Source of the DNA: Minisyncoccota bacterium
GTDB taxonomy: Bacteria > Patescibacteriota > Minisyncoccia > UBA6257
Direction of reading: 5' to 3'
Length of the DNA stretch: 35,780 nucleotides
Assembly: GCA_041654015.1 (NCBI GenBank)
Contig: JBAZEI010000003.1
Coordinates: forward strand, 1 to 35,780
In this document: in pieces, positions 1 through 35,780 of the stretch
Layout: each line of letters starts with the position of its first letter
Numbering within the stretch: the stretch's first letter is position 1
Program-made: the position numbers and the translations under genes
Notes under the pieces: model-generated
Told to the model about the DNA's origin: nothing
Seen by the model: the letters and a program-made list of their open reading frames with translations, nothing else
The model's database searches: none

Positions 1-1500
1 ATCCTGAGTGATAAAACTAACTCCGAGATAATATTTTCTGGCTCTTTTTGCGAGCCCAAAAAGGAAAGAAGCGCTTTCCTCGTGCGCTAACAGCCACCAG
101 CCTTCGTCAATAACCACTATTCTTTTTTTAATGTCTTTTTTAATCATTGTCCAGATATAATTTAAAACAACATACATCGCAATGGGCCTTAATTCATCTG
201 ACAATTCTCTGACTCCAAAAATTACAAGTCGGTTATTAATGTCTATATTTGATGGTTGATTAAGAAAACCGGCATAGGTTCCTTTTGTAAATTTATACAA
301 TTTTGCCGCCAAGTCTTCTCCCCCCTCGGTATTTTGGAGCACATTTTCCAAATCTTCCATTAACGGCGGAGTTTTTCTTTCAAGCATATTTTTTGGAAAT
401 ATGTCCCGGCTGGCATACGTTTGAATTAGAGCGCGGTCTAAAAGCAATTCTTCCTGCGGGGTTAACCCCCCGAGCATTAATTTAATCAACCCGATAAGGT
501 TTAAAATATGGTTTCGAAAAACTTCTTCATTTGTTTCTTCCTCTTCTTTTATCGGCGGAAGTTCAAAAGGATTAATATTATCTTCGGAAGCGACGGCGAT
601 ATTAAAATAACTGCCGCCAATAGATTCTGCTAAATACTGATATTCATTTTCTGGGTCAATGATTAAAACATTAACGCCTAATAACAGAGATCGCAGGATT
701 TCTAATTTAATCGCGTAACTTTTTCCTGCGCCGGCTTGGGCAAAAACTACCATATTGGCGTTGGGCAGACTAAAACGGTCAAAAATTACCAAGCTGTTAT
801 TGTGCAAATTCACTCCATAAAGAATGCCTTTATTATCTGAAAGATCTAAAGATGAAAATGGAAAAAGAGTGGCTGCTGGTTGAGAGTTCAAAGGAGTGGT
901 TAGAAATAATCTATCAATGCCGAGAGGAAAAGAGGATTCCATTCCTTCAAATTCCCTAAAGATTGCCGGTTTGGCGTATATTAATTGCTGCTCCAATAAA
1001 TTTCTGATTTTACTTTCTATTTTTTGGAGGCCATCTTTACTAGTCGCCCAAAAAGTGATATAGACACCGACATCAAACAATCTTTCGCTGCCTTGTTGGA
1101 TTGTATCCCGCAGCTGTTCAATATTATTTAAAGCCGCTTCCAAGAGAGGGTTTCTTATTAATCCTCTCTCGGCTTCAATGTTAATTTGAGCTTGAATTTC
1201 TGCAGATTTTTTTCTGAGATCCCTTAAAACTTTATTAACATCAAGAGGGTGAAAAAATATGGCAATATCAAAAGATTCGTCCAGATTAATAACTGAGGAG
1301 AACCAATTAGAAGCTAAATAATCGGGATAAGTGAGAATAAAAAGAGTAGCGCAGTATTGCTCGCCTAATTTAAGAAAATTTGTATTAATTTCTAATCCAG
1401 CCGGAGCAATTAAGTTTTGGAGAGTGGAAAAAGCTTCGGCAGAAGCCGACTCTTTTGGGGGCTGATTGTGTTTTTTTGCTGGGAGAAAAGGTAAACGCAT
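1..1500 (-). CDS. VirB4/TrbE/TraC-family type IV secretion ATPase; C-terminus runs off the window
   Basis: Not in the ORF track because it is open to position 1. My translation from the ATG at 1498-1500: MRLPFLPAKKHNQPPKESASAEAFSTLQNLIAPAGLEINTNFLKLGEQYCATLFILTYPDYLASNWF...NMVVFAQAGAGKSYAIKLE (Walker A)...KRIVVIDEGWWLL (Walker B-like)...GVSFITQD. The order of motifs matches the VirB4 N-domain plus ATPase domain. Confidence 0.85.
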   Translation of the reverse strand, partial: MRLPFLPAKKHNQPPKESASAEAFSTLQNLIAPAGLEINTNFLKLGEQYCATLFILTYPDYLASNWFSSVINLDESFDIAIFFHPLDVNKVLRDLRKKSAEIQAQINIEAERGLIRNPLLEAALNNIEQLRDTIQQGSERLFDVGVYITFWATSKDGLQKIESKIRNLLEQQLIYAKPAIFREFEGMESSFPLGIDRLFLTTPLNSQPAATLFPFSSLDLSDNKGILYGVNLHNNSLVIFDRFSLPNANMVVFAQAGAGKSYAIKLEILRSLLLGVNVLIIDPENEYQYLAESIGGSYFNIAVASEDNINPFELPPIKEEEETNEEVFRNHILNLIGLIKLMLGGLTPQEELLLDRALIQTYASRDIFPKNMLERKTPPLMEDLENVLQNTEGGEDLAAKLYKFTKGTYAGFLNQPSNIDINNRLVIFGVRELSDELRPIAMYVVLNYIWTMIKKDIKKRIVVIDEGWWLLAHEESASFLFGLAKRARKYYLGVSFITQD

Positions 1501-1512
1501 TGTAGTCGTATT

Positions 1513-2202
1513 TTATTGGTTAAATTCCGAAGGGATACTAATAGATTCTCTTTCAAAAGTCTCAGGATTATAAAGATTGAAGAATAGTTCTATCAATTCT
1601 TTAGTTGTTAACGGCCGGGCATCTAAACCCATGCGAGTAAAGTTATTAATAATATTATTTTGGCGAATCATTAGCTGTTGGTAATATTGATTAAAGTCTT
1701 CATTAGATAAAATTTGAGCGCCGGAAAAAGCTTGGCGTTTCAGATTGAGCAATCTTGTATAAGCTTCCGTTATTTGGCTTAGAGCATTTCGAGGTTTAAT
1801 AATTATCGGGTCATAAGGGATAACAACATAAAATCTTTTTTTCATAATATTGCTCTCGGTAACCAGTCCCTTGATAAAAGCATAATAATCTTCCCCCTGC
1901 AGTTTTAACAAGCTGTTCGTTTCTTGATTAATTTTTTCTTGAAGAAAGTTTAAATAAGTTTCTATATTAACCCGGCGGGAATGAGCAACAACTTGCATCT
2001 GAAAATCCAAATTATTCAGCAAATTACGCCAATTTGTTAATATTGAAGATTGCTCTTGTTCTGATTTTAAATCTAAATTTATTCCGGAGACTGATAATAC
2101 TGAACGTAAAGATCCGTTTTTTAAAATGATCACCCCCTTTTTAATTTGGTGGAGAGAAAGAAGTGATTGGCTGCTAAAAGCTTCTTTTGGTTTTTGAGGC
2201 AT
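1513..2202 (-). CDS. Hypothetical protein, VirB4-associated N-terminal module; same frame as the downstream ATPase ORF
   Basis: 229-aa ORF. The stretch GVIILKNGSLRSVLSVSGINLDLKSEQEQSSILTNWRNLLNNLDFQMQVV resembles the start of Gram-positive-type VirB4/TraE proteins. Its TAA stop (1513-1515) is in the same frame as the next ATG (1498-1500), four codons further on. Confidence 0.6.
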   Translation of the reverse strand: MPQKPKEAFSSQSLLSLHQIKKGVIILKNGSLRSVLSVSGINLDLKSEQEQSSILTNWRNLLNNLDFQMQVVAHSRRVNIETYLNFLQEKINQETNSLLKLQGEDYYAFIKGLVTESNIMKKRFYVVIPYDPIIIKPRNALSQITEAYTRLLNLKRQAFSGAQILSNEDFNQYYQQLMIRQNNIINNFTRMGLDARPLTTKELIELFFNLYNPETFERESISIPSEFNQ

Positions 2203-2203
2203 T

Positions 2204-2602
2204 TTATTTATCCAAAATTTCTGTTAGTTGTTGAATGGTTTTAAGGTCTAGTGTTTTTTTGGGAGGTGTTTTTGTTTCTGGCATTGGCTCTGGTGAAGGC
2301 CTTTTAGGAGACGGAGCAGCAGTTTGTTCTTTTTGCCAGAGATAATATTTAGGAAGCCAAAGATGCCGGATGGCAGACATAAAAAAGTTAGACACCGGCA
2401 TATTGTATATTTTTCCAAAAGCAAGAAATAATCCTAATGGAGCCAAGATAGCAAATAAAATCAGCCAAAGCCATAATTGTAAAAGGTTAAATAAAATAAT
2501 CAGCACTGCCGCGAAAGATAATAAAATCCATAACTGGTTAAAAGTAATTAACCCCATTAATTTTGTTTCTTCTTCTATAAATTTGGGCACTTGATAAGCC
2601 AT
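2204..2602 (-). CDS. PrgI/VirB3-like small membrane protein
   Basis: The N-terminus MAYQVPKFIEEETKLMGLITFNQLW is followed by two hydrophobic helices. It sits immediately upstream of the VirB4-like genes, which is the classic VirB3-VirB4 order. Family assignment is from memory of the PrgI-family signature. Confidence 0.6.
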   Translation of the reverse strand: MAYQVPKFIEEETKLMGLITFNQLWILLSFAAVLIILFNLLQLWLWLILFAILAPLGLFLAFGKIYNMPVSNFFMSAIRHLWLPKYYLWQKEQTAAPSPKRPSPEPMPETKTPPKKTLDLKTIQQLTEILDK

Positions 2603-2607
2603 AATTA

Positions 2608-3594
2608 TTAAGCTTTGCCAAAAGGGCTTTCCTCTTTGTATTTTTTATACTTTATGGGCTCAGGTGTGATCTCCTCTTGCTTTTTTTCTTGTTCCATTTC
2701 CTTTAATTTAACATCAAGCACATATGGTTTTTTGGCTGTTGATTTTTGAGGAATTTTCCCTTCTTTGAATTTTGTTTCCCGGCTAGAGATAATTGTGGAA
2801 GCTTCTATCGGAGGGATGGGTTTTATTTTTGGCGCTTCTTCCTCTCGCGCTTCAGGCTTTTCTCCACTTTGTTTTGATTTAAGCACACTTTTCATTTCTT
2901 CCACAATCTTTGGCTGGGGGTTCTTCTTAGCCATTGCTTCTAAAAGCTTGTTGCGAATTTCTTCTTGTTGAGTAGGAGTGGTTTTTGGGGCAATAACTTT
3001 TTTTAATTCATTAATTTTGCTGATAGGTTTTTCCACTTTTATCTCGGTAGGTTCAGGAAAAGAATATTGAGAAATGGTTTGCTGAGGGGGTTCTGAGGAT
3101 TCTGGCTTGGGAGAAATTTGTTCGGCCTGTGTTTCAACTAGTTGCTTTTTTTCTTCTTGCGCTTTTATTTCTGTTTCTATAATTTTCTTTGTTTCTGTAA
3201 TTTGTTGCTGTTCCTTTATAGTTTCTTGCGCTGGCGATATTTCTTCTGAGGATAGTGGCTGAGTTTTACTCTCTGGCATTAGTTCCTGCTCTTTTGGCTT
3301 TAATTCGTCTTTAAATTGATTAAAAATTTGCTTTTGGACGAGACCAATAATGATTCTTGATTGAGCAGGCGATATTTTAAGATAAGACTCCACATTTTGA
3401 GTAAAATCTATTGGTGATATTTCGCCTAAAAGGACATTGCCAACCATTTCTGTTAATCGCGTGGTTTGTTCAATATTTAAATTGGTTAAGGTAACTATAT
3501 TTTTTGTGATTTCTGTCAATTCATCTGAAATAAGGAAATCCTGAATTTTTTTAGGCGCTTCAGCGTATCTTTTTTCGAAATTATTTTCATTCAT
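2608..3594 (-). CDS. Hypothetical protein with a structured N-terminal ~100 aa followed by E/K/Q/P-rich low-complexity sequence
   Basis: 328-aa ORF tightly packed (3-5 nt gaps) between the VirB3-like and VirB6-like genes. No recognisable catalytic motif. Confidence 0.6.
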   Translation of the reverse strand: MNENNFEKRYAEAPKKIQDFLISDELTEITKNIVTLTNLNIEQTTRLTEMVGNVLLGEISPIDFTQNVESYLKISPAQSRIIIGLVQKQIFNQFKDELKPKEQELMPESKTQPLSSEEISPAQETIKEQQQITETKKIIETEIKAQEEKKQLVETQAEQISPKPESSEPPQQTISQYSFPEPTEIKVEKPISKINELKKVIAPKTTPTQQEEIRNKLLEAMAKKNPQPKIVEEMKSVLKSKQSGEKPEAREEEAPKIKPIPPIEASTIISSRETKFKEGKIPQKSTAKKPYVLDVKLKEMEQEKKQEEITPEPIKYKKYKEESPFGKA

Positions 3595-3597
3595 GTT

Positions 3598-5946
3598 TTA
3601 TGTTTGGGGCGGTTGCCATATTCCACCTTCTTTAACCCAACCAGGATAGGGAGGCGTTTCCTCGGGGCCTTTATCTTTCTTTTCTTCTTTCGGTATTCCA
3701 ATCCCGCTCGCTTCTCTTAATGTCTGAGAGGTAGGGATTGCTTCCTCGTAGAATTTTTTCTTTGCTTCAATGTCTTTTTCAATAGCCTTGACAATTTTTC
3801 CTTCTTTTCCTCCCCATCTTTCCTCTACCATATCTTTTGGAGAAATACCCTTCCACCATCCTGCTAATTGAGCTGGAGACAAAGTTTTTACTGTTTCCTG
3901 GATAATTTTTTCAAAAGTTTCTTCTCCGATTGCCTCCTGTTCGTTTTTTGTTTTTCCTTCCTTGGCGGCAGCGGCTTTTCTATCCCTTACAGTGTCCTTT
4001 ATAAAGCCGCTAACTTGAGTTTTATCCCTTAGTTTATCAGGTTTGATCCTGCCTAAAGCTTCTACTTTGTTTTTTATGTCATCGCCAGTGTCAACCAGTT
4101 CTCCGTCTTTTATTTTGAAATAATGGGGGGTAGCTTCGGCAATGGCTTTTTTCTCAAATCGAATGTCGTCTTTATTGCGTTTAATAAATTCTATTGAGTT
4201 TTCACCCAGTTCGCCCATACCAGCTAATTTATTAACCAAAGCGACTCTTTTTTCATAAGCTTCCTTTTCTAATTTCGAGGGGAGTTTGGCTTGTTCCAAT
4301 TGTTTTAATGCCCCTAAGCTTACTTGTTCCAACTCTTTTTCATACTCCTTTACTCTTGTTGCTTTTGCTTTTTCTCCGGCAACCAGCATTTCCTGGCCAA
4401 CTCCCCTAAGCAACGGGACACTAGTTAAAGCCTTGCCTGCTTTGGCATAAGTTGGGGATTCTACAATGCCTCCTTTTACCTTTTTCCCTAATAAAGCTCC
4501 GGCGCCGAGGACAAGTTTACTGCCTTGCTTTTGGACTGTTTTAGAGACAACGCCGCCGCTTTGAATCGAAAAAATTAAACCTCCAATTAAGAATACAGAG
4601 AATAAGAAAATATGTATAAATGTGGTTATGGGGCCTATCTTTTCTCCAGCGCTGCTAAAATCAATCTTGTTTATCGTATTTAGAATGGTGATTCCCATAA
4701 AGAGCGTAATTGAAAAAATAACAGGGAAAGTGCACCATTTGATAAATTGATCCCACCAAGTTTTCCAAAGGCCTGCTGTTGCTGGTAAAACCCAGGCGGC
4801 AAAAGCAGCCGGGGCTACACATAAAAGCATCAGAATAAGGCCAGCCCGAAAAATCATTGTGACAAAAATAGCAAACAGAGTGATAATAGAAAATATTCCT
4901 AAGATGATAAGAACTATCATACAGAGCAAAAAGTTTCCCCAACTGTAAGCCCATCCCTCTATACTATCTTGGTCGGCTTTGTCAACAAGCGTAAAGGCGT
5001 ATTTTTCCCCACTAGTGATTCTTTCTGTCTGATAAAGCGTTGTCAACGACTTAGCAAAACTATCATTATCCATTTTTGCTAAATTTAAGAAAGTGTAGGT
5101 GGCAAAATGAGAAATATCTAATATTATTCCGGGTATAATCAAACTAAAATTCACTAACAAAGCCACCACGACAAGCTTCCAAAGCGTGTCCTGCCAGCGG
5201 TATTTTTTAATGCCTAAGATAGTGGCAATGGCGATAAAGACTAAAATTAAAACCAAAGCAAGATTAATGTAATCTCTAAAAATCCCCCAGATTTCTTTTA
5301 CAGAACTATTATTTACAAATCCGCCATAAGTTGCTGGTTCAAGGGCCCAAGTAATCCAGCCAATAAGACTATTTATGATGCCGGCGATCATTTTTCCTGT
5401 TCCTTCCACAACACCTTTTTGGAAAAGGCATAATTGGTATTCAACCCATCCTGACTCCCATACTTTTTTAGATTCACCTTCTAATCCACTACATATTATT
5501 TTAGGTGATTTTTCTGATAATTTTGTTTTATTTTCTGTAAATTCTTTAGTTATAAAACCAAGTGTTGTAGTTGTTCCTTCGCTTACATTTTCATGCCCCA
5601 TATAGATAAAAAGTTCAACAAGACTACATGTATCATGACATACAGAGTTTTTGCCTCCTTGTACTGTTTGATTATCCCAATCATAAATAGATTCTATTAT
5701 ATAGTTTTCATACTTATCCTTCCCTGTTATTTCACAGCATTGATTACACCACTCTTCTTTTATTTTAACCTCGTCATCACCTTGTTTAAATTCAGGGGGT
5801 TTGCTACAATAATCAGCATTTTCATCAAGTGGGATTTTTGCTGCTTGGACTTCCTTTGTTGTATTTAATAAAAGATTGGGACTTATTAGTAAAGACAAAA
5901 TAACAATGCTAAAAACCCCGATTTTTAATATATTTTTTGTTTTCAT
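3598..5946 (-). CDS. VirB6/TrbL-like polytopic membrane protein with a Cys-rich extracytoplasmic N-domain and a long charged C-terminal tail
   Basis: 782 aa. It has a signal/anchor (ILKIGVFSIVILSLLISPNLLL), a ~150-aa domain with many Cys, and at least 6 hydrophobic helices between about aa 200-480. A K/E-rich tail of ~300 aa follows. Position in a VirB3/VirB4 cluster supports the call. Confidence 0.6.
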   Translation of the reverse strand: MKTKNILKIGVFSIVILSLLISPNLLLNTTKEVQAAKIPLDENADYCSKPPEFKQGDDEVKIKEEWCNQCCEITGKDKYENYIIESIYDWDNQTVQGGKNSVCHDTCSLVELFIYMGHENVSEGTTTTLGFITKEFTENKTKLSEKSPKIICSGLEGESKKVWESGWVEYQLCLFQKGVVEGTGKMIAGIINSLIGWITWALEPATYGGFVNNSSVKEIWGIFRDYINLALVLILVFIAIATILGIKKYRWQDTLWKLVVVALLVNFSLIIPGIILDISHFATYTFLNLAKMDNDSFAKSLTTLYQTERITSGEKYAFTLVDKADQDSIEGWAYSWGNFLLCMIVLIILGIFSIITLFAIFVTMIFRAGLILMLLCVAPAAFAAWVLPATAGLWKTWWDQFIKWCTFPVIFSITLFMGITILNTINKIDFSSAGEKIGPITTFIHIFLFSVFLIGGLIFSIQSGGVVSKTVQKQGSKLVLGAGALLGKKVKGGIVESPTYAKAGKALTSVPLLRGVGQEMLVAGEKAKATRVKEYEKELEQVSLGALKQLEQAKLPSKLEKEAYEKRVALVNKLAGMGELGENSIEFIKRNKDDIRFEKKAIAEATPHYFKIKDGELVDTGDDIKNKVEALGRIKPDKLRDKTQVSGFIKDTVRDRKAAAAKEGKTKNEQEAIGEETFEKIIQETVKTLSPAQLAGWWKGISPKDMVEERWGGKEGKIVKAIEKDIEAKKKFYEEAIPTSQTLREASGIGIPKEEKKDKGPEETPPYPGWVKEGGIWQPPQT

Positions 5947-6020
5947 AGTATTTTTTAAAATTATAATATATTGTTTATAATTAAGAGCATTGGATTATTC
6001 AACGATCTAAATTATATAAA

Positions 6021-6851
6021 TTATACACTATTATTGTTTAATAATAAAGATAAAGAAATCCATTTGTCTATTGATAAATCTTGGGCTCTGGCGTCTAAAG
6101 GAATATTTAATTGCCTTAAAGCTTCTTTGACGCTTTCTTTGTTTATTTTAAGATTAAGAGATAAGTTGTTTAAAAGCAATTTTCTCGGCTGTTTAAAGCC
6201 GGCTTTGATTGTTTCAAAATATGCCTGTTTTATTGCTTTGTTTTTTCTGTTTAGAGGATAAGGGGTCAATTTAATAATGGCAGAATCTATTTTGGGAATT
6301 GGGGAGAAAGCGGTTTTGGAAACATAAGAGATAATTTCTGGCTTGGCGTAAAATTGGACAGAGGCGGCTAAAAGATTCATTTTTGCTTGTCTCTTATAAT
6401 TTTGGCGGCAGGAGAGTGGATTACTTACTATTCTTTGGGCAACTTCTTTTTGAACCATTAAAATTATATTTTGCGGCTGGTTTTCTAATTCTAATAAAAG
6501 TTTAATCAAGTGAGAAGTTAAATAATAAGGGATGTTGCCGACAACTTTAAAATTAGAATCTAGAATTTGGAATTCAGAATTTAGAAAATCGCGGATATCC
6601 GCTTGGATGATTTTTAAATTTGGTTTATTTCCAAATTTATTCTGCAGAAATTTGGCAAGTTTTGGATCTTTTTCCACAGCAATAACATTAGCCCCGGTTT
6701 TTAGAAGAGACTGGGTTAAAATTCCTTTTCCGGGGCCGATTTCTAATACCAAATCTTTTTTGCTTATCTTGCTTTCTCGGATAATTTGCTTAATTGCACT
6801 TTGGTCCTTGAGGAAAACCTGGCCTAATTTTTTTTGTTTATTAAACTGCAT
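6021..6851 (-). CDS. rsmA: 16S rRNA (adenine1518/1519-N6)-dimethyltransferase RsmA/KsgA
   Basis: KKLGQVFLKDQSAIKQII...VLEIGPGKGILTQSLL (SAM motif I)...VVGNIPYYLTSHLI, the typical KsgA signature order. Confidence 0.9.
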   Translation of the reverse strand: MQFNKQKKLGQVFLKDQSAIKQIIRESKISKKDLVLEIGPGKGILTQSLLKTGANVIAVEKDPKLAKFLQNKFGNKPNLKIIQADIRDFLNSEFQILDSNFKVVGNIPYYLTSHLIKLLLELENQPQNIILMVQKEVAQRIVSNPLSCRQNYKRQAKMNLLAASVQFYAKPEIISYVSKTAFSPIPKIDSAIIKLTPYPLNRKNKAIKQAYFETIKAGFKQPRKLLLNNLSLNLKINKESVKEALRQLNIPLDARAQDLSIDKWISLSLLLNNNSV

Positions 6852-6931
6852 AAATACTTTGACAAAGTTAATAATAATAGTAAAATATAATTGTCTGGCA
6901 GAAATTAAAAATTTAATATATTATAAATAAA

Positions 6932-7645
6932 ATGAACAAAAAATATAAAAATTTAATTTTTATTTTAGCGATAATCCTTATAATCGTTTTGGTTTTAATT
7001 ATTGTCCTCTCGAAGCAAAAGGAGGAGGCAATTTTAACTTACGGCGGTTGGGAAACAAACATTTATACTGGATTTTATCGGCCGCAACAGGGAGGTTGGG
7101 CTGAATTAATTATTAAGGATGAGGAAGGAAAGGAAAGTTTACAGAGGTCTATTTATTTGGGCGAGACAACTATTGAGGGGGTTCTTTCATATGGAGTAGA
7201 GGTTGACGCCAATCTTTGGGATAATAAAGGGGTTATTCTTCAAATATGGTATGATGAAAGCTCTGACGAGATTGTAAAGATGGTTAGCAAAATGAAGCAG
7301 GGCAAAGAGGTTACTTGTGTAAGCGCGAATCTTATGGAATTGATATTTCCCGCGTTCAAAGATTATTTGCCTTCAGTTTTTACACCGCCTAAATACAGTT
7401 CAGTGAACGATTATAATTATGGAACTTATACAACTGAAAGCGGGAAGACAGTTCAAGTGGCAAAATTTATTGACGAATATCAAACAGAAATTTGGGTAAG
7501 CAGTGAAGTGCCTTTTGGAATAGTCAAAGGTGTTTACTTGCCTACTAAGACAACTGTGGTCAGATTGCGTGATTTTGGTTTGTCTGGAGCAAAACCTGTT
7601 ATTTCCAAAACGGAAATGATGAACTGCATTGCAGGCGCATTATAA
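6932..7645 (+). CDS. Hypothetical membrane-anchored protein
   Basis: 237-aa ORF with an N-terminal hydrophobic anchor (LIFILAIILIIVLVLIIVL). No recognised domain. Confidence 0.55.
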   Translation: MNKKYKNLIFILAIILIIVLVLIIVLSKQKEEAILTYGGWETNIYTGFYRPQQGGWAELIIKDEEGKESLQRSIYLGETTIEGVLSYGVEVDANLWDNKGVILQIWYDESSDEIVKMVSKMKQGKEVTCVSANLMELIFPAFKDYLPSVFTPPKYSSVNDYNYGTYTTESGKTVQVAKFIDEYQTEIWVSSEVPFGIVKGVYLPTKTTVVRLRDFGLSGAKPVISKTEMMNCIAGAL

Positions 7646-7671
7646 ATGTAGCAATGTAGCAATGTAATTAA

Positions 7672-7790
7672 GGGGTTGACCCCCACCTTTTAGAAAAAGA
7701 CGGGGGTTGACCCCCACACCAAACGAGAACTGACTTCGTCAAAATTTAACGCCTTTGGCGTTTTGTTCTCATTATGGTGTGGGGGTTGAC
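7672..7790. repeat. Three copies of a GGGGTTGAC(CCCCAC) motif plus a long imperfect inverted repeat enclosing two small hairpins
   Basis: GGGGTTGACCCCCAC at 7672-7686 and 7703-7717, and GGGGTTGAC at 7782-7790. CCCCCACACCAAACGAGAAC (7711-7730) pairs with GTTCTCATTATGGTGTGGGGG (7765-7785). The inner hairpins are TGAC-TTC-GTCA and AACGCC-TTT-GGCGTT. Confidence 0.7.
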
Positions 7791-7928
7791 TTTTTAAAAT
7801 GCTTTGTTAAAATATTGACAAGGCCTTTTAAAGGGCCTTTTAAATAGCATTGTTATTTCAAAATTAACATTTTTACTTGGAAAAAACAATTTAATAGAGG
7901 CATAAGTATTATTAAAAATCGGCTATTC

Positions 7929-9050
7929 TTGTTGAGCAAATTGGCCAAAAAACAACAATTGATTTCCTTGCCTTTGCTTCAGATAGTTATTGGTCTGTTT
8001 ATATTTTCCCTTTTTTTGGGAAATTCTTATCTTTCTCCTCAAATAATGGTTGTCCAGCAACAAGGAGAAAGCTTTTTAATAAAAGAAGGCGGCAATACTG
8101 CATCTATCCAAGATAGTTTGCTGGCTAAGACTGCCTATGCCTATACAGAGAATATAAGCGTGGATGGAAATCAGATTATAGAAAACGGTGTTAGCGCTGA
8201 GGCGCGAGAAGACCCTTTGGCTTATTTAACCGTTGTAGATAACAGCAATTTTTTGGCAATTAGTTCACCAAGCGAGTTTTTATTGCCAGCGGCTCAAAGA
8301 AACGCCATAATTAATTATACGGTGAAAGAAGGTGATAGCCCCGGTAAAATTGCCGCTAATTTTGACATCAGCTTAAATACAGTTTTATGGGCTAATAACT
8401 TGAGCTCTAAATCTATAATTCAACCTGGCGACGAGCTTACTATTTTGCCAGTTTCAGGAGTTAATCATAAAGTAAAGAAAGGAGAGACTTTATCCGCGAT
8501 CGCTTCAAAATACAAAGCGTCAATTGACGAAATAATAGCTTTTAATAATTTAAAGGATAAAAGTTCTATCCAAATAGGACAAGAAATTATTATTCCCGGC
8601 GGTGTTTTAGGGTCTGTGGATTCTTCAACGAGCCAAAGGGTTTCATCATCTGGTTTAAAAGCAATGGCAGAAGATACAAGTTTCTGGCCTAATTATGAAG
8701 ATTTTTTTGCTTTTCCTGTTTCCGGCGGATGGAATAAAGGAATCCTTCATTATTATAACGCGGTGGATATCATTAACTCCTGCGGCAGTCCTATTTATGC
8801 CGCTGCTGACGGATTGGTAACTGAAGCTAAAGGGTCAGGCGCCTATAATTTAGGATATGGCAATATGGTAAAAATTCAGCATTATAATGCGACAATGACG
8901 GTTTATGGCCATTTAAATGAAGTTTTAGTTAAATCCGGAGATAAAGTTTATCAGGGGGATTTAATCGGACGGATGGGAGATACAGGAAACTCTAATGGCT
9001 GTCACCTACATTTTGAAGTGCGGGGAGCGCAGAATCCTTTTGCAAAATAA
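7929..9050 (+). CDS. LysM-domain M23-family peptidoglycan metallopeptidase
   Basis: Two LysM repeats (YTVKEGDSPGKIAANFDISLNTVLWANNL...; HKVKKGETLSAIASKYKASIDEIIAFNNL...). C-terminal M23 motifs: GSPIYAAADGLV...GYGNMVKIQH...YGHL...GDTGNSNGCHLHFEVRG. The annotated start is TTG; the exact start is uncertain. Confidence 0.88.
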   Translation: MLSKLAKKQQLISLPLLQIVIGLFIFSLFLGNSYLSPQIMVVQQQGESFLIKEGGNTASIQDSLLAKTAYAYTENISVDGNQIIENGVSAEAREDPLAYLTVVDNSNFLAISSPSEFLLPAAQRNAIINYTVKEGDSPGKIAANFDISLNTVLWANNLSSKSIIQPGDELTILPVSGVNHKVKKGETLSAIASKYKASIDEIIAFNNLKDKSSIQIGQEIIIPGGVLGSVDSSTSQRVSSSGLKAMAEDTSFWPNYEDFFAFPVSGGWNKGILHYYNAVDIINSCGSPIYAAADGLVTEAKGSGAYNLGYGNMVKIQHYNATMTVYGHLNEVLVKSGDKVYQGDLIGRMGDTGNSNGCHLHFEVRGAQNPFAK

Positions 9051-10619
9051 TTAATAATATTGATCCCAGGAAAAATCAATTTTATACTGCAAAGCTTCAG
9101 CCACTTCATTGAACCCGATAATTTCTTTATTATCTAAATCAGCTATTGTTCGGCTGATTTTTAAAATTCGATGGTAGGCTCTGGGCGATAAAGAATATTT
9201 GCCGACAGCTTGTTTCAGTAAATCTTTTGCCTCTTTATCTGTTGAACAAAATTGTTCTATATCGCCTATTTCCATTTCGCCATTACTGAAAATCGGAATA
9301 GAAGCTTTTCCTTTAGAGTTTCGTTCGCTGAATCTTTGCCTTTGTATTTTTTGGGCAAAAGCCACTTTGTCTCGGATTGAGTCGGATTTTTCAAGAGATT
9401 GTTGGTTATTTAATTCCTGAAATGATAAACGAGGCACTTCTATGATAATATCGATTCTATCTAAGAGAGGTCCAGAAATTTTTTTACGATAACGAATAAT
9501 TTCACCGGGGCTACAAGGGCATTCTTTTTTAGGGTCTCCAAAATAACCGCAAGGGCAAGGATTCATAGCGCCGATAAAAATAAATTTTGCAGGATAAATT
9601 ACTTTTCCGTGAACTCGGGAAACAGAAATTACCCCTTCTTCTAATGGTTGGCGCAGGGCTTCTAAAACATCTCTTTTAAACTCGGGCAATTCGTCAAGAA
9701 AAAGAACTCCTCGGTGAGCCAAAGTAATTTCTCCGGGTGTCGGCCAAGTGCCGCCTCCAATCAAAGCGGCGGTAGAGGCAGTGTGATGTGGCGCTTGAAA
9801 AGGATGCTGGAAAATTAATGGTTGGGAAGTGGGTAATAAGCCGCAAATACTATGAATCTTGGTTACCTCAAGGCATTCCTCCTCGCTCATTTTTGGAAGA
9901 ATTGATATTATTGCTTTGGCTAAAATTGTTTTTCCTGAGCCTGGCGGTCCTATCATTAAAACATTGTGGCAACCGCTGGCAGCAATTGTTAAAGCCCTTT
10001 TTGCTTTTTGTTGCCCCTTGATTTTAGAAAAATCAAGATAATTAGAAATAGGAGTGCTTAAAAGATGGTTAGATTTTTGATATGGCGGAATATTGATTTT
10101 ATTTTCTAAAAAAAGAATTAATTCTTTTAAATTTTTAACTCCGATAATTTTCAGATTTTTTGCGGCTACTGCCGCTTCAGCGGCATTTTCTATCGGTACA
10201 AAAAGATATTCATAACCCTTTTGTTCGGCCCACATAGCGATAGCTAAAATTCCTCGCACAGGTTTTACTAATCCTTCTAAAGTGAGTTCTCCAATAAAAA
10301 TTTTTTTCTCCGGATTAAAAGCAAACATTTGTTTTGAAGCTAAAAGATATCCTAAAGCGATAGATAGATCGTAATGAGAGCCATATTTTTTTATGTCAGT
10401 GGGCGCTAAATTAATCGTAATTTTACGGTTAGCCCTTAAGGGCGATTTGGCGCCGGTATTTTTAATAGCCGCCGAAACTCTTTGTTTTGCTTCTTTAATA
10501 GATGGATCAGGCAAGCCAACAATGTTGAATGAATGAAGTCCATTAGAGACATCGGTTTCTATTTCTATCAGGATTACTTCTAAGCCAAAAATGGCGGCAG
10601 AATATATTTTTGATAGCAT
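9051..10619 (-). CDS. comM: YifB/ComM-family Mg-chelatase-like AAA+ ATPase
   Basis: MLSKIYSAAIFGLEVILIEIETDVS is a typical ComM start. Walker A is MIGPPGSGKT and Walker B is VLFLDELPEF, with a ChlI-like C-terminal part. I prefer the ATG at 10617-10619 over the upstream TTG at 10646 used by the ORF track. Confidence 0.88.
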   Translation of the reverse strand: MLSKIYSAAIFGLEVILIEIETDVSNGLHSFNIVGLPDPSIKEAKQRVSAAIKNTGAKSPLRANRKITINLAPTDIKKYGSHYDLSIALGYLLASKQMFAFNPEKKIFIGELTLEGLVKPVRGILAIAMWAEQKGYEYLFVPIENAAEAAVAAKNLKIIGVKNLKELILFLENKINIPPYQKSNHLLSTPISNYLDFSKIKGQQKAKRALTIAASGCHNVLMIGPPGSGKTILAKAIISILPKMSEEECLEVTKIHSICGLLPTSQPLIFQHPFQAPHHTASTAALIGGGTWPTPGEITLAHRGVLFLDELPEFKRDVLEALRQPLEEGVISVSRVHGKVIYPAKFIFIGAMNPCPCGYFGDPKKECPCSPGEIIRYRKKISGPLLDRIDIIIEVPRLSFQELNNQQSLEKSDSIRDKVAFAQKIQRQRFSERNSKGKASIPIFSNGEMEIGDIEQFCSTDKEAKDLLKQAVGKYSLSPRAYHRILKISRTIADLDNKEIIGFNEVAEALQYKIDFSWDQYY

Positions 10620-10702
10620 ATTTTTATCTTTTTTAATGAGAAACAAAAAAGCGATGGTAAAAAATTTCCACCGCTTTTTAAATATTTGAAAGTTTTTTGC
10701 GT

Positions 10703-11071
10703 TTAAGTTTTATTAGCGCACAAAAGACAAGTTTTAGCCGCTGGATTAGCTTTAAGGCGGCCTAATTCAATGGCTTTGTTGCAAATTTCGCAATAACCAT
10801 AACTATTATTTTGTATCTTTTTTAAAGATTCATTGACTTCTTTAAGGCGCAATTCTAAGGCATATTCAATCGCTAAGAGGTTTTCATAAGTTTCTACTTC
10901 TTTTGCGCTTTCGTCAGGGGCAGAAGAGCGTCCTCCCATGTTTGGAAACCGGGTATCATAATCATCAGGTAGTTTCTTATCCTTATCCGCAAATTTTAAT
11001 AAGTCCTCTTTTAAGAGGGCTTTTTCCTGTTCCAATCTCTTTTTTAGTTCGGTAACTATCTTTTTGTCCAT
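10703..11071 (-). CDS. DksA/TraR-family C4-type zinc-finger protein
   Basis: Coiled-coil N-terminal part plus CEICNKAIELGRLKANPAAKTCLLC (CxxC-x17-CxxC). Confidence 0.8.
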   Translation of the reverse strand: MDKKIVTELKKRLEQEKALLKEDLLKFADKDKKLPDDYDTRFPNMGGRSSAPDESAKEVETYENLLAIEYALELRLKEVNESLKKIQNNSYGYCEICNKAIELGRLKANPAAKTCLLCANKT

Positions 11072-11115
11072 AAGTTTATCATAAACATTCTATCATAAAG
11101 CCATGATTTTGAAAA

Positions 11116-11239
11116 GTCAACCCCGTTAGAGATTCAACCAAACTTCTCAATAATATAAAGGTTATAAGGCGAAGCCGCCTCTCGGCTATGGTCATTAAAA
11201 TGGATAAACTAACTTAAATCTCTAACGGGGTCAATTGAC
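11116..11239. mobile_element. MITE-like element or structured RNA with 15-bp perfect terminal inverted repeats
   Basis: GTCAACCCCGTTAGAGATT (11116-11134) pairs with AATCTCTAACGGGGTCAATTGAC (11217-11239). ACCCCGTTAGAGATT and AATCTCTAACGGGGT are perfectly complementary. It starts with the same GTCAACCCC 9-mer (reverse complement of GGGGTTGAC) seen at 7672-7790. Confidence 0.45.
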
Positions 11240-11303
11240 GATAACAAAAAAAATTGCTACGATTAAGATGCGCTTTGGGGTTTAATTGCGGAAGGTTTAA
11301 TTT

Positions 11304-11582
11304 ATGAGGAAAGATAAAGACTTAGCGATAGAACTAAGAAAAAAGGGGAAAAGTTATAATCAAATAAGTAAAGAAATAGAAATATCAAAAGGAACTTTAT
11401 CTTATTGGTTTTCTAATACTAAATGGTCAAAAGCTATTTTATAAACCTCAATTTATAAAAGGTAAACACCCAACAAAGAGATTAATTAATGGAATTTGTA
11501 TGATAGTATGTAGTAGCAGGCAGATGAAGGAAAAAATATTAATTTGGATTGATTTATTAAGTAAAACCCTTATAAAATTTTA
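11304..11582 (+). pseudogene. Degenerate remnant of an HTH/homing-nuclease-like gene next to tRNA-Gly
   Basis: 46-aa ORF MRKDKDLAIELRKKGKSYNQISKEIEISKGTLSYWFSNTKWSKAIL* (11304-11444). In another frame follows ...GKHPTKRLINGICMIVCSSRQMKEKILIWIDLLSKTLIKF* ending at 11582, 5 nt before the tRNA. The HTH is similar in style to the one in the 21588-22673 ORF. Confidence 0.35.
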
Positions 11583-11587
11583 ACACC

Positions 11588-11658
11588 GCGGGGTTAGTAT
11601 AGTGGTAATATACGACATTGCCAATGTCGAGACGCGAGTTCGATTCTCGTACCCCGCT
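11588..11658 (+). tRNA. tRNA-Gly (anticodon GCC)
   Basis: Manual fold: GCGGGGT-TA-D arm-CGACA/TTGCCAA/TGTCG-variable-GCGAG/TTCGATT/CTCGT-ACCCCGC-T. Discriminator U73. CCA not encoded. Confidence 0.9.
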
Positions 11659-11686
11659 CTAATTAGATATTAATAAAAAAACCTTG

Positions 11687-11953
11687 CTAATTAGCAGGTT
11701 GTTTTTTAATTTCTTCTATTATTTTTTTTGTTTCCCTTACCATAATATCTTCTAAATCTCCAACATATTCTTTCAGAAAATTTTTCTTTTTCTTGTCATC
11801 ATTAGTATTAAAAATAACAGCCATCATTGATTTTTGGGTATCATCCAACCTTTGGTAAGCTTCCATTAACGAACGTTCTAAAATAGTATCGTATAGTTTT
11901 TCAACAGTTTCTCTGACCTCTAAAGGAAAATTATTTAAAAAATTTTCTTGCAT
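11687..11953 (-). CDS. Hypothetical small protein
   Basis: 88-aa ORF, helical and charged, with no recognised motif. Its stop codon lies inside a hairpin (about 11680-11706) shared with the tRNA-Gly 3' flank. Confidence 0.5.
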   Translation of the reverse strand: MQENFLNNFPLEVRETVEKLYDTILERSLMEAYQRLDDTQKSMMAVIFNTNDDKKKKNFLKEYVGDLEDIMVRETKKIIEEIKKQPAN

Positions 11954-12053
11954 TTAAATATTTTTATTTATTTTTTTGAATCCGTTTTTATAGAACAGAC
12001 AATTAATAAATTGCCGACCTTTTAACTTTTAATTAGATGTATTAGATTAATTG

Positions 12054-13667
12054 TTATTTTTTCTTACTGCCAGAGCTGCCAGAAGATTTCTCAACAAGAA
12101 GGTCAACCCCCTTTAATTCTGCGAGCATAAATAGAACCAAAAATAATAAAATCGCGGACCCACCGACCCCGAGGATTGTTTTTAATTTGGATTCCTCTTT
12201 GCTTTCTTTGCCTTTTGCTTCTTTTTTATTTTCCGGTTTGCTGGCTTCTTCCTTAATATAATTTTTTGCTTTCTCAATAGCACTCTTAACCTCAGGTTTG
12301 TTTTTGCTTACGCTCTCTATTTTTTTTATCAAATCTTCGTATTTTTCGGGATTGTTTTTTATTTCTTCAGAAAATGTTTTTATTAAGCCAGAGGTATCTT
12401 CTATTCCAAGAGCCGCCGCTAATTTTTCTGAGGCTTCTTCTAATAATTGTTCTGTGCTAGGTTTTGTTTCCCCTTCTTGGTCTCGAACTAATTTTTCTAA
12501 TTGTTGCTTTTGGTTTTCAATAGATTTTTGTTCTATGCTTTTTATTTGTTTTATTATTTCCGTTTGAGTATCTAAATTTGTAATATTAGCGATTAGAGGT
12601 TGAATTTCTGAATAAGGAATATTTTGGCAGGCTAAAATTTCTGCCACTTTTTTGCGAGTTGCATTTTTGTTTCCATATATATTATCTTCTTGTTTTGCAA
12701 TAATATCTTGGATTAAGTTTAGTTTCCCCTCACTTTTAAGGCCAATTTGTGAATAATTTGAAGCTATATCTACAGCTATATTTTCAATGGCCCTTGTTTT
12801 CTTCCGTAATATATTATAAAAAGTTCCTTTTATTTCTGGGCTAATTCTATCAATTTCTGAAAGGATGTTTTGAATACATTGGTAATTATCTTTATGCCCA
12901 AAATTTTCCCAGCCTTCAATTAATTCAAAAAGAGAGTTTGCTTTTTCCCGTTTTTGCCATTTTGTACCCTCAGGCATGCTTTTAATCTTTTCGAACTCTT
13001 GATAATTATTTTTTATAATAAGTTTTTCTTGCTTTCTGATTTCTTTTTCTGCTTCGCTCATTTTCTTTATCCCTTTTTTCTTTTCTGCTCTTTTCCCCCC
13101 TTTTATTTTTTCTTTTTCTGCTTTTTCTTCCGCCTCTTTTGCTTTTTTTTTGCTTTCAGTTTCTGGTTCTGGTTCTGGTTTTGATCCTGATTCTGGTTCT
13201 ATCTTTGACCCTGGTTCTATCTTTGACCCTGGTTCTATCTTTGACCCTGGTTCTATCTTTGACCCTGGTTCTATCTTTGACCCTGGTTCTATCTTTGACC
13301 CTGGCTCTGGCCCTGGCTCTGGCCCTGGCTTTGGCCCTGGCTCTGGTTCGGCCTCGGATTCTAATTCTTCTTTACTTTCATCTTTTTCTATTCTTTCTTT
13401 TGCCAAATTTGATAATTCCTGACGACTTTTTTTATCATCAGGGCTGATATATTCCCGATTTATTAGTTCTTCATACTCTTTATCTGATTGTCGTCTTCTC
13501 TTATTTATATCTTTTACCTCAGCTGACAATTTTTGATGCTCTTGTTCAATTTGAACTTTTCTTTCCTTGTCATCAGGAGTTAGATACTCTTTCTTTTCCA
13601 ATTCCTCGTACTGCTTTTCCAGCTCTTCTCTTCTTTTGTCAATATTTGGTATTTGTTCAATCCCCAT
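12054..13667 (-). CDS. Hypothetical coiled-coil, repeat-containing, C-terminally membrane-anchored protein
   Basis: 537 aa and strongly K/E-rich. It has duplicated YEEL..EY(L/I)(T/S)PDDK segments, a PEPGP/GSKIEP tandem-repeat core, and a single hydrophobic helix (GVGGSAILLFLVLFMLA) about 25 aa from the C-terminus. Confidence 0.65.
   Translation of the reverse strand: MGIEQIPNIDKRREELEKQYEELEKKEYLTPDDKERKVQIEQEHQKLSAEVKDINKRRRQSDKEYEELINREYISPDDKKSRQELSNLAKERIEKDESKEELESEAEPEPGPKPGPEPGPEPGSKIEPGSKIEPGSKIEPGSKIEPGSKIEPGSKIEPESGSKPEPEPETESKKKAKEAEEKAEKEKIKGGKRAEKKKGIKKMSEAEKEIRKQEKLIIKNNYQEFEKIKSMPEGTKWQKREKANSLFELIEGWENFGHKDNYQCIQNILSEIDRISPEIKGTFYNILRKKTRAIENIAVDIASNYSQIGLKSEGKLNLIQDIIAKQEDNIYGNKNATRKKVAEILACQNIPYSEIQPLIANITNLDTQTEIIKQIKSIEQKSIENQKQQLEKLVRDQEGETKPSTEQLLEEASEKLAAALGIEDTSGLIKTFSEEIKNNPEKYEDLIKKIESVSKNKPEVKSAIEKAKNYIKEEASKPENKKEAKGKESKEESKLKTILGVGGSAILLFLVLFMLAELKGVDLLVEKSSGSSGSKKK
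13195..13302. repeat. Six perfect tandem copies of an 18-bp unit (GGTTCTATCTTTGACCCT), encoding GSKIEP x6 on the minus strand
   Basis: Direct reading. It is followed by 12-bp GGCTCTGGCCCT-type repeats up to about 13345. Confidence 0.95.
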
Positions 13668-13678
13668 ATTAATGTTTA

Positions 13679-14287
13679 TTATTTTTTAGTTTTGATAATT
13701 TCATCTATGATGCCGTATTTTTTTGCTTCCTCAGGCGTTAGCCAAAAATCTCTATCGGTTTCTTTAGCTATTTTAGTAATTGGTTGGCCAGTATGTTTAG
13801 CCAAGAGCTGGTTTAATTGTTTTTTAACCCGGAGAATCTGCTTAGCGGCAATTTCTATCTCTGTGGCTTGGCCGCCTGCTTCTCCCATAACTTGATGAAG
13901 AAGAATTTCCGCGTTGGGCAAAGCAAATCGTTTGCCTTTTGTTCCCGCGGCTAAAAGAACCGCGGCCCCAGAAGCAGCCATTCCCAAACAAAGCGAAGAG
14001 ACGTCGCATTTGACATATTGCATTGTGTCATAAATGGCTAAAGTTGAAGTAACCGAACCGCCGGGCGAATTAATGTATAAAAGGATATCCTTTTTGCTGT
14101 CCTGATGCTCTAAAAATAAAAATTGGGCAATAATAGTATTTGCCAAAGCATCATCAATAGGCCCTCCTAAAAAAATAATTCTTTCTTTTAAAAGGCGGGA
14201 ATAAATGTCATAAACCCTCTCGCCGATATTGGTTTTTTCAATCACGGTCGGGATAAGAACCATATTGTTTGAATCTTGGTTTCTCAT
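13679..14287 (-). CDS. clpP: ATP-dependent Clp protease proteolytic subunit
   Basis: [37 protein letters not shown]...[21 protein letters not shown]...[16 protein letters not shown]...ILLHQ, covering the Ser-His regions of ClpP. Confidence 0.93.
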
Positions 14288-14393
14288 GTCTCAGATTTTA
14301 ATTATCTGTATTTTTATTATATCAAGTTTTTAAATAATTGTAAAATGGTAAGGCTGGTAAAATTAAAATAAAATTGGTATATTAAAATTCAAT

Positions 14394-15092
14394 ATGGAAG
14401 AAAAAAAAGAGAGCCAAGAATTATCCATTGTTATTCCTGCTTTTCAAAAAGGCGGGTTGATTCAAAATACCATTAAATTTTTGAAAGATTATTTTCCTCA
14501 GGCAGAAATTATTGTTGTTAACGATGGTAGTTTTGATAATACTAAAGAAATCCGAGATATTTTTAAGAGCCAGATTGTTTATTTAGAAAATGAAATTAAT
14601 CGGGGCAAAGGATATAGCCTGCGCAAAGGATTTGCCCGCGCCCAAGGCGAATATATTATTTTTACTGATGCAGACTTGCCTTTTAGTGTTAAAGACATAG
14701 AAAAAATTTATCAAAACTTAAAACAAGGCAGTTTGATTACTGTCGCTCGCCGGGAAAAATTTTATAACGACAAATTTTATAAAAAATTACTGAGGCCGTT
14801 TCTTTATTTAATGCTCAGGATGTTTTTTGGCTTTAATTACTCTGATACCCAATGCGGTCTCAAGGGTTTTGCCAAAGACCCCGGTAAAAAAATTTTAACG
14901 GCCACAATAATTGACGGCTTTGCTATTGATATAGAAATTCTTTATTTAGCGAAAAAATTGGGTTATCCTGTGGATGAAATTCTAGTTCAGCAAGAATTTT
15001 TTTCTCCCTCGCTGTCCGGCTTTAATTTAAAGCATATTTTTAAAATGGTATGGGACATTTTTGTTATAAGATTTCATCATTATGAATTATGA
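14394..15092 (+). CDS. Family 2 glycosyltransferase (polyprenyl/dolichyl-phosphate hexosyltransferase-like)
   Basis: LSIVIPAF...VVNDGSFDNT...IIFTDADLPF (DxD)...QCGLKGF, the GT2 motif order. Confidence 0.8.
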   Translation: MEEKKESQELSIVIPAFQKGGLIQNTIKFLKDYFPQAEIIVVNDGSFDNTKEIRDIFKSQIVYLENEINRGKGYSLRKGFARAQGEYIIFTDADLPFSVKDIEKIYQNLKQGSLITVARREKFYNDKFYKKLLRPFLYLMLRMFFGFNYSDTQCGLKGFAKDPGKKILTATIIDGFAIDIEILYLAKKLGYPVDEILVQQEFFSPSLSGFNLKHIFKMVWDIFVIRFHHYEL

Positions 15093-17146
15093 AATATCTT
15101 AAATGGCAGAAAATATTTGTTATTTTGATATTTATTTTTATTTATGGCTTTTTAATCTCTCAAATTCCCTGGGATTTGATTTTTTTGGATACAATGGTTG
15201 GCGGCGGAGATACGGGATCTCATAATTATATCGCCTATTATTCCCAAGAAATTTTTCCAAAAATGAAATGGTGGTCGCCTGACTGGTATGCTGGCTTCCC
15301 GTTTTTGTATTTTTACCCTCCGCTTCTTTATTATCTGACAACTCTTTTTAGTTTTGTTATCCCTTTGAATGTTGCTTTTAAATTAATTACTCTGGTTGGA
15401 ACTTTTTTGCTCCCAATAGCAATTTTTTTATGTTTGTTATTTCTCGGTTTTAAGTTTCCCATTCCTTCGCTAGGCGCTCTTTTCAGCCTGGTTTATTTAT
15501 TTTTAGAAAAATTTTCCATCTATGGAGGCAATATTCCCAGCACTTTATCCGGTGAGTTTTCCTATTCTTGCGCCTTCGCTCTTTTTTTTATTTTCATTGG
15601 ATTGCTTGTAAAAGGCATCCAAGAAAATAAACATTTGCTTATTAATATATTGATTTTATCTTTAATGGTATTAATCCATCCATTTTGCGTAATTGTCTCG
15701 GTTTTATTTAGTTGTTTTATTTTTATAGAGGGAGTGGTAAAAAGAGAAACTAAAAGGATTTTCTTATATTTAGCCAAGGTTTTTGGATTAGCTTTTGGTC
15801 TGACCGCTTTTTGGTCTCTGCCTTTTTTGGCCCTCCTCCCTTATACGTCAAAAATGAGCTGGACAAGAGTTCTTAATTTTGAAGAAATTTTTCCTTCTTC
15901 TTTAATTATTTTTCAGGCATTTGCTCTTGTTGGGATAATTTACGCTCTGTTTAAAAAAGATAAAAGAGTTCTTCCTCTCGTTTATATTGTCTGCGCTTCT
16001 TTAATGCCATTTTTATTTTTGAATCACTCTAGTGTTTGGAATGCCAGATTCTTGCCATTTATTATCATTGGTTATCTCTTGATTGCGGCTTATGGCTTAG
16101 GCTCGCTATTAAACTCAATGTCCATGGTTTTTAAAAGATCATGGCGGGTTTGGTTTATGATATTGTCTCTTGCCTCTATCACTATTGCGTCAATTTGTTT
16201 TTATTTACCAAGAAATATTTCCTATATTCCATTTTGGATGAAATGGAATTATGAAGGATTGGAAAGTAAAGATGCGTGGCCTGAGTTAAAAGCGCTGGCT
16301 GATTATTTAAAAGAATTGCCTTATGGCAGGGTGATGTGGGAATATCGTGCTGAATATGATAAATTTGGCACTCCCCGAGTTTTGGAAAATTTGCCAATTT
16401 GGACGGGGAAGCCGACTTTTGAAGGGTTATTAATAGAATCTTCTCTTTCCGGCTATTTTCATTTTATTAATCAGGCGGAGACAACAGAAACACCAACAAC
16501 TGCCATTGCTGGTTTAAAATATCCGCCCTTTGATTTTGAAAAAGGAGTCAAGCATTTAGAGTATTTTGGAGCCCAATATTTTTTGGCCTCCACAGCCAAT
16601 ATTAAAAAATTAGCCGATGAACATCTGGTCAAATTAGATGATGTTGGCGAGTTTAGCGTCTATGAAGTGCCTCATTCAAGTTTGGTGGAGGTTTTGGAAG
16701 ATTTTACTTTGGAATTAAAAACCGATCAGTGGTTAGAAAAATCCATTGATTGGTATGAGCAAACAGATTTATCAAAACCAACGATTTTTTATCAAAATAA
16801 AAAAGAGCTTGAAGATATTGAAAATAATTTAAAAATTTCTGAAAAAGATTTAGCTAAAGAAGAGGCAATAATTGAAATAAAAGAAATTAAAAATGATTAT
16901 TTATCTTTTTCTACCAATCAACTGTATAGGCCTCATTTGATAAAATACACTTATTTTCCCGGTTGGCGAGTAAAAGGAGCAGATGGGCCTTATTTGATTA
17001 GCCCTTCTTTTATGATGGTGATTCCTTTTCAAAACGAAGTAACTTTAGAATATTCGTATAATTATTGGGATAAAATAGGTTTTGGAATGTCTATTTTAAG
17101 TTTGATGGCTTTAGTTTTACTCGCCCGAGGCATTTTGCCCCTCTAA
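15089..17146 (+). CDS. Large polytopic membrane protein, probable GT-C-type glycosyltransferase
   Basis: 685 aa with more than 10 hydrophobic helices followed by a ~250-aa soluble C-terminal domain. The WWSPDWYAGFPFLYFYPPL-type first loop resembles the membrane proteins often annotated as 6-pyruvoyl-tetrahydropterin-synthase-related (from memory). The start overlaps the GT2 stop (ATGA at 15089-15092). Confidence 0.6.
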   Translation: MKYLKWQKIFVILIFIFIYGFLISQIPWDLIFLDTMVGGGDTGSHNYIAYYSQEIFPKMKWWSPDWYAGFPFLYFYPPLLYYLTTLFSFVIPLNVAFKLITLVGTFLLPIAIFLCLLFLGFKFPIPSLGALFSLVYLFLEKFSIYGGNIPSTLSGEFSYSCAFALFFIFIGLLVKGIQENKHLLINILILSLMVLIHPFCVIVSVLFSCFIFIEGVVKRETKRIFLYLAKVFGLAFGLTAFWSLPFLALLPYTSKMSWTRVLNFEEIFPSSLIIFQAFALVGIIYALFKKDKRVLPLVYIVCASLMPFLFLNHSSVWNARFLPFIIIGYLLIAAYGLGSLLNSMSMVFKRSWRVWFMILSLASITIASICFYLPRNISYIPFWMKWNYEGLESKDAWPELKALADYLKELPYGRVMWEYRAEYDKFGTPRVLENLPIWTGKPTFEGLLIESSLSGYFHFINQAETTETPTTAIAGLKYPPFDFEKGVKHLEYFGAQYFLASTANIKKLADEHLVKLDDVGEFSVYEVPHSSLVEVLEDFTLELKTDQWLEKSIDWYEQTDLSKPTIFYQNKKELEDIENNLKISEKDLAKEEAIIEIKEIKNDYLSFSTNQLYRPHLIKYTYFPGWRVKGADGPYLISPSFMMVIPFQNEVTLEYSYNYWDKIGFGMSILSLMALVLLARGILPL

Positions 17147-18412
17147 TAGCTGGAAGATTTTTTCGTTGCGGATAATTCCTGAAGCAAATTCTTTTAAGTC
17201 ATCAGGATTAATTTTTTGTTTTAGTTCGTCTTCAGGAATTTGCTTTAATATTTTATTGATTTTGTTTTGGATTTCTTGTTCTGAAATTTTAATTTTTTCC
17301 GAAAGAGCGATCTCTCTTAAAATTAAGGACGAGACAACTCTTTTTTGGGCTAATTCCTGAAATTCTTTTTTTAAATTTTCCTCGTCTTTTTTGATTTGTT
17401 CAAGATATTTTTCATAGGGCAGCTGGATTCTTTCTAACTGGTTTTTTAACTCTTCAATCATTATGTCTATTTCGTTTTGGATGAGTATTTCCGGAATTTC
17501 AATATTTGTTTTTTCAGCTATTTTTTCTAATACTTCTAATCGCCACCTTTCACTCTCTCTTTGTTGTTTTTCCAAAAGGAGGCCTTCTTTAATATTTTTT
17601 TTGAGTTCTTCTAAATTTTTAAATTTGCCGATATTTTGGGCAAATTCGTCATTTAAAACAGGCAACTCTTTAGTTTTAATTTCTTTGAGTCGGACAGCAA
17701 TATCTAATTTCTTATTTTGAAGATCTTTTTGGAGCCAATCTGAAGGAACTGTTATCTTAAATTCTTTTTTTTCTCCCGATTTTAGGCCAATTAAGTTATC
17801 TTCAAAACCGGGGATAAAATTTCCTTTTCCCAATACAAAAGAATAATCTTTGTCTTCTCCGTTGTTAATTATTTTATCGCTTTCTTTTATTTGGTAATCA
17901 ATGGTAATAACATCATCGATTTTCGCCGGCCGATTTATTGATTTTAAATTAGCTCGAGAATTTTGAAGCCAAACTAGAGCTTCTTCAATCTCTTGTTCTT
18001 TGACCTGTAATTCTTTGTCTTTTTTTGGCGTTTTTTGAGCAATTTCTTTATAGTCAGGCAATTCAAAAACCGGAATAACTGCTACTTCGGCTTTAAATTC
18101 TACTTCTTGATTAGGTACGATTTTAGTAATATTAATGCTCGGATATCCTATCGCCTGAATCTTTTTTTCTTGGATAATTTCTGGGTATATTTTCTCAATT
18201 GCTAAACTTGCCATTTTTTCATACACCCTAAAGGGGTCAAGATGGTTTTCGGCAATTAGAAGAGGGGCTGTTCCCGGACGATAACCGTTAATTTGTAAAT
18301 TTTTATTCAGTTCTTTTAAGGCTCTTTCTTTAAAAGGCAAGAGGTCTTTTTGGCTAAGAGACACAATGATCTCTTGTTTTGATTTTGACAATGAGTTAAT
18401 TTGAATTTTCAT
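17117..18412 (-). CDS. tig: Trigger factor
   Basis: N-terminal ribosome-binding region (...NGYRPGTAPLLIAENHL), a central FKBP-like region (GKGNFIPGFEDNLIGLKSGEKKEF) and a helical C-terminal domain. Confidence 0.88.
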   Translation of the reverse strand: MKIQINSLSKSKQEIIVSLSQKDLLPFKERALKELNKNLQINGYRPGTAPLLIAENHLDPFRVYEKMASLAIEKIYPEIIQEKKIQAIGYPSINITKIVPNQEVEFKAEVAVIPVFELPDYKEIAQKTPKKDKELQVKEQEIEEALVWLQNSRANLKSINRPAKIDDVITIDYQIKESDKIINNGEDKDYSFVLGKGNFIPGFEDNLIGLKSGEKKEFKITVPSDWLQKDLQNKKLDIAVRLKEIKTKELPVLNDEFAQNIGKFKNLEELKKNIKEGLLLEKQQRESERWRLEVLEKIAEKTNIEIPEILIQNEIDIMIEELKNQLERIQLPYEKYLEQIKKDEENLKKEFQELAQKRVVSSLILREIALSEKIKISEQEIQNKINKILKQIPEDELKQKINPDDLKEFASGIIRNEKIFQLLEGQNASGE

Positions 18413-19751
18413 TTCCCTTTTCTTTTTTAATTTTTGTCTTTTTGTTTGTCGTTTTTTTGGGTTTTTCTATTAGTTTTTCTGGTGATGGTGAGTTTTTGAT
18501 TTCAGCATTTTTTACTTCTTTTGTCAATGGTGTTGGAATTTCAATATTTTCTGTTTCTGATTTTTCTTCAATTTCAGCAATACCGCCTTCTATTTTCTCT
18601 TCAGGCGATAGAGCCGAACGAATATCAATCTTCCAGCCAGTAAGTCTTGCTGCCAATCGCGCATTTTGTCCGTTTTTGCCGATGGCTAAAGATAATTGCT
18701 CCGGAGGAACAAAAACCCGTACCTCTCTTCTTTCAGAAATAACTTCTGCTTCTGAAATTTTAGCCGGACCCAAGGCAGCAGCAACATATTTTGCCGGCTC
18801 TTCAGAATAAGGAATAATATCTATTTTTTCTCCGTTAAGCTCGTCAATGACCGTTATTACTCTCGTGCCTTTTTGGCCGACGCAAGCTCCTACTGGATCA
18901 ATTCCTTCTTCTTTGGATTCTACAGCTATTTTTGTTCTACTGCCTGGTTCACGGGCAATAGATTTTATTTCCACAACACCTTCGGAAATTTCAGGCACTT
19001 CCATTTCAAATAATCCGGAAACAAATTTCGGATGAGAACGGGATAATAAAATTACTGGGCCCCTGCCCTTTTCTTCCAAACGAAGAACATAAAATTTTTT
19101 TCTTTCCCCTACTCGATAATATTCTCTGGGGATTCCTTCATTTGCGTAAAGAACACCGAAAGTTTTTCCTAAATCAACATAGATATTTTGTCTTTCAATT
19201 CTTTGAATAACACCGCTTACTATTTTTCCTTCTTTTTCTTTAAATTCTGAAATAATAGTTTCCTTTTCCAGCTCTTTTAGTTTTTGAAGGATTACTTGTT
19301 TTGCTGTTTGGGCGGCAATGCGGCTAAAATCACTCTTTACTTCCAAAGGAAAAATTAATTCTTCGCCAACTTCACAGTCTGGTTTTATTTTTTTGGCTTC
19401 CTCTAAAAGAATATGCCTTTCAGAATTAAATTTTATTTTTCGTGGTTCTTGCTCTTCTGCTTGTTTATCCATGTCGTCAGTTTCATCTCTTTTATTTTCT
19501 GTTTTGATATTTTCTAATTCTTCGTCAGAAACAATTGAAGATTCATCAACAACAATTTTGGTTTGCCAGAATTTTAGAGAACCGTCGTCCGGATTAATTT
19601 TGGCATGAACTATTTGGCTTTTTTTGCCGTATTCTTTTTTGTAGGCAGCGGCAAAAGCAATTTCTAAAGCCTCAAACACGCTTTCTTCTGTCAGTCCTTT
19701 TTCGTCAGCGATTTGGCGGATCAATGGTTTTAATGTTTTTAAATTCAACAT
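18396..19751 (-). CDS. nusA: Transcription termination/antitermination factor NusA
   Basis: LIRQIADEKGLTEESVFEALEIAFAAAYKKEYG (NusA N-domain), an S1-like segment (GKIVSGVIQRIERQNIYVDLG) and KH motifs (GACVGQKGTRV; AIGKNGQNARLAARLTGWKIDI). It has a K-rich C-terminal tail. Confidence 0.9.
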   Translation of the reverse strand: MLNLKTLKPLIRQIADEKGLTEESVFEALEIAFAAAYKKEYGKKSQIVHAKINPDDGSLKFWQTKIVVDESSIVSDEELENIKTENKRDETDDMDKQAEEQEPRKIKFNSERHILLEEAKKIKPDCEVGEELIFPLEVKSDFSRIAAQTAKQVILQKLKELEKETIISEFKEKEGKIVSGVIQRIERQNIYVDLGKTFGVLYANEGIPREYYRVGERKKFYVLRLEEKGRGPVILLSRSHPKFVSGLFEMEVPEISEGVVEIKSIAREPGSRTKIAVESKEEGIDPVGACVGQKGTRVITVIDELNGEKIDIIPYSEEPAKYVAAALGPAKISEAEVISERREVRVFVPPEQLSLAIGKNGQNARLAARLTGWKIDIRSALSPEEKIEGGIAEIEEKSETENIEIPTPLTKEVKNAEIKNSPSPEKLIEKPKKTTNKKTKIKKEKGNENSN

Positions 19752-19920
19752 TTTATTATTTTTTTAAAACTTTTATTATCTATTAAGAGAGATCGCCTCA
19801 AGCGATCTCTTCAACAGCTGATACTATTATACATTTTTCTAAAAAAAAGTCAATTTTAGCCAGCTAATTATTAATAAATAGAAATTTGTAATCTCTAAAG
19901 AAACATTCTAAAATAAAGAG

Positions 19921-20298
19921 ATGAAACCAAAATCAATCGGTTATTTTGGTGAAGAAAAAGCAGCGCTTTATCTTCAAAATAATCATTATGAGATTATTCA
20001 AAGAAATTTTAGAAAAAAGTGGGGTGAAATTGATATTGTCGCCAAAGATAAAAAAACCAAAGAAATAGTTTTTATAGAAGTAAAAACAAGAAAAGCCAAT
20101 AATTTTAATGGTTTAATGCCAGAAGAGGCGTTAACTAAAAAAAAGATTAGTCATTTAAAACGAATTTTTTTAAGTTATCTCAATCAGTATAATTTAGAAG
20201 AGAATGCTTGGCGTTTTGACTTTATTGCTGTGGAACTTGAAAAAAATACGCAAGACCAAGTAATCAAGCATTATAAAGATATATTTTTGGAATTTTAA
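19921..20298 (+). CDS. yraN: YraN-family (UPF0102) endonuclease-like protein
   Basis: GEEKAALYLQNNHYEIIQRNFRKKWGEIDIVAKDKKTKEIVFIEVKTR...RFDFIAV, a typical YraN pattern. Confidence 0.85.
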   Translation: MKPKSIGYFGEEKAALYLQNNHYEIIQRNFRKKWGEIDIVAKDKKTKEIVFIEVKTRKANNFNGLMPEEALTKKKISHLKRIFLSYLNQYNLEENAWRFDFIAVELEKNTQDQVIKHYKDIFLEF

Positions 20299-20323
20299 GA
20301 TTTTTATCAAAATTTAATCAAAT

Positions 20324-20629
20324 TGTTTCACGCACAACATTGTGTGTAACAAAGTGTGAAACATTGTGTGAAACAAAGTGTGAAACATTTTTGAATTGTT
20401 TCACGCGCAACATTGTGTGAAACAAAGTGTGAAACAATATTAACAGAGCGGTTTTTAAAGTTTGGCTCAAAGATTTGGCTTATTTTAGCGCAAACCTGGT
20501 TAGAAAACCAGGTTTTGGCTTTATAGAGCCAAAAATAACTTTAATAGAGGGAAAATGAATCAAATTGTTTCACGCGCAACATTGTGTGAAACAAAGTGTG
20601 AAACATTGTGTGTAACAAAGTGTGAAACA
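20324..20629. repeat. Array of 13 TGTG(A/T)AACA sites in three blocks flanking a ~120-bp hairpin-rich core
   Basis: Ten direct copies at strict 12-bp phasing, starting at 20343, 20355, 20367, 20379; 20415, 20427; 20585, 20597, 20609, 20621. Each block is preceded by an inverted copy TGTTTCACG (20324, 20397, 20566). Confidence 0.95.
20492..20516 (+). terminator. Stem-loop AAACCTGGTT-AGAA-AACCAGGTTT followed by T; possible intrinsic terminator in the core of the repeat array
   Basis: 10-bp perfect stem with a T-run partly inside the stem. A second hairpin TTGGCT-TTATAG-AGCCAA follows at about 20514-20531. Confidence 0.4.
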
Positions 20630-20810
20630 ATTTAGTTTAGCGAATAGTGTTTATTGGGCAATATTAAAAACTTTCTTTGATTAAAATCCAGAGGATTTTA
20701 CAGAATGATTCTCTTCCAGTGTTTCCACCGGCTGTAATTTTTGATGAATTCTTTTCTATTAAAACGAGGCGCAAGGCGCCGAGCGAGGCGAATTCCGTTA
20801 TAAATGAATT

Positions 20811-20998
20811 TTGGTGGACCCGAGGGGAATCGAACCCCTGCTTCGGCAACTTGCCCGCCTAAATTGTTATTTGTGTGGACTTAGCGAGAATCGAACTCGC
20901 ATTTCCGCAATGCGAATGCGGTGTACTACCATTGTACTATAAGCCCAGCAATTTAGGCGGGTGAACGAATGCCGTGTAATGCCACTATACTACGGGCC
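20811..20998 (-). tRNA. Interrupted outer tRNA-like gene (Ala-type acceptor G3:U70, A73, encoded CCA) with a 121-nt anticodon loop that contains tRNA-Ala(CGC)
   Basis: Minus strand: GGGCCCG-TA-GTAT-AGTGGCA-TTAC-A-CGGCA[121 nt]TGCCG-AAGC-AGGGG-TTCGATT-CCCCT-CGGGTCC-A-CCA. The acceptor, D, anticodon and T stems all pair, and the T-loop is canonical. Confidence 0.55.
20875..20945 (-). tRNA. tRNA-Ala (anticodon CGC), nested inside the outer tRNA-like gene
   Basis: GGGCTTA-TA-GTAC-AATGGTA-GTAC-A-CCGCA-TTCGCAT-TGCGG-AAAT-GCGAG-TTCGATT-CTCGC-TAAGTCC-A. G3:U70 and A73 are present. CCA not encoded. Confidence 0.9.
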
Positions 20999-21119
20999 CA
21001 AAGGAATTAGAAATTCTTTTATTATTTATTTGTTTTAAATAGAATAGCAAGAATGATTTTAATTGACAAGCGATAATTCTGGGTGTATATTCGCAATAGC
21101 TTAAAAATAAAAATTAACT

Positions 21120-21320
21120 ATGGGATGCAAAATGGAATTCAAAGTTGATAAATCAATTTGTATTGGTTGCGGCGCTTGTATCGGGATTTGCCCTAATGGG
21201 GCAATTAAAATAGAGAAGGATGGAAAATCCTCTATTGATCAAAAAAAGTGTAAACACTGCGGTGAGTGTCAAAAGGTGTGCCCGATGAAGGCTATCAAAG
21301 TAATTAAAAAGCTTAATTAA
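21120..21320 (+). CDS. 2x[4Fe-4S] ferredoxin
   Basis: CIGCGACIGICP and CKHCGECQKVCP motifs in 66 aa. The start may instead be the second ATG (MEFKV, 21132). Confidence 0.85.
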   Translation: MGCKMEFKVDKSICIGCGACIGICPNGAIKIEKDGKSSIDQKKCKHCGECQKVCPMKAIKVIKKLN

Positions 21321-21332
21321 ATTAAGCTTTTT
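21306..21332. terminator. Perfect palindrome AAAAAGCTTAAT-TAA-ATTAAGCTTTTT, a bidirectional terminator-like hairpin
   Basis: 12-bp arms; the loop TAA is the ferredoxin stop codon. A- and T-runs flank it on both sides, and it lies between the ferredoxin gene (+) and tRNA-Pro (-). Confidence 0.6.
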
Positions 21333-21349
21333 AAAATTATGATATTTAG

Positions 21350-21423
21350 GTGGTCGGGGCATCCAGACTTGAACTGGAACTAAATCCTCCCAAAGGACTC
21401 GTGCTGCCATTACACTATGCCCC
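21350..21423 (-). tRNA. tRNA-Pro (anticodon TGG)
   Basis: CGGGGCA-TA-GTGT-AATGGCA-GCAC-G-AGTCC-TTTGGGA-GGATT-TAGT-TCCAG-TTCAAGT-CTGGA-TGCCCCG-A-CCA. It has C1:G72, G37 and an encoded CCA. Confidence 0.9.
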
Positions 21424-21431
21424 GCATTTGT

Positions 21432-21503
21432 GTCTCCCTGGGAGGAGTCGAACCTCCATCAACGGCTTAGAAGGCCGCCACTCTATCCATTGAGCTACAG
21501 GGA
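21432..21503 (-). tRNA. tRNA-Arg (anticodon TCT)
   Basis: CTCCCTG-TA-GCTC-AATGGATA-GAGT-G-GCGGC-CTTCTAA-GCCGT-TGAT-GGAGG-TTCGACT-CCTCC-CAGGGAG-A. CCA not encoded. It lies 8 nt from tRNA-Pro. Confidence 0.88.
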
Positions 21504-21587
21504 GTATTTTAATCTTATCATATCTTTGATTGAAATAAAAGATTTTTTTGTTTATAATGAAGTAAAAATGGGGCTTATGCTTTAAAG

Positions 21588-22673
21588 ATGAATATGTTGA
21601 AAGGAAAATTTGTAGTTTGCGCCTATTGTGGTAGAAAGATATATCGATCACTTACTGAATTACGCAGAAAATCTAAAACGGGAGTTTATTTTTGTAATCT
21701 ATCTTGTCATTGCGCTTGGAGAAATAAGCAAAGAAAAAGTAAGAAGAGATTCAAATTACTAAAAAATTTATGGGGATCGTGGTGTAATAGTAGCACTAGG
21801 ACCTGTGGAGTCCTCGGTACGGATGCAAATTCCGTCGATCCCCCATTTTTCTTTCTAAAATTTTTAAAGTCCAAGAAGAAAACTAACGCTTTATTTCTTA
21901 AGCGGCCATCAAAGAAAATTCTTTATAATCTTTATTGGAAAAAGAATTATACTCAAACTGAAATAGCTGAAATTTTTAATGCCACTCACACTAGCGTGAA
22001 GAGATGGTTTAACTATTATAGAATTCCAGTGAAGCGTCGAACTTTATCTTGTGGTCATAATCCTAATACTTTAAAGAATTTAAAATTAGGTCGCACAGAC
22101 AAAGCTATTAGAAAATCGGCAGAAGCAAGAAGAATTTATTCAAAAGAAAAACTCATTGAGAAAATAAAAGATTTTGTTCAAAAAGAAGGAAGAATTCCTA
22201 TAAAGAACGAATTTATTAATAATTCCTTCTATCCAGATTATGTTACTTACAGACATTATTTTGGCACTTGGAATAATGCTATCAAGGCAGCGGGCTACAA
22301 GCCAAATGAGCAATGGTTTACCTCAGGAAATTTATTTGCTAAAGATGGACATAAATGTGATTCAATTTCAGAAATAATCATTGACGATTGGTTGTTTGAA
22401 AATCATATTCCACACATTAGAGAGTATTTATACCCGGAAGGACGATATCGCTGTGATTTTATAGTTGGCGATACTTTTATTGAATTTTTTGGTTTATTTA
22501 ATATTTCTATTGTTCCAAATTATACTGAAATCATTAAAAGAAAAAAGGAAATATGTAGGAAATTTAATATTTCCCTTGTTGAACTCTACGAGAAGGATCT
22601 TTATAGATTAGATCAATCCTTAGGACCAAAAATTGGGGTTCCTTTTGCGTCGCATATTACAACAAAAACTTGA
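21588..22673 (+). CDS. Zinc-ribbon / HTH / homing-endonuclease-associated repeat / PD-(D/E)xK-like nuclease protein; the ORF reads straight through a tRNA-His gene
   Basis: N-terminus CAYCGRKIYRS...FCNLSCHC (zinc ribbon). HTH is YTQTEIAEIFNATHTSVKRWFNYY. GRIPIKNEFINNSFYPDYVTYRHYFGTWNNAIKAAGY is a homing-endonuclease-associated repeat style segment. The C-terminus DSISEIIIDDWLFENHIPHIREYLYPEGRYRCDFIVGDTFIEFFG looks like a restriction-endonuclease-like fold. There is no in-frame ATG after codon 3, and the first in-frame GTG/TTG lies inside the HTH. Confidence 0.6.
   Translation: MNMLKGKFVVCAYCGRKIYRSLTELRRKSKTGVYFCNLSCHCAWRNKQRKSKKRFKLLKNLWGSWCNSSTRTCGVLGTDANSVDPPFFFLKFLKSKKKTNALFLKRPSKKILYNLYWKKNYTQTEIAEIFNATHTSVKRWFNYYRIPVKRRTLSCGHNPNTLKNLKLGRTDKAIRKSAEARRIYSKEKLIEKIKDFVQKEGRIPIKNEFINNSFYPDYVTYRHYFGTWNNAIKAAGYKPNEQWFTSGNLFAKDGHKCDSISEIIIDDWLFENHIPHIREYLYPEGRYRCDFIVGDTFIEFFGLFNISIVPNYTEIIKRKKEICRKFNISLVELYEKDLYRLDQSLGPKIGVPFASHITTKT
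21772..21843 (+). tRNA. tRNA-His (anticodon GTG) with encoded G-1 and C73
   Basis: G(-1)-GGGATCG-TG-GTGT-AATAGTA-GCAC-T-AGGAC-CTGTGGA-GTCCT-CGGT-ACGGA-TGCAAAT-TCCGT-CGATCCC-C. G-1:C73 is the His hallmark. Unusual features: T-loop TGCAAAT (G at position 55) and a D-loop without GG. Confidence 0.75.
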
Positions 22674-22699
22674 CAAATTATTTTGTTTTGCTATAATAG

Positions 22700-22748
22700 A
22701 AATGCCGTTGTTTGAAGGAGCTTGCTCCAACGAACAGCGGCATTTTTT
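22700..22748 (+). terminator. Long imperfect hairpin plus T-run, downstream of the 21588-22673 ORF
   Basis: AAATGCCG...GGAGC-TT-GCTCC...CGGCATTT followed by TTTTT. Confidence 0.55.
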
Positions 22749-22755
22749 ATTAAAG

Positions 22756-22785
22756 AAAACAACCCCGATAATCGGGGTTGTTTTT
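22756..22785. terminator. Bidirectional terminator-like hairpin AAAACAACCCCGAT-A-ATCGGGGTTGTTTT
   Basis: Near-perfect palindrome flanked by an A-run and a T-run. It sits 12 nt from the stop of the minus-strand 614-aa gene. Confidence 0.7.
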
Positions 22786-22796
22786 GCTAGCAATTT

Positions 22797-24641
22797 TTAA
22801 TTCTGGCGCATAGTCCGACGACAAGTATATGCTAACCAAATATCGCGGGTTTTACTTTCTACTTTCGCTAAAGCCAATTGGCCCTTGGGATTAAACTTTA
22901 AGTAATACCAAATAGCAAAAGTCAGTATTAAGCTGATGATGGATGATATAAGGAAAGCATTTGGAGACCCGGTTTTAACAGTAGCTGCTCCGGCAACTAG
23001 ACCGTAAGTAATAGTAGCGCTGTCAGTTACTTTATTTTGGTTATCGGCTGTTGCTTCGGCAGTATTAGTTTGGCTGAGATAGGTAGGTGAGTAAGCGTTA
23101 GTGGATGCCTGAAAAGTAATGGTTTTGCTAGTTCCCCGGTAAATAGTGCCTAACGATAAACCTGTTGTTGTGATAGTATCAGGTTGTGTAATTCCGTTTA
23201 TCTTTGTAGTCCCTGACATATAGGTAAGGGTGCTAGGCAAAGGATCTTTAACAATAACATTATGAAGGTCTGTGTTGCTGCCAGCGTTTACAGTAAGGTG
23301 GAACTCAATAACATCTCCTTGAGTAATTTGGATTACTTTTGAATAAACTCTACTGCCGGAAGAAAGATTGCGGCCTAATTTAGTGAGACTTAAATTAGTT
23401 CCGATAGGAGTGGTATAAATTGTGACAGATTGAGATATTGACCCACAATTACTGTGGCCATAACAGGTTAAAGTGTAAGTAGTGTTATTAGATGGAGAAA
23501 TACTTTCAATTCCGCTGGTTGATTTTGTGCCAGTCCACCCATTTGAGGCGACACAATAACTTGTGTAGTTGCTGCCCCACCGAAGATAAGTGGTTTCTCC
23601 TTGGCTAAGACTATATTTATCAGCCCAAAGATTAATTGTTGGTGGATTAATACATTGGTTGCCGCTGCTATAGATATAAGCATTACAAGAAGTGCTAGCG
23701 CTTCTGCCTTGTGAATCAGAGACAGTTAAATATGCTGTATAGGTTCCAATATTTGAAAAAGATGTTTGGTAATAAGAATTATAGCCATAGGCTGAGCCAG
23801 ACCAATAATAAGAATAATTGCCTAAGCCGCCGCTAACATTACTATAAAAGGTTATGGTTTGGTTAGTTTGAGCTGAACTAGGAGAAGCATAACAAGAAAC
23901 AGAAAGAGGAGAAATTTCTTGTTTACAAACATCTAAACAGCTGGAATATGAAGTGTATGGCCCGGAATAATCTTGGTAACATTGCCAGGTATTAGTGTTG
24001 CAAGAGTATCTTATGGGAGCAGTACAATTAGCTTGGCAATTGCTTAAAGAAGTATATTGGCCATAATAATCTTGGTAACATTGCCAGGTATTAGTGTTGC
24101 AAGAATATCTTATGGGAGCAGTACAATTAGCTTGGCAAGTGCTTAAGGAAGTATAGGGGCCATGGCTATCTTGGTAGCATTGCCAGGTAGAGGTATTACA
24201 AGCATAATGAGTAACTGGCGCTTGGCAATTAGCCTGACAAGTGCTTAAAGAAGTATATTGGCCAGACCCGCAATTAGCTTCAACACATTGCCAGGTATTA
24301 GTGTTACAGTTATATGTGGTATGGCATAGAGGATGAGTTGTTGTAGTGGTCATTACAATATGAGGGCGAGTTGTTGTGGTAGTCTGGCAGGTGCCACTAT
24401 GGCATAAGGGATGGCTAGCTATTATTGGAGTAGTATCGTTATCATGATGATTCTCATAATGGCTATCTATATCTGTATAGTTTTCAACAATACCACTGCC
24501 AGTAACTATAATTGCGGCTTCAGTATAAATTGGCGCCATTAATTCAAATAACAAAAACCCGCCTGTTAAAAGGCTTAAAATTATGTTTTTTTGCTCTGTT
24601 TTAAAATTAAATAATCTCATATTTTTATTAAATTTTTTCAT
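22797..24641 (-). CDS. Secreted or cell-surface protein: four 4-Cys modules, PKD/Ig-like domains, a DUF11-like repeat and a C-terminal hydrophobic anchor
   Basis: Signal/anchor (IILSLLTGGFLLFELMAPIYTEAA). Four ~33-aa modules follow, of the form CNTNTWQC(Y/V)..x..YTSLS.CQANC.AP. Next comes a PKD-like segment (SGGLGNYSYYWSG...YTAYLTVSDSQG) and then LTVNAGSNTDLHNVIVKDPLPSTLTYMSGTTKINGI (DUF11 style). The end is AATVKTGSPNAFLISSIISLILTFAIWYYLKFNPKG. Confidence 0.75.
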   Translation of the reverse strand: MKKFNKNMRLFNFKTEQKNIILSLLTGGFLLFELMAPIYTEAAIIVTGSGIVENYTDIDSHYENHHDNDTTPIIASHPLCHSGTCQTTTTTRPHIVMTTTTTHPLCHTTYNCNTNTWQCVEANCGSGQYTSLSTCQANCQAPVTHYACNTSTWQCYQDSHGPYTSLSTCQANCTAPIRYSCNTNTWQCYQDYYGQYTSLSNCQANCTAPIRYSCNTNTWQCYQDYSGPYTSYSSCLDVCKQEISPLSVSCYASPSSAQTNQTITFYSNVSGGLGNYSYYWSGSAYGYNSYYQTSFSNIGTYTAYLTVSDSQGRSASTSCNAYIYSSGNQCINPPTINLWADKYSLSQGETTYLRWGSNYTSYCVASNGWTGTKSTSGIESISPSNNTTYTLTCYGHSNCGSISQSVTIYTTPIGTNLSLTKLGRNLSSGSRVYSKVIQITQGDVIEFHLTVNAGSNTDLHNVIVKDPLPSTLTYMSGTTKINGITQPDTITTTGLSLGTIYRGTSKTITFQASTNAYSPTYLSQTNTAEATADNQNKVTDSATITYGLVAGAATVKTGSPNAFLISSIISLILTFAIWYYLKFNPKGQLALAKVESKTRDIWLAYTCRRTMRQN

Positions 24642-24925
24642 TTATTTTTAGCGAACCGCTCCTTTGCTTAACTGATTAAAATAATAGCATATACTATTAT
24701 AATTGTCAATAGTGAATGAGATATTATGCTTGATGGCTGAAAATAGTTAGATCCAGTTAATAAACATTATCACAAAATATAATGAATGTCAACATTAATT
24801 AAAAATTAAATAAAAAAAATAAAAAATCAAGAAGATAAAGATAAAATAAAATAATGATAAAATTGATTTTTAAGAAAATAAGAGTTAGAATAAATACAAA
24901 GATCTTGTAAAGATCTTCTTTATTT

Positions 24926-25115
24926 GCAGGTAGAGTATAAGTGGCAGTATGGAACCCTTCCCTGCCTGCCATCGCCTTACGCGGGTGTAGCACAGTGGTA
25001 GTGCAACGGCCTTCCAAGCCGTGGACGTGGGTTCGATCCCCATCACCCGCTCATCGGCTCAGGCAGAAGGCGGGTAGGCAAGGTTCAGGCACGGGCTAGA
25101 GTCCCGTTACCCGCT
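24926..25115 (+). pseudogene. Second interrupted outer tRNA-like gene (Gly-type: U73, C2:G71, loop CTTCC..AA), partly degenerate, containing tRNA-Gly(TCC)
   Basis: GCAGGTA-GA-GTAT-AAGTGGCA-GTAT-G-GAACC[125 nt]GGTTC-AGGC-ACGGG-CTAGAGT-CCCGT-TACCCGC-T. The anticodon stem pairs perfectly and the acceptor pairs 6 of 7 (A3.C70). The T-loop CTAGAGT and G8 are non-canonical. Confidence 0.45.
24981..25051 (+). tRNA. tRNA-Gly (anticodon TCC), nested inside the outer tRNA-like gene
   Basis: GCGGGTG-TA-GCAC-AGTGGTA-GTGC-A-ACGGC-CTTCCAA-GCCGT-GGAC-GTGGG-TTCGATC-CCCAT-CACCCGC-T. Confidence 0.9.
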
Positions 25116-25155
25116 CTTAATTAATTTAATGTTCTAGTTACAGGTTGTATAAATA

Positions 25156-26157
25156 ATGGATAATAAAAGCAATACAAAAATTAGAATTTTTTCCGGCACC
25201 CGACCAACTGGCTTTCTCCATTTGGGAAATTATTTTGGCGGCTTAAAGGGTTATTTAGATCTTCAAAATAAAGAAAATTATGATTGTATTTATGCGGTGG
25301 TTGACCTTCACGGGATTACTTCTCCTTATGATCCTAAAACATATCAGGATAAAATCCGTGAAGTAATCTTGGAATACTTAGCTTGCGGCTTAAACCCTAA
25401 AAAATGCCATCTTTTGGTTCAATCCCAAGTGCCTCAACATGTGGAACTGGCGTATTTATTAGGCACACTTTATCCAGTTTCTCGCTTAGAACAATTACCG
25501 ACTTATAAAGAGAAAAAGCAAGAACAGCCCCAGTATGTTAATATGGGTCTTCTTTATTATCCAATTTTGATGGCGGCTGATATTTTGCTTTATAAAACTC
25601 AATTTGTGCCAGTAGGAAAAGATCAAGGGCCACATTTGGAGGTGGCCAGAGAAATCGCCAGAATTTTTAATCGTCGTTTTGGCAAAACCTTTCCCGAACC
25701 GCAGATATATTTGACCCCTTCTTCTTACATTCCTTCTTTAACCGGTGAGGGTAAAATGTCAAAGTCAAAAGAAGGCAGTTATATCAATCTTGTTGATGAT
25801 TTAAGAACTATTAAAAATAAATTAGCCAAAGTGCCAACAGACATAGGTAAAGGCAAAAAAATACCTCAAAAAGGAGGAACTGCCGCCTTATTTACTTTGG
25901 TTGAGATGTTTGAAGGAAAACAAAAAAGAAAAGATTATGAAAAACTTTATTTAGAAAAAGGACTGCAATATAAGCCGTTAAAAGAGGAGTTAGCAATTGC
26001 GATTTATAAAGAGTTAAAGCCGATTCAGGAGAAAAGAAGATATTATCAAGAGAGACCTGAACTAATAGTTGAAATTTTAGAGCAAGGAAGAAAACATGCT
26101 TCCAAGGTTGCTAAACAAACGATTCTGGAAGTTAAGCAAAAAATGGGAATACTATAA
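25156..26157 (+). CDS. trpS: Tryptophan--tRNA ligase
   Basis: SGTRPTGFLHLGNYFGG (HIGH region) and KMSKS at about aa 200. Size and motif spacing are typical of bacterial TrpRS. Confidence 0.92.
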   Translation: MDNKSNTKIRIFSGTRPTGFLHLGNYFGGLKGYLDLQNKENYDCIYAVVDLHGITSPYDPKTYQDKIREVILEYLACGLNPKKCHLLVQSQVPQHVELAYLLGTLYPVSRLEQLPTYKEKKQEQPQYVNMGLLYYPILMAADILLYKTQFVPVGKDQGPHLEVAREIARIFNRRFGKTFPEPQIYLTPSSYIPSLTGEGKMSKSKEGSYINLVDDLRTIKNKLAKVPTDIGKGKKIPQKGGTAALFTLVEMFEGKQKRKDYEKLYLEKGLQYKPLKEELAIAIYKELKPIQEKRRYYQERPELIVEILEQGRKHASKVAKQTILEVKQKMGIL

Positions 26158-26197
26158 ATTTCTAATTTTTTAATTTTAAATTTTTAATTGAGTTTTT

Positions 26198-27262
26198 ATG
26201 GAGAATTTATCAGTTGAGGGAGTTGAGCAAATTGAAAAAACCCAAAACAATACTTCAGAAGTTGTCCAGGTGGAAAATTTAAAAAAAAGATACAAGAATA
26301 TTACTGCCCTTGATGGGGTATCTTTTTCTGTAAAAAAAGGAGAGGTTTTTGGCCTTTTAGGGCCTAATGGGGCAGGGAAAACGACAACTATCAATATTCT
26401 TTGCACTCTCTCTCAGCCAAACTCGGGGCAGGCTTATGTGAATGGTTATGATGTTGTCCGCCAGCCGGCTGCCGTCAGAGATTCAATCGGTTTAGTTTTT
26501 CAAGAAACTATTTTAGATAGCCATTTAACAGCAGAAGAAAATCTTTATTTGCATGCCATGCTTTATGGCGTTTCCCGTAAAGAATACCTTGAGAGAAAAA
26601 GGGATCTTTTAAAATTTTGCGAGCTCTGGGGCAAAAGAAAAGCTAAAGTGGAAACATTTTCCGGCGGAATGAAAAGAAGATTGGAACTTGTCAGGGCTTT
26701 AATTCATAACCCGCAAGTTTTGTTTTTAGATGAGCCGACTATTGGTTTAGACCCGCAAACGCGAAAGAAAATTTGGGATTATATTTTCTCTTTGAGAAAG
26801 AAAAAAAACATTACGATTTTTTTGACAACTCAATATCTTAGCGAAGCGGAAAATTGCGATCGCGTCGCCATCTTAGATCATGGCGTAGTTGTGTCTCTTG
26901 ATAGCCCGGAGAATTTAAAAAGGATGATCGGCGAAGATATCATTTCTTTTAGGACAGAAGATAACCAAGTGGCAGAACAGGAATTTCGGGAAAAATTTCC
27001 AAAATTTCCAATCAAACGAGTTGGAAAAGAGTTAAGAGTTAAGGTGAATAATGGCGATAAATTTTTGCCGATTTTAGTAAAAGCAGTTACCCCTCGAATT
27101 ATCTCTATGGAATTAAGGAGGCCTACTTTAGAGGATGTTTTTCTGGAAATTACAGGCAGGAAAATCAGAGAAGATAATAAAGAAATAAACAAAGAAGAAG
27201 AAAAATTTGATCTATCTTCTTTGTTTTCAATCTTTGGCTCATTAAATAAAAAGGATGAATAA
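26198..27262 (+). CDS. ABC transporter ATP-binding protein (ABC-2/DrrA-like) with a C-terminal extension
   Basis: Walker A GLLGPNGAGKTT, signature FSGGMKRRL, Walker B VLFLDEPTIGLD. Confidence 0.9.
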   Translation: MENLSVEGVEQIEKTQNNTSEVVQVENLKKRYKNITALDGVSFSVKKGEVFGLLGPNGAGKTTTINILCTLSQPNSGQAYVNGYDVVRQPAAVRDSIGLVFQETILDSHLTAEENLYLHAMLYGVSRKEYLERKRDLLKFCELWGKRKAKVETFSGGMKRRLELVRALIHNPQVLFLDEPTIGLDPQTRKKIWDYIFSLRKKKNITIFLTTQYLSEAENCDRVAILDHGVVVSLDSPENLKRMIGEDIISFRTEDNQVAEQEFREKFPKFPIKRVGKELRVKVNNGDKFLPILVKAVTPRIISMELRRPTLEDVFLEITGRKIREDNKEINKEEEKFDLSSLFSIFGSLNKKDE

Positions 27263-27307
27263 AAGGATGAATAAAAGAATGAATAAAAGAATAAATAAAA
27301 GAATAAA
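27248..27307 (+). repeat. Five copies of a 12-bp tandem repeat (AAAAGGATGAAT-type) across the ATPase stop and permease start
   Basis: AAAAGGATGAAT AAAAGGATGAAT AAAAGAATGAAT AAAAGAATAAAT AAAAGAATAAAA. ATGs at 27255, 27267 and 27279. Confidence 0.9.
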
Positions 27308-28079
27308 AACACTTTATGTAATTTGGTATCGGGAGGTGCTTATTTATTTACGCAATGGAGTGAAGTTTTTTACTTCTATTTTCCTGCCAATTCTGATTTT
27401 GGTGTTTTTGGGCACCGGCTTGAAGACAATGCTCCCATCTTCTATTTTAAACTATGATTTTGTGCAATTTTTCTTTCCGGGTATTTTAGGCCTCAGTATT
27501 AGTATTATGGCTGTTTCTTCTACAATGTCCATTGTTTGGGACAGGGAGTTTGGTTTTTTAAAAGAAATTTTAATTTCCCCAATTAGCCGCTCTGATATTA
27601 TTTTAGGGAAAATTTTAGGAGCGACAACAACAGCTTTAATTCAAGGGATTTTAATTATGCTGATTATTCCTTATCTGGGCCTTGATTTCTCCAAATGGCT
27701 TTTCATAAAAGTAATTTTTGTTATCTTGTTAGTCAGCTATGGCATGGCTGCTTTGGGTGTTTTTCTGGTCTCCCGCCTTAAAAGGATGGAAAGTTTTTCT
27801 ATTGTCTCCCAGATAATTATTGCTCCGATGGCTTTTCTTTCAGGCGCTTTTTTCCCTTTAAAGAATGCTCCCGCTTGGATGATTAAAATGGCTTATTATA
27901 ATCCTTTGGCTTATGGCATTGACGCCTTGCGTTGGGTTACTCTGTCTGAGTCTTTAGCTAAAGAGGAAATATCTCTTTTAACAACTCATTCTTTGTTCTT
28001 ATGCCTGATTGTTCTTTTAGCGTTTAATTTTGTGATTACTTTTTTAAGCGTTCGTGTTTTTAATAAATCGGTCTATTAG
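27255..28079 (+). CDS. ABC-2 type transporter permease
   Basis: About 6 hydrophobic helices. It overlaps the upstream ATPase gene. The N-terminus is MNKRMNKRMNKRINKRIK, encoded by a 12-bp tandem repeat, so the true start among three phased ATGs is ambiguous. Confidence 0.8.
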   Translation: MNKRMNKRMNKRINKRIKTLYVIWYREVLIYLRNGVKFFTSIFLPILILVFLGTGLKTMLPSSILNYDFVQFFFPGILGLSISIMAVSSTMSIVWDREFGFLKEILISPISRSDIILGKILGATTTALIQGILIMLIIPYLGLDFSKWLFIKVIFVILLVSYGMAALGVFLVSRLKRMESFSIVSQIIIAPMAFLSGAFFPLKNAPAWMIKMAYYNPLAYGIDALRWVTLSESLAKEEISLLTTHSLFLCLIVLLAFNFVITFLSVRVFNKSVY

Positions 28080-28119
28080 AAATAATAATTTTAAAATGTT
28101 AAGATAGTCTATATTGCCT

Positions 28120-28758
28120 ATGATTATTCAATGGTTTGGCCATTCTTTTTTTCGCCTGGAAACCAAAGGGAGGATTATAACAATTGACCCTTATTCTGAA
28201 GAAGCTACCGGTTTAAAACCTCCCCGGTTTAAAGCGGATATTCTTTTAATTAGCCATCAGCATGAGGACCATAATAACAAAAGCATAATTATGGGCAATC
28301 CTTTTGTTTTAGAGGGGCCTGGGGAAGTAGAAATTGGAGGAATTTTTATTGAAGGGCTTTTAAGTTTTCATGATAAAAAAAGAGGCGAGGCCAGAGGGAA
28401 AAATACAATTTTCATTTTAGAATCAGAAGATATGGTAGTCTGCCATTTAGGAGATTTGGGAGAACCGCAATTAAAAGAAGAGGCTTTGGAAAAAGTGGCG
28501 GCTGCCGATATTCTTTTAATTCCTGTCGGCGGAAATTATACAATTGATTACGAAGAAGCAGTTTCTTTTATTAACCAGATTGAGCCTAAAATAATTATTC
28601 CAATGCATTATGCTTTGCCTCATTTAAAAATTAAACTTGATCCGCTCGAGAAATTTATCAAATCTATAGGAAAAAAGCCGGAAGTAATGGATAAGTTAAT
28701 AGTTAGAAAAAATAATTTACCTGAGGAAACAAAGATGATTGTTTTAAATAAGCAATAA
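28120..28758 (+). CDS. Metallo-beta-lactamase-fold hydrolase (UPF0173-like)
   Basis: MIIQWFGHSFFRLET...LLISHQHEDH (HxHxDH)...HLGDLG. I prefer the ATG at 28120 over the TTG at 28114. Confidence 0.8.
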   Translation: MIIQWFGHSFFRLETKGRIITIDPYSEEATGLKPPRFKADILLISHQHEDHNNKSIIMGNPFVLEGPGEVEIGGIFIEGLLSFHDKKRGEARGKNTIFILESEDMVVCHLGDLGEPQLKEEALEKVAAADILLIPVGGNYTIDYEEAVSFINQIEPKIIIPMHYALPHLKIKLDPLEKFIKSIGKKPEVMDKLIVRKNNLPEETKMIVLNKQ

Positions 28759-28789
28759 AAGATTAATTTACAACTTCCTTTGCCATTCT

Positions 28790-29066
28790 GAATGTAGCCT
28801 CCGCCTTCGCCAGCGTCTGAAGCCGCAGGCTATGGCGGACAAGCCCGCCTCCGCTTCCACCTCCGCTAAAGCTTCGGTGGATAAAAAAGCTACGGTGGAC
28901 AAGCCCGCCTCCGCTTCCACCTCCGCTAAAGCTTCGGTGGATAAAAAAGCTACGGTGGACAAGCCCGCCTTCGCTAAAGCTACGGCGGGCAGGGAAGAAT
29001 CTCTCGTTTCCTTTCAGTCATTCTGAGGCCGTAAGGCCGAAGAATCTCTCGCGAATGCGAGAATTA
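28790..29066. repeat. GC-rich structured repeat region immediately upstream of gyrA
   Basis: A 60-bp unit GGACAAGCCCGCCTCCGCTTCCACCTCCGCTAAAGCTTCGGTGGATAAAAAAGCTACGGT occurs at 28837-28896 and is perfectly repeated at 28897-28956, with a partial third copy. Hairpin GCCCGCC-14 nt-GGCGGGC at 28963-28990. Direct repeat GAAGAATCTCTCG at 28995 and 29039. Further hairpins: ATTCTGAGGCC-GTAA-GGCCGAAGAAT (GNRA loop) and TCTCGC-GAAT-GCGAGA. Confidence 0.9.
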
Positions 29067-29070
29067 CATT

Positions 29071-31545
29071 ATGGAACAAAAAGAAACAAAAGAAGATAAG
29101 AAAAAAAATAGTTCTCAGCCAATTCAACCCAGAGATATTGGGGAGGAGCTTCAGGAATCGTATTTAGATTATGCAATGTCTATTATTATTTCCCGCGCTT
29201 TGCCTGACGTTAGAGATGGCCTAAAACCTGTTCAAAGAAGGATTCTTTTTGCGATGAAGGAATTAGGGTTGGGCTCTAATGCTAAAACCAGAAAATCAGC
29301 CGCTGTAACTGGAGAGGTTCTGGGAAAATATCATCCTCACGGCGATATGGCGGTTTATGACGCTTTGGTAAGAATGGCTCAGGATTTTTCTTTGCGCTAT
29401 CCTTTAATTAAAGGTCAGGGAAATTTTGGATCAATTGACGGCGATCCACCGGCGGCCCTCAGATATACAGAAGTAAAATTAACCCCTTTAGCTGAGGATC
29501 TTTTAGAAGATTTAGATAAAGAAACAGTAGATTTTTCTCCTAATTACGACGGAACTAGACAAGAGCCTAATTATTTGCCGGCAAAAGTTCCCCAGCTTAT
29601 TTTAAACGGCGTAATGGGCATTGCTGTAGGTATGGCTACCAACATTCCTCCGCACAATATTCAGGAAGTAATTGATGCTCTCGTTTGGTTACTGGGCCAC
29701 AAGGATGCTTCGGTTGAGGATTTAATGAATTTTATTAAAGGACCTGATTTTCCGACTGGCGGTATTATTTTTGGCAAGCAAAATATTTTAGAAGCTTATG
29801 CTAATGGAAAAGGAAAAATTATTTGCCGGGCCAAGGCGGAAATAATTGAAGATAAAGGCCAGAAAATTATTATTCAGGAAATTCCTTATTTGGTGAATAA
29901 AGCAGAGTTGATTGCTCATATTGCCCGTTTGGTTGAAGAAAAGAGGATAGAAGGGATAAAAGATTTAAGAGACGAATCTGATAAGGAGGGATTAAGGATA
30001 GTGATTGAATTAAAAAACGAAGCGATTCCCAAGAGAGTTTTGAACCAATTGTTTAAATTTACTGATTTAGAAAAAAGTTTTCATTTAAACATGCTCGCTT
30101 TAACCGAGAATGGATTACAGCCGCAAGTTCTTTCAATTAAGGATATTCTGGAAGAATATATTAATCACCGGCAAACTATCATTCGCCGGCGGACTGAGTA
30201 TCTTCTTAAGAAGGCAAAAGAAAGAGCTCATATTCTTGAAGGCCTTAGTAAAGCCATAAATCATATAGACGAAATTATCAAATTAATAAAAGCTTCGGAC
30301 AGCAAAGAAGAAGCTCAGAAAAAATTGATGGTAAAGTATCGTTTTAGCTCCATTCAGGCAAATGCTATTTTGGAAATGAAGCTTCAAAACTTGGCAAAAT
30401 TAGAAAGAAATAAAATAGATGAAGAATTGGCTGAAAAAAATAAACTCATCAAGGAGTATACTCTCATTTTAAAAGAGCCAAAAAAAATTACCGAAATTAT
30501 TAAGAAAGAACTCCAAGAATTAAAAGAAAAGTATGGAGATGAAAGACGCACTCAGGTCCAGGCGCAGCTTCCGGAAGCAATTACCGAAGATGAGCTTATC
30601 CCTTCTCAAGAAGCTTTAATTTCTTTTTCAAAGAGCGGCTATTTAAAAAGAATCAACCCCAGCTCTTTAAGGGGGCAGAAAAGAGGGGGCAAGGGAGTTA
30701 TTGTTTACGAGGCGAAAAGTGAGGAAGATGTTTTGACTTATTTAATTTCTTGTAATACGAGGGACCAAATTCTCTTTTTCACTGATCGCGGGCGTTTATT
30801 TAATTTACGAGCTTTTGAAATCGCTGAAGGCTCTCGTTTATCCAAGGGAAAATCTATTCAAAATTATATCAATCTAGCTCCGCAGGAAAAGGTTGCTGTT
30901 CTATTAAATTGTCCTTCACAACCAAAAGAATTAGACTCTCATTATTTATTTATGGCGACTGAAAAAGGAATTGTTAAAAAAAGTTTGCTTAAAGAGTATC
31001 AGAATATCCGCCGCGGAGGAATTATCGCTTTAAATCTTTCAAAAGACGATAAACTTATTGGCGCTGTTTTAATTTCTAAAGGGGATGAAGTAATTCTAAC
31101 ATCTAATAAAGGTCAATCAATTCGTTTTTTAGAGAATGATACAAGGGCAATGGGGCGTTCAGCTAGCGGCGTGGTGGGAATGAAGGTTTCCGGCGATGAT
31201 AAAGTAGTCAGCTTAATCGCAGTCAAAAAGAATGGACAAAAAAAGAGCCAGCAAGTTCTCGTGATTAGTGAAAATGGATTTGGTAAAAGAACTAATTTAG
31301 GCGAATATCGCAAGCAAAAAAGAGGGGGCAGGGGCATTAAAACAATGAAAATTACAGCGAAAACAGGCAATCTTATAAAATCTTGTTTAGTAGAAGATGA
31401 AGATTCTTTGGTAGCGATTTCCCAAAAAGGTCAAGTTATTAAAGTGCCGCTTCAAAGCATTCCTGTTTTGCGGCGCTCAACTCAAGGGGTAAGAATTATG
31501 AAATTAGATTCAGAAGATAAAATTGCCAGTATTACTCTTTTGTAA
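29071..31545 (+). CDS. gyrA: DNA gyrase subunit A
   Basis: [22 protein letters not shown]...[28 protein letters not shown] (QRDR)...[10 protein letters not shown] (active-site Tyr). C-terminal beta-pinwheel repeats are present, including QKRGGKG. Confidence 0.95.
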
Positions 31546-31607
31546 AAAAATTTGTTATAATATACAGCAATAGAGCAATTGATTATAATATAGGAAATTT
31601 ATTTTTT

Positions 31608-32153
31608 ATGAATTCTTTTCTTAATCCTGAGGAAATAGTAAAGACACTGCCTCTTAGAGAAGGAATGACTATAGCTGATTTTGGCAGCGGGTCTGGGTAT
31701 TTTAGTTTGGCAATGGCAAAAGCAGTGAAGCCTTCGGGAAAAGTAATTTCTCTGGATATCTGGAAGCCTTCTTTAGAAGCGCTAGAATTTAGAGCTAAAA
31801 CAGAAGGAGTTTTTAATATTATTGAAACCCGTTGGGCTAATTTAGAAGAAGAAAGAGGCAGTAATTTGCCTAATAATTCTTGTGATTTAGTTCTAATCGC
31901 TAATATTCTTTTTGAAATAGAAAATAAAGAGAATCTTTTTTTAGAAGCCAAAAGGATTTTAAAACCAGAAGGGTATCTGGCGCTCATTGAATGGTATCCT
32001 GATAAATTGCCTGTTCAGCAAAAATTACTTCCTTTGAACAAGGAAGGTGCCTTAAATCTGCTGGAAAAATCAGGGTTTCAATTAGAAAGAGAATTGTCTT
32101 TGGGGGTGACTCATTATGGTTTTTTGGCAAAATTGCCGAAATTAAGGCAATAA
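31608..32153 (+). CDS. Class I SAM-dependent methyltransferase
   Basis: Motif I IADFGSGSGYF, then a downstream LVLIANILFEI / LKPEGYLALIEW pattern. Confidence 0.75.
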   Translation: MNSFLNPEEIVKTLPLREGMTIADFGSGSGYFSLAMAKAVKPSGKVISLDIWKPSLEALEFRAKTEGVFNIIETRWANLEEERGSNLPNNSCDLVLIANILFEIENKENLFLEAKRILKPEGYLALIEWYPDKLPVQQKLLPLNKEGALNLLEKSGFQLERELSLGVTHYGFLAKLPKLRQ

Positions 32154-32168
32154 GAAAAAAACATAAAT

Positions 32169-33476
32169 ATGGCCTTAACTTCTCATCAAAAAAAAATTAT
32201 TTTAATTGCGGTTGTTGCTATCGCCTTAATTATTTTCTTAGGGGTGTTTTTCCGCAAACCTAAACCAACGCCGTTCACCTTAGAAATTTGGGGTCTTTCA
32301 GACGAACCAGCGGTTTTTGCTCCTTTAATCCAAGGTTTTCAAAAAATATATCCGCATATTTCAATTAATTATGTTTTAAAAGACGAAGATAGATATCATG
32401 AAGATCTTTTGGAGTCTTTAGCCAATAACACAGCTCCTGATATTTTGATGCTTCAGGATAATTGGCTACCTTATTACCAAAACAAAATTTATCCTTTAGA
32501 TTTGACAAAGGATAAATATTTTAATCTTTTGGATTTAGAGCAAACTTATTCTCAGATAGCTCGGAATGAAACAATTAAAGGCAACTATTTGTTAAGTTTG
32601 CCGCTTTATACAGATACGTTGGCGCTTTATTATAACAAAGACATTTTTGATTATTACAATATAGTTTTGCCTCCTAAAACCTGGGAAGAAATACTGGATT
32701 TAATCCCTTCTTTGAGGCGGGTAAATCCTCAAGGCCAAATTACCAGAGCCGCTATTAGTTTGGGCTCGGCTTCAAATGTTGAGTGGCAAACTGACATTAT
32801 TTCAGCTTTGATGATGCAGTATGGCAGTAATATTGTTGATGTCTCAAAGAAAGAAGCAATTTTCCACCTGAACAGCGATTTAGGCGGTCAAAGGATTATT
32901 CCTGGCAAAGAATCTTTAAATTTCTATACCCAATTTGTTAATCCCCGGTCTCGCTACTATACTTGGAATGATAATTTCAATAATTCTGTGATTGCTTTTA
33001 GCCGGGGAGAAACTGTAATGATGATTGGTTATAATGAAGCAAAAAAAATTATTGAGAAATATGGGCCAAATCTAAATTATAAAATTAGTTCTTTGCCCCA
33101 GTTTGCCAACATTCCTTCTATAGTAAATTATGGCTATACAATGACTTTAGCAGTATTGGGAAATTCTGAGCACCCTCAAGAATCCTGGGATTTTTTAAAG
33201 TTTCTTAGCCAAAAAAATAATGCCGAGTATTATTTCTTTCAAACCAAAAATCCGCCCGCCCGCTTGGATTTAATTCAATCGTCTTTGAATGATTTGGACA
33301 GCGGTATTTTTATTAGACAGATTTCAACAAGCAAAAATTGGCATCAATATGATTTTCAAGAGATTGAACAAATTTTTCAAGAAATGATTTCCTCAGTTAC
33401 ACTTAAGGGAGAGGATTCTTTTAAAGCAGTTAATACAGCAAAAGAAAGAATCAACTATTTTTGGAGCCAAAAGTAA
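32169..33476 (+). CDS. Extracellular solute-binding protein (ABC family 1, sugar-type), membrane-anchored
   Basis: N-terminal anchor (IILIAVVAIALIIFLGVFF). The body contains ...PDILMLQDNWLPYY...LPLYTDTLALYYNKDIF..., typical of family-1 SBPs. No cognate permease genes are adjacent. Confidence 0.7.
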   Translation: MALTSHQKKIILIAVVAIALIIFLGVFFRKPKPTPFTLEIWGLSDEPAVFAPLIQGFQKIYPHISINYVLKDEDRYHEDLLESLANNTAPDILMLQDNWLPYYQNKIYPLDLTKDKYFNLLDLEQTYSQIARNETIKGNYLLSLPLYTDTLALYYNKDIFDYYNIVLPPKTWEEILDLIPSLRRVNPQGQITRAAISLGSASNVEWQTDIISALMMQYGSNIVDVSKKEAIFHLNSDLGGQRIIPGKESLNFYTQFVNPRSRYYTWNDNFNNSVIAFSRGETVMMIGYNEAKKIIEKYGPNLNYKISSLPQFANIPSIVNYGYTMTLAVLGNSEHPQESWDFLKFLSQKNNAEYYFFQTKNPPARLDLIQSSLNDLDSGIFIRQISTSKNWHQYDFQEIEQIFQEMISSVTLKGEDSFKAVNTAKERINYFWSQK

Positions 33477-33513
33477 AAACATAAAATATAAAACGTAAAA
33501 CAGAAAGGGGAAT

Positions 33514-34077
33514 ATGAAAAATTTTAAAATAAATGACAAAATAATAAATAAGGGGGCTATTCTGTGTTTGATTATTGGCTTTTGCTTTTTTCCTATTTTA
33601 ATTCAAGCCGCTGGTTTGGTGCCTTGCGGAGGCGAAGGGGAAGATCCTTGTGGCCTTTGCCATTTATTAGTTTTAATTCAAAATGTATTACATTTTGCTA
33701 TGGAAATGGCTTTTTTGGTTGTGGTTGTTCTTATTGTTTATGGCGGCCTGCGTTGGGTTTTCTCTTTGGGAAAAGAAGAAAATATAAAAGCTGGTCAAAG
33801 AATAATCACAAATGCTATGATTGGCCTAGTGATTATTTTAGCCGCTTGGCTTATTGTTAATACTGTATTTTGGCTTATTGCCATAATGGGCGGCGATGAT
33901 TACACTGGAACTTGGTATAATATTGAATGCGAAGAATTAGAAAGCTCAGTTCCTATTGCGACACAATCTGGTTCAGGGGCGGCAGAATTTGGTTCAGCAA
34001 CACCTAATAGAAATGAAATAACAAAAGAACCAGTTGGTAAAGCTTATGCTTTTTGCATACCTTCTTCTATCCATTAA
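33514..34077 (+). CDS. VirB2/TrbC-like T4SS pilin paralog 1, with a Cys motif and a C-terminal extension
   Basis: Signal/anchor, then GLVPCGGEGEDPCGLCHL. Two hydrophobic helices flank a polar loop (LVVVVLIVYGGLRWVFSLGKEENIKAGQRIITNAMIGLVIILAAWLIV). A ~60-aa tail follows. Confidence 0.65.
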   Translation: MKNFKINDKIINKGAILCLIIGFCFFPILIQAAGLVPCGGEGEDPCGLCHLLVLIQNVLHFAMEMAFLVVVVLIVYGGLRWVFSLGKEENIKAGQRIITNAMIGLVIILAAWLIVNTVFWLIAIMGGDDYTGTWYNIECEELESSVPIATQSGSGAAEFGSATPNRNEITKEPVGKAYAFCIPSSIH

Positions 34078-34099
34078 AAAATTAATTATAATTATTTAA

Positions 34100-34813
34100 A
34101 TGAAAAAAAATATTCCCTTCATTATTAGCTTAATTTTTGTTATAGTGATACCCGTTTTTGGGATTGCAGTTTCATTTGAAAATCCTTTAAAGGAGGTCAA
34201 AACAATTACTGATTTAATTTCAGAATTAATTAACTTTTTATTTAATGTAGCTATTTTTGTCTGCGCTATTATAATTGTTTATTCCGGCCTTCTTTATATT
34301 ACTGCCGCTGGTAACCAGCAAAAAATTCAGACCGCCCACAAATCTTTAACTTGGGCTTTGATAGGATTAGCGATTGTTTTAATAGCTAATTATGTGCCGG
34401 GAATAATTAAAAGTGTTCTTTATGGCTCAGAAGAGTCCTCTTCTATTGAAGAAGAATATACTCCTGAAGAAGAATATACTCCTGCAGAGCCTGGATTACC
34501 ACCATCAGAACCTGGATTACCACCATCAGAGCCTGGATTACCACCATCAGAACCTGGATTACCACCATCAGAGCCTGGATTACCACCATCAGAGCCTGGA
34601 TTACCACCATCAGAACCAGGATTACCACCAGAAGAGGAAGCGGCTTCAGGCACATATAAAGTTTGCCGACCACCAAAAACATTTTCTTGGGCATGGATAA
34701 CCGGACATGCAGATACATTGTATTGCAAAGAGGAAAATTGGGAGGGTGTCAACCCAGGGGATGAATGCTCGGTTTTAAATGAGGTTTGTTCTGAAGGAGC
34801 AGGGGATTTTTAG
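34100..34813 (+). CDS. VirB2/TrbC-like T4SS pilin paralog 2, with an EPGLPPS x7 spacer and a Cys-rich C-terminal domain
   Basis: Core: [54 protein letters not shown]. Then EEEYTP x2, EPGLPPS x7 and a 6-Cys tail. Confidence 0.7.
34487..34633 (+). repeat. Seven tandem copies of a 21-bp unit (GA(G/A)CCTGGATTACCACCATCA), encoding EPGLPPS
   Basis: Direct reading; units differ only at the third position of the first codon and in the last copy. Preceded by 2x 18 bp GAAGAAGAATATACTCCT. Confidence 0.95.
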
Positions 34814-34994
34814 AATTTGCTTGATAGAATACTAGCGGGAAATATCTTATTTTTATAATAAATTATTTTGTGGTGGCTGGATTAATTGTTTGATGGATTG
34901 GCTATAATTTGTTATAATTTATCTATTCAAGTTTATTTTTCAAAACTTGGGTAGATAAGGGTCGATTAAAAATTAACAATAAAAAATAAATAAA

Positions 34995-35348
34995 ATGAAA
35001 AAATATATTTTACCTGTTTTAGCGATTAGTTTCTTGATAGCTGCTCCTGTTGCGTTTGGGGCGACATCGACTCTTCCGTTTGGCGAGGCTCCGAGCGGAA
35101 GTTCGATGGATCTTTGGAAAACATTGACCACGGCTTTAAATTGGTTTTTCAATGTAGTTATTTTTATAGCGGCAATTATGATTGTCTACGCAGGGTTTCG
35201 CTATGTAACAGCTGCTGGCAATACTGAAGCCACCAAAAAAGCATTAGATACTCTTATATATGCTTTAATAGGGGTGGGTATTGCTTTATTGGCTAAGGGA
35301 TTAATTAACATTATTAGCACCTTTCTTCTTGAACGAACGCTGTGGTAG
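34995..35348 (+). CDS. VirB2/TrbC-like T4SS pilin paralog 3 (minimal form)
   Basis: Signal peptide (...APVAFGA), then WFFNVVIFIAAIMIVYAGFRYVTAAGNTEATKKALDTLIYALIGVGIALLAKGLI. It shares the F.FNV.IF..AI.IVY.G..Y.TAAGN....A...L..ALIG motif with paralog 2. Confidence 0.75.
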   Translation: MKKYILPVLAISFLIAAPVAFGATSTLPFGEAPSGSSMDLWKTLTTALNWFFNVVIFIAAIMIVYAGFRYVTAAGNTEATKKALDTLIYALIGVGIALLAKGLINIISTFLLERTLW

Positions 35349-35357
35349 TAATAAGAG

Positions 35358-35412
35358 TTTTTTGAAACTCAAAAACTCCGTTTTTAGACGGAGTTTTTGA
35401 GTTTCAAAAATT
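35358..35412. terminator. Very long perfect hairpin (about 22-bp stem), a bidirectional terminator between pilin 3 and tRNA-Leu
   Basis: TTTTGAAACTCAAAAACTCCGT-loop-ACGGAGTTTTTGAGTTTCAAAA, with T-runs and A-runs on both sides. Confidence 0.75.
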
Positions 35413-35452
35413 ACTTTCTATTTTTTTACTGTTTGTTTTGTTGTCGTTGGAG

Positions 35453-35534
35453 TGCGGACGGTGGGACTTGAACCCACAAGCCTTTCGGCATAGGATCCTA
35501 AGTCCTACGTGTTTTCCAATTTCACCACGTCCGC
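35453..35534 (-). tRNA. tRNA-Leu (anticodon TAG), type II with a long variable arm
   Basis: GCGGACG-TG-GTG-AAATTGGAAAA-CAC-G-TAGGA-CTTAGGA-TCCTA-TGCCGAAAGGCTT(variable arm)-GTGGG-TTCAAGT-CCCAC-CGTCCGC-A. Confidence 0.88.
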
Positions 35535-35583
35535 AAAATAAAGGGCCTTTTTACCTACATTTTTTACCAGTAACATTTACTTT

Positions 35584-35780
35584 TTACTCTTCCTCAATTG
35601 TCAGAGTTTTTCTTTGGGTTTTGACTAATTTAGGCAGATAGATGCTTAATAGCCCATTTTTAACAGTGGCTTTTGCCTTATCAGCATTTATTTCTTGAGG
35701 TAGAATAAGGGAGCGGGAAAATGGCCCCCAGAAACATTCGTTATAATATAGTTTCTCAATTTTAGTTTAATCTTCGCGAT
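35584..35780 (-). pseudogene. Hsp20/alpha-crystallin C-terminal fragment, possibly disrupted (in-frame TAA near the window edge)
   Basis: Minus-strand translation ...EKLYYNECFWGPFSRSLILPQEINADKAKATVKNGLLSIYLPKLVKTQRKTLTIEEE* matches the sHSP pattern G.F.R...LP......A....G.L.I..PK. In this frame a TAA occurs at about 35767-35769, while another frame stays open (IAKIKLKLRNYIIT...). Confidence 0.4.

Follow-up and report, generated by a model that had tools for sequence, protein, structure and literature searches.

In a 35.8-kb stretch of DNA (35,780 nucleotides, here called the window), a resident tRNA-Ala(CGC) gene was found to be interrupted in its anticodon loop by a second, complete tRNA-Ala(CGC) enclosed in a perfect inverted repeat. 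We consider it likely that this nest records the inactivation of the resident gene by a replacement tRNA cassette flanked by a clamp (the inverted repeat), and that it is one case of a family that recurs among Patescibacteria. The host is an ultra-small, Paceibacteria-type CPR bacterium. Full-text literature searches turned up no account of tRNA nests or of tRNA introns from CPR/Patescibacteria, and the overwriting of tRNA genes by one another through nesting in CPR bacteria has apparently not been described before.

The nest lies on the minus strand. By direct reading, its outer gene is divided into a 5' part (20966 to 20999; tRNA positions 1 to 35, ending in TTCG) and a 3' part (20812 to 20849; position 38 to A73, followed by CCA). 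These encode an acceptor stem (GGGCCCG/CGGGTCC) with G3:U70, a D arm (GTAT-AGTGGCA-TTAC) of 3 bp plus a U13/U22 mismatch, an anticodon stem (CGGCA/TGCCG), and a T arm (AGGGG-TTCGATT-CCCCT), with A73 at 20815 and an encoded CCA at 20814 to 20812. Every feature of the tRNA-in-tRNA architecture described in an initial annotation was present on this strand, namely, a well-formed Ala-type tRNA gene whose anticodon loop holds another, complete tRNA-Ala(CGC) with a perfect 13-bp inverted repeat around it; the span given there, 20811 to 20998, holds except at its ends, as G1 of the outer gene is 20999 and 20811 lies one base beyond the CCA. As it stands, the outer gene was called neither by ARAGORN (with or without intron mode, 0 to 300 nt) nor by Rfam, whose weak tRNA-like and tmRNA-like matches were confined to the 3' part; with the insert excised in silico, ARAGORN recovered a junction-spanning tRNA from the two halves. 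Apart from the insertion, the outer gene of the window is structurally perfect, which fits a recent insertion, though it may also reflect selection on that gene.

The outer anticodon-stem strands are separated by 121 nt, reading TTCGTTCA, an arm CCCGCCTAAATTG (20961 to 20949), CT, the inner tRNA (20946 to 20876), CACAAATAA, an arm CAATTTAGGCGGG (20866 to 20854), and CAAGT. The inserted cassette comprises 116 of these (20850 to 20965: TTCA, 13-nt arm, CT, inner tRNA, CACAAATAA, 13-nt arm, CAAG) and is missing from the ortholog in the related contig L001. The 5' clamp arm (20949 to 20961) and its partner, the 3' clamp arm (20854 to 20866), form a perfect 13-bp inverted repeat and are paired in the minimum-free-energy fold; the clamp arm had no second copy elsewhere in the window, and comparison of the arm sequences with the outer tRNA and with the sequences on either side of it showed no relation, such as would follow from an inverted duplication of the target. 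The inner gene (20876 to 20946, minus strand) looks functional: it was called as tRNA-Ala(cgc) by ARAGORN, scored 70.3 bits on Rfam, and carries G3:U70 and A73 with no encoded CCA. It is about 80% identical to the outer gene. The minimum-free-energy fold of the nest was a cloverleaf within a cloverleaf, as good as which none of 200 dinucleotide shuffles folded (z = -4.2). The duplex between leader and trailer was computed at -29.6 kcal/mol, compared with -18.4 or weaker for all un-nested tRNAs of the window and of the first 96 loci, a set in which such duplex energies were cleanly bimodal.

Putative signals for expression were located solely outside the outer halves. Promoter-like hexamer pairs from a consensus scan (21021 to 21069, minus strand), upstream of the outer 5' part, were the only plausible promoters for the nest, and their TTGTCA...TTGCTATTCT motif was also present upstream in L001; a terminator-like hairpin, GGCGCCTTGCGCC, followed by a T-run (20768 to 20780, minus strand; a consensus match only), follows the outer CCA at a distance of about 32 nt. 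Because the inner tRNA itself lacks both a promoter and a terminator, it would be transcribed from the resident promoter. It would then be the working gene, with the dead outer halves serving as leader and trailer, released by RNase P and 3'-end processing and supplied enzymatically with CCA. The clamp helix would probably keep the inner tRNA an independent folding domain, which could otherwise mispair with its approximately 80%-identical outer halves; these halves, presumably functionless, would decay over time.

All sequences considered here are short-read metagenome assemblies. The contigs of relatives frequently end in repeats adjoining the Ala locus, which would fit a chimeric contig built from two strains with different tRNA-Ala alleles. 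This origin of the nest is hardly credible. An independent assembly reproduced the Ala nest base for base: a Logan contig from run SRR28876184 (L092; 3 samples) was 100% identical over 543 nt across it. Other nests were likewise reproduced at 100% across runs and assemblers (the Gly nest of the window in L230 and L232, the nest of L223 in L224, and those of L228 in L229), and the nests of L093, L095, and L096 came from three JGI samples. Moreover, identities between inner and outer genes at the junctions extend over only 6 nt, far below assembler k-mer sizes, and mis-joining is not expected to yield a perfect inverted repeat.

Comparison of the same locus among relatives indicated which gene was there before. 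The close relative L001 was 99.9% identical to the window up to position 20390 and then carried an uninterrupted tRNA-Ala(CGC) at the same locus, the intact outer gene for which the initial annotation had proposed to search. This gene was about 90% identical to the outer gene of the window, with the same anticodon stem and T arm and one compensatory 5:68 change. In the more distant relative L007, an inner-type tRNA-Ala(CGC) was free-standing, lacked arms, and differed by one base from the inner gene of the window; L007 was the only useful yield of a genome-collection scan with NusA, whose low-complexity seed peptides led mainly to distant relatives (69% identity or less). The syntenic contig L223 contained the reverse nest, in which the outer type of the window (O-type) is the intact inner gene and its inner type (I-type) is the disrupted outer gene, with the same junction motifs and a different helix of 12 bp; L224 reproduced this nest. 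The spacers bear traces of origin: CACAAATAA, the 3' spacer of the window cassette, corresponds to the sequence that natively borders the I-type gene of L223 on its 3' side (CAAATAA), and the cassette spacer of L223, CTAATATA, is the native 3' flank of the L001 gene. A single syntenic locus is accordingly polymorphic for presence and absence (no nest in L001, I-type within O-type in the window, and O-type within I-type in L223), and the reciprocal arrangement is documented at this one locus. Judged from these sequences, the evidence points to the outer gene as bearing the resident identity and the inner gene a foreign one.

The same comparison bears on a purely local origin, in which tandem duplication followed by deletions or template switching would have left one copy inside the other with no mobile entity involved. 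Local duplication of tRNA genes does occur, and the region is rich in repeats and prone to recombination, with identity between L001 and the window dropping from 99.9% to about 78% where repeats adjoin the nest. Such an origin is nonetheless very improbable: the inner and outer genes are about 20% divergent and each matches free-standing genes of other lineages, and it would leave unexplained the reciprocal nest, the arm motifs shared between genomes, and the constancy of the junction motifs and of the 35/36 site in different lineages and tRNA species. Nothing similar to the Ala locus was found in a phage collection, and the 3' end of the inner tRNA was not found in a viral collection. A scan of viral contigs for T-loops lying too close together gave more than 120 matches, of which those inspected were ordinary dense tandem tRNA arrays, a setting in which the in-silico deletion test is too noisy.

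A second nest, overlooked by the initial annotation, lies in the same window and involves tRNA-Gly(TCC) on the plus strand. Here a degenerate outer gene, whose 5' part (24926 to 24960) ends in CTTC at position 35 and whose 3' part (25079 to 25115) comprises CAA, GGTTC, and the T-loop CTAGAGT, encloses a cassette of 118 nt (24961 to 25078) consisting of an arm CCTGCCTGCC, ATCGCC-TTAC, an inner tRNA-Gly(TCC) (24981 to 25051), CATC, and an arm GGCGGGTAGG. The inner gene was called by ARAGORN and scored 72.9 bits on Rfam, the leader-trailer duplex was computed at -37.6 kcal/mol, and the cassette was 100% identical in the two other assemblies mentioned above. Relative to its intact ortholog in L001 (6034 to 6105), which makes this locus polymorphic for presence and absence as well, the outer gene has suffered G3A (producing an A3:C70 mismatch), U8G, an extra D-loop base, T54C, and C56A, and ARAGORN did not recover it after any in-silico excision. 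Visible decay of outer halves in related cases, which the initial annotation had named as evidence against its own reading of the Ala locus, is therefore found within the window itself.

Nests of this architecture recur for five amino acid specificities (Ala, Gly, Arg, Val, and Ile). Contigs L093 to L096 contain Ala nests, Arg(CCT) nests, and a Val(CAC) gene preceded by the truncated 5' half of a Val gene; L228 and L229 contain Arg(TCT), Val(TAC), and Ile(TAT) nests. Several rules emerge. Insertion occurred at 35/36 in the Gly, Arg-TCT, Ile-TAT, Val-CAC, and window Ala cases; in two Arg-CCT cases the insert lies in the D-loop. The anticodons of cargo and target, where both could be read, were almost always the same. 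Arm ends are CCYGCC/GGCRGG in most nests, whereas arm interiors are not conserved between nests, although a 12-mer, CCTGCCATCGCC, is common to the Gly arm of the window and the Arg arms of L093. The junction motifs TT|TTYA-CCC...GGG-CAAG|T of the window Ala nest are also present in the Ala nests of L223, L093, and L094; across these four, the clamp helix is kept (13, 12, 11+1, and 7 bp) while its sequence differs in each, and G:U pairs are tolerated in clamps. Inner genes were canonical, scoring 54 to 73 bits on the Rfam tRNA model. Outer genes were not spared: those of the Arg and Val nests in L228 carry U55C, one outer gene in L228 lacks the anticodon arm, the Ala outer genes of L223, L093, and L094 have single stem mismatches, and the Arg outer gene of L094 is full of extra hairpins. 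Some insertions were exact, such that their removal would restore a cognate 7-nt anticodon loop (Gly, Arg-TCT, and Ile-TAT) or the D-loop (Arg-CCT); others cost 2 to 4 loop bases. GC hairpins of the same type as the clamps, without cargo, also occur in tRNA loops and intergenic arrays, and related GC palindromes were seen at 28797 to 28990 of the window and in other nests.

The initial annotation had left two readings of the Ala locus side by side, an intron or split tRNA on the one hand and a tRNA-carrying element that enters the anticodon loop of a paralog on the other. Under the first, the clamp and inner tRNA would be removed, or the halves would be paired through the clamp, and both tRNAs would function. 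In favor of this speak the perfect cloverleaf formed by the outer Ala gene of the window, the loops that exact excision would restore in the Gly, Arg-TCT, Ile-TAT, and Arg-CCT nests, and a published description of CPR structural-RNA genes as unusually rich in intervening sequences (PMC11270868). A formal scan for bulge-helix-bulge (BHB) motifs in 9 nests, however, returned 0 to 1 matches each, against 0.6 to 1.1 in shuffles, and none with both sites at exon-intron boundaries; a BHB-type tRNA intron was rejected on these grounds. Rfam, at the gathering threshold and at E <= 10, matched only tRNAs and no intron or ribozyme family, and a group I intron or small ribozyme was likewise rejected, given the lack of an Rfam core at E <= 10 and an insert of 116 to 121 nt, of which 71 nt are tRNA. 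A Nanoarchaeum-type split tRNA was rejected in turn, as the halves flank the insert at one locus with a single promoter-like and a single terminator-like site and no BHB. Neither EndA nor RtcB matched any of the 20 larger ORFs of the 35.8-kb window in Pfam.

Restoration of the outer gene fared no better. For the window Ala nest, no excision boundaries gave CGC in a 7-nt loop (the commonest ARAGORN calls were Thr-CGT and Leu-CAA), and the Ala anticodon could be restored by excision in none of the four Ala nests; since a cognate loop is restored in the Gly, Arg-TCT, and Ile-TAT cases but not in the Ala ones, restoration is not a consistent property of the nest family. Nor was purifying selection on the outer "exons" apparent, given the lesions in the window Gly, L228, and L094 Arg outer genes, some of which have lost universally conserved bases or whole arms; that the outer gene is dispensable is shown by the reciprocal nesting and by the intact alleles without a nest at that locus. 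A new intron or cis-split tRNA is therefore improbable in our judgment, and the suggestion that rejoining would create a mistranslating CGU tRNA found no support. The second reading, that of a tRNA-carrying element in the anticodon loop, is favored by the comparative data, with the amendment that its target is an allelic isoacceptor rather than a paralog.

As for how such a cassette might move, the usual signatures of mobile DNA were sought. Integrase-mediated att-type integration was rejected: no direct repeats corresponding to an att core were present at the nest junctions, neither junction regenerates a tRNA, the intact tRNA being wholly internal, and no recombinase domain was found in the window ORFs scanned or in the 116-nt insert, which has no ORF. 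The perfect 13-bp terminal inverted repeats are a MITE-like feature, and no target-site duplication was found at any nest junction. Because no transposase, integrase, target-site duplication, or second copy of the Ala arms was found in the window, we infer mobility of the cassette from its distribution only.

One candidate for a driver lies about 600 nt from the Ala nest. A Vsr-like, PD-(D/E)xK homing-endonuclease-like ORF (21588 to 22673, plus strand; Pfam PF18780) contains a tRNA-His (21773 to 21844) in frame and is missing from L001. Sequence searches of the protein (PDB and NCBIfam) returned only weak helix-turn-helix and zinc-ribbon matches, the nuclease domain coming from structure-based search only; the best PDB match of its AlphaFold2 model was the catalytic domain of the homing endonuclease I-Bth0305I. 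Members of this family adjoin tRNA genes in relatives, and tRNA alleles near the Vsr-like gene differ from those of relatives that do not have it. Contigs L093 and L094 have nests and, in the available stretch, no Vsr-like gene. By virtue of this neighborhood only, the Vsr-like family is possibly the driver, and we treat it as a candidate rather than a proven part of the system.

The sequence of events that we favor would run as follows. A noncoding cassette of about 116 nt would have entered the resident tRNA-Ala(CGC) between anticodon positions 35 and 36 and inactivated it. Its cargo, enclosed by a GC-based inverted repeat, would be a complete copy of the allelic tRNA-Ala(CGC) of a related lineage, accompanied by a few bases of the chromosomal flank of that gene. 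More generally, clamp-flanked cassettes and cargo-less GC hairpins may enter loop-coding positions of an isoacceptor gene and replace that gene. Our working guess for the movement is a homing-like process that a break in a tRNA gene would start; the Vsr-like endonucleases associated with tRNA genes may be what makes this break.

A variant with a different mechanism would begin with RNA: a tRNA opened at one of its exposed loops, for instance by a tRNase of the toxin type, would receive, by RNA ligase, a same-family pre-tRNA with short leader and trailer, and the reverse-transcribed product would recombine into the gene through its outer halves, so that cargo and target would be the same isoacceptor. 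Several observations agree with it: on either side, the cargo is bordered by only about 2 to 9 nt of native flank, in the manner of a processed pre-tRNA; the targets are loops that are single-stranded in the folded tRNA (anticodon and D-loop); G:U pairs are tolerated in clamps; and L093 has a reverse transcriptase gene at a distance of about 4 kb from its nests. No reverse transcriptase was found in the window, however, the GC-rich arms with their common CCYGCC/GGCRGG ends and the cargo-less hairpins would go unexplained, and we know of no precedent for an RNA-mediated tRNA-into-tRNA pathway in bacteria. We regard this origin as unlikely, if less so than the intron or the local rearrangement, and retain the DNA cassette as the preferred reading.

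Comparison with known systems helps to place the nests. Phages, integrative and conjugative elements (ICEs), and pNOB8-type elements integrate in tRNA genes, replace the displaced part, and leave tRNA fragments, as at the tRNA-Thr locus of Caldiarchaeum (PMC3293823). Such elements share with nests a foreign insert, a tRNA sequence that preserves function, resident pieces left as footprints, and polymorphism within populations. They differ in measuring kilobases, encoding a recombinase, being bounded by att-core direct repeats, and rebuilding one hybrid tRNA at a junction, whereas nests add about 116 to 120 noncoding nucleotides without direct repeats and bring a whole tRNA that is flanked by both resident halves. 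BHB-type introns and split or permuted tRNAs resemble nests in the interruption of an anticodon loop or D-loop beside a helix and in their variable, noncanonical positions, and functional RNAs, C/D box guides among them, are known from archaeal tRNA introns. Nests depart from them in their bacterial host, the absence of a BHB, an Ala loop that cannot be restored, outer "exons" that decay, and an insert that is a tRNA of the same specificity. Bacterial group I introns, some of which are accompanied by a homing endonuclease (I-Ssp6803I, for example), interrupt tRNA genes in the anticodon loop; target and homing-type presence and absence among relatives are alike, but nests have no intron core, are too short, and keep function through a replacement gene rather than splicing.

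Free-standing homing endonucleases also occur in tRNA gene clusters, phage T4 SegB being an example (PMC2330249). The window is similar in that a Vsr-like gene, a candidate for such a homing endonuclease, lies within a tRNA cluster; SegB-type homing, unlike the process proposed here, replaces alleles by co-conversion and makes no nests. Short palindromic elements of the MITE, REP, and RPE types and the GC clusters of yeast mitochondrial DNA are, like nests, short, noncoding, GC-rich palindromes bounded by inverted repeats in an AT-rich genome, although nests stand apart from MITE, REP, and RPE elements in having no target-site duplication, variable arm interiors, a functional-looking tRNA cargo, and specificity for isoacceptor loops. 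Finally, in engineered "tRNA scaffolds," a laboratory method for stabilizing RNAs, an RNA is placed in the anticodon arm of a tRNA. Their geometry matches that of nests, with a structured, helix-closed RNA standing where the tRNA body would otherwise have its anticodon loop. The outer body of nests decays and is therefore not kept as a scaffold.

Taken further, and held with somewhat less than even confidence, the nests may represent a new class of selfish element: a replacement cassette of about 120 nt that invades loop-coding positions of tRNA genes and spares its host by supplying a tRNA copy insulated by a clamp, with alleles overwriting one another repeatedly and in either order to leave Russian-doll nests and tRNA graveyards. 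Such an element may be driven by Vsr-like enzymes, one subfamily of which would carry an essential tRNA-His in its own frame. Introns and inteins remove themselves by self-splicing, and integrases rebuild the end of the gene that they enter; a whole spare copy insulated by a helix would, if true, be a third way for a mobile element to reside inside an essential gene. Standard tRNA finders report the inner gene only and silently miss the nest, and outer halves could be misannotated as pseudogenes, introns, or split tRNAs. The Ala locus offers a natural "tRNA scaffold" geometry together with a set of candidate tRNA-gene-specific homing endonucleases. If the proposal is correct, replacement by nesting would explain the contig breaks and the collapse of identity at tRNA clusters in CPR metagenomes, as well as the turnover of tRNA genes and their horizontal spread in the very small genomes of CPR bacteria.

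Direct reading of the minus strand confirmed the nested Ala arrangement first described for this locus, save for a one-base error at its 5' end. From the 5' part of the outer gene, i.e., the resident tRNA gene split by the insert (20999 to 20966; GGGCCCG TA GTAT AGTGGCA TTAC A CGGCA TTCG), the strand runs through TTCA, a first arm (CCCGCCTAAATTG), CT, the complete 71-nt inner tRNA-Ala(CGC) (20946 to 20876), a spacer (CACAAATAA), a second arm (CAATTTAGGCGGG), and CAAG to the 3' part of the outer gene (20849 to 20812; T TGCCG AAGC AGGGG TTCGATT CCCCT CGGGTCC A CCA). The arms form a perfect 13-bp inverted repeat (the clamp) that, together with the inner tRNA and the spacers, makes up a cassette. 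The inner gene was detected by both ARAGORN and Rfam (70.3 bits); the outer gene received no call from either, nor from ARAGORN in intron mode. The minimum-free-energy fold of the 188-nt nest was a cloverleaf in a cloverleaf, matched by 0 of 200 dinucleotide shuffles (z = -4.2). All data here are short-read metagenome assemblies; across the Ala nest, a separate Logan contig (SRR28876184, 3 samples) was identical to the window over 543 nt, an agreement between independent contigs that excludes a one-off mis-assembly.

Housekeeping genes of the window, whose G+C content is ~35%, include those for trigger factor, NusA, GyrA, ClpP, and YraN, and the named relatives of the window NusA carry, with few exceptions, the annotation Pacebacteria, Paceibacterota, Parcubacteria, or Patescibacteria. 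A phage origin was rejected; the host is a cellular CPR bacterium. In the close relative L001, which shares 99.9% identity with the window as far as position 20390 and ~78% past it, an ordinary tRNA-Ala(CGC) occupies the position equivalent to the nest and matches the window outer gene at most positions, including the anticodon stem (CGGCA/TGCCG) and the T arm (AGGGG/CCCCT) (O-type). In the more distant L007, a Paceibacterota MAG, tRNA-Ala(CGC) stands free, with NusA and YraN downstream in the same orientation; this gene lacks the arms and differs from the window inner gene by 1 base (I-type). L223, a 225-kb contig syntenic with the window (ClpP, NusA, YraN, ferredoxin, endonuclease gene, and DUF11 protein), has the nest inverted: a disrupted I-type gene encloses an intact O-type gene, as also found in a second assembly, with the junction motifs of the window (TT/TTTA-CCCCC...GGGGG-CAAG/T) and a helix of a different, 12-bp sequence. 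These comparisons reveal a single locus with four allelic states among related lineages: the O-type by itself, the I-type by itself, I nested in O, and O nested in I. The spacer of the L223 cassette (CTAATATA) is the 3' flank of the L001 Ala gene, the window spacer matches CAAATAA, the 3' flank of the L223 I-type gene, and the Ala cargo carries a few bases of its own native flank. Between YraN and the Ala nest, an 82-nt repeat (TTGTTTCACGCGCAACATTGTGTGAAACAAAGTGTGAAACA...; 20310 to 20633) occurs three times, and it is here that most relatives' contigs stop and exactly here that the identity with L001 falls; this region is probably a recombination hotspot and assembly breakpoint.

A second nest in the window, absent from the initial annotation, places a tRNA-Gly(TCC) (24981 to 25051) within another tRNA-Gly(TCC) (24926 to 25115) whose loop is split exactly (CTTC/CAA); its arms are CCTGCCTGCC and GGCGGGTAGG, its leader-trailer duplex reaches -37.6 kcal/mol, and it recurs with 100% identity in two more assemblies. 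A metagenome scan for inner Ala 3' ends with another T-loop too close downstream returned four JGI contigs, which, together with two further nest-bearing contigs (L228 and L229), supplied additional cases: Ala(CGC) inside an Ala-type outer gene (two cases), Arg(CCT) inside the D-loop of Arg(CCT) (two cases), Arg(TCT) inside Arg(TCT) (split TTTC/TAA), Ile(TAT) inside Ile(TAT) (split CTTA/TAA), Val(TAC) in place of the anticodon arm of a Val-like gene, and Val(CAC) downstream of a Val(CAC) 5' half with a TTCA end. The anticodon TAT, uncommon in bacteria for AUA decoding, occurs at 18625 to 18699 of L228 in tRNA-Ile as both inner gene and disrupted outer gene. Across nests, the insertion site is usually anticodon 35/36 or the D-loop, the arm ends are usually CCYGCC...GGCRGG, and cargo and target share their anticodon wherever both are readable; a 12-mer (CCTGCCATCGCC) is common to the window Gly arm and the Arg arms of JGI contig L093. 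Leader-trailer duplex energies in the window and the first 96 loci were clearly bimodal (nested tRNAs, <= -24.8 kcal/mol; others, -18.4 or weaker). That arm ends are shared and the insertion site is fixed speaks for a specific enzymatic process; the match between cargo and target suggests that either the process depends on homology or only compensated insertions survive.

Hairpins of the clamp type were also found without cargo in tRNA loops (e.g., TCCGCC-TTT-GGCGGA and CCCGCC-TGT-GGCGGG). On the minus strands of two JGI contigs (L094, 640 to 990; L093, 7600 to 7720) lie tRNA "graveyards," in which the D-loop of an outer tRNA-Arg(CCT) holds several GC hairpins without cargo, with another at position 37/38 of that gene, alongside a stray tRNA 3' end and a second copy of an arm (GGCGATGGCAGG). 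At about 573 to 546 of L094, an orphan tRNA 5' half precedes a CCCGCC...GGCGGG hairpin. Taken together, these remains suggest that insertion took place in successive rounds. GC-rich palindromic units also occur in the window as a tandem array of 60 nt (28797 to 28990), with a metallo-beta-lactamase-fold gene on one side and gyrA on the other. The array contains the hairpin GCCCGCCTTCGCTAAAGCTACGGCGGGC; its ends look similar to the Ala clamp and to the right junction of that clamp (GGCGGGCA), and the array may represent a free-standing form related to the clamp arms.

Inner genes scored 54 to 73 bits against the Rfam tRNA model (median near 69), which places them among the top-scoring tRNAs of their loci. 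Outer genes were damaged. Relative to its intact L001 ortholog, the window Gly outer gene carries U8G, T54C, C56A, G3A (breaking the 3:70 pair), and one extra D-loop base, and ARAGORN failed to recover it after every in silico excision. One stem mismatch apiece was found in the Ala outer genes of L223, L093, and L094, and many extra hairpins in the Arg outer gene of L094. The Arg and Val outer genes of L228 both carry U55C, the latter also lacking its anticodon arm; the lesion common to the outer genes at 17772 to 17844 and 9711 to 9782 (T-loop TCCGAxT) could be a coincidence or a mutational bias of dead tRNA genes. The anticodon was lost in all four Ala nests, leaving loop remnants of TT(CG) (5') and T (3'), and in none of the four could any excision yield CGC in a 7-nt loop. 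The window Ala outer gene is otherwise intact and is read as a recent insertion.

The initial annotation had entertained an intron or split tRNA; this reading was not supported, since a formal scan of the nests for bulge-helix-bulge motifs gave matches at chance level (0 with both sites at the boundaries) and no intron or ribozyme family in Rfam matched even at E <= 10. Neither direct repeats at the junctions nor, among the window ORFs scanned, a recombinase was found. The other proposal, a tRNA-carrying element that enters the anticodon loop, gained support, and it now covers a whole family of nests that recurs under clear rules. The most similar known systems are integrative elements able to rebuild the tRNA gene into which they insert (PMC3293823), free-standing homing endonucleases in tRNA clusters (T4 SegB, PMC2330249), archaeal bulge-helix-bulge introns, split tRNAs, group I introns in bacterial tRNA genes, and short palindromic repeats; the nest misses at least one defining feature of every known family testable here. 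CPR rRNA genes are rich in insertions (PMC11270868), and a term search of that study found no mention of tRNA. A full-text literature search likewise found no nested tRNAs or tRNA introns in CPR, an absence that is no proof of novelty.

A candidate driver of the clamp cassettes, linked to them only by proximity, is a Vsr-like, homing-endonuclease-like ORF of ~360 to 400 aa (21588 to 22673, plus strand) with a tRNA-His (21773 to 21844) in frame inside it. The ORF encodes a zinc ribbon, an HTH, a "homing endonuclease associated repeat" (PF18780, E = 5e-14), and a C-terminal domain modeled confidently in alpha-beta-beta-beta-alpha-beta order, whose best PDB match was the I-Bth0305I catalytic domain (probability 1.0; TM 0.67 normalised to target), followed by Vsr and TnsA. 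The 25 residues encoded by the tRNA (WGSWCNSSTRTCGVLGTDANSVDPP) form a disordered linker in the structure model and are conserved in many full-length Parcubacteria homologs but missing in more distant ones; homologs without the embedded tRNA lie 52 to 115 nt downstream of tRNA genes. In L001, the ORF is absent and tRNA-His is a different gene, canonical and free-standing. With this gene and the Ala and Gly nests, three of the window's seven tRNA genes differ from L001 by the arrival of a foreign tRNA copy. The elbow of the embedded tRNA-His is noncanonical in three lineages (window; L223, 10285 to 10356; L228, 10306 to 10377): its T-loop reads TGCAAAT, placing G at position 55, and its D-loop (AATAGTA) lacks the GG, compared with D-loop GG and T-loop TTCAAAT in L001; this may reflect covariation of the 18:55 tertiary pair or the constraint of simultaneous protein coding. 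Less probably, nests could arise through RNA, by ligation of a pre-tRNA into the gap of a cut tRNA, reverse transcription, and recombination of the cDNA into the gene. Bearing on this alternative, a 332-aa reverse transcriptase (RVT_1; 2315 to 3313, minus strand) and an RmuC-family gene (8157 to 9194, plus strand) share the 9-kb contig L093 with three tRNA nests or remnants.

Promoter-like sites were found only upstream of the outer Ala 5' part, where the motif is shared with L001, and a terminator-like hairpin only downstream of the 3' part. The nest would be transcribed from the promoter of the resident gene, and the inner tRNA freed by RNase P and 3' processing, with CCA then added enzymatically; among the tRNA 3' flanks read in the window, only that of the outer Ala gene encodes CCA. 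The clamp would shield the inner fold from the ~80%-identical dead outer halves. Such an insulating role would explain why a helix is always present, with G:U pairs tolerated, while its interior differs in each Ala nest (13, 12, 11+1, and 7 bp). Together, our comparisons show, at the level of gene sequence, that a clamp-flanked allelic tRNA was inserted into a resident isoacceptor gene, which it would have functionally replaced, and that such apparent replacement has been repeated, in either direction, in several lineages and tRNA species.

Follow-up and report, generated by a model that had tools for sequence, protein, structure and literature searches.

Two loci in the window, the stretch of 35,780 nucleotides from a Minisyncoccota bacterium analysed here, hold a complete tRNA gene inside the anticodon loop of another tRNA gene, on the same strand and with the same amino-acid identity in both cases. 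This arrangement is likely the work of an inverted-repeat cassette, non-autonomous and carrying a tRNA, which destroys the cognate tRNA gene of the resident and supplies that function instead. No description of tRNA-in-tRNA cassettes was found in the literature searched.

Architecture of the Ala and Gly nests

The features of the two nests are as follows.

21021..21069, minus: promoter-like hexamers 5' of the outer Ala (TTGTCA-17-TATTCT and TTGCTA-18-AATAAT; consensus match only)
20970..20999, minus: outer (resident) tRNA-Ala 5' half up to the 5' anticodon-stem strand, GGGCCCG...CGGCA (ARAGORN; orthology to L051-L054)
20966..20969, minus: outer Ala anticodon-loop remnant, positions 32-35, TTCG (C34 and G35 are anticodon bases 1-2)
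20850..20965, minus: Ala cassette, 116 nt, replacing resident loop C36-A37
20876..20946, minus: inner tRNA-Ala(CGC), 71 nt, canonical, presumed functional (ARAGORN, Rfam, similarity to L055)
20812..20849, minus: outer tRNA-Ala 3' part, with T38, 3' anticodon-stem strand, T arm, acceptor 3' strand, A73 and CCA
20768..20780, minus: terminator-like hairpin and T run, 3' of the outer Ala end
24863..24891, plus: promoter-like TTGATT-17-TAGAAT 5' of the outer Gly, kept 5' of the relatives' uninterrupted gene
24926..24960, plus: outer (resident) tRNA-Gly(TCC) 5' half and loop positions 32-35 (CTTC), degenerate (orthology to L001-L007 and L050-L057)
24961..25078, plus: Gly cassette, 118 nt, inserted cleanly between C35 and C36 (site filled in the window, empty in L050)
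24981..25051, plus: inner tRNA-Gly(TCC), 71 nt, canonical, presumed functional (ARAGORN, Rfam)
25079..25115, plus: outer tRNA-Gly 3' part, with C36 A37 A38, stem, T arm, acceptor 3' strand and U73; no CCA

The two loci with their 71-nt inner genes had been proposed from the letters of the DNA, and both ARAGORN and Rfam call the inner genes. ARAGORN places the inner tRNA-Ala(CGC) at c20875-20946 and the inner tRNA-Gly(TCC) at 24981-25052, each 71 nt long to the discriminator, and with Rfam scores of 70.3 and 72.9 bits respectively over 71/71 model positions they are the two best tRNAs of the window. The Gly nest is moreover base-for-base identical in four independent Logan assemblies from different runs. 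With introns allowed, ARAGORN also calls the outer Ala, as a tRNA running over c20812-20999 and interrupted by a 114-nt 'intron', and this enclosing tRNA does contain the G3:U70 pair and A73 attributed to it earlier, together with intact stems, a TTCGATT T loop and an encoded CCA. Indeed, the unconstrained MFE fold of the Ala nest is a cloverleaf inside a cloverleaf. The Ala cassette consists of TTCA, a 13-nt arm, CT, the inner tRNA, a 9-nt spacer, the second 13-nt arm and CAAG, with the arms CCCGCCTAAATTG and CAATTTAGGCGGG paired at 13/13 positions; the outer loop remnant TTCG is the same as the start of the inner loop. No decay is seen in the outer Ala of the window, so that its non-function rests solely on the interrupted loop. 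The outer Gly, which spans 24926-25115, is missed by ARAGORN because it is degenerate, its T loop reading CTAGAGT. Its insert is exactly 118 nt long (24961-25078) and is made up of the arm CCTGCCTGCC, a 10-nt spacer, the inner tRNA, 17 nt and the arm GGCGGGTAGG, the arms pairing at 10/10 positions with two G-U pairs included.

Some details of the sequence-only reading need adjusting. It had placed the 3' flank directly against the anticodon stem, but in the Ala nest (AGGCGGG-CAAG-T-TGCCG) one loop nucleotide separates CAAG from the stem, and in the Gly nest (AGGCGGGTAGG-CAA-GGTTC) the G that ends 'CAAG' is itself G39 of the stem. The GGCGGG..CAAG arm described as shared is a feature of the whole family, but the arm sequence varies and covaries, and CAAG partly belongs to the native Gly loop. 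A constant insertion position of 36/37 had been put forward for testing; the actual site lies after position 35, sometimes 33.

Both loci have a promoter-like site 5' of the outer end, with a terminator-like hairpin 3' of the outer Ala, while the space in front of the inner genes is too short for a promoter. Under the cassette explanation each nest would be transcribed as a whole from resident promoter to resident terminator, the hexamers at 21021..21069 possibly serving as promoter of the entire Ala nest. The arms would pair and seal the inner cloverleaf off from the look-alike outer halves, and the inner tRNA would be released by RNase P and 3'-end enzymes and take over decoding, the outer halves being presumably dead on arrival.

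The cassette family and its proposed mobility

A metagenome scan gave at least 120 loci with a pattern that required ..GGCAAG.. plus two canonical T loops, a requirement that biases by ascertainment both how constant CAAG appears and which amino acids are represented. Among the matches listed, the inner position holds a tRNA exactly in 93/124, and strict parsing was passed by at least 37 nests, at least 34 of them unique (Ala, Val, Gly, Glu). The cassettes beyond the window that the sequence-only reading had proposed to look for do exist. In viral contigs the same pattern returned only 3 chance matches, none nested. Nests of this architecture are found in many CPR-like contigs, covering Ala, Val, Gly, Glu, Pro and Arg, and also in dozens of unrelated assemblies and NCBI MAGs. 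The idea of a defined cassette, with GC-rich inverted arms and a tRNA, lying in the cognate gene is thus borne out by a large family of constant architecture. In the window the cassettes measure ~116-118 bp, and each has inverted arms of 10-13 bp with CCC/GGG as anchor, short spacers and one complete tRNA gene of canonical form. The end structure of the Ala cassette, TTCA-CCC..GGG-CAAG, recurs in 20+ metagenome nests, and the TTCA/CAAG ends stay the same whether the target is Ala, Val, Gly or Glu; Pro nests have an inverted backbone, and the Val nest L224, found independently of the metagenome pattern, has other junctions. Of the cells in the arms 97.7% are paired, with double-sided changes in 9/12 arm pairs and a covariation of 0.84 against 0.19 in shuffles; mismatches are G-T in 16 and A-C in 12 cases, hence selection on an RNA helix is not separable from DNA inverted repeats. 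One arm type carries different tRNAs across nests.

The rule of like in like, also part of the sequence-only reading, is confirmed in 33/34 parsed unique nests among the matches listed, with 260 reference tRNAs spanning every identity as the standard. The anticodon is mostly the same in inner and outer genes, and outer bases 34-35, where retained, agree with the inner anticodon. At least 11 nests are stacked three layers deep or more, up to 3-5, and the outermost layers are progressively degenerate. Furthermore, the outer gene of one nest resembles the inner gene of another in 8 pairs at ≥0.85 identity, a sign of allele turnover.

Some small elements have the cassette arms but no tRNA; they lie between 4-nt direct repeats, and two of them are in the window.

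11117..11234, plus: tRNA-less element, arms CCCCGTTAGAGATT / AATCTCTAACGGGG around 82 nt, flanked by TCAA/TCAA
7707..7789, plus: tRNA-less element, arms CCCCCACACCA / TGGTGTGGGGG, flanked by TTGA/TTGA

The arms of the first are the commonest cassette arm, and it has homologues in L218 and L236; those of the second are the arms of the L218/L236 Ala nests and the L306 Pro nest. The likeness once noted between cassette arms and the gyrA leader is partly real. Indeed, the window has just two copies of CTTCCCTGCC, one at the 5' junction of the Gly nest and the other at 28988, on the minus strand of the gyrA leader, and GGCGGGCAGG of the leader matches the 3' arm common to most metagenome Gly nests. 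A link between leader and cassette arms is plausible because the leader resembles an array of empty-arm hairpins.

The cassettes may be viewed as non-autonomous elements with a cargo that belong to a family of small inverted-repeat elements, and they would move as DNA through an enzyme encoded elsewhere. When an essential single-copy tRNA gene is hit, the insertion would survive only where the cargo restores the destroyed function; such survivorship, possibly together with a targeting step, would yield the like-in-like rule, and each new inner gene would become the next target, giving Russian dolls. Unlike the tRNA-less relatives with their 4-nt repeats, the tRNA-bearing nests have no target-site duplication: TTCA lies on one side and CAAG on the other, and in the Gly locus the cassette is cleanly inserted. 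Neither transposases nor other enzymes are enriched beside nests, and no autonomous copy of the cassette was found on searching. Free-standing tRNA cassettes, arms and tRNA outside a tRNA gene, are absent from the sampled loci, although random transposition followed by selection should leave some, hence some additional targeting step probably exists.

As regards the mobility step alone, homing rather than transposition is a tentative alternative, appreciably less probable than the cassette explanation as a whole. A nuclease specific for the anticodon-loop DNA of a tRNA gene would break the resident allele, and the break would be repaired by copying or capturing a cassette with a cutting-resistant tRNA allele; like-in-like would then be mechanistic, since that tRNA gene is what the nuclease would recognise, with homology supplied by the outer halves. 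One candidate is a PD-(D/E)xK homing-endonuclease-like ORF encoded between the two nests, which matches PF18780 and folds like the catalytic domain of I-Bth0305I (match probability 1.0); it has an embedded tRNA-His, and has replaced the resident tRNA-His by that copy. Nests are present in 3/3 ORF-positive genomes against 0/4 ORF-negative relatives (Fisher p = 0.03, on a very small, non-independent sample). The presence/absence polymorphism among relatives at identical sites, the lack of target-site duplications and the constant difference in anticodon stem between inner and outer alleles are also in its favour, and the 6-nt/8-nt junction variants (TT+TTCA versus NNNN+TTCA, always CAAG+N38) resemble variable end processing at positions 34-37. 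However, the same cassette lineage lies in outers that are at most 75% identical with halves of ~30 nt, a poor substrate for homologous repair, the constant ends and the inverted Pro backbone point to an element with defined ends, and the cassettes encode no nuclease.

Resident outer genes and foreign inner alleles

The window and its relatives are Paceibacterota/Parcubacteria-like. Just upstream of trpS, where the window has the Gly nest, about 15 relatives (L001-L007 and L050-L057) have an uninterrupted tRNA-Gly(TCC), and the joined outer halves equal this gene apart from decay changes. The closest relative, L050, whose TrpRS is 89% identical to that of the window, has the uninterrupted gene. 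Five changes are derived in the outer Gly (G3A, U8G, an additional A in the D loop, U54C and C56A; the first three in the 5' half), whereas tRNA-Pro and tRNA-Arg are 100% identical to those of L050 (Fisher p = 0.0035); the outer Gly is decaying. The outer Ala is identical to the resident tRNA-Ala(CGC) of L051 at 64/72 positions, L051-L054 being orthologous with the same downstream repeats, while the best match of the inner Ala is L055's resident gene (65/72). Moreover, a near-identical inner Gly tRNA with the same arm type lies within different outers in L284, which is Torokbacteria-like, L347 and L306, and L218/L219 hold a reciprocal Ala nest at the syntenic site; the cassettes are thus spread over different CPR lineages. 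These comparisons show that the outer genes are resident single-copy genes, orthologues of the relatives' uninterrupted genes, and not paralogs as had been supposed, and that the inner genes are foreign alleles present elsewhere as resident genes.

It is very unlikely that the insert is an intron-like RNA element, excised with the inner tRNA while the outer halves are joined so that both tRNAs are made. The position in the anticodon loop, arms that juxtapose the outer halves like the leader/trailer helices of archaeal split tRNAs, and the stems, T loop and CCA kept by the outer Ala of the window would fit. Nonetheless, no group I or other ribozyme match is found even at E≤1, the junctions have no bulge-helix-bulge, 71 of the 114-118 nt of insert are tRNA, and the host is bacterial. 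No cut-and-join of the window Ala loop gives a 7-nt loop with an Ala anticodon (ARAGORN: Leu/Arg). The outer Gly is without U8, U54, C56 and the G3:C70 pair, and many related outers retain only TT+TTCA; with universally conserved bases missing from the one and the anticodons gone from the others, splicing cannot restore a tRNA. The progressive degeneration of the outermost layers also argues against it.

Marginally less credible still is duplication in situ, in which the host gene would have copied itself into its own anticodon loop with no foreign DNA. The shared amino acid and mostly shared anticodon agree with it, but inner and outer Ala are identical at only 53/73 positions (~27% differ), compensated stem changes included; with the inner allele nearer L055 and the outer nearer L051, the earlier suggestion of an intron-like structure duplicating its host is not supported either. 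The match of inner alleles to other lineages' resident genes, the recurring inner Gly and the reciprocal nests of related genomes at the same locus are equally contrary. A chimera of two tRNA-containing reads is barely conceivable: the source is a metagenome-assembled contig and tRNA genes are repeats that can trip assemblers, but the four assemblies agree, and the precise, symmetrical structure recurs in unrelated assemblies and MAGs.

Comparison with known systems

Integrative elements (phages, islands, pNOB8/SSV-type plasmids) enter tRNA genes, for example at the Caldiarchaeum tRNA-Thr locus (PMC3293823). The cassettes resemble them in the tRNA gene target, often the anticodon loop, in the imported tRNA sequence that compensates and in the tRNA fragments left behind. 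However, integrative elements are kilobases long and encode an integrase, whereas the cassettes have ~116 bp and no protein gene; of the tRNA the former copy the 3' part alone, as an att repeat, and go on using the resident 5' part, whereas the latter bring a whole tRNA with no att-type repeat, and neither side of the resident gene stays in use. Integrases reportedly have sublocation preferences within tRNA genes, as described by Williams in 2002.

Comparable small mobile elements are MITEs, small palindromic insertion elements (Rickettsia palindromic elements, Correia elements) and cargo-capturing non-autonomous transposons of the Pack-MULE type. The cassettes are likewise small and do not code for protein; they end in inverted repeats, exist in many copies, are presumably mobilised in trans and are tolerated within genes, and the 4-nt direct repeats of their tRNA-less relatives resemble target-site duplications. 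Unlike these elements, they carry as cargo a presumably functional copy of the gene hit, lack target-site duplications at the nests, are found inserted only in cognate tRNA genes and form nested layers by iterated invasion. The free-standing homing endonuclease SegB of phage T4 is said to drive inheritance of a tRNA gene region. Alike are the selfish swap of a tRNA allele for a linked, presumably resistant one and the endonuclease-like gene with its embedded tRNA-His between the nests; unlike SegB-type systems, the cassettes carry no endonuclease and the outcome is nesting, not allele replacement.

Two reviews (PMC4090602, PMC3984707) treat bacterial group I introns in anticodon loops and the bulge-helix-bulge introns of archaea and eukaryotes. 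These share with the cassettes the anticodon-loop position and an insertion into an essential RNA gene made tolerable, but the cassette is tolerated via replacement and not splicing, with neither ribozyme nor bulge-helix-bulge, and its outer exons decay. Split and permuted tRNA genes are those of Nanoarchaeum, Caldivirga and Cyanidioschyzon (PMC3978253, PMC4033280). There too the halves lie apart in the DNA and are united by GC-rich complementary sequences, but those halves join into a functional tRNA, whereas the halves of a nest flank a complete tRNA and appear to be relics.

Nested tRNA genes of the window and their resident alleles

The window comes from a Patescibacteria bacterium of the candidate phyla radiation, has a G+C content of 35% and encodes bacterial proteins (NusA, trigger factor, GyrA and TrpRS), the nearest TrpRS genes being found in MAGs labelled Paceibacterota, Parcubacteria or 'Saccharibacteria'. 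ARAGORN and Rfam show seven ordinary tRNA genes in it, and the two highest Rfam tRNA scores of the window, 72.9 and 70.3 bits, belong to genes enclosed in the anticodon loop of another tRNA gene. In each such nest the interrupted gene is termed outer and the enclosed complete gene inner.

c20812-20999, minus strand: outer tRNA-Ala with a 114-nt 'intron', called by ARAGORN with introns allowed
c20875-20946, minus strand: inner tRNA-Ala(CGC), called by ARAGORN; Rfam 70.3 bits, 71/71 model positions
24926-25115, plus strand: outer tRNA-Gly, missed by ARAGORN (too degenerate), exact limits taken from relatives
24981-25052, plus strand: inner tRNA-Gly(TCC), called by ARAGORN; Rfam 72.9 bits, 71/71 model positions

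The nesting noticed in the sequence-only reading is thus confirmed as real. Its measurements hold as well, namely inner genes of 71 nt each, inserts that exceed a 7-nt loop by 114 and 118 nt, and AGGCGGG..CAAG adjoining the 3' strand of the anticodon stem. The outer Ala gene shows G3:U70 and A73, its stems are intact, its T loop is canonical and its CCA is encoded; the free-energy minimum of the 200-nt region of this locus is a cloverleaf within a cloverleaf, linked by a perfect 13-bp helix (CCCGCCTAAATTG/CAATTTAGGCGGG). The arms of the Gly nest, CCTGCCTGCC/GGCGGGTAGG, are paired at 10 of 10 positions, including two G-U pairs, and this nest is base-identical across four independent assemblies from different sequencing runs.

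The trpS neighbourhoods were compared among 45 genomes and contigs encoding the closest TrpRS proteins (L-numbers designate compared genome or metagenome contigs). An uninterrupted tRNA-Gly(TCC) is located just upstream of trpS in about 15 related genomes, including the closest relative, L050 (TrpRS 89% identical), behind the same promoter-like and hairpin sequence. Its sequence is that of the window's outer Gly halves joined at C35|C36; hence the outer Gly gene is the resident orthologue, into which the 118 nt at 24961-25078 have been cleanly inserted. The site is filled in the window and empty in L050, L051, L055 and L004, and the inner Gly gene is an allele quite different from the resident one. 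Furthermore, the outer Gly gene displays five derived changes, G3A (by which G3:C70 is broken), U8G, an extra A in the D loop, U54C and C56A, of which four fall at universally conserved or identity positions, and it is devoid of the CCA that several relatives have. Compared with these changes, the tRNA-Pro and tRNA-Arg genes found 400 nt away are 100% identical to those of L050 (Fisher p = 0.0035). Judged by its sequence, the outer Gly gene is a decaying pseudogene.

At the Ala locus, the outer gene is identical at 64 of 72 positions to the resident tRNA-Ala(CGC) of L051-L054, which is followed by the same GTTTCACAC repeats, and the inner gene at 65 of 72 positions to the resident gene of L055, while inner and outer are identical to each other at only 53 of 73 positions. 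The outer Ala gene shows no decay and its differences from L051 are compensated, so that the Ala insertion is probably young. A cluster of GTGTGAAACA / TTGTTTCAC repeats lies downstream of the locus, at 20560-20640, as well as downstream of the resident tRNA-Ala in L051-L054 and L236, and may represent a candidate protein-binding array.

A reciprocal Ala nest was found in L218 (GCA_964479005.1, also present as the Logan contig L219), in a region of gene order NusA-YraN-[Ala]-Pro-Arg that is syntenic with the window and was reached via contigs encoding homologues of the window's endonuclease-like ORF. Naming the Ala alleles A, B and C and writing X{Y} for an outer X enclosing an inner Y, the window's nest is A{B}, and in L218 the roles are swapped, the outer gene being B (like the window's inner gene) and the inner one A (like the window's outer gene). 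The arms of the L218 nest differ from the window's and are again perfect (CCCCCACACCAT/ATGGTGTGGGGG), CAAG-T stands before the outer 3' stem as in the window, and the outer anticodon is destroyed, with TTTTTA as the loop remnant. L236, a contig very close to the window (ClpP 91% identical), displays B{C} at the same locus. The Ala locus is therefore found among the window and its relatives in the states A, B, A{B}, B{A} and B{C}. Foreign inverted-repeat DNA carrying a tRNA, the cassette, sits within a resident cognate gene and has replaced its allele, with decay of the outer gene at the Gly locus.

A metagenome family and the rules of the nests

From three nests a search pattern was composed (inner T loop, 26-40 nt, RGGCAAG, 12-15 nt, second T loop), in which the spacing of the T loops is too short for tandem tRNA genes. 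This pattern gave at least 120 loci in metagenome contigs and 3 matches in viral contigs, all of them chance. Among the 124 matches listed, ARAGORN found a tRNA exactly at the inner position in 93 and called an enclosing 'intron-containing' tRNA in about 34; strict parsing of the arms and of the anticodon and acceptor stems of the outer gene gave 37 nests among the matches listed, of which 34 are unique. The inner identities of these nests are Ala (CGC, GGC, TGC), Val (TAC, CAC, GAC), Gly (CCC, TCC) and Glu (TTC), and inspection of every tRNA in the fetched loci added nests with junctions outside the pattern, namely Pro (CGG, TGG), Arg (TCT) and a three-layer Val. Contigs with nests range from 32 to 53% G+C, several show the NusA-YraN-tRNA-Ala synteny of the window, and one of them, L284, encodes an RNase Y 93% identical to that of a Candidatus Torokbacteria genome; hence the family covers several lineages of the candidate phyla radiation (CPR). 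The proposal of the sequence-only reading that the inserts are a defined tRNA cassette is supported by these results and can be generalised to a metagenome family, in which the arrangement recurs.

In viral contigs, an earlier and more generic pattern (inner T loop followed by AGGCGG..GCAAG) gave 40 matches, all chance in GC-rich coding DNA. An arm-agnostic pattern of two T loops closer than in tandem genes gave no true nest among the matches listed in viral contigs, which consisted of noise, tandem tRNAs and T-loop-like repeats. Searches of viral contigs with the inner Gly and inner Ala sequences gave zero matches, and thus no sign of phage-borne cargo tRNAs.

Among the matches listed, the nests are almost always like in like. 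In 33 of the 34 unique nests the joined outer halves are closest to a reference tRNA of the inner gene's amino acid, the reference set comprising 260 unique tRNAs of all identities, and the surviving outer positions 34-35 agree with the inner anticodon with the sole exception of a CGC outer gene enclosing a UGC inner gene. Inner and outer genes are on the same strand. Among these same matches the cassettes measure 104-131 nt, and the commonest junction reads N32-N35 + TTCA + CCC(C/G)-arm ... tRNA ... arm-(G/C)GGG + CAAG + N38, which corresponds to the replacement of C36-A37; a shorter variant retains only T32 T33 (TT+TTCA). Among the matches listed, the arms of most Gly nests are CCCGCCTGCC/GGCGGGCAGG and the insertion cleanly follows C35; the window's Gly nest is of the same group. 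The window's inner Gly allele (GCGGGTGTAGCACA..) recurs within different outer genes in L284, L347 and L306. In the Pro nests, CTTG-CCCCC...GGGGG-TGAA is the reverse complement of TTCA...CAAG, the backbone being inverted relative to cargo and target, and the two tetranucleotides are therefore part of the element.

The arms are 10-15 bp long. Across the 26 nests with the commonest junction among the matches listed, 97.7% of cells are paired, two-sided changes are found in 9 of 12 arm pairs, and the covariation is 0.84, compared with 0.19 in shuffles and at most 0.18 when the pairing partner is slid. Arm mismatches of the G-T and A-C types stand at 16:12 in Watson-Crick-only registers, which is not significant (a register search allowing G-T pairs inflates this to an apparent 41:7), so that selection on an RNA helix is not separable from selection on DNA inverted repeats.

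The nests are also layered. An extra outside unit of 3' arm, CAAG and 3' half is present in at least 11 of 81 distinct nests among the matches listed; three layers were seen in L310, L239, L267 and L224, and in L238 four to five 5' halves follow one another. The outermost layers often have degenerate T loops, or their halves contain added hairpins. Moreover, eight pairs of nests among the matches listed have the outer gene of one at least 85% identical to the inner gene of another, which reflects allele turnover.

Two of the layered loci display further features. On the minus strand of L238, at about 1300-1800, each of the four to five successive Ala 5' halves is followed by a 5' arm, with only two 3' halves present, which suggests deletions between directly repeated arms of different layers. 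In L310 and L321, the dead outermost Val 5' halves have added CCCGCC...GGCGGG hairpin insertions in the D loop, and non-functional layers seem to accumulate empty-arm elements.

tRNA-less relatives and the neighbouring tRNA-His element

Cassette arms were also found around 40-170 nt of non-tRNA sequence, bounded by 4-nt direct repeats T-N-N-A (TCAA, TTGA, TTTA, TCCA, TAAA, TGAA). The cassettes hence form part of a broader family of small inverted-repeat elements, with four arm-bearing elements in the window and dozens in metagenomes; in L222 one tRNA-less element sits exactly at the 3' end of tRNA-Ala.

7707-7789: tRNA-less element with the L218-type arm CCCCCACACCA, direct repeat TTGA
11117-11234: tRNA-less element with the commonest arm CCCCGTTAGAGAT, direct repeat TCAA, interior conserved in L218 and L236
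28829-28996: gyrA 5' leader array, a 60-nt unit in three tandem copies with a CCCGCC...GGYGGR hairpin and then CAAG in each

The resemblance of the arm motif to the gyrA-leader repeats, pointed out from the sequence alone, has substance, since hairpins with CAAG are common to both and the 10-mer CTTCCCTGCC on the minus strand of the leader is that of the Gly 5' junction. The leader resembles a series of empty cassette arms ahead of gyrA.

Between the two nests of the window lies an element of another type.

21588-22673, plus strand: endonuclease-like ORF of 361 aa with a zinc ribbon, an HTH and PF18780 'homing endonuclease associated repeat'
21773-21844: complete but atypical tRNA-His (T loop TGCAAAT), in frame inside the ORF

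Pfam and PDB sequence searches found nothing for the C-terminus of the ORF and the fold search alone was informative: the predicted PD-(D/E)xK domain best matches the catalytic domain of the homing endonuclease I-Bth0305I (match probability 1.0), followed by TnsA and Vsr. The peptide encoded by the tRNA-His is a low-confidence linker in the predicted fold (pLDDT <50, residues 57-103); it is kept in about 50 homologues of other CPR genomes and absent from shorter homologues. All relatives without the ORF (L050, L051, L055, L004) have at the same spot a conserved and different resident tRNA-His with its terminator, and L218, which has a nest, carries the same ORF element at the same site. The element has replaced the resident tRNA-His and its terminator. 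Taking the Ala, Gly and His cases together, element-borne copies have taken the place of three of the five tRNA genes in a 4.3-kb stretch.

The ORF is directly followed, at 22670-22760, by a perfect sigma-70 consensus promoter (TTGACA-16-TATAAT with TG) and then by a T-tailed hairpin of 40 nt, which may represent a small RNA or a remnant, the Rfam matches there being sub-threshold only. Elsewhere in the clade, the gyrA of L055 (9906-13682) contains an intein with a LAGLIDADG domain and the gyrA match of L009 (5388-9224) is split by about 1.4 kb, both further signs of a heavy load of selfish elements.

Expression, mobility and comparison with known systems

The 2-10 nt that precede the inner genes leave no space for a promoter-like sequence. 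Transcription of the nests would start at the resident promoter-like site and end at the resident terminator.

24863-24891, plus strand: promoter-like site for the Gly nest
21069-21021, minus strand: promoter-like site for the Ala nest
20780-20768, minus strand: terminator of the Ala nest

In such a transcript the arms would seal the inner cloverleaf off from the look-alike outer halves, and RNase P and 3'-end enzymes would free the inner tRNA. The cassettes themselves would move as DNA, in trans, and like in like would be expected if cells survive the loss of a single-copy tRNA gene only with a cargo that restores the same function.

The nests have no target-site duplication: their two flanks differ (TTCA and CAAG), and the insertion at the Gly locus is clean. 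No free-standing tRNA cassette was seen among all tRNAs of the fetched loci, a search for distant 5' arms, as expected of long autonomous cassettes that enclose an ORF, found none, and ORF clustering around 62 nest loci showed no transposase but only housekeeping genes (HU, YraN, NusA, LemA, TsaD). Given these observations, a targeting step probably exists. It is possible, and we propose it tentatively, that the cassettes are new selfish 'gene-for-gene replacement' elements with dedicated recognition of the anticodon stem-loop of one tRNA gene, engaged in an arms race, and not ordinary transposons. Recognition would be provided by a tRNA-gene-specific nuclease, for instance of the endonuclease family with the embedded tRNA-His, or alternatively by pairing of the cargo tRNA with the target. 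The insertion would kill an essential gene and bring a resistant allele, so that the element could not be lost, and successive elements would compete in allele replacement, recorded as Russian-doll tRNA genes. The main rival explanation of the targeting step invokes homing, set off by a double-strand break within the DNA of the anticodon loop, and the 6-nt and 8-nt junction variants would suit variable end processing around positions 34-37. By reasoning on the junctions, none of the integron attC-like, IS200/IS605-like, conservative site-specific recombination and simple target-site-duplication models would yield N32-35 + TTCA...CAAG + N38.

If gene-for-gene replacement is true, the arms race would be a driving force of turnover in the tRNA sequences of CPR bacteria; the nests suggest fast turnover and horizontal exchange of tRNA alleles in reduced genomes. 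Known routes of survival within essential RNA genes are splicing, used by introns, and partial restoration, used by integrative elements, and an element bringing a full working copy of the gene that it destroys would represent a third. Each nest is a dated stack of former alleles, usable for reconstructing tRNA history, and the cassette is a natural design for expressing a tRNA from within another gene. The outer halves and layered relics are invisible to standard tRNA finders, and they inflate or confuse CPR tRNA counts. Gene-specific targeting by mobile elements that encode no protein, and the processing of highly structured multi-tRNA precursors in CPR bacteria, can now be tested.

The location in the anticodon loop is shared with group I tRNA introns, which have a ribozyme core (P3-P9) and are typically longer than 200 nt; in contrast, the inserts measure 114-118 nt, of which 71 nt are tRNA, and gave no Rfam match to a group I ribozyme at the gathering score or at E<=1. 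The junctions, as folded, show no bulge-helix-bulge (BHB) with 3-nt bulges 4 bp apart, and differ from BHB introns by an anticodon stem, an asymmetric internal loop (8x5 nt in Ala, 4x3 in Gly) and a 10-13-bp helix. Exon joining would give an outer Gly without U8, U54 and C56, and joined Ala halves with no Ala anticodon in a 7-nt loop. The alternative of the sequence-only reading, an intron-like structure that duplicates its host, is therefore rejected, there being no ribozyme match, no BHB and an inner and outer Ala only 53/73 identical. In split or permuted tRNA genes, halves encoded apart or in permuted order are joined into the functional tRNA; here they flank a complete tRNA in collinear order and, with the outer Gly degenerate, appear to be relics.

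Integrase-type islands differ as well, since the cassette has no ORF or integrase and no flanking att repeat duplicating a tRNA segment. With homing-endonuclease-driven elements the cassettes share filled and empty alleles of one site among close relatives, but an endonuclease gene is present only in the tRNA-His element (21588-22673) and not in the Ala and Gly cassettes. A near idea is T4 SegB, a free-standing homing endonuclease in a tRNA cluster. We know of no precedent for insertion into a cognate essential gene compensated by the element's own copy and repeated into Russian-doll tRNA genes. The full-text literature searched gave no report of cognate-nested tRNA genes or of such CPR cassettes, an absence that is not proof of novelty. 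The other near idea is that of integrative elements restoring the tRNA gene they split, as at the Caldiarchaeum tRNA-Thr locus (PMC3293823). Terminal inverted repeats, small size, the absence of coding capacity and multiple copies are shared with MITEs, from which the nests differ in having no target-site duplication, a 4-nt duplication being found only in the tRNA-less relatives with the same arms. We rate the cassettes as small inverted-repeat elements with cargo.

Follow-up and report, generated by a model that had tools for sequence, protein, structure and literature searches.

A tRNA-His gene nested mid-frame in a homing-endonuclease-like gene of Patescibacteria

In Alphaproteobacteria, selC, the gene for tRNA-Sec, is nested in the selB ORF (Mukai 2021, PMC8124441). 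That paper describes itself as the first to report a tRNA nested in an ORF of bacteria, and our literature search found no later bacterial case. In mitochondria, tRNA-Lys lies in cox1 of Armadillidium (cited in PMC8124441) and a tRNA-Pro-like sequence lies in mutS of octocorals (PMC11353228). Two kinds of endonuclease are also close to the present case. The EDxHD or Vsr-like homing endonucleases, with I-Bth0305I as the prototype, are free-standing inserts with their own control elements (PMC3239194, PMC2677866). T4 SegB and other free-standing homing endonucleases are found in phage tRNA gene clusters (PMC2330249).

The locus described here, from an ultrasmall bacterium of the Patescibacteria (CPR), lies in the window, that is, the whole stretch of 35,780 nucleotides that was analysed. 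A 361-codon ORF with an ATG start (21588..22673, + strand) encodes a modular homing-endonuclease-like protein and reads through a tRNA-His(GUG) gene on the same strand (21772..21843). The window shares with selB-selC a whole tRNA within a bacterial ORF, which reads it in frame on the same strand, and a tRNA length that is a multiple of three. Both arrangements are conserved across lineages, with some losses in selB-selC, and in both of them tRNA processing and the full-length protein are proposed as alternatives. However, selC extends the selB ORF at its C-terminal end, beyond all SelB domains, and processing of tRNA-Sec spares the functional coding part except the stop codon, whereas tRNA-His sits mid-ORF (aa 62-86 of 361), where it separates DNA-binding from catalytic parts, and its processing halves the message. 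Besides, SelB and tRNA-Sec are functional partners, whereas in the window a housekeeping tRNA-His lies in a selfish-type nuclease gene, and the nuclease has no evident connection with histidine decoding. The mitochondrial cases resemble the window in that the tRNA lies wholly in the coding region in direct orientation and alternative processing is proposed. On the other hand, they belong to organelle genomes under compaction pressure, are not bacterial and involve no mobile-type gene. SegB is similarly a free-standing endonuclease gene among tRNA genes, but it is a GIY-YIG enzyme encoded between tRNA genes, whereas the window gene is Vsr-like, is built around a tRNA and belongs to a mostly bacterial, chromosomal family.

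The preliminary description of this DNA had claimed a 361-aa ORF without a stop through the tRNA at 21772-21843, and the ORF listing, ARAGORN and Rfam agree with it. Its translation of the tRNA, ...NLWGSWCNSSTRTCGVLGTDANSVDPPFFF..., is identical to that of the ORF. It had further noted that no in-frame ATG follows the tRNA, and the protein indeed lacks Met beyond residue 3. GTG occurs in frame for the first time at codon 138 (agc GTG aag), inside the HTH (aa 115-145) as had been described, and no in-frame start codon exists between the tRNA and codon 138 in the window. In no intact locus was a conserved start or ribosome-binding site found 3' of the tRNA, or a stop codon before it. In locus L098, the HTH region follows the tRNA directly with zero post-tRNA linker. 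The HTH, repeat and nuclease are therefore translatable only from a start upstream of the tRNA, as was first proposed, and excision of the tRNA would cut the mRNA between the Zn ribbon and the rest. Two outcomes that would have weakened this proposal were not seen: the family does not start after the tRNA with a non-canonical start, and the Zn-ribbon piece is not an unrelated fortuitous ORF, because it is integral to the family and shows a dN/dS of 0.24. The same value was obtained for the coding flank upstream of the tRNA and 0.15 for the one downstream, reflecting purifying selection on both. The exact 1.2 kb stretch was assembled independently in at least 10 metagenomes and is therefore not an assembly artefact. 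The caution that an open frame through a tRNA is not rare by chance was justified, since 33% of the sense frames of 142 tRNAs and 57% of those of tRNA-His are stop-free. What exceeds chance, from the comparison of loci, is that two coding parts, each under selection, stay linked in phase in many lineages. On these comparative data, the ORF is judged to be a genuine gene and not a chance ORF. Attenuation at His codons of the upstream ORF part was ruled out on inspection, as there is 1 His in its 61 residues.

For the ORF protein, 149 homologs were found. About 23 distinct DNA loci of Patescibacteria have this tRNA in an identical codon phase, with the Zn ribbon before it and the HTH after it, and a single ORF joins Zn ribbon, tRNA-coded peptide and nuclease in 36 protein clusters, which have 29 distinct tRNA peptides. 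Carriers of the nested form include the 225-kb contig CAYZJA010000002.1, MNWE01 and the 551-kb contig that encodes P0005, an ortholog with both Zn ribbons. Examples of peptides spanning the tRNA-coded linker are NLWGSWCNSSTR and TCGVLGTDANSVDPPFFFLK. The tRNA is preceded by a basic linker (aa 46-61, KQRKSKKRFKLLKNL, 21723..21770, + strand), which is 11-18 codons long across loci. It is followed by its T-rich 3' trailer, which doubles as the post-tRNA linker (aa 87-104, FFFLKFLKSKKKTNALFL, 21844..21899, + strand) and ranges from 0 to 27 codons. The linkers fall into 6 pre-tRNA and 11 post-tRNA length classes, all of them in frame. As a rough estimate, about ten independent unconstrained indels would all keep the frame with a chance of about (1/3)^10. 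Considering that the layout is conserved in dozens of relatives, one transcript would have to serve as messenger or tRNA precursor. In un-nested sister loci, tRNA-Arg and tRNA-His are followed by an ATG about 20 nt later. Alignment of the homologs, the check recommended at the outset, revealed that the un-nested relatives encode one contiguous chain from Zn ribbon to nuclease without exactly the about 25 tRNA-coded residues. The nested tRNA-His corresponds by position to the tRNA-Arg/tRNA-His pair of these relatives, and an encoded CCA is absent from both the nested and the un-nested (outgroup) tRNA-His. In the window, the syntenic tRNA-Arg(TCT) lies at 21432..21504 on the - strand according to ARAGORN and the locus comparison; its counterpart in other lineages shares the strand of tRNA-His and lies immediately 5' of it or of the nested ORF. 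The analogy with nested tRNAs nearby, which had been offered for the locus, did not hold up: the ORFs over tRNA-Pro and tRNA-Arg are mechanical ORFs of 47-85 aa.

The protein is predicted to be a modular Vsr-like nuclease of the homing-endonuclease type composed of Zn ribbon(s), HTH, HNH_repeat and nuclease. The domains named in the preliminary description were recovered by different means and to different degrees. The HNH_repeat was identified by Pfam. The HTH was sub-threshold in Pfam and supported by fold, the Zn ribbon matched no Pfam family and was supported by conservation, and the nuclease was supported by fold and PADLOC and not by Pfam or PDB sequence. In the Zn ribbon (aa 6-45, 21603..21722, + strand), C11, C14, C36 and C40 are nearly invariant, and the model shows two strands plus a helix at pLDDT 74-94. 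It corresponds to the second of two ribbons in the orthologs; the first, N-terminal ribbon is absent from the window copy, and Zn ribbon 2 is absent from locus L086. The helix-turn-helix DNA-binding region (aa 105-146, 21900..22025, + strand) matched HTH_28 with an E-value of 0.0012, below the Pfam threshold. Its helices (109-143) were modelled at pLDDT > 90, and PHROGs of phage HNH endonucleases match the region with their HTH part. The HNH_repeat (PF18780, homing endonuclease associated repeat; aa 184-238, 22137..22301, + strand) passed the gathering threshold with 52.7 bits against a cut-off of 26 (5e-14).

The C-terminal alpha/beta nuclease domain with a Vsr-like fold (aa 245-350, 22320..22637, + strand) was detected with Foldseek, BFVD and PADLOC. 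The best PDB match in Foldseek was 3r3p, the catalytic domain of I-Bth0305I (TM 0.69 over the whole target, probability 1.0), and other matches were Vsr (1cw0/1vsr) and TnsA. The full-length structure gave a weak E-value of 0.026 against the PDB. BFVD returned 36 matches at E <= 1e-3, in which phage endonucleases were dominant, and PADLOC returned PDC-S69 for the nuclease part only (9e-13). No significant family was obtained in Pfam and NCBIfam searches with the N-terminal piece and the nuclease domain, the nuclease-domain profile had no match among PDB sequences, and no GIY-YIG domain was matched in the window protein. Since the PDB-sequence and Pfam profile searches were empty, the nuclease class rests mainly on fold and the PADLOC match. 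As in the EDxHD enzymes, an N-terminal modular DNA-binding region including an HTH is joined to a C-terminal Vsr-like catalytic domain. However, the likeness is one of fold, with sequence-level similarity not detected in the profile search of PDB sequences, and Zn ribbons and HNH_repeat take the place of the EDxHD NUMOD motifs. The window gene is chromosomal in CPR bacteria and tRNA-linked, whereas EDxHD enzymes occur in phage introns, inteins and fractured genes. The family-invariant residues of the nuclease domain, D253, H255, E262, D266, H276, D290 and E299, are candidates for the catalytic E, D, H, D of EDxHD/Vsr enzymes (Vsr D51, H69, D97). The tRNA-coded residues 62-85 form the lowest-confidence segment (pLDDT < 50) of an otherwise confident model, and aa 93-103 of the post-tRNA linker are disordered in it. 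The 24 tRNA-coded amino acids are predicted to belong to a disordered linker that separates the Zn-ribbon module from the remaining domains.

A genome-encoded extra G-1 paired with C73 is the HisRS identity element of bacterial tRNA-His. ARAGORN placed a tRNA-His with anticodon GTG at 21773-21844 and Rfam a tRNA at 21773-21843 with 55.4 bits, the lowest score among the tRNAs of the window. The span 21772-21843 used here counts the His-specific G-1, which is paired with C73. From G-1 to C73 the gene has 72 nt, CCA is not encoded, and it is translated as aa 62-86 (WGSWCNSSTRTCGVLGTDANSVDPP). In the subfamily alignment, 99.3% of the cloverleaf cells are paired, with compensatory double changes in 12 of the 22 pairs and in all three variable stems. 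None of 500 shuffles reached the observed cloverleaf covariation, and slid controls were about 45% paired. G-1:C73 (columns 1 and 72) is G:C in all 20 distinct sequences, the anticodon loop is invariant, and each of the 22 aligned copies measures exactly 72 nt from G-1 to C73. The 'synonymous' divergence pS is 0.34 in the tRNA segment versus 0.68-0.70 in the flanks. As judged from these substitution patterns, the tRNA is under RNA-level selection and both ORF halves are under protein-level selection. The tRNA is also intact in ORF copies with frameshifts, a nonsense codon or deletions, which argues for selection on the tRNA itself. Because selection maintains the cloverleaf and the His identity elements, a tRNA-like insertion, one of the explanations offered initially, is unlikely.

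The canonical tRNA elbow has G18 G19 in the D-loop and T54-psi55-C56 in the T-loop. The elbow of the nested tRNA is non-canonical: the D-loop is AATAGTA and the T-loop TGCAAAT, G18 is missing and a G occupies position 55. A canonical elbow was seen in 4 of 20 distinct subfamily tRNA-His sequences, compared with 62 of 64 other tRNAs in the same loci. The changes at positions 18 and 55 covary, as expected for a maintained tertiary pair. In some loci the nested tRNA was missed by ARAGORN or by the fast filters of Rfam. Given the unusual elbow, the low score and the filter misses, the nested copy could work less well than assumed, as a tRNA or as a substrate for processing. As a rule, bacteria possess one species of tRNA-His. 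When the contigs of four runs were probed with a tRNA-His with a canonical elbow, only unrelated organisms were matched, none of them at the depth of the window organism. In the reading given below, the nested copy would be the only tRNA-His of the cell.

A sigma-70-type promoter, TTGAAA-17-TATAAT (21530..21558, + strand, 11/12 matches), is located 29 nt upstream of the ORF start. No other + strand promoter-like site upstream of the tRNA, including the part from ATG to tRNA, was found in the scanned region 21300-22900. Therefore, it is presumed to be shared by the ORF and tRNA-His, which would be co-transcribed from it. Most other nested loci have TGnTATAAT-N6-ATG, and initiation is probably leaderless in most lineages. 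The scan found no intrinsic terminator on the + strand after the tRNA, only the T-rich trailer, which resembles the tRNA-His trailer of the un-nested locus L103. Three tiny metatranscriptomes of the study holding the organism contained no matching contigs. We read the locus, with a rough probability of 0.62, as a selfish tRNA-linked nuclease gene around a functional tRNA-His whose single transcript is either translated or processed. The family would reside in tRNA transcription units, its ORF usually a few nt downstream of a tRNA. One clade would have been rearranged to place the 5' part of the ORF and the promoter upstream of tRNA-His and the 3' part downstream. One promoter would then give one primary transcript with two mutually exclusive fates. 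Ribosomes may cross the 72-nt tRNA sequence to make the full endonuclease with a tRNA-coded linker of 24-25 aa. Alternatively, the tRNA may fold and be excised by RNase P and 3'-processing enzymes, which would yield tRNA-His and destroy the mRNA. Translation and processing would compete, and mutually exclusive expression, another of the explanations offered initially, would be the most likely consequence. The nuclease may be active in homing. Homing genes tend to be patchily distributed, to decay and to be exchanged laterally; the decayed copies, the mosaic of loci L107 and L096, the rarity among species genomes and the relative with the promoter directly before tRNA-His may be traits of this kind.

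Other readings of the locus were considered against this one. A nuclease beneficial to the host, for example in anti-phage defence, repair or regulation at tRNA loci, with the tRNA linkage serving co-regulation, is possible but improbable. It would agree with the purifying selection on both halves, with the chromosomal location (only 5 loci of the family are on viral contigs) and with the match to the PADLOC candidate family PDC-S69 (E 9e-13 to 3e-18). However, that match covers about 100 of the 289 PDC-S69 positions (about 162-283) in the window protein and 8 relatives, and PDC-S69 is itself unvalidated, with no paper mentioning it in the literature search. In its architecture, a modular DNA-binding part with an HNH_repeat plus a Vsr-like nuclease, and in its best structural matches the protein resembles homing endonucleases. 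Several copies are decayed, and a recombinant mosaic between nested and un-nested forms (L107 and L096) links lineages. Moreover, only 207 matching stretches were found among the representative genomes of 185,579 species, and the neighbours include no defence-island genes. Somewhat more doubtful still is that the tRNA-like segment is a relic or a tRNA-like RNA element, e.g. a signal for mRNA processing or stability, and now mainly codes for the linker, with the true tRNA-His elsewhere. The D-loop and T-loop, non-canonical in 16 of 20 distinct sequences, would suit such an element, as would the low score and the filter misses. Against it stand the compensatory changes in the three variable stems together with the invariant anticodon loop and G-1:C73, the covariation at 18:55, the positional orthology with the tRNA pair of un-nested relatives, the survival of the tRNA where the ORF has decayed, and the single tRNA-His species usual in bacteria.

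The frame itself could be a product of chance or annotation, with a small gene for the Zn ribbon and another for the nuclease on either side of a tRNA whose frame is open by luck. This is very improbable and is contradicted by the comparison of loci. Pipelines mask tRNAs before ORF calling, so public records systematically give the gene in truncated or split form, with the downstream part called alone (e.g. P0047, P0052); together with the high share of stop-free tRNA-His frames, such records favour two genes. But intact loci have neither a stop before the tRNA nor a conserved start or ribosome-binding site after it, the post-tRNA length classes all keep the frame, in L098 nothing separates the tRNA from the HTH region, and in un-nested relatives these domains form one chain. 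It is hardly conceivable that the tRNA acts as an intron, the mRNA halves being re-ligated after RNase P and 3' cleavage into an in-frame message minus 72 nt. The constant length of all 22 aligned copies would keep the frame upon excision, but it is needed equally for read-through. Un-nested relatives show that the protein works without the tRNA-coded residues, whereas no ligase or junction evidence was found. To our knowledge, a re-ligated tRNA-intron of such a kind has no bacterial precedent.

The reading as a selfish nuclease gene around a functional tRNA-His can be extended in a speculative way that we regard as rather unlikely. A tRNA-specialised endonuclease family would, in this clade, have wrapped its frame around an essential tRNA-His, and the enzyme may read conserved elbow-coding motifs as T4 SegB reads T-psi-C. 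Resident tRNAs would then have been driven to a compensated change of the near-universal tertiary pair G18:psi55 to A18:G55 as immunity against self-cleavage. If this is true, wrapping tRNA-His gives the gene a housekeeping promoter, makes it hard to delete and lets tRNA processing throttle its expression. The masking of tRNAs also leaves the nested arrangement unseen in annotation. The locus would provide a natural case of one RNA, messenger or tRNA precursor, that is cut mid-message, which makes the kinetic competition between ribosomes and RNase P directly testable. A homing-endonuclease-like family of CPR bacteria tied to tRNA genes is revealed, and it extends the SegB theme to bacterial chromosomes. 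The link of the family to a striking, covarying change of the tRNA elbow would be of interest to tRNA structural biology if it is causal.

The habitat of the family was compared among 73 loci. Of their 78 tRNAs, 59 are tRNA-Pro, nearly all adjoining the 5' end of the ORF, and in most family members the ATG often lies 5-25 nt after tRNA-Pro. Phage relatives of the family are located inside a tRNA array. In some distant loci tRNA-Pro was called 'inside' the ORF, but these calls are stop-to-stop artefacts, as the first Zn-ribbon codon and the ATG come after the tRNA. Therefore, true nesting is confined to the tRNA-His clade. An integrated island was ruled out as the reason for the tRNA adjacency: the ORF is a single gene with housekeeping genes as neighbours, and no integrase was found among them. 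The comparison of loci indicates that nesting is the derived state. The nearest un-nested relatives start about 20 nt after tRNA-His, and the case for this polarity rests on the layout across the family and on the tRNA trailer that was retained, not on a tree. In the NJ tree of the C-terminal part, nested and un-nested forms are mixed, since lineages have exchanged the nuclease-coding 3' end by recombination. The initial suggestion that a nuclease gene was assembled around a tRNA fits these comparative data. Among the recovered alleles there was no clean empty site. Run X6 contains a related and more abundant genome in which the promoter segment of the window directly precedes a canonical tRNA-His.

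The ORF at 21588–22673 on the forward strand begins with ATG and encodes 361 aa. ARAGORN places a tRNA-His(GTG) gene on the same strand at 21773–21844, and the Rfam tRNA model scores it at 55.4 bits. Adding the His-specific G-1 gives a 72-nt gene at 21772–21843. The ORF stays open through this gene, as the preliminary description had stated, and the tRNA is translated as residues 62–86, WGSWCNSSTRTCGVLGTDANSVDPP. It was also claimed that no in-frame ATG lies downstream of the tRNA and that the first GTG/TTG falls within the HTH. Indeed, there is no Met codon after residue 3, and the earliest alternative start is a GTG at codon 138, within the HTH; the window has zero start codons between the tRNA and the HTH. 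At least 10 independent metagenome assemblies, of oil-field, landfill and groundwater samples, contain the identical 1.2-kb stretch. The interpretation offered earlier is supported and sharpened here, and the finding is real. Literature searches found no earlier description of the arrangement.

The caution that a stop-free stretch of tRNA length is not rare by chance was justified. Across 142 tRNAs, 33% of the sense frames are stop-free, and 57% for tRNA-His. A reading frame that stays open through a tRNA is therefore no rarity in itself. The "nested tRNAs nearby" of the preliminary description correspond to mechanical ORFs of 47–85 aa (21350–21651, both strands) that overlap tRNA-Pro and tRNA-Arg and look fortuitous.

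Scans of genomes and of metagenomes together yielded 112 loci (L-numbers). About 23 different tRNA sequences of the close subfamily are enclosed by a stop-to-stop ORF, invariably after Zn ribbon 2 and before the HTH, and in one codon phase throughout. The statistics of RNA selection were obtained from an alignment of 22 nested tRNAs. Their cloverleaf pairing is 99.3%, with both-sided changes in 12 of the 22 cloverleaf pairs. None of 500 shuffles matched the observed values, slid controls were about 45% paired, and G-1:C73 and the anticodon loop are invariant. These results show that the nested tRNA is maintained as an RNA. Pairwise Nei-Gojobori estimates of dN/dS were 0.24 upstream and 0.15 downstream of the tRNA. 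The "synonymous" divergence (pS) was 0.34 in the tRNA segment, half that of the flanks (0.68–0.70), the pattern predicted for a segment in which every position is constrained by RNA function. Linkers were counted over 36 protein clusters in which a single ORF encodes the Zn ribbon, the tRNA peptide and the nuclease. The pre-tRNA linker is 11–18 codons long in six length classes and the post-tRNA linker 0–27 codons in 11 length classes, with the frame always kept. It is intact in L098, where the post-tRNA linker is 0, and in L086, where Zn ribbon 2 is lost. If the frame were unconstrained, its preservation in all of about 10 independent indels would have an estimated chance of roughly (1/3)^10. 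We infer from the sequences that the ORF is read through the tRNA.

Broken ORFs were found in five lineages. The L007/L094 lineage carries two frameshifts, one in the T-run right after the tRNA; L095 has a nonsense codon, L111 internal deletions, L099 a C-terminal frameshift and L104 a truncation. Since the cloverleaf is intact in all of them, the tRNA appears to be the indispensable part and the ORF the dispensable one. ORF decay with tRNA retention is the life cycle expected for a selfish endonuclease gene.

The database search returned 149 homologs, almost all of which come from Patescibacteria/CPR assemblies; the majority have a length of about 400 aa and cover 96% of the query. Pfam detected HNH_repeat (PF18780) significantly at residues 184–238 and an HTH below threshold at 115–145. 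The homologs have two N-terminal Zn ribbons. The first (about 37 aa) is present in all close orthologs and absent in the window (21561–21620 versus 290–460 of the ortholog locus L083), where the protein begins with MNMLKGK immediately ahead of the second. The window copy may thus be a slightly truncated variant. An AlphaFold model built from 69 sequences had a mean pLDDT of 81 and was confident for the Zn ribbon, the HTH helices, HNH_repeat and a C-terminal alpha/beta domain. The pLDDT was below 50 in two segments, residues 62–85, exactly the tRNA-coded peptide, and 93–103, the linker after it. Sequence searches of PDB and Pfam with the nuclease domain gave zero matches. The top PDB match of the model was the I-Bth0305I catalytic domain (3r3p; TM 0.69 over the whole target, probability 1.0), followed by TnsA, Vsr and a DUF559-type nuclease. 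The "EDxHD" Vsr-like homing endonucleases, of which I-Bth0305I is the prototype, carry modular DNA-binding motifs N-terminally and the catalytic domain C-terminally (PMC3239194, PMC2677866). A viral structure library gave 36 matches at E ≤ 1e-3, phage modular endonucleases annotated as NUMOD3, Vsr-type, DUF559 or TnsA-like. In every relative tested, the nuclease domain also matches the C-terminal approximately 100 positions of PADLOC PDC-S69, an unvalidated candidate family.

The wider family shares about 30–50% identity and combines Zn ribbons or HTH with HNH_repeat and nuclease. In 73 loci of distant relatives (L008–L080; 505 kb), tRNA-Pro(GGG/CGG) accounts for 59 of 78 tRNAs. Nearly all of these adjoin the ORF 5' end, on either strand, and where ORF and tRNA share a strand, the ATG frequently lies only 5–25 nt past the tRNA end. 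Two phage relatives (L116 and L117; IMGVR_UViG_3300028584_000098) sit inside a tRNA array on a 97-kb viral contig, with nine and six tRNAs, respectively, within about 5 kb each; T4 segB is likewise found among tRNA genes (PMC2330249). By these genomic positions, the whole nuclease family is evidently tied to tRNA genes. The nearest un-nested members (protein P0039 at L103, P0048 at L105 and P0043 at L106–108) have the order tRNA-Arg(TCT), tRNA-His and then the ORF, with its ATG about 20 nt past the tRNA. L105 has a terminator and a dedicated promoter between tRNA-His and the ORF. In the homolog comparison proposed in the preliminary description, the un-nested proteins are contiguous and lack only the approximately 25 tRNA-coded residues. 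In this family, the ORF thus as a rule trails a tRNA gene, which makes nesting the derived state. The single position and single phase of all nested copies suggest a single origin. The nested tRNA seems to have kept its own trailer, now translated as FFFLKFLK, because the T-rich stretch after it is similar to the trailer that follows the native tRNA-His in L103. Two routes could have placed the ORF 5' part ahead of the tRNA: either the tRNA was duplicated into the linker and the original lost, or two flanking copies fused. Un-nested L107 (1584–2855) and nested L096 (668–1885), from the same metagenome series, are 83–98% identical over the 3' 400 nt, which encode the nuclease, versus only 50–75% elsewhere. 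This mosaic indicates lateral exchange by recent recombination between element variants, and recombination confounds the C-terminal tree.

A promoter, TTGAAA-17-TATAAT, lies at 21530–21558 on the plus strand, 29 nt upstream of the ORF ATG. No other plus-strand promoter-like site was found ahead of the tRNA in the scanned 21300–22900. Metagenome run X6 contains a relative about twofold more abundant (depth about 132 versus 63), with flanking genes about 87–90% identical. Compared with window 21132–21558, its order is the ferredoxin ORF, the same promoter segment and directly a canonical tRNA-His 5' end, GGTGGCCATGGTGTAGT, where the contig stops. Since the same segment stands directly before tRNA-His there, the comparison supports 21530–21558 as the tRNA-His promoter. 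Most other nested loci have their ATG exactly 6 nt past an extended -10 box (TGnTATAAT-N6-ATG; including L004–L006, L084, L087 and L096–L101). In un-nested L105, this cassette is placed after the tRNA. The spacing implies a leaderless mRNA in most subfamily members; the window lineage instead has a leader of 29–50 nt. A single transcript would then contain the ORF 5' part, the tRNA and the ORF 3' part. It could be translated straight through the tRNA, or the tRNA could fold and be excised, in which case the 5' fragment would lack a stop codon and the 3' fragment a start codon. Three small metatranscriptomes from a study that includes the organism yielded no matching contig. The same translate-or-excise model was proposed for selC nested at the selB 3' end (PMC8124441). 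There the tRNA is at the end of the ORF, whereas excision of the tRNA-His would cut the message in the middle.

The elbow of the nested tRNA-His is unusual, with a D-loop AATAGTA without GG and a T-loop TGCAAAT or CGCACAT; the other six tRNAs of the window are canonical. Across loci, with other isoacceptors as an imperfect control, canonical elbows occur in 62 of 64 other tRNAs and 4 of 20 subfamily tRNA-His (Fisher p = 1e-11). Among tRNA-Pro beside family ORFs, 37 of 58 are canonical (p = 3e-6), and the non-canonical cases occur in both orientations. Positions 18 and 55 covary in tRNAs beside or inside family ORFs as GG/T55 versus AG/G55: T55 accompanies GG in 35 cases and G55 its absence in 15, with one exception. 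By analogy with SegB, which recognises the T-psi-C motif in tRNA genes (PMC2330249), the altered elbow may confer immunity on the resident tRNA against the neighbouring nuclease. It may also be a lineage or isoacceptor trait.

The neighbouring genes are housekeeping ones (trigger factor, NusA, YraN-like, ferredoxin, an aminoacyl-tRNA synthetase and an ABC transporter), and no integrase is among them. At 22670–22800 on the plus strand, a perfect extended promoter (TTGACA-16-TGnTATAAT, 12/12) overlaps the ORF stop codon. Downstream of it come a perfect hairpin of 48 nt with a U-run and then another, GC-rich hairpin (MFE –49.5 kcal/mol, z –8.9). The whole could be a gene for a small hairpin RNA, or simply paired terminators between convergent genes. 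On the minus strand, a 614-aa ORF (22797–24641) has a signal-like N-terminus, several Cys-rich repeats (CNTNTWQC...YTSLS.CQANC), a DUF11 domain and a hydrophobic C-terminal segment; its product is probably a surface protein.

Follow-up and report, generated by a model that had tools for sequence, protein, structure and literature searches.

A complete tRNA-Gly(UCC) gene lies inside the anticodon loop of a second, degenerate tRNA-Gly(UCC) gene in the genome of a Minisyncoccota bacterium (Patescibacteria). We analyzed a stretch of 35,780 nt (positions 1–35,780 of contig JBAZEI010000003.1, assembly GCA_041654015.1; hereafter the window), in which a canonical tRNA-Gly(UCC) was enclosed by the two pieces of the degenerate outer gene (Table 1). 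Comparison with related genomes showed that the interrupted gene is the resident, putatively single-copy tRNA-Gly(UCC) of this Patescibacteria lineage, split between anticodon nucleotides 35 and 36 (35/36), and a metagenome scan showed that the insert can be placed in a sequence-conserved family of hairpin-armed cassettes from many Patescibacteria, at the insertion point typical of that family. The prevailing view ranks bacterial tRNA genes with the simplest and most stable genes, their only interruptions being rare group I introns. The hairpin-armed nested cassette points to an undescribed way in which such genes may be invaded and replaced; our literature search found no report of hairpin-armed tRNA-in-tRNA cassettes.

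Table 1. Features of the nested tRNA-Gly and tRNA-Ala loci in the window
Feature	Position	Strand	Evidence
Promoter-like TTGATT-17-TAGAAT of resident tRNA-Gly	24863..24891	+	Consensus scan
Outer tRNA-Gly 5' half, tRNA nt 1-35	24926..24960	+	Sequence; orthologues L001, L004, L050, L051, L054
Cassette 5' arm CCTGCCTGCCATCGCCTTAC	24961..24980	+	Family A consensus CCYGCCYGCCATAGCCT..; matches 5' flanks of L283, L208, L225, L206, L251 and others
Inner tRNA-Gly(UCC)	24981..25051	+	ARAGORN; Rfam RF00005
Cassette 3' flank CATCGGCTCAGGCAGAAGGCGGGTAGG, final 10 nt = 3' arm	25052..25078	+	Sequence, fold
Outer tRNA-Gly 3' half, tRNA nt 36-73	25079..25115	+	Sequence; equals relatives' tRNA-Gly 3' half outside T-loop
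tRNA-Ala(CGC) nested in tRNA-Ala	20812..20999	-	ARAGORN, Rfam, fold
Ala outer 5' half	20999-20966	-	
Ala TTCA + 5' arm CCCGCCTAAATTG + CT	20965-20947	-	
Ala inner tRNA	20946-20876	-	
Ala 3' flank with arm CAATTTAGGCGGG	20875-20854	-	
Ala CAAGT + outer 3' half + CCA	20853-20812	-	

The original prediction placed a tRNA-Gly(UCC) within the anticodon loop of a degenerate tRNA of Gly type; it was supported when the sequence was reread, with all of its sequence statements holding, and was strengthened by comparative data. The outer 5' half, GCAGGTA-GA-GTAT-AAGTGGCA-GTAT-G-GAACC, was found at 24926–24956 and is followed by a loop opening with CTTCC; this half comprises an acceptor strand with A3, G8, a D-arm with one extra loop base, an anticodon-stem strand and the loop sequence CTTC. 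The 3' half, AA-GGTTC-AGGC-ACGGG-CTAGAGT-CCCGT-TACCCGC-T, comprises CAA, an anticodon-stem strand, the variable loop AGGC, a T-arm with the loop CTAGAGT, an acceptor strand and the discriminator T, and its last base lies 40 nt before the trpS ATG at 25156. Both the complementary arms CTGCCTG/CAGGCAG and a longer helix pairing 24956–24970 with 25069–25083 were present, and folding paired the conserved core of this helix (24961–24970 with 25069–25078). The nested block forms a GC island (56% GC versus 18–30% in the surroundings). The sequence of the locus recurred without a single difference in four independent Logan assemblies, so an assembly artefact could be dismissed and the nested tRNA-Gly was confirmed as real. 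Logan runs containing this organism are SRR28876184, SRR9855027, SRR18595300 and SRR20753439. A consensus scan detected no promoter-like site inside the insert; the sole such site lay upstream of the outer gene, where a TTGATT...TAAAAT block also precedes the uninterrupted tRNA-Gly of relatives, and this promoter presumably drives the entire transcript of outer and inner genes.

At least eight related genomes (TrpS 75–89% identical) carried an uninterrupted tRNA-Gly at the same spot upstream of trpS, and the uninterrupted tRNA-Gly(UCC) loci L001–L007 and L050–L056 shared the upstream hairpin and the promoter block with the window. Since an uninterrupted orthologue occupies the identical position in relatives, the outer gene is the resident one. 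The joined outer pieces were identical at 65/72 positions to the relatives' tRNA-Gly(UCC), whose members differed from each other at 0–2 positions, which identifies the outer halves as orthologous to a resident gene that hardly varies elsewhere. The argument that these halves are unlikely to be a chance resemblance is thus one of orthology, not of a score: ARAGORN called a tRNA-Gly(tcc) cloverleaf on the joined halves at a lowered threshold only, and the missing call at the default threshold fits a degenerate copy. The putative exon–exon junction, ...GGAACCCTTC joined to CAAGGTTC..., aligned gap-free to the uninterrupted orthologues with no host base duplicated or lost. Removal of the insert restored the loop CTTCCAA, as had been proposed; the insertion point itself had to be refined to 35/36 or 36/37, owing to a shared C, and the 35/36 reading agrees with the insertion point in about 10 other family members.

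The outer copy had also been described as decaying, and it indeed differed by about seven lineage-specific changes, the universal positions U8, T54 and C56 among them. Its defects are A3·C70 (Gly identity expects G3:C70), U8>G, an extra D-loop base, T54>C and C56>A (T-loop CTAGAGT), and with G8, C54, A56 and the 3·70 mismatch it departs from what a functional tRNA carries; C2:G71, U73 and G18G19 are kept. The comparison showed a recent insertion in the window lineage, with the universal nucleotides lost from the outer copy afterwards. Only one of the seven changes fell in a stem (binomial p ~0.025, by our own count), suggesting that the outer helices may still matter, a point against a mere relic.

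The inner gene scored 72.9 bits (E 2.7e-14) against the Rfam tRNA model, and ARAGORN placed its 3' end at 25051/52. It is canonical and GC-richer, does not encode CCA and is presumed to be the working gene. With just 48–52/72 positions identical to the resident tRNA-Gly of the clade, it is foreign to the clade's type. In the 118-nt cassette, this whole tRNA-Gly(UCC), distinct from the resident one, stands between a GC-rich 5' arm of 20 nt and a 3' flank of 27 nt, and the end of the flank is paired to the 5' arm; neither an ORF within the cassette nor a target-site duplication was found. The 5' arm follows the family A pattern CCYGCCYGCCAT.GCCT.., and the 3' end, GGCGGGTAGG, follows ..GGCRGGCRGG. 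In its middle part the 3' flank departs from the consensus by a rearrangement: it lacks GGCGATGG and carries an extra CAGGCAG, which is an alternative pairing partner of CTGCCTG. The arm helix spans 10 bp, including two G·U pairs, and pairs inward from the junction; the slipped registers CCUGCC/GGCAGG and CCCGCC/GGCGGG pair perfectly, yet are mutually exclusive and far weaker than the full register. The RNA folded at -74.1 kcal/mol when the inner cloverleaf was enforced (MFE, -75.9), and the remainder formed one long closed helix. As at the roughly 20 metagenomic loci described below, the inner and outer genes are of the same isoacceptor (inner Gly(UCC), outer CTTC/CAA, the slash marking the insertion), in the same orientation; the insertion is clean, with a 1-nt ambiguity.

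A three-motif structural pattern matched once in the window and not at all in 100 shuffles. Scanning metagenomes with this pattern, which selects for D- and T-loop motifs and is biased to intact outer genes, retrieved at least 120 stretches, about 20 of which passed acceptor and T-stem pairing tests and held one complete inner tRNA. Further instances of the architecture therefore exist, both at these loci, found with one structural pattern, and at a tRNA-Ala locus in the window. The amino-acid identity of the inner tRNA equaled that of the outer in all of the roughly 20 loci, as did the anticodon wherever it was readable. The insertion usually lay at 35/36 or in the D-loop, with junctions that include CTGA/TAA, CTTC/TAA, TTTG/TAA and CTTC/CAA. 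The GC-rich arms were conserved in sequence (5' CCYGCCYGCCATAGCCT and 3' AGGCGATGGCRGGCRGG) among Ile, Arg, Thr, Gly and Val cassettes, family A 3' arms terminating in GGCRGGCRGG, and the Gly insert of the window matched them. The contigs are bacterial, encoding LepA, IF-2, PilB and UvrC. Damaged outer genes were common despite the bias of the search (L206, L211, L232, L179, L268 and L292). Two other search modes were of limited use: a generic pattern of two T-loops 30–58 nt apart, run on viral contigs, was too unspecific, with T-arm-like repeats, coding sequence and phage tRNA arrays among the matches listed, and ARAGORN -io, which allows overlapping long introns, built many false outer genes from halves of neighboring tRNAs in arrays and was used only with the acceptor and T-stem pairing test.

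Protein clustering of 24 nested loci revealed no recurrent neighbor gene and no adjoining transposase or integrase, and no recombinase was found in the neighborhood of the Gly locus. Arm-only copies occurred as repeats in L300, L179 and L236. L300, an IMG/VR contig with arm-type hairpin repeats, encodes methyltransferases, glycosyltransferases and Mtd-like proteins; no transposase was found on it, and its hairpin had no Rfam match. For a MITE or IS-derived miniature element, the observations point both ways: imperfect inverted arms are present and family copies occur in many genomes, and neither a target-site duplication nor a cognate transposase was found. The idea that the arms form hairpins in lagging-strand single-stranded DNA was unsupported, as arm polarity was unrelated to gene-strand bias or GC skew.

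The second nested locus claimed for the window was confirmed by ARAGORN, which called the Ala outer gene with a 114-nt insert when overlaps were allowed, and by an MFE fold in which one cloverleaf sits within another (z = -4.65). The two inserts of the window differ in arm family, the Gly insert being of family A and the Ala insert of family B; the Ala arms and junctions are of the family B type seen in L228, L237, L268 and L210/212, and removal of an Ala-type insert fails to give a 7-nt loop. A likeness of the Ala arms (GCCTAAA...TTTAGGC) to integron attC sites was dropped because other family B members have the opposite box order. In the closest relative, GCA_028719125.1, contigs stop exactly at the Ala locus.

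Several series show tRNA genes turning over at fixed sites in the chromosome. At the Ala site, the series runs from plain type I (L051, L004) through nested (window) to plain type II genes (L054, with a homologous 3' flank, 88% over 91 nt). At the Ile site of Wolfebacteria, nested forms (L187, L207) stand beside a resolved form that kept the same 5' arm (L307) and beside L308, L309 and L311, which show different sequence types or remnants of an old 5' part. In the multi-layer nests L207, L187 and L228, of which L207 has three layers, the outermost layer was the most decayed. tRNA-Ala(CGC) and tRNA-Ile(GAU) also diverged strongly between close relatives.

The explanation we favor, and consider probable, is that a hairpin-armed tRNA cassette replaced the resident gene, with the inner tRNA processed from the resident transcript and the outer copy left as a relic. 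The entire unit would be transcribed from the resident promoter, and the precursor would be closed by the arm helix and the outer stems. Going by general knowledge of tRNA maturation, RNase P would free the inner tRNA at its G1, the 3' end being completed by RNase Z and the CCA-adding enzyme. All tRNA-Gly(UCC) function would then come from the inner gene, and the outer halves would be discarded as leader and trailer. Since the cassette destroys an essential tRNA gene but brings a replacement, it would behave as a self-compensating insertion. The outcome would be tRNA-gene replacement, after which the old copy decays, is deleted or is resolved by recombination. The cassette may have entered as a hairpin element by DNA transposition, through homologous recombination of incoming nested alleles via the tRNA halves, or by an RNA-level event; because no transposase or integrase was found next to nested loci and there was no target-site duplication and no relation of arm polarity to strand, no insertion mechanism is directly supported. 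The decay of the outer copy argues that splicing would be unnecessary at the Gly locus. Against a relic stand L187 and L207, which share one nest while their neighboring proteins are 58–78% identical and their neutral flanks unalignable: all differences in their interrupted outer layer are compensatory pairs, and this layer is better conserved than the inner tRNA, which looks like selection on an outer tRNA and is unexpected of a dead relic.

The exact family A junctions, which restore a 7-nt loop or D-arm, and the arms conserved across tRNA types and lineages also count against a relic and would be expected of introns with dedicated machinery. We regard it as rather unlikely, though worth serious weight, that the cassette is a new bacterial tRNA intron, with the arm helix as the splicing signal for an endonuclease and a ligase and with an intron that may carry a whole tRNA. 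The nested gene would give two (or three) tRNAs of the same isoacceptor, a redundancy that would let either copy decay, here the outer Gly. Similarly doubtful is the fuller proposal that an undescribed protein- or RNP-based splicing system in Patescibacteria recognizes the CCYGCCYGCC/GGCRGGCRGG helix at 35/36, in the D-loop or in the T-arm and so serves "matryoshka" operons of two or three tRNAs, the outer Gly of the window starting to die. An intron fits the duplication-free insertion at fixed positions (35/36, D-loop 21/22, T-arm 53/54) with no common flanking sequence, the purely compensatory changes in the interrupted layer not only of L187/L207 but also of L225/L256, the parallel alteration of 2:71 in both L207 layers, the encoding of CCA by many outer genes and its absence from most inner ones, and the re-use of the outer 3' half by the working gene in L307. 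It does not fit an outer Gly that has lost U8, T54 and C56 and carries A3·C70, the many other outer genes without an anticodon arm or with stem mismatches, or the family B junctions (window Ala, L228, L237), which cannot rejoin to a 7-nt loop. Hairpin-only introns in otherwise intact tRNAs were absent from about 1.4 Mb of loci, both arm polarities occur, each with a C·A mismatch that a selected RNA helix should avoid, and the match between cargo and host tRNA would be left unexplained. There is no bulge-helix-bulge (BHB) motif either, and bacteria are not known to have a splicing endonuclease.

That the outer stems of the Gly locus all still pair (6/7, 4/4, 5/5 and 5/5), with mutations in loop and tertiary positions, would also suit a structural clamp, in which a non-decoding outer copy and the arm helix are selected as a closed leader–trailer scaffold that helps the inner tRNA to fold correctly, shields it from exonucleases or puts its RNase P/Z/III processing in order. 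The perfect acceptor and T stems of non-decoding family B outer genes (window Ala, L237, L228 layer 5), the single closed helix outside the enforced inner cloverleaf, at an energy near the MFE, and the double cloverleaf of the Ala locus speak for it; rRNA processing stems and 23S intervening sequences (IVS) cut by RNase III without religation are analogues of such a scaffold, and IVS elements of this kind have been reported for CPR 23S rRNA (PMC11270868). Plain tRNA genes of the same genomes do without a scaffold, the outer halves were wholly lost in L054 and L307, and the D- and T-loop consensus in many outer genes exceeds what a clamp needs, though the loci were selected by those motifs; we consider this account improbable. 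Least credible of all is a known intron type or an artefact, namely a group I intron that has degenerated, a BHB intron of the archaeal type, a tandem duplication or attachment-site remnant from an integrative element, or a chimeric assembly, a reading that is effectively refuted. tRNA genes are frequent integrase targets; here no ORF lies in the insert, the two halves enclose it rather than forming direct repeats, and no integrase was found nearby. Searching 24890–25150 with Rfam cmscan at E values up to 10 returned the inner tRNA alone, with no intron family and no P3–P9 core, and the insert is just 118 nt as against more than about 200 nt for a group I intron. Group I introns are known in the anticodon loop of bacterial tRNA genes (10.1101/2020.01.27.920355). 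The boundaries in the Gly folds show a 4x3 internal loop or a 1-nt bulge and then a continuous helix, not a 3-4-3 BHB, in a bacterial host; a BHB motif could not be drawn in three registers for Gly, Ala or L283. Chimeric assembly is countered by the four identical assemblies.

A recurrent architecture across a bacterial radiation, in which a tiny hairpin-armed cassette splits a tRNA gene and carries its own replacement, suggests that tRNA genes may turn over faster than assumed, as nests arise, gain layers and are resolved. As selfish DNA, the cassette would represent a new strategy in which an essential gene is destroyed and a substitute supplied; as an intron, it would imply an undescribed tRNA splicing pathway in bacteria. 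Standard tRNA finders report the inner gene only, miss interrupted genes and may mis-call chimeras, and assemblies are prone to break at nested tRNA loci. The nests also offer living examples for the debate on the origin of split and intron-containing tRNA genes.

Among known systems, archaeal BHB introns, among them the C/D box sRNA-encoding intron of tRNA-Trp, resemble the cassette in lying in or near the anticodon loop and also at non-canonical D- and T-arm positions, in that they may encode a functional small RNA, and in their clean, duplication-free boundaries. The Gly cassette differs in being bacterial, lacking a BHB and lying at 35/36 rather than 37/38; it carries a whole tRNA whose isoacceptor type matches that of the host gene, its arms are conserved in sequence and not in shape only, and its splicing is putative and apparently unnecessary. 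Bacterial group I introns (tRNA-Leu, fMet, Ile, Arg) are likewise mobile intervening sequences inside the anticodon loop; here, the insert is 118 nt long, has no ribozyme core, carries a tRNA and ends in a simple imperfect hairpin. The integrative elements of phages, ICEs and genomic islands share the tRNA target and the compensation of damage by a copy brought along, but they span kilobases, have their own integrase and directly repeat only the tRNA's 3' segment, whereas the cassettes are gene-less (apart from the tRNA), 110–135 nt long and nest a whole tRNA. The IVS of 23S rRNA and REP/REPIN or MITE elements are also short, helix-bounded, protein-free insertions in loops of structured RNAs, with arm-only repeats and possible removal without religation; IVS and REP elements carry no gene, and the host rRNA of an IVS works in pieces. 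Unlike REP and MITE elements, the cassettes showed neither target-site duplications nor a RAYT or transposase, and unlike the self-palindromic REP units they have one pyrimidine-rich and one purine-rich arm. In the split tRNAs of Nanoarchaeum equitans, a GC-rich complementary sequence of 12–17 nt, placed after the 5' half and before the 3' half, joins the halves at the anticodon loop in a similar way; here, outside the context of an archaeal endonuclease, the halves of a decaying outer gene lie in one transcription unit with a tRNA between them.

At the Gly locus, a GC-rich island that lies in an intergenic region of 18–30% GC and ends 40 nt upstream of trpS contained a single match to a canonical tRNA-Gly(UCC) (ARAGORN and Rfam, 72.9 bits), and a permissive Rfam search of the region found this inner tRNA alone, with no group I core or any other family. 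The two halves of an outer tRNA-Gly surrounded it exactly as the original prediction had read them, separated from it by cassette flanks that pair at their outer ends; the observation of a tRNA-Gly(UCC) nested in a degenerate Gly-type tRNA was confirmed and its interpretation supported. Four separate assemblies, each independent and built from public sequencing runs, contained the locus without a single base difference. When the inner cloverleaf was enforced, the rest of the RNA folded at −74.1 kcal/mol (minimum free energy, −75.9), with a stable closing helix. A promoter-like site was present upstream of the outer gene only, and the inner gene encodes no CCA.

Coordinates of the nested loci and associated features (strand in brackets)
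Contig	Feature	Position	Detail
Window	Gly nest, GC island	24926–25115 (+)	190 nt, 56% GC
Window	Outer tRNA-Gly, 5′ half	within 55 nt before inner tRNA	GCAGGTA GA GTAT AAGTGGCA GTAT G GAACC CTTC
Window	Cassette 5′ flank	between outer 5′ half and inner tRNA	CCTGCCTGCCATCGCCTTAC, 20 nt
Window	Inner tRNA-Gly(UCC)	24981–25051	
Window	Cassette 3′ flank	between inner tRNA and outer 3′ half	CATCGGCTCAGGCAGAAGGCGGGTAGG, 27 nt
Window	Outer tRNA-Gly, 3′ half	within 64 nt after inner tRNA	CAA GGTTC AGGC ACGGG CTAGAGT CCCGT TACCCGC T
Window	Pairing of flanks	24961–24970 with 25069–25078	
Window	Ala nest	20812–20999 (−)	
Window	TTTGTTTCACAC cluster	20342–20631 (−)	at least 7 copies
Window	ORF	21588–22673	361 aa
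Window	tRNA-His	21773–21844	
Window	GyrA	29071–31545	824 aa
L050	Run of N	~2967–3060	GCA_028719125.1
L304	Contig end	1	GCA_028719125.1
L304	TTTGTTTCACAC cluster	1–60	
L305	TTTGTTTCACAC cluster	5230–5440	
L054	GyrA with intein	9906–13682	1258 aa
L206	Gly(CCC)-in-Gly nest	642–806	129-kb contig Ga0209515_10000149
L207	Three-layer tRNA-Ile nest	~7480–7900 (−)	
L187	tRNA-Ile nest	9900–10250	relative of L207
L228	Nest	3586–3767	
L228	tRNA-Ala 5′ halves	~230 nt upstream of nest (−)	five
L300	CCTGCCCGCCAGTGCCAGGCGATGGCAGGCGGG hairpins	3536–3568, 4518–4550, 6462–6494, 10437–10469, 11419–11451	IMG/VR contig
L297	CCTGCCCGCCAGTGCCAGGCGATGGCAGGCGGG hairpin	1610–1642	
L179	Palindrome CCTGCCTGCCGGCAGGCAGG	336–355	
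L236	Palindrome CCTGCCTGCCGGCAGGCAGG	764–783	
L226	tRNA-Lys partial repeats	5023–5193	

The host is an AT-rich member of the Patescibacteria (CPR); TrpS, GyrA and NusA of the window are of bacterial type, and the closest genomes are labelled Candidatus Pacebacteria, Paceibacterota or Saccharibacteria. In all relatives examined (L001–L007 and L050–L056, with TrpS 75–89% identical to that of the window), an uninterrupted tRNA-Gly(UCC) occupied the same place upstream of trpS, preceded, as in the window, by a AAGATCTT hairpin and a TTGATT-17-TA.AAT promoter-like block, and was nearly invariant (0–2 differences, all in the T-loop). Since the joined outer halves matched this orthologue at 65 of 72 positions, the outer gene is the ancestral one, and since the inner tRNA matched it at 48–52 of 72, the inner tRNA came from elsewhere. 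The 118-nt block was absent even from a relative with 89% TrpS identity and is thus an insertion specific to the window's species. A conserved cassette was inserted into its cognate resident gene, recently in the window's lineage.

The predicted decay of the outer gene was also borne out: it has acquired G3>A (hence A3·C70), U8>G, two D-loop changes (one base added and a T>C) and, in the T-loop, T54>C and C56>A, and ARAGORN missed the joined halves at the default threshold, calling them at 80% of it, so that the outer gene is no longer a credible tRNA. One of its seven changes fell in a stem, stems making up ~58% of positions (binomial p ~0.025, by our own count), and its helices may still be tolerated or useful. 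The metagenomic Gly(CCC)-in-Gly nest L206 has an outer 3′ half almost identical to the tRNA-Gly of the window's clade and an outer 5′ half with the same A3·C70 mismatch, either through common descent or because the Gly identity pair was lost independently in each. In the closest relative, GCA_028719125.1, a run of N lies just upstream of tRNA-Gly and a contig ends exactly at the expected tRNA-Ala site; it may be that assembly fails where tRNA loci are repeated or nested.

The same architecture had been proposed to occur twice in the window, and the Ala locus indeed shared the Gly plan, though with different junctions (...TTCG TTCA/CCCGCCTAAATTG ... CAATTTAGGCGGG/CAAG T..., slashes marking insert boundaries). 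Its minimum free energy fold was a perfect double cloverleaf (z = −4.65), its outer gene was intact (G3·U70, T-loop TTCGATT, encoded CCA), and removal of the insert could not restore a 7-nt loop. The outer gene resembled the plain tRNA-Ala(CGC) of two relatives (L051 and L004), the inner gene with its 3′ flank aligned over 91 nt, at 88% identity, with the plain tRNA-Ala locus of two others (L054 and L055), and a further relative (L305) carried a third tRNA-Ala sequence type. On these sequence comparisons, the relatives' Ala loci can be read as a series from old gene through nest to new gene alone.

Between the UPF0102 gene and the nested tRNA-Ala lies a cluster of TTTGTTTCACAC copies (0.24 expected by chance), kept at the same place in relatives (downstream of tRNA-Ala in L051 and L053, and in L304 and L305), whose contigs tend to break there. 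Since its 9-mer TGTTTCACA differs at a single base from the DnaA-box consensus TTWTNCACA, the cluster could represent an origin of replication or some other array bound by a protein. A mechanically listed ORF without an NCBIfam match overlaps the tRNA-His gene in the same orientation, and its true start must therefore be farther downstream. GyrA of relative L054 contains an intein with a LAGLIDADG domain that is absent from GyrA of the window and of L050 and L051.

Further tRNA-in-tRNA genes, which the original prediction had proposed to seek in the whole genome and in related ones, were found in metagenomes. A pattern built from the D-loop motif and T-loop of an outer tRNA plus the T-loop of an inner one, spaced as tandem genes could not be, matched once in the window, in none of 100 shuffles and at least 120 times in the metagenome scan. 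Among the matches listed, ~20 loci had an outer acceptor pairing at 6/7 or more positions, a T-stem pairing at 4/5 or more and one complete inner tRNA (L187, L207, L208, L209, L210/212, L211, L215, L225, L228, L232, L236, L237, L240, L251, L256, L263, L268, L283, L290 and L292); nested loci L206 and L179 were found by other routes. The contigs were bacterial, with 38–52% GC and genes for LepA, IF-2, PilB/PilM, UvrC and ClpC, and one group was Wolfebacteria. In every nested locus, inner and outer genes were of the same kind (Ile, Arg, Thr, Gly, Ala, Val, Pro or Met), with identical anticodons wherever the loop was readable.

The arms form a family. Family A inserts lie cleanly between nucleotides 35 and 36 (CTGA/TAA, CTTC/TAA, TTTG/TAA, CTTC/CAA) or, alternatively, at the 3′ edge of the D-loop (L283, L232, L211 and L208), and their flanks, 5′ CCYGCCYGCCATAGCCTGA and 3′ TAGGCGATGGCRGGCRGG, are conserved across different tRNAs and form a helix of ~17 bp; in its 5′ arm and at the end of its 3′ arm, the Gly insert of the window agrees with this consensus. 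Two polarities of the arms exist, each the reverse complement of the other (CCTGCCCGCC..GGCAGGCGGG and CCCGCCTGCC..GGCGGGCAGG), and in each of them helix positions 3 and 7 hold one U·G and one C·A. Family B (L228, L237, L268, L210/212 and the window's Ala nest) has arms CCCCGTTAGAAAT and ATTTCTAACGGGG and junctions (T)TCA/ and /CAAGT. An arm-only 33-nt hairpin, CCTGCCCGCCAGTGCCAGGCGATGGCAGGCGGG, with a 17-mer in common with family A arms, recurred in intergenic parts of L300, in at least four copies and in both orientations. A perfect 20-nt palindrome, CCTGCCTGCCGGCAGGCAGG, was inserted between the T-stem and the T-loop in L179, where the outer tRNA-Ala is broken, and in L236 where D-loop and D-stem meet in a truncated tRNA-Met-like fragment. 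The L300 hairpins are embedded in CACAGAG/CTCTGTG repeats, and L300 encodes two Mtd_N (tropism-determinant-like) proteins. Tandem repeats of a tRNA-Lys 3′ third (T-arm, acceptor, CCA and TTTCC.CCTGCCTTCGTTG) in L226 are tRNA-fragment repeats of another sort, which might be stacked attachment sites.

Some nests were stacked. L207 has tRNA-Ile in tRNA-Ile in tRNA-Ile, its outermost layer having different arms (CCCCGATACTTAAATTTGC and GCAAATTTAGTACGGGG) and an extra 34-nt hairpin between T-arm positions 53 and 54; this layer is half deleted in L187. Five successive tRNA-Ala 5′ halves, each followed by arm CCCCGTTAGA, and only about three matching 3′ halves were present in L228, where layers 2/5 and 3/6 are near-duplicates, suggesting unequal recombination inside the nest. 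Upstream of clpC in Wolfebacteria, L187 and L207, whose ClpC proteins are 78% identical, have one nest in common, arms included. At this site, L307 (88% to L187) has a single uninterrupted tRNA-Ile of L187's outer type; the same 5′ arm immediately precedes it, an older and decayed 5′ remnant lies upstream, and the 3′ arm is missing. The tRNA-Ile of L308, L309 and L311 differs in sequence from these, an old 5′ fragment accompanying it in one case, and L310 has no tRNA-Ile. Together, these comparisons indicate that nests form, are able to persist and are resolved when their layers recombine, and that the tRNA sequence at nested sites turns over much faster than usual.

The main rival to insertion followed by replacement of the resident gene is a spliced intron recognized through its arms, which would account for the exact family A junctions and for arm conservation across tRNA types. 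Moreover, the interrupted layer shared by L187 and L207 has changed only in compensatory fashion (2:71, 5:68, 50:64 and 51:63) and is better conserved than the inner tRNA, with unalignable flanks. However, many outer genes are decayed, that of the window's Gly nest among them, family B junctions are not restorable, hairpin-only insertions in otherwise intact tRNAs were not found in ~1.4 Mb, and the conserved C·A mismatch and two arm polarities point to a DNA-level element. To our knowledge, bacteria have no endonuclease for such a reaction, and we regard splicing as rather unlikely. A third possibility, which we consider very improbable, is that the outer gene is kept as a structural clamp that aids processing; this would account for stems outlasting loops, and resembles the rRNA intervening sequences cut by RNase III (PMC11270868).

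Under cassette insertion, going by general knowledge of bacterial tRNA maturation, one transcript would span outer and inner Gly genes, RNase P would cut at the inner G1, RNase Z and CCA addition would finish the 3′ end, and the outer halves and arms would be discarded. The same-isoacceptor rule possibly reflects selection, only a same-tRNA insert being viable where tRNA genes are single-copy, or homologous recombination in which the tRNA halves serve to spread nested alleles. The inserts have inverted arms and no target-site duplication; no common target sequence was found among insertion sites, no recurrent neighboring gene that might encode an insertion enzyme beside the nested loci, and no relation between arm polarity and strand context.

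No BHB motif, integrase or direct repeat of the tRNA 3′ end was found, and no description of such genes in PubMed Central or bioRxiv full text, a scope outside which subscription journals fall. The Gly nest opens onto a widespread phenomenon not noticed before. Its nearest analogies are archaeal introns encoding a small RNA, the split tRNAs of Nanoarchaeum (in their GC-rich zipper), tRNA-targeting integrative elements (in compensating their own damage) and IVS and REP-like hairpins; unlike any of these, the nested loci combine a protein-free cassette of ~110–135 nt, conserved hairpin arms and a whole tRNA within a cognate bacterial tRNA gene.
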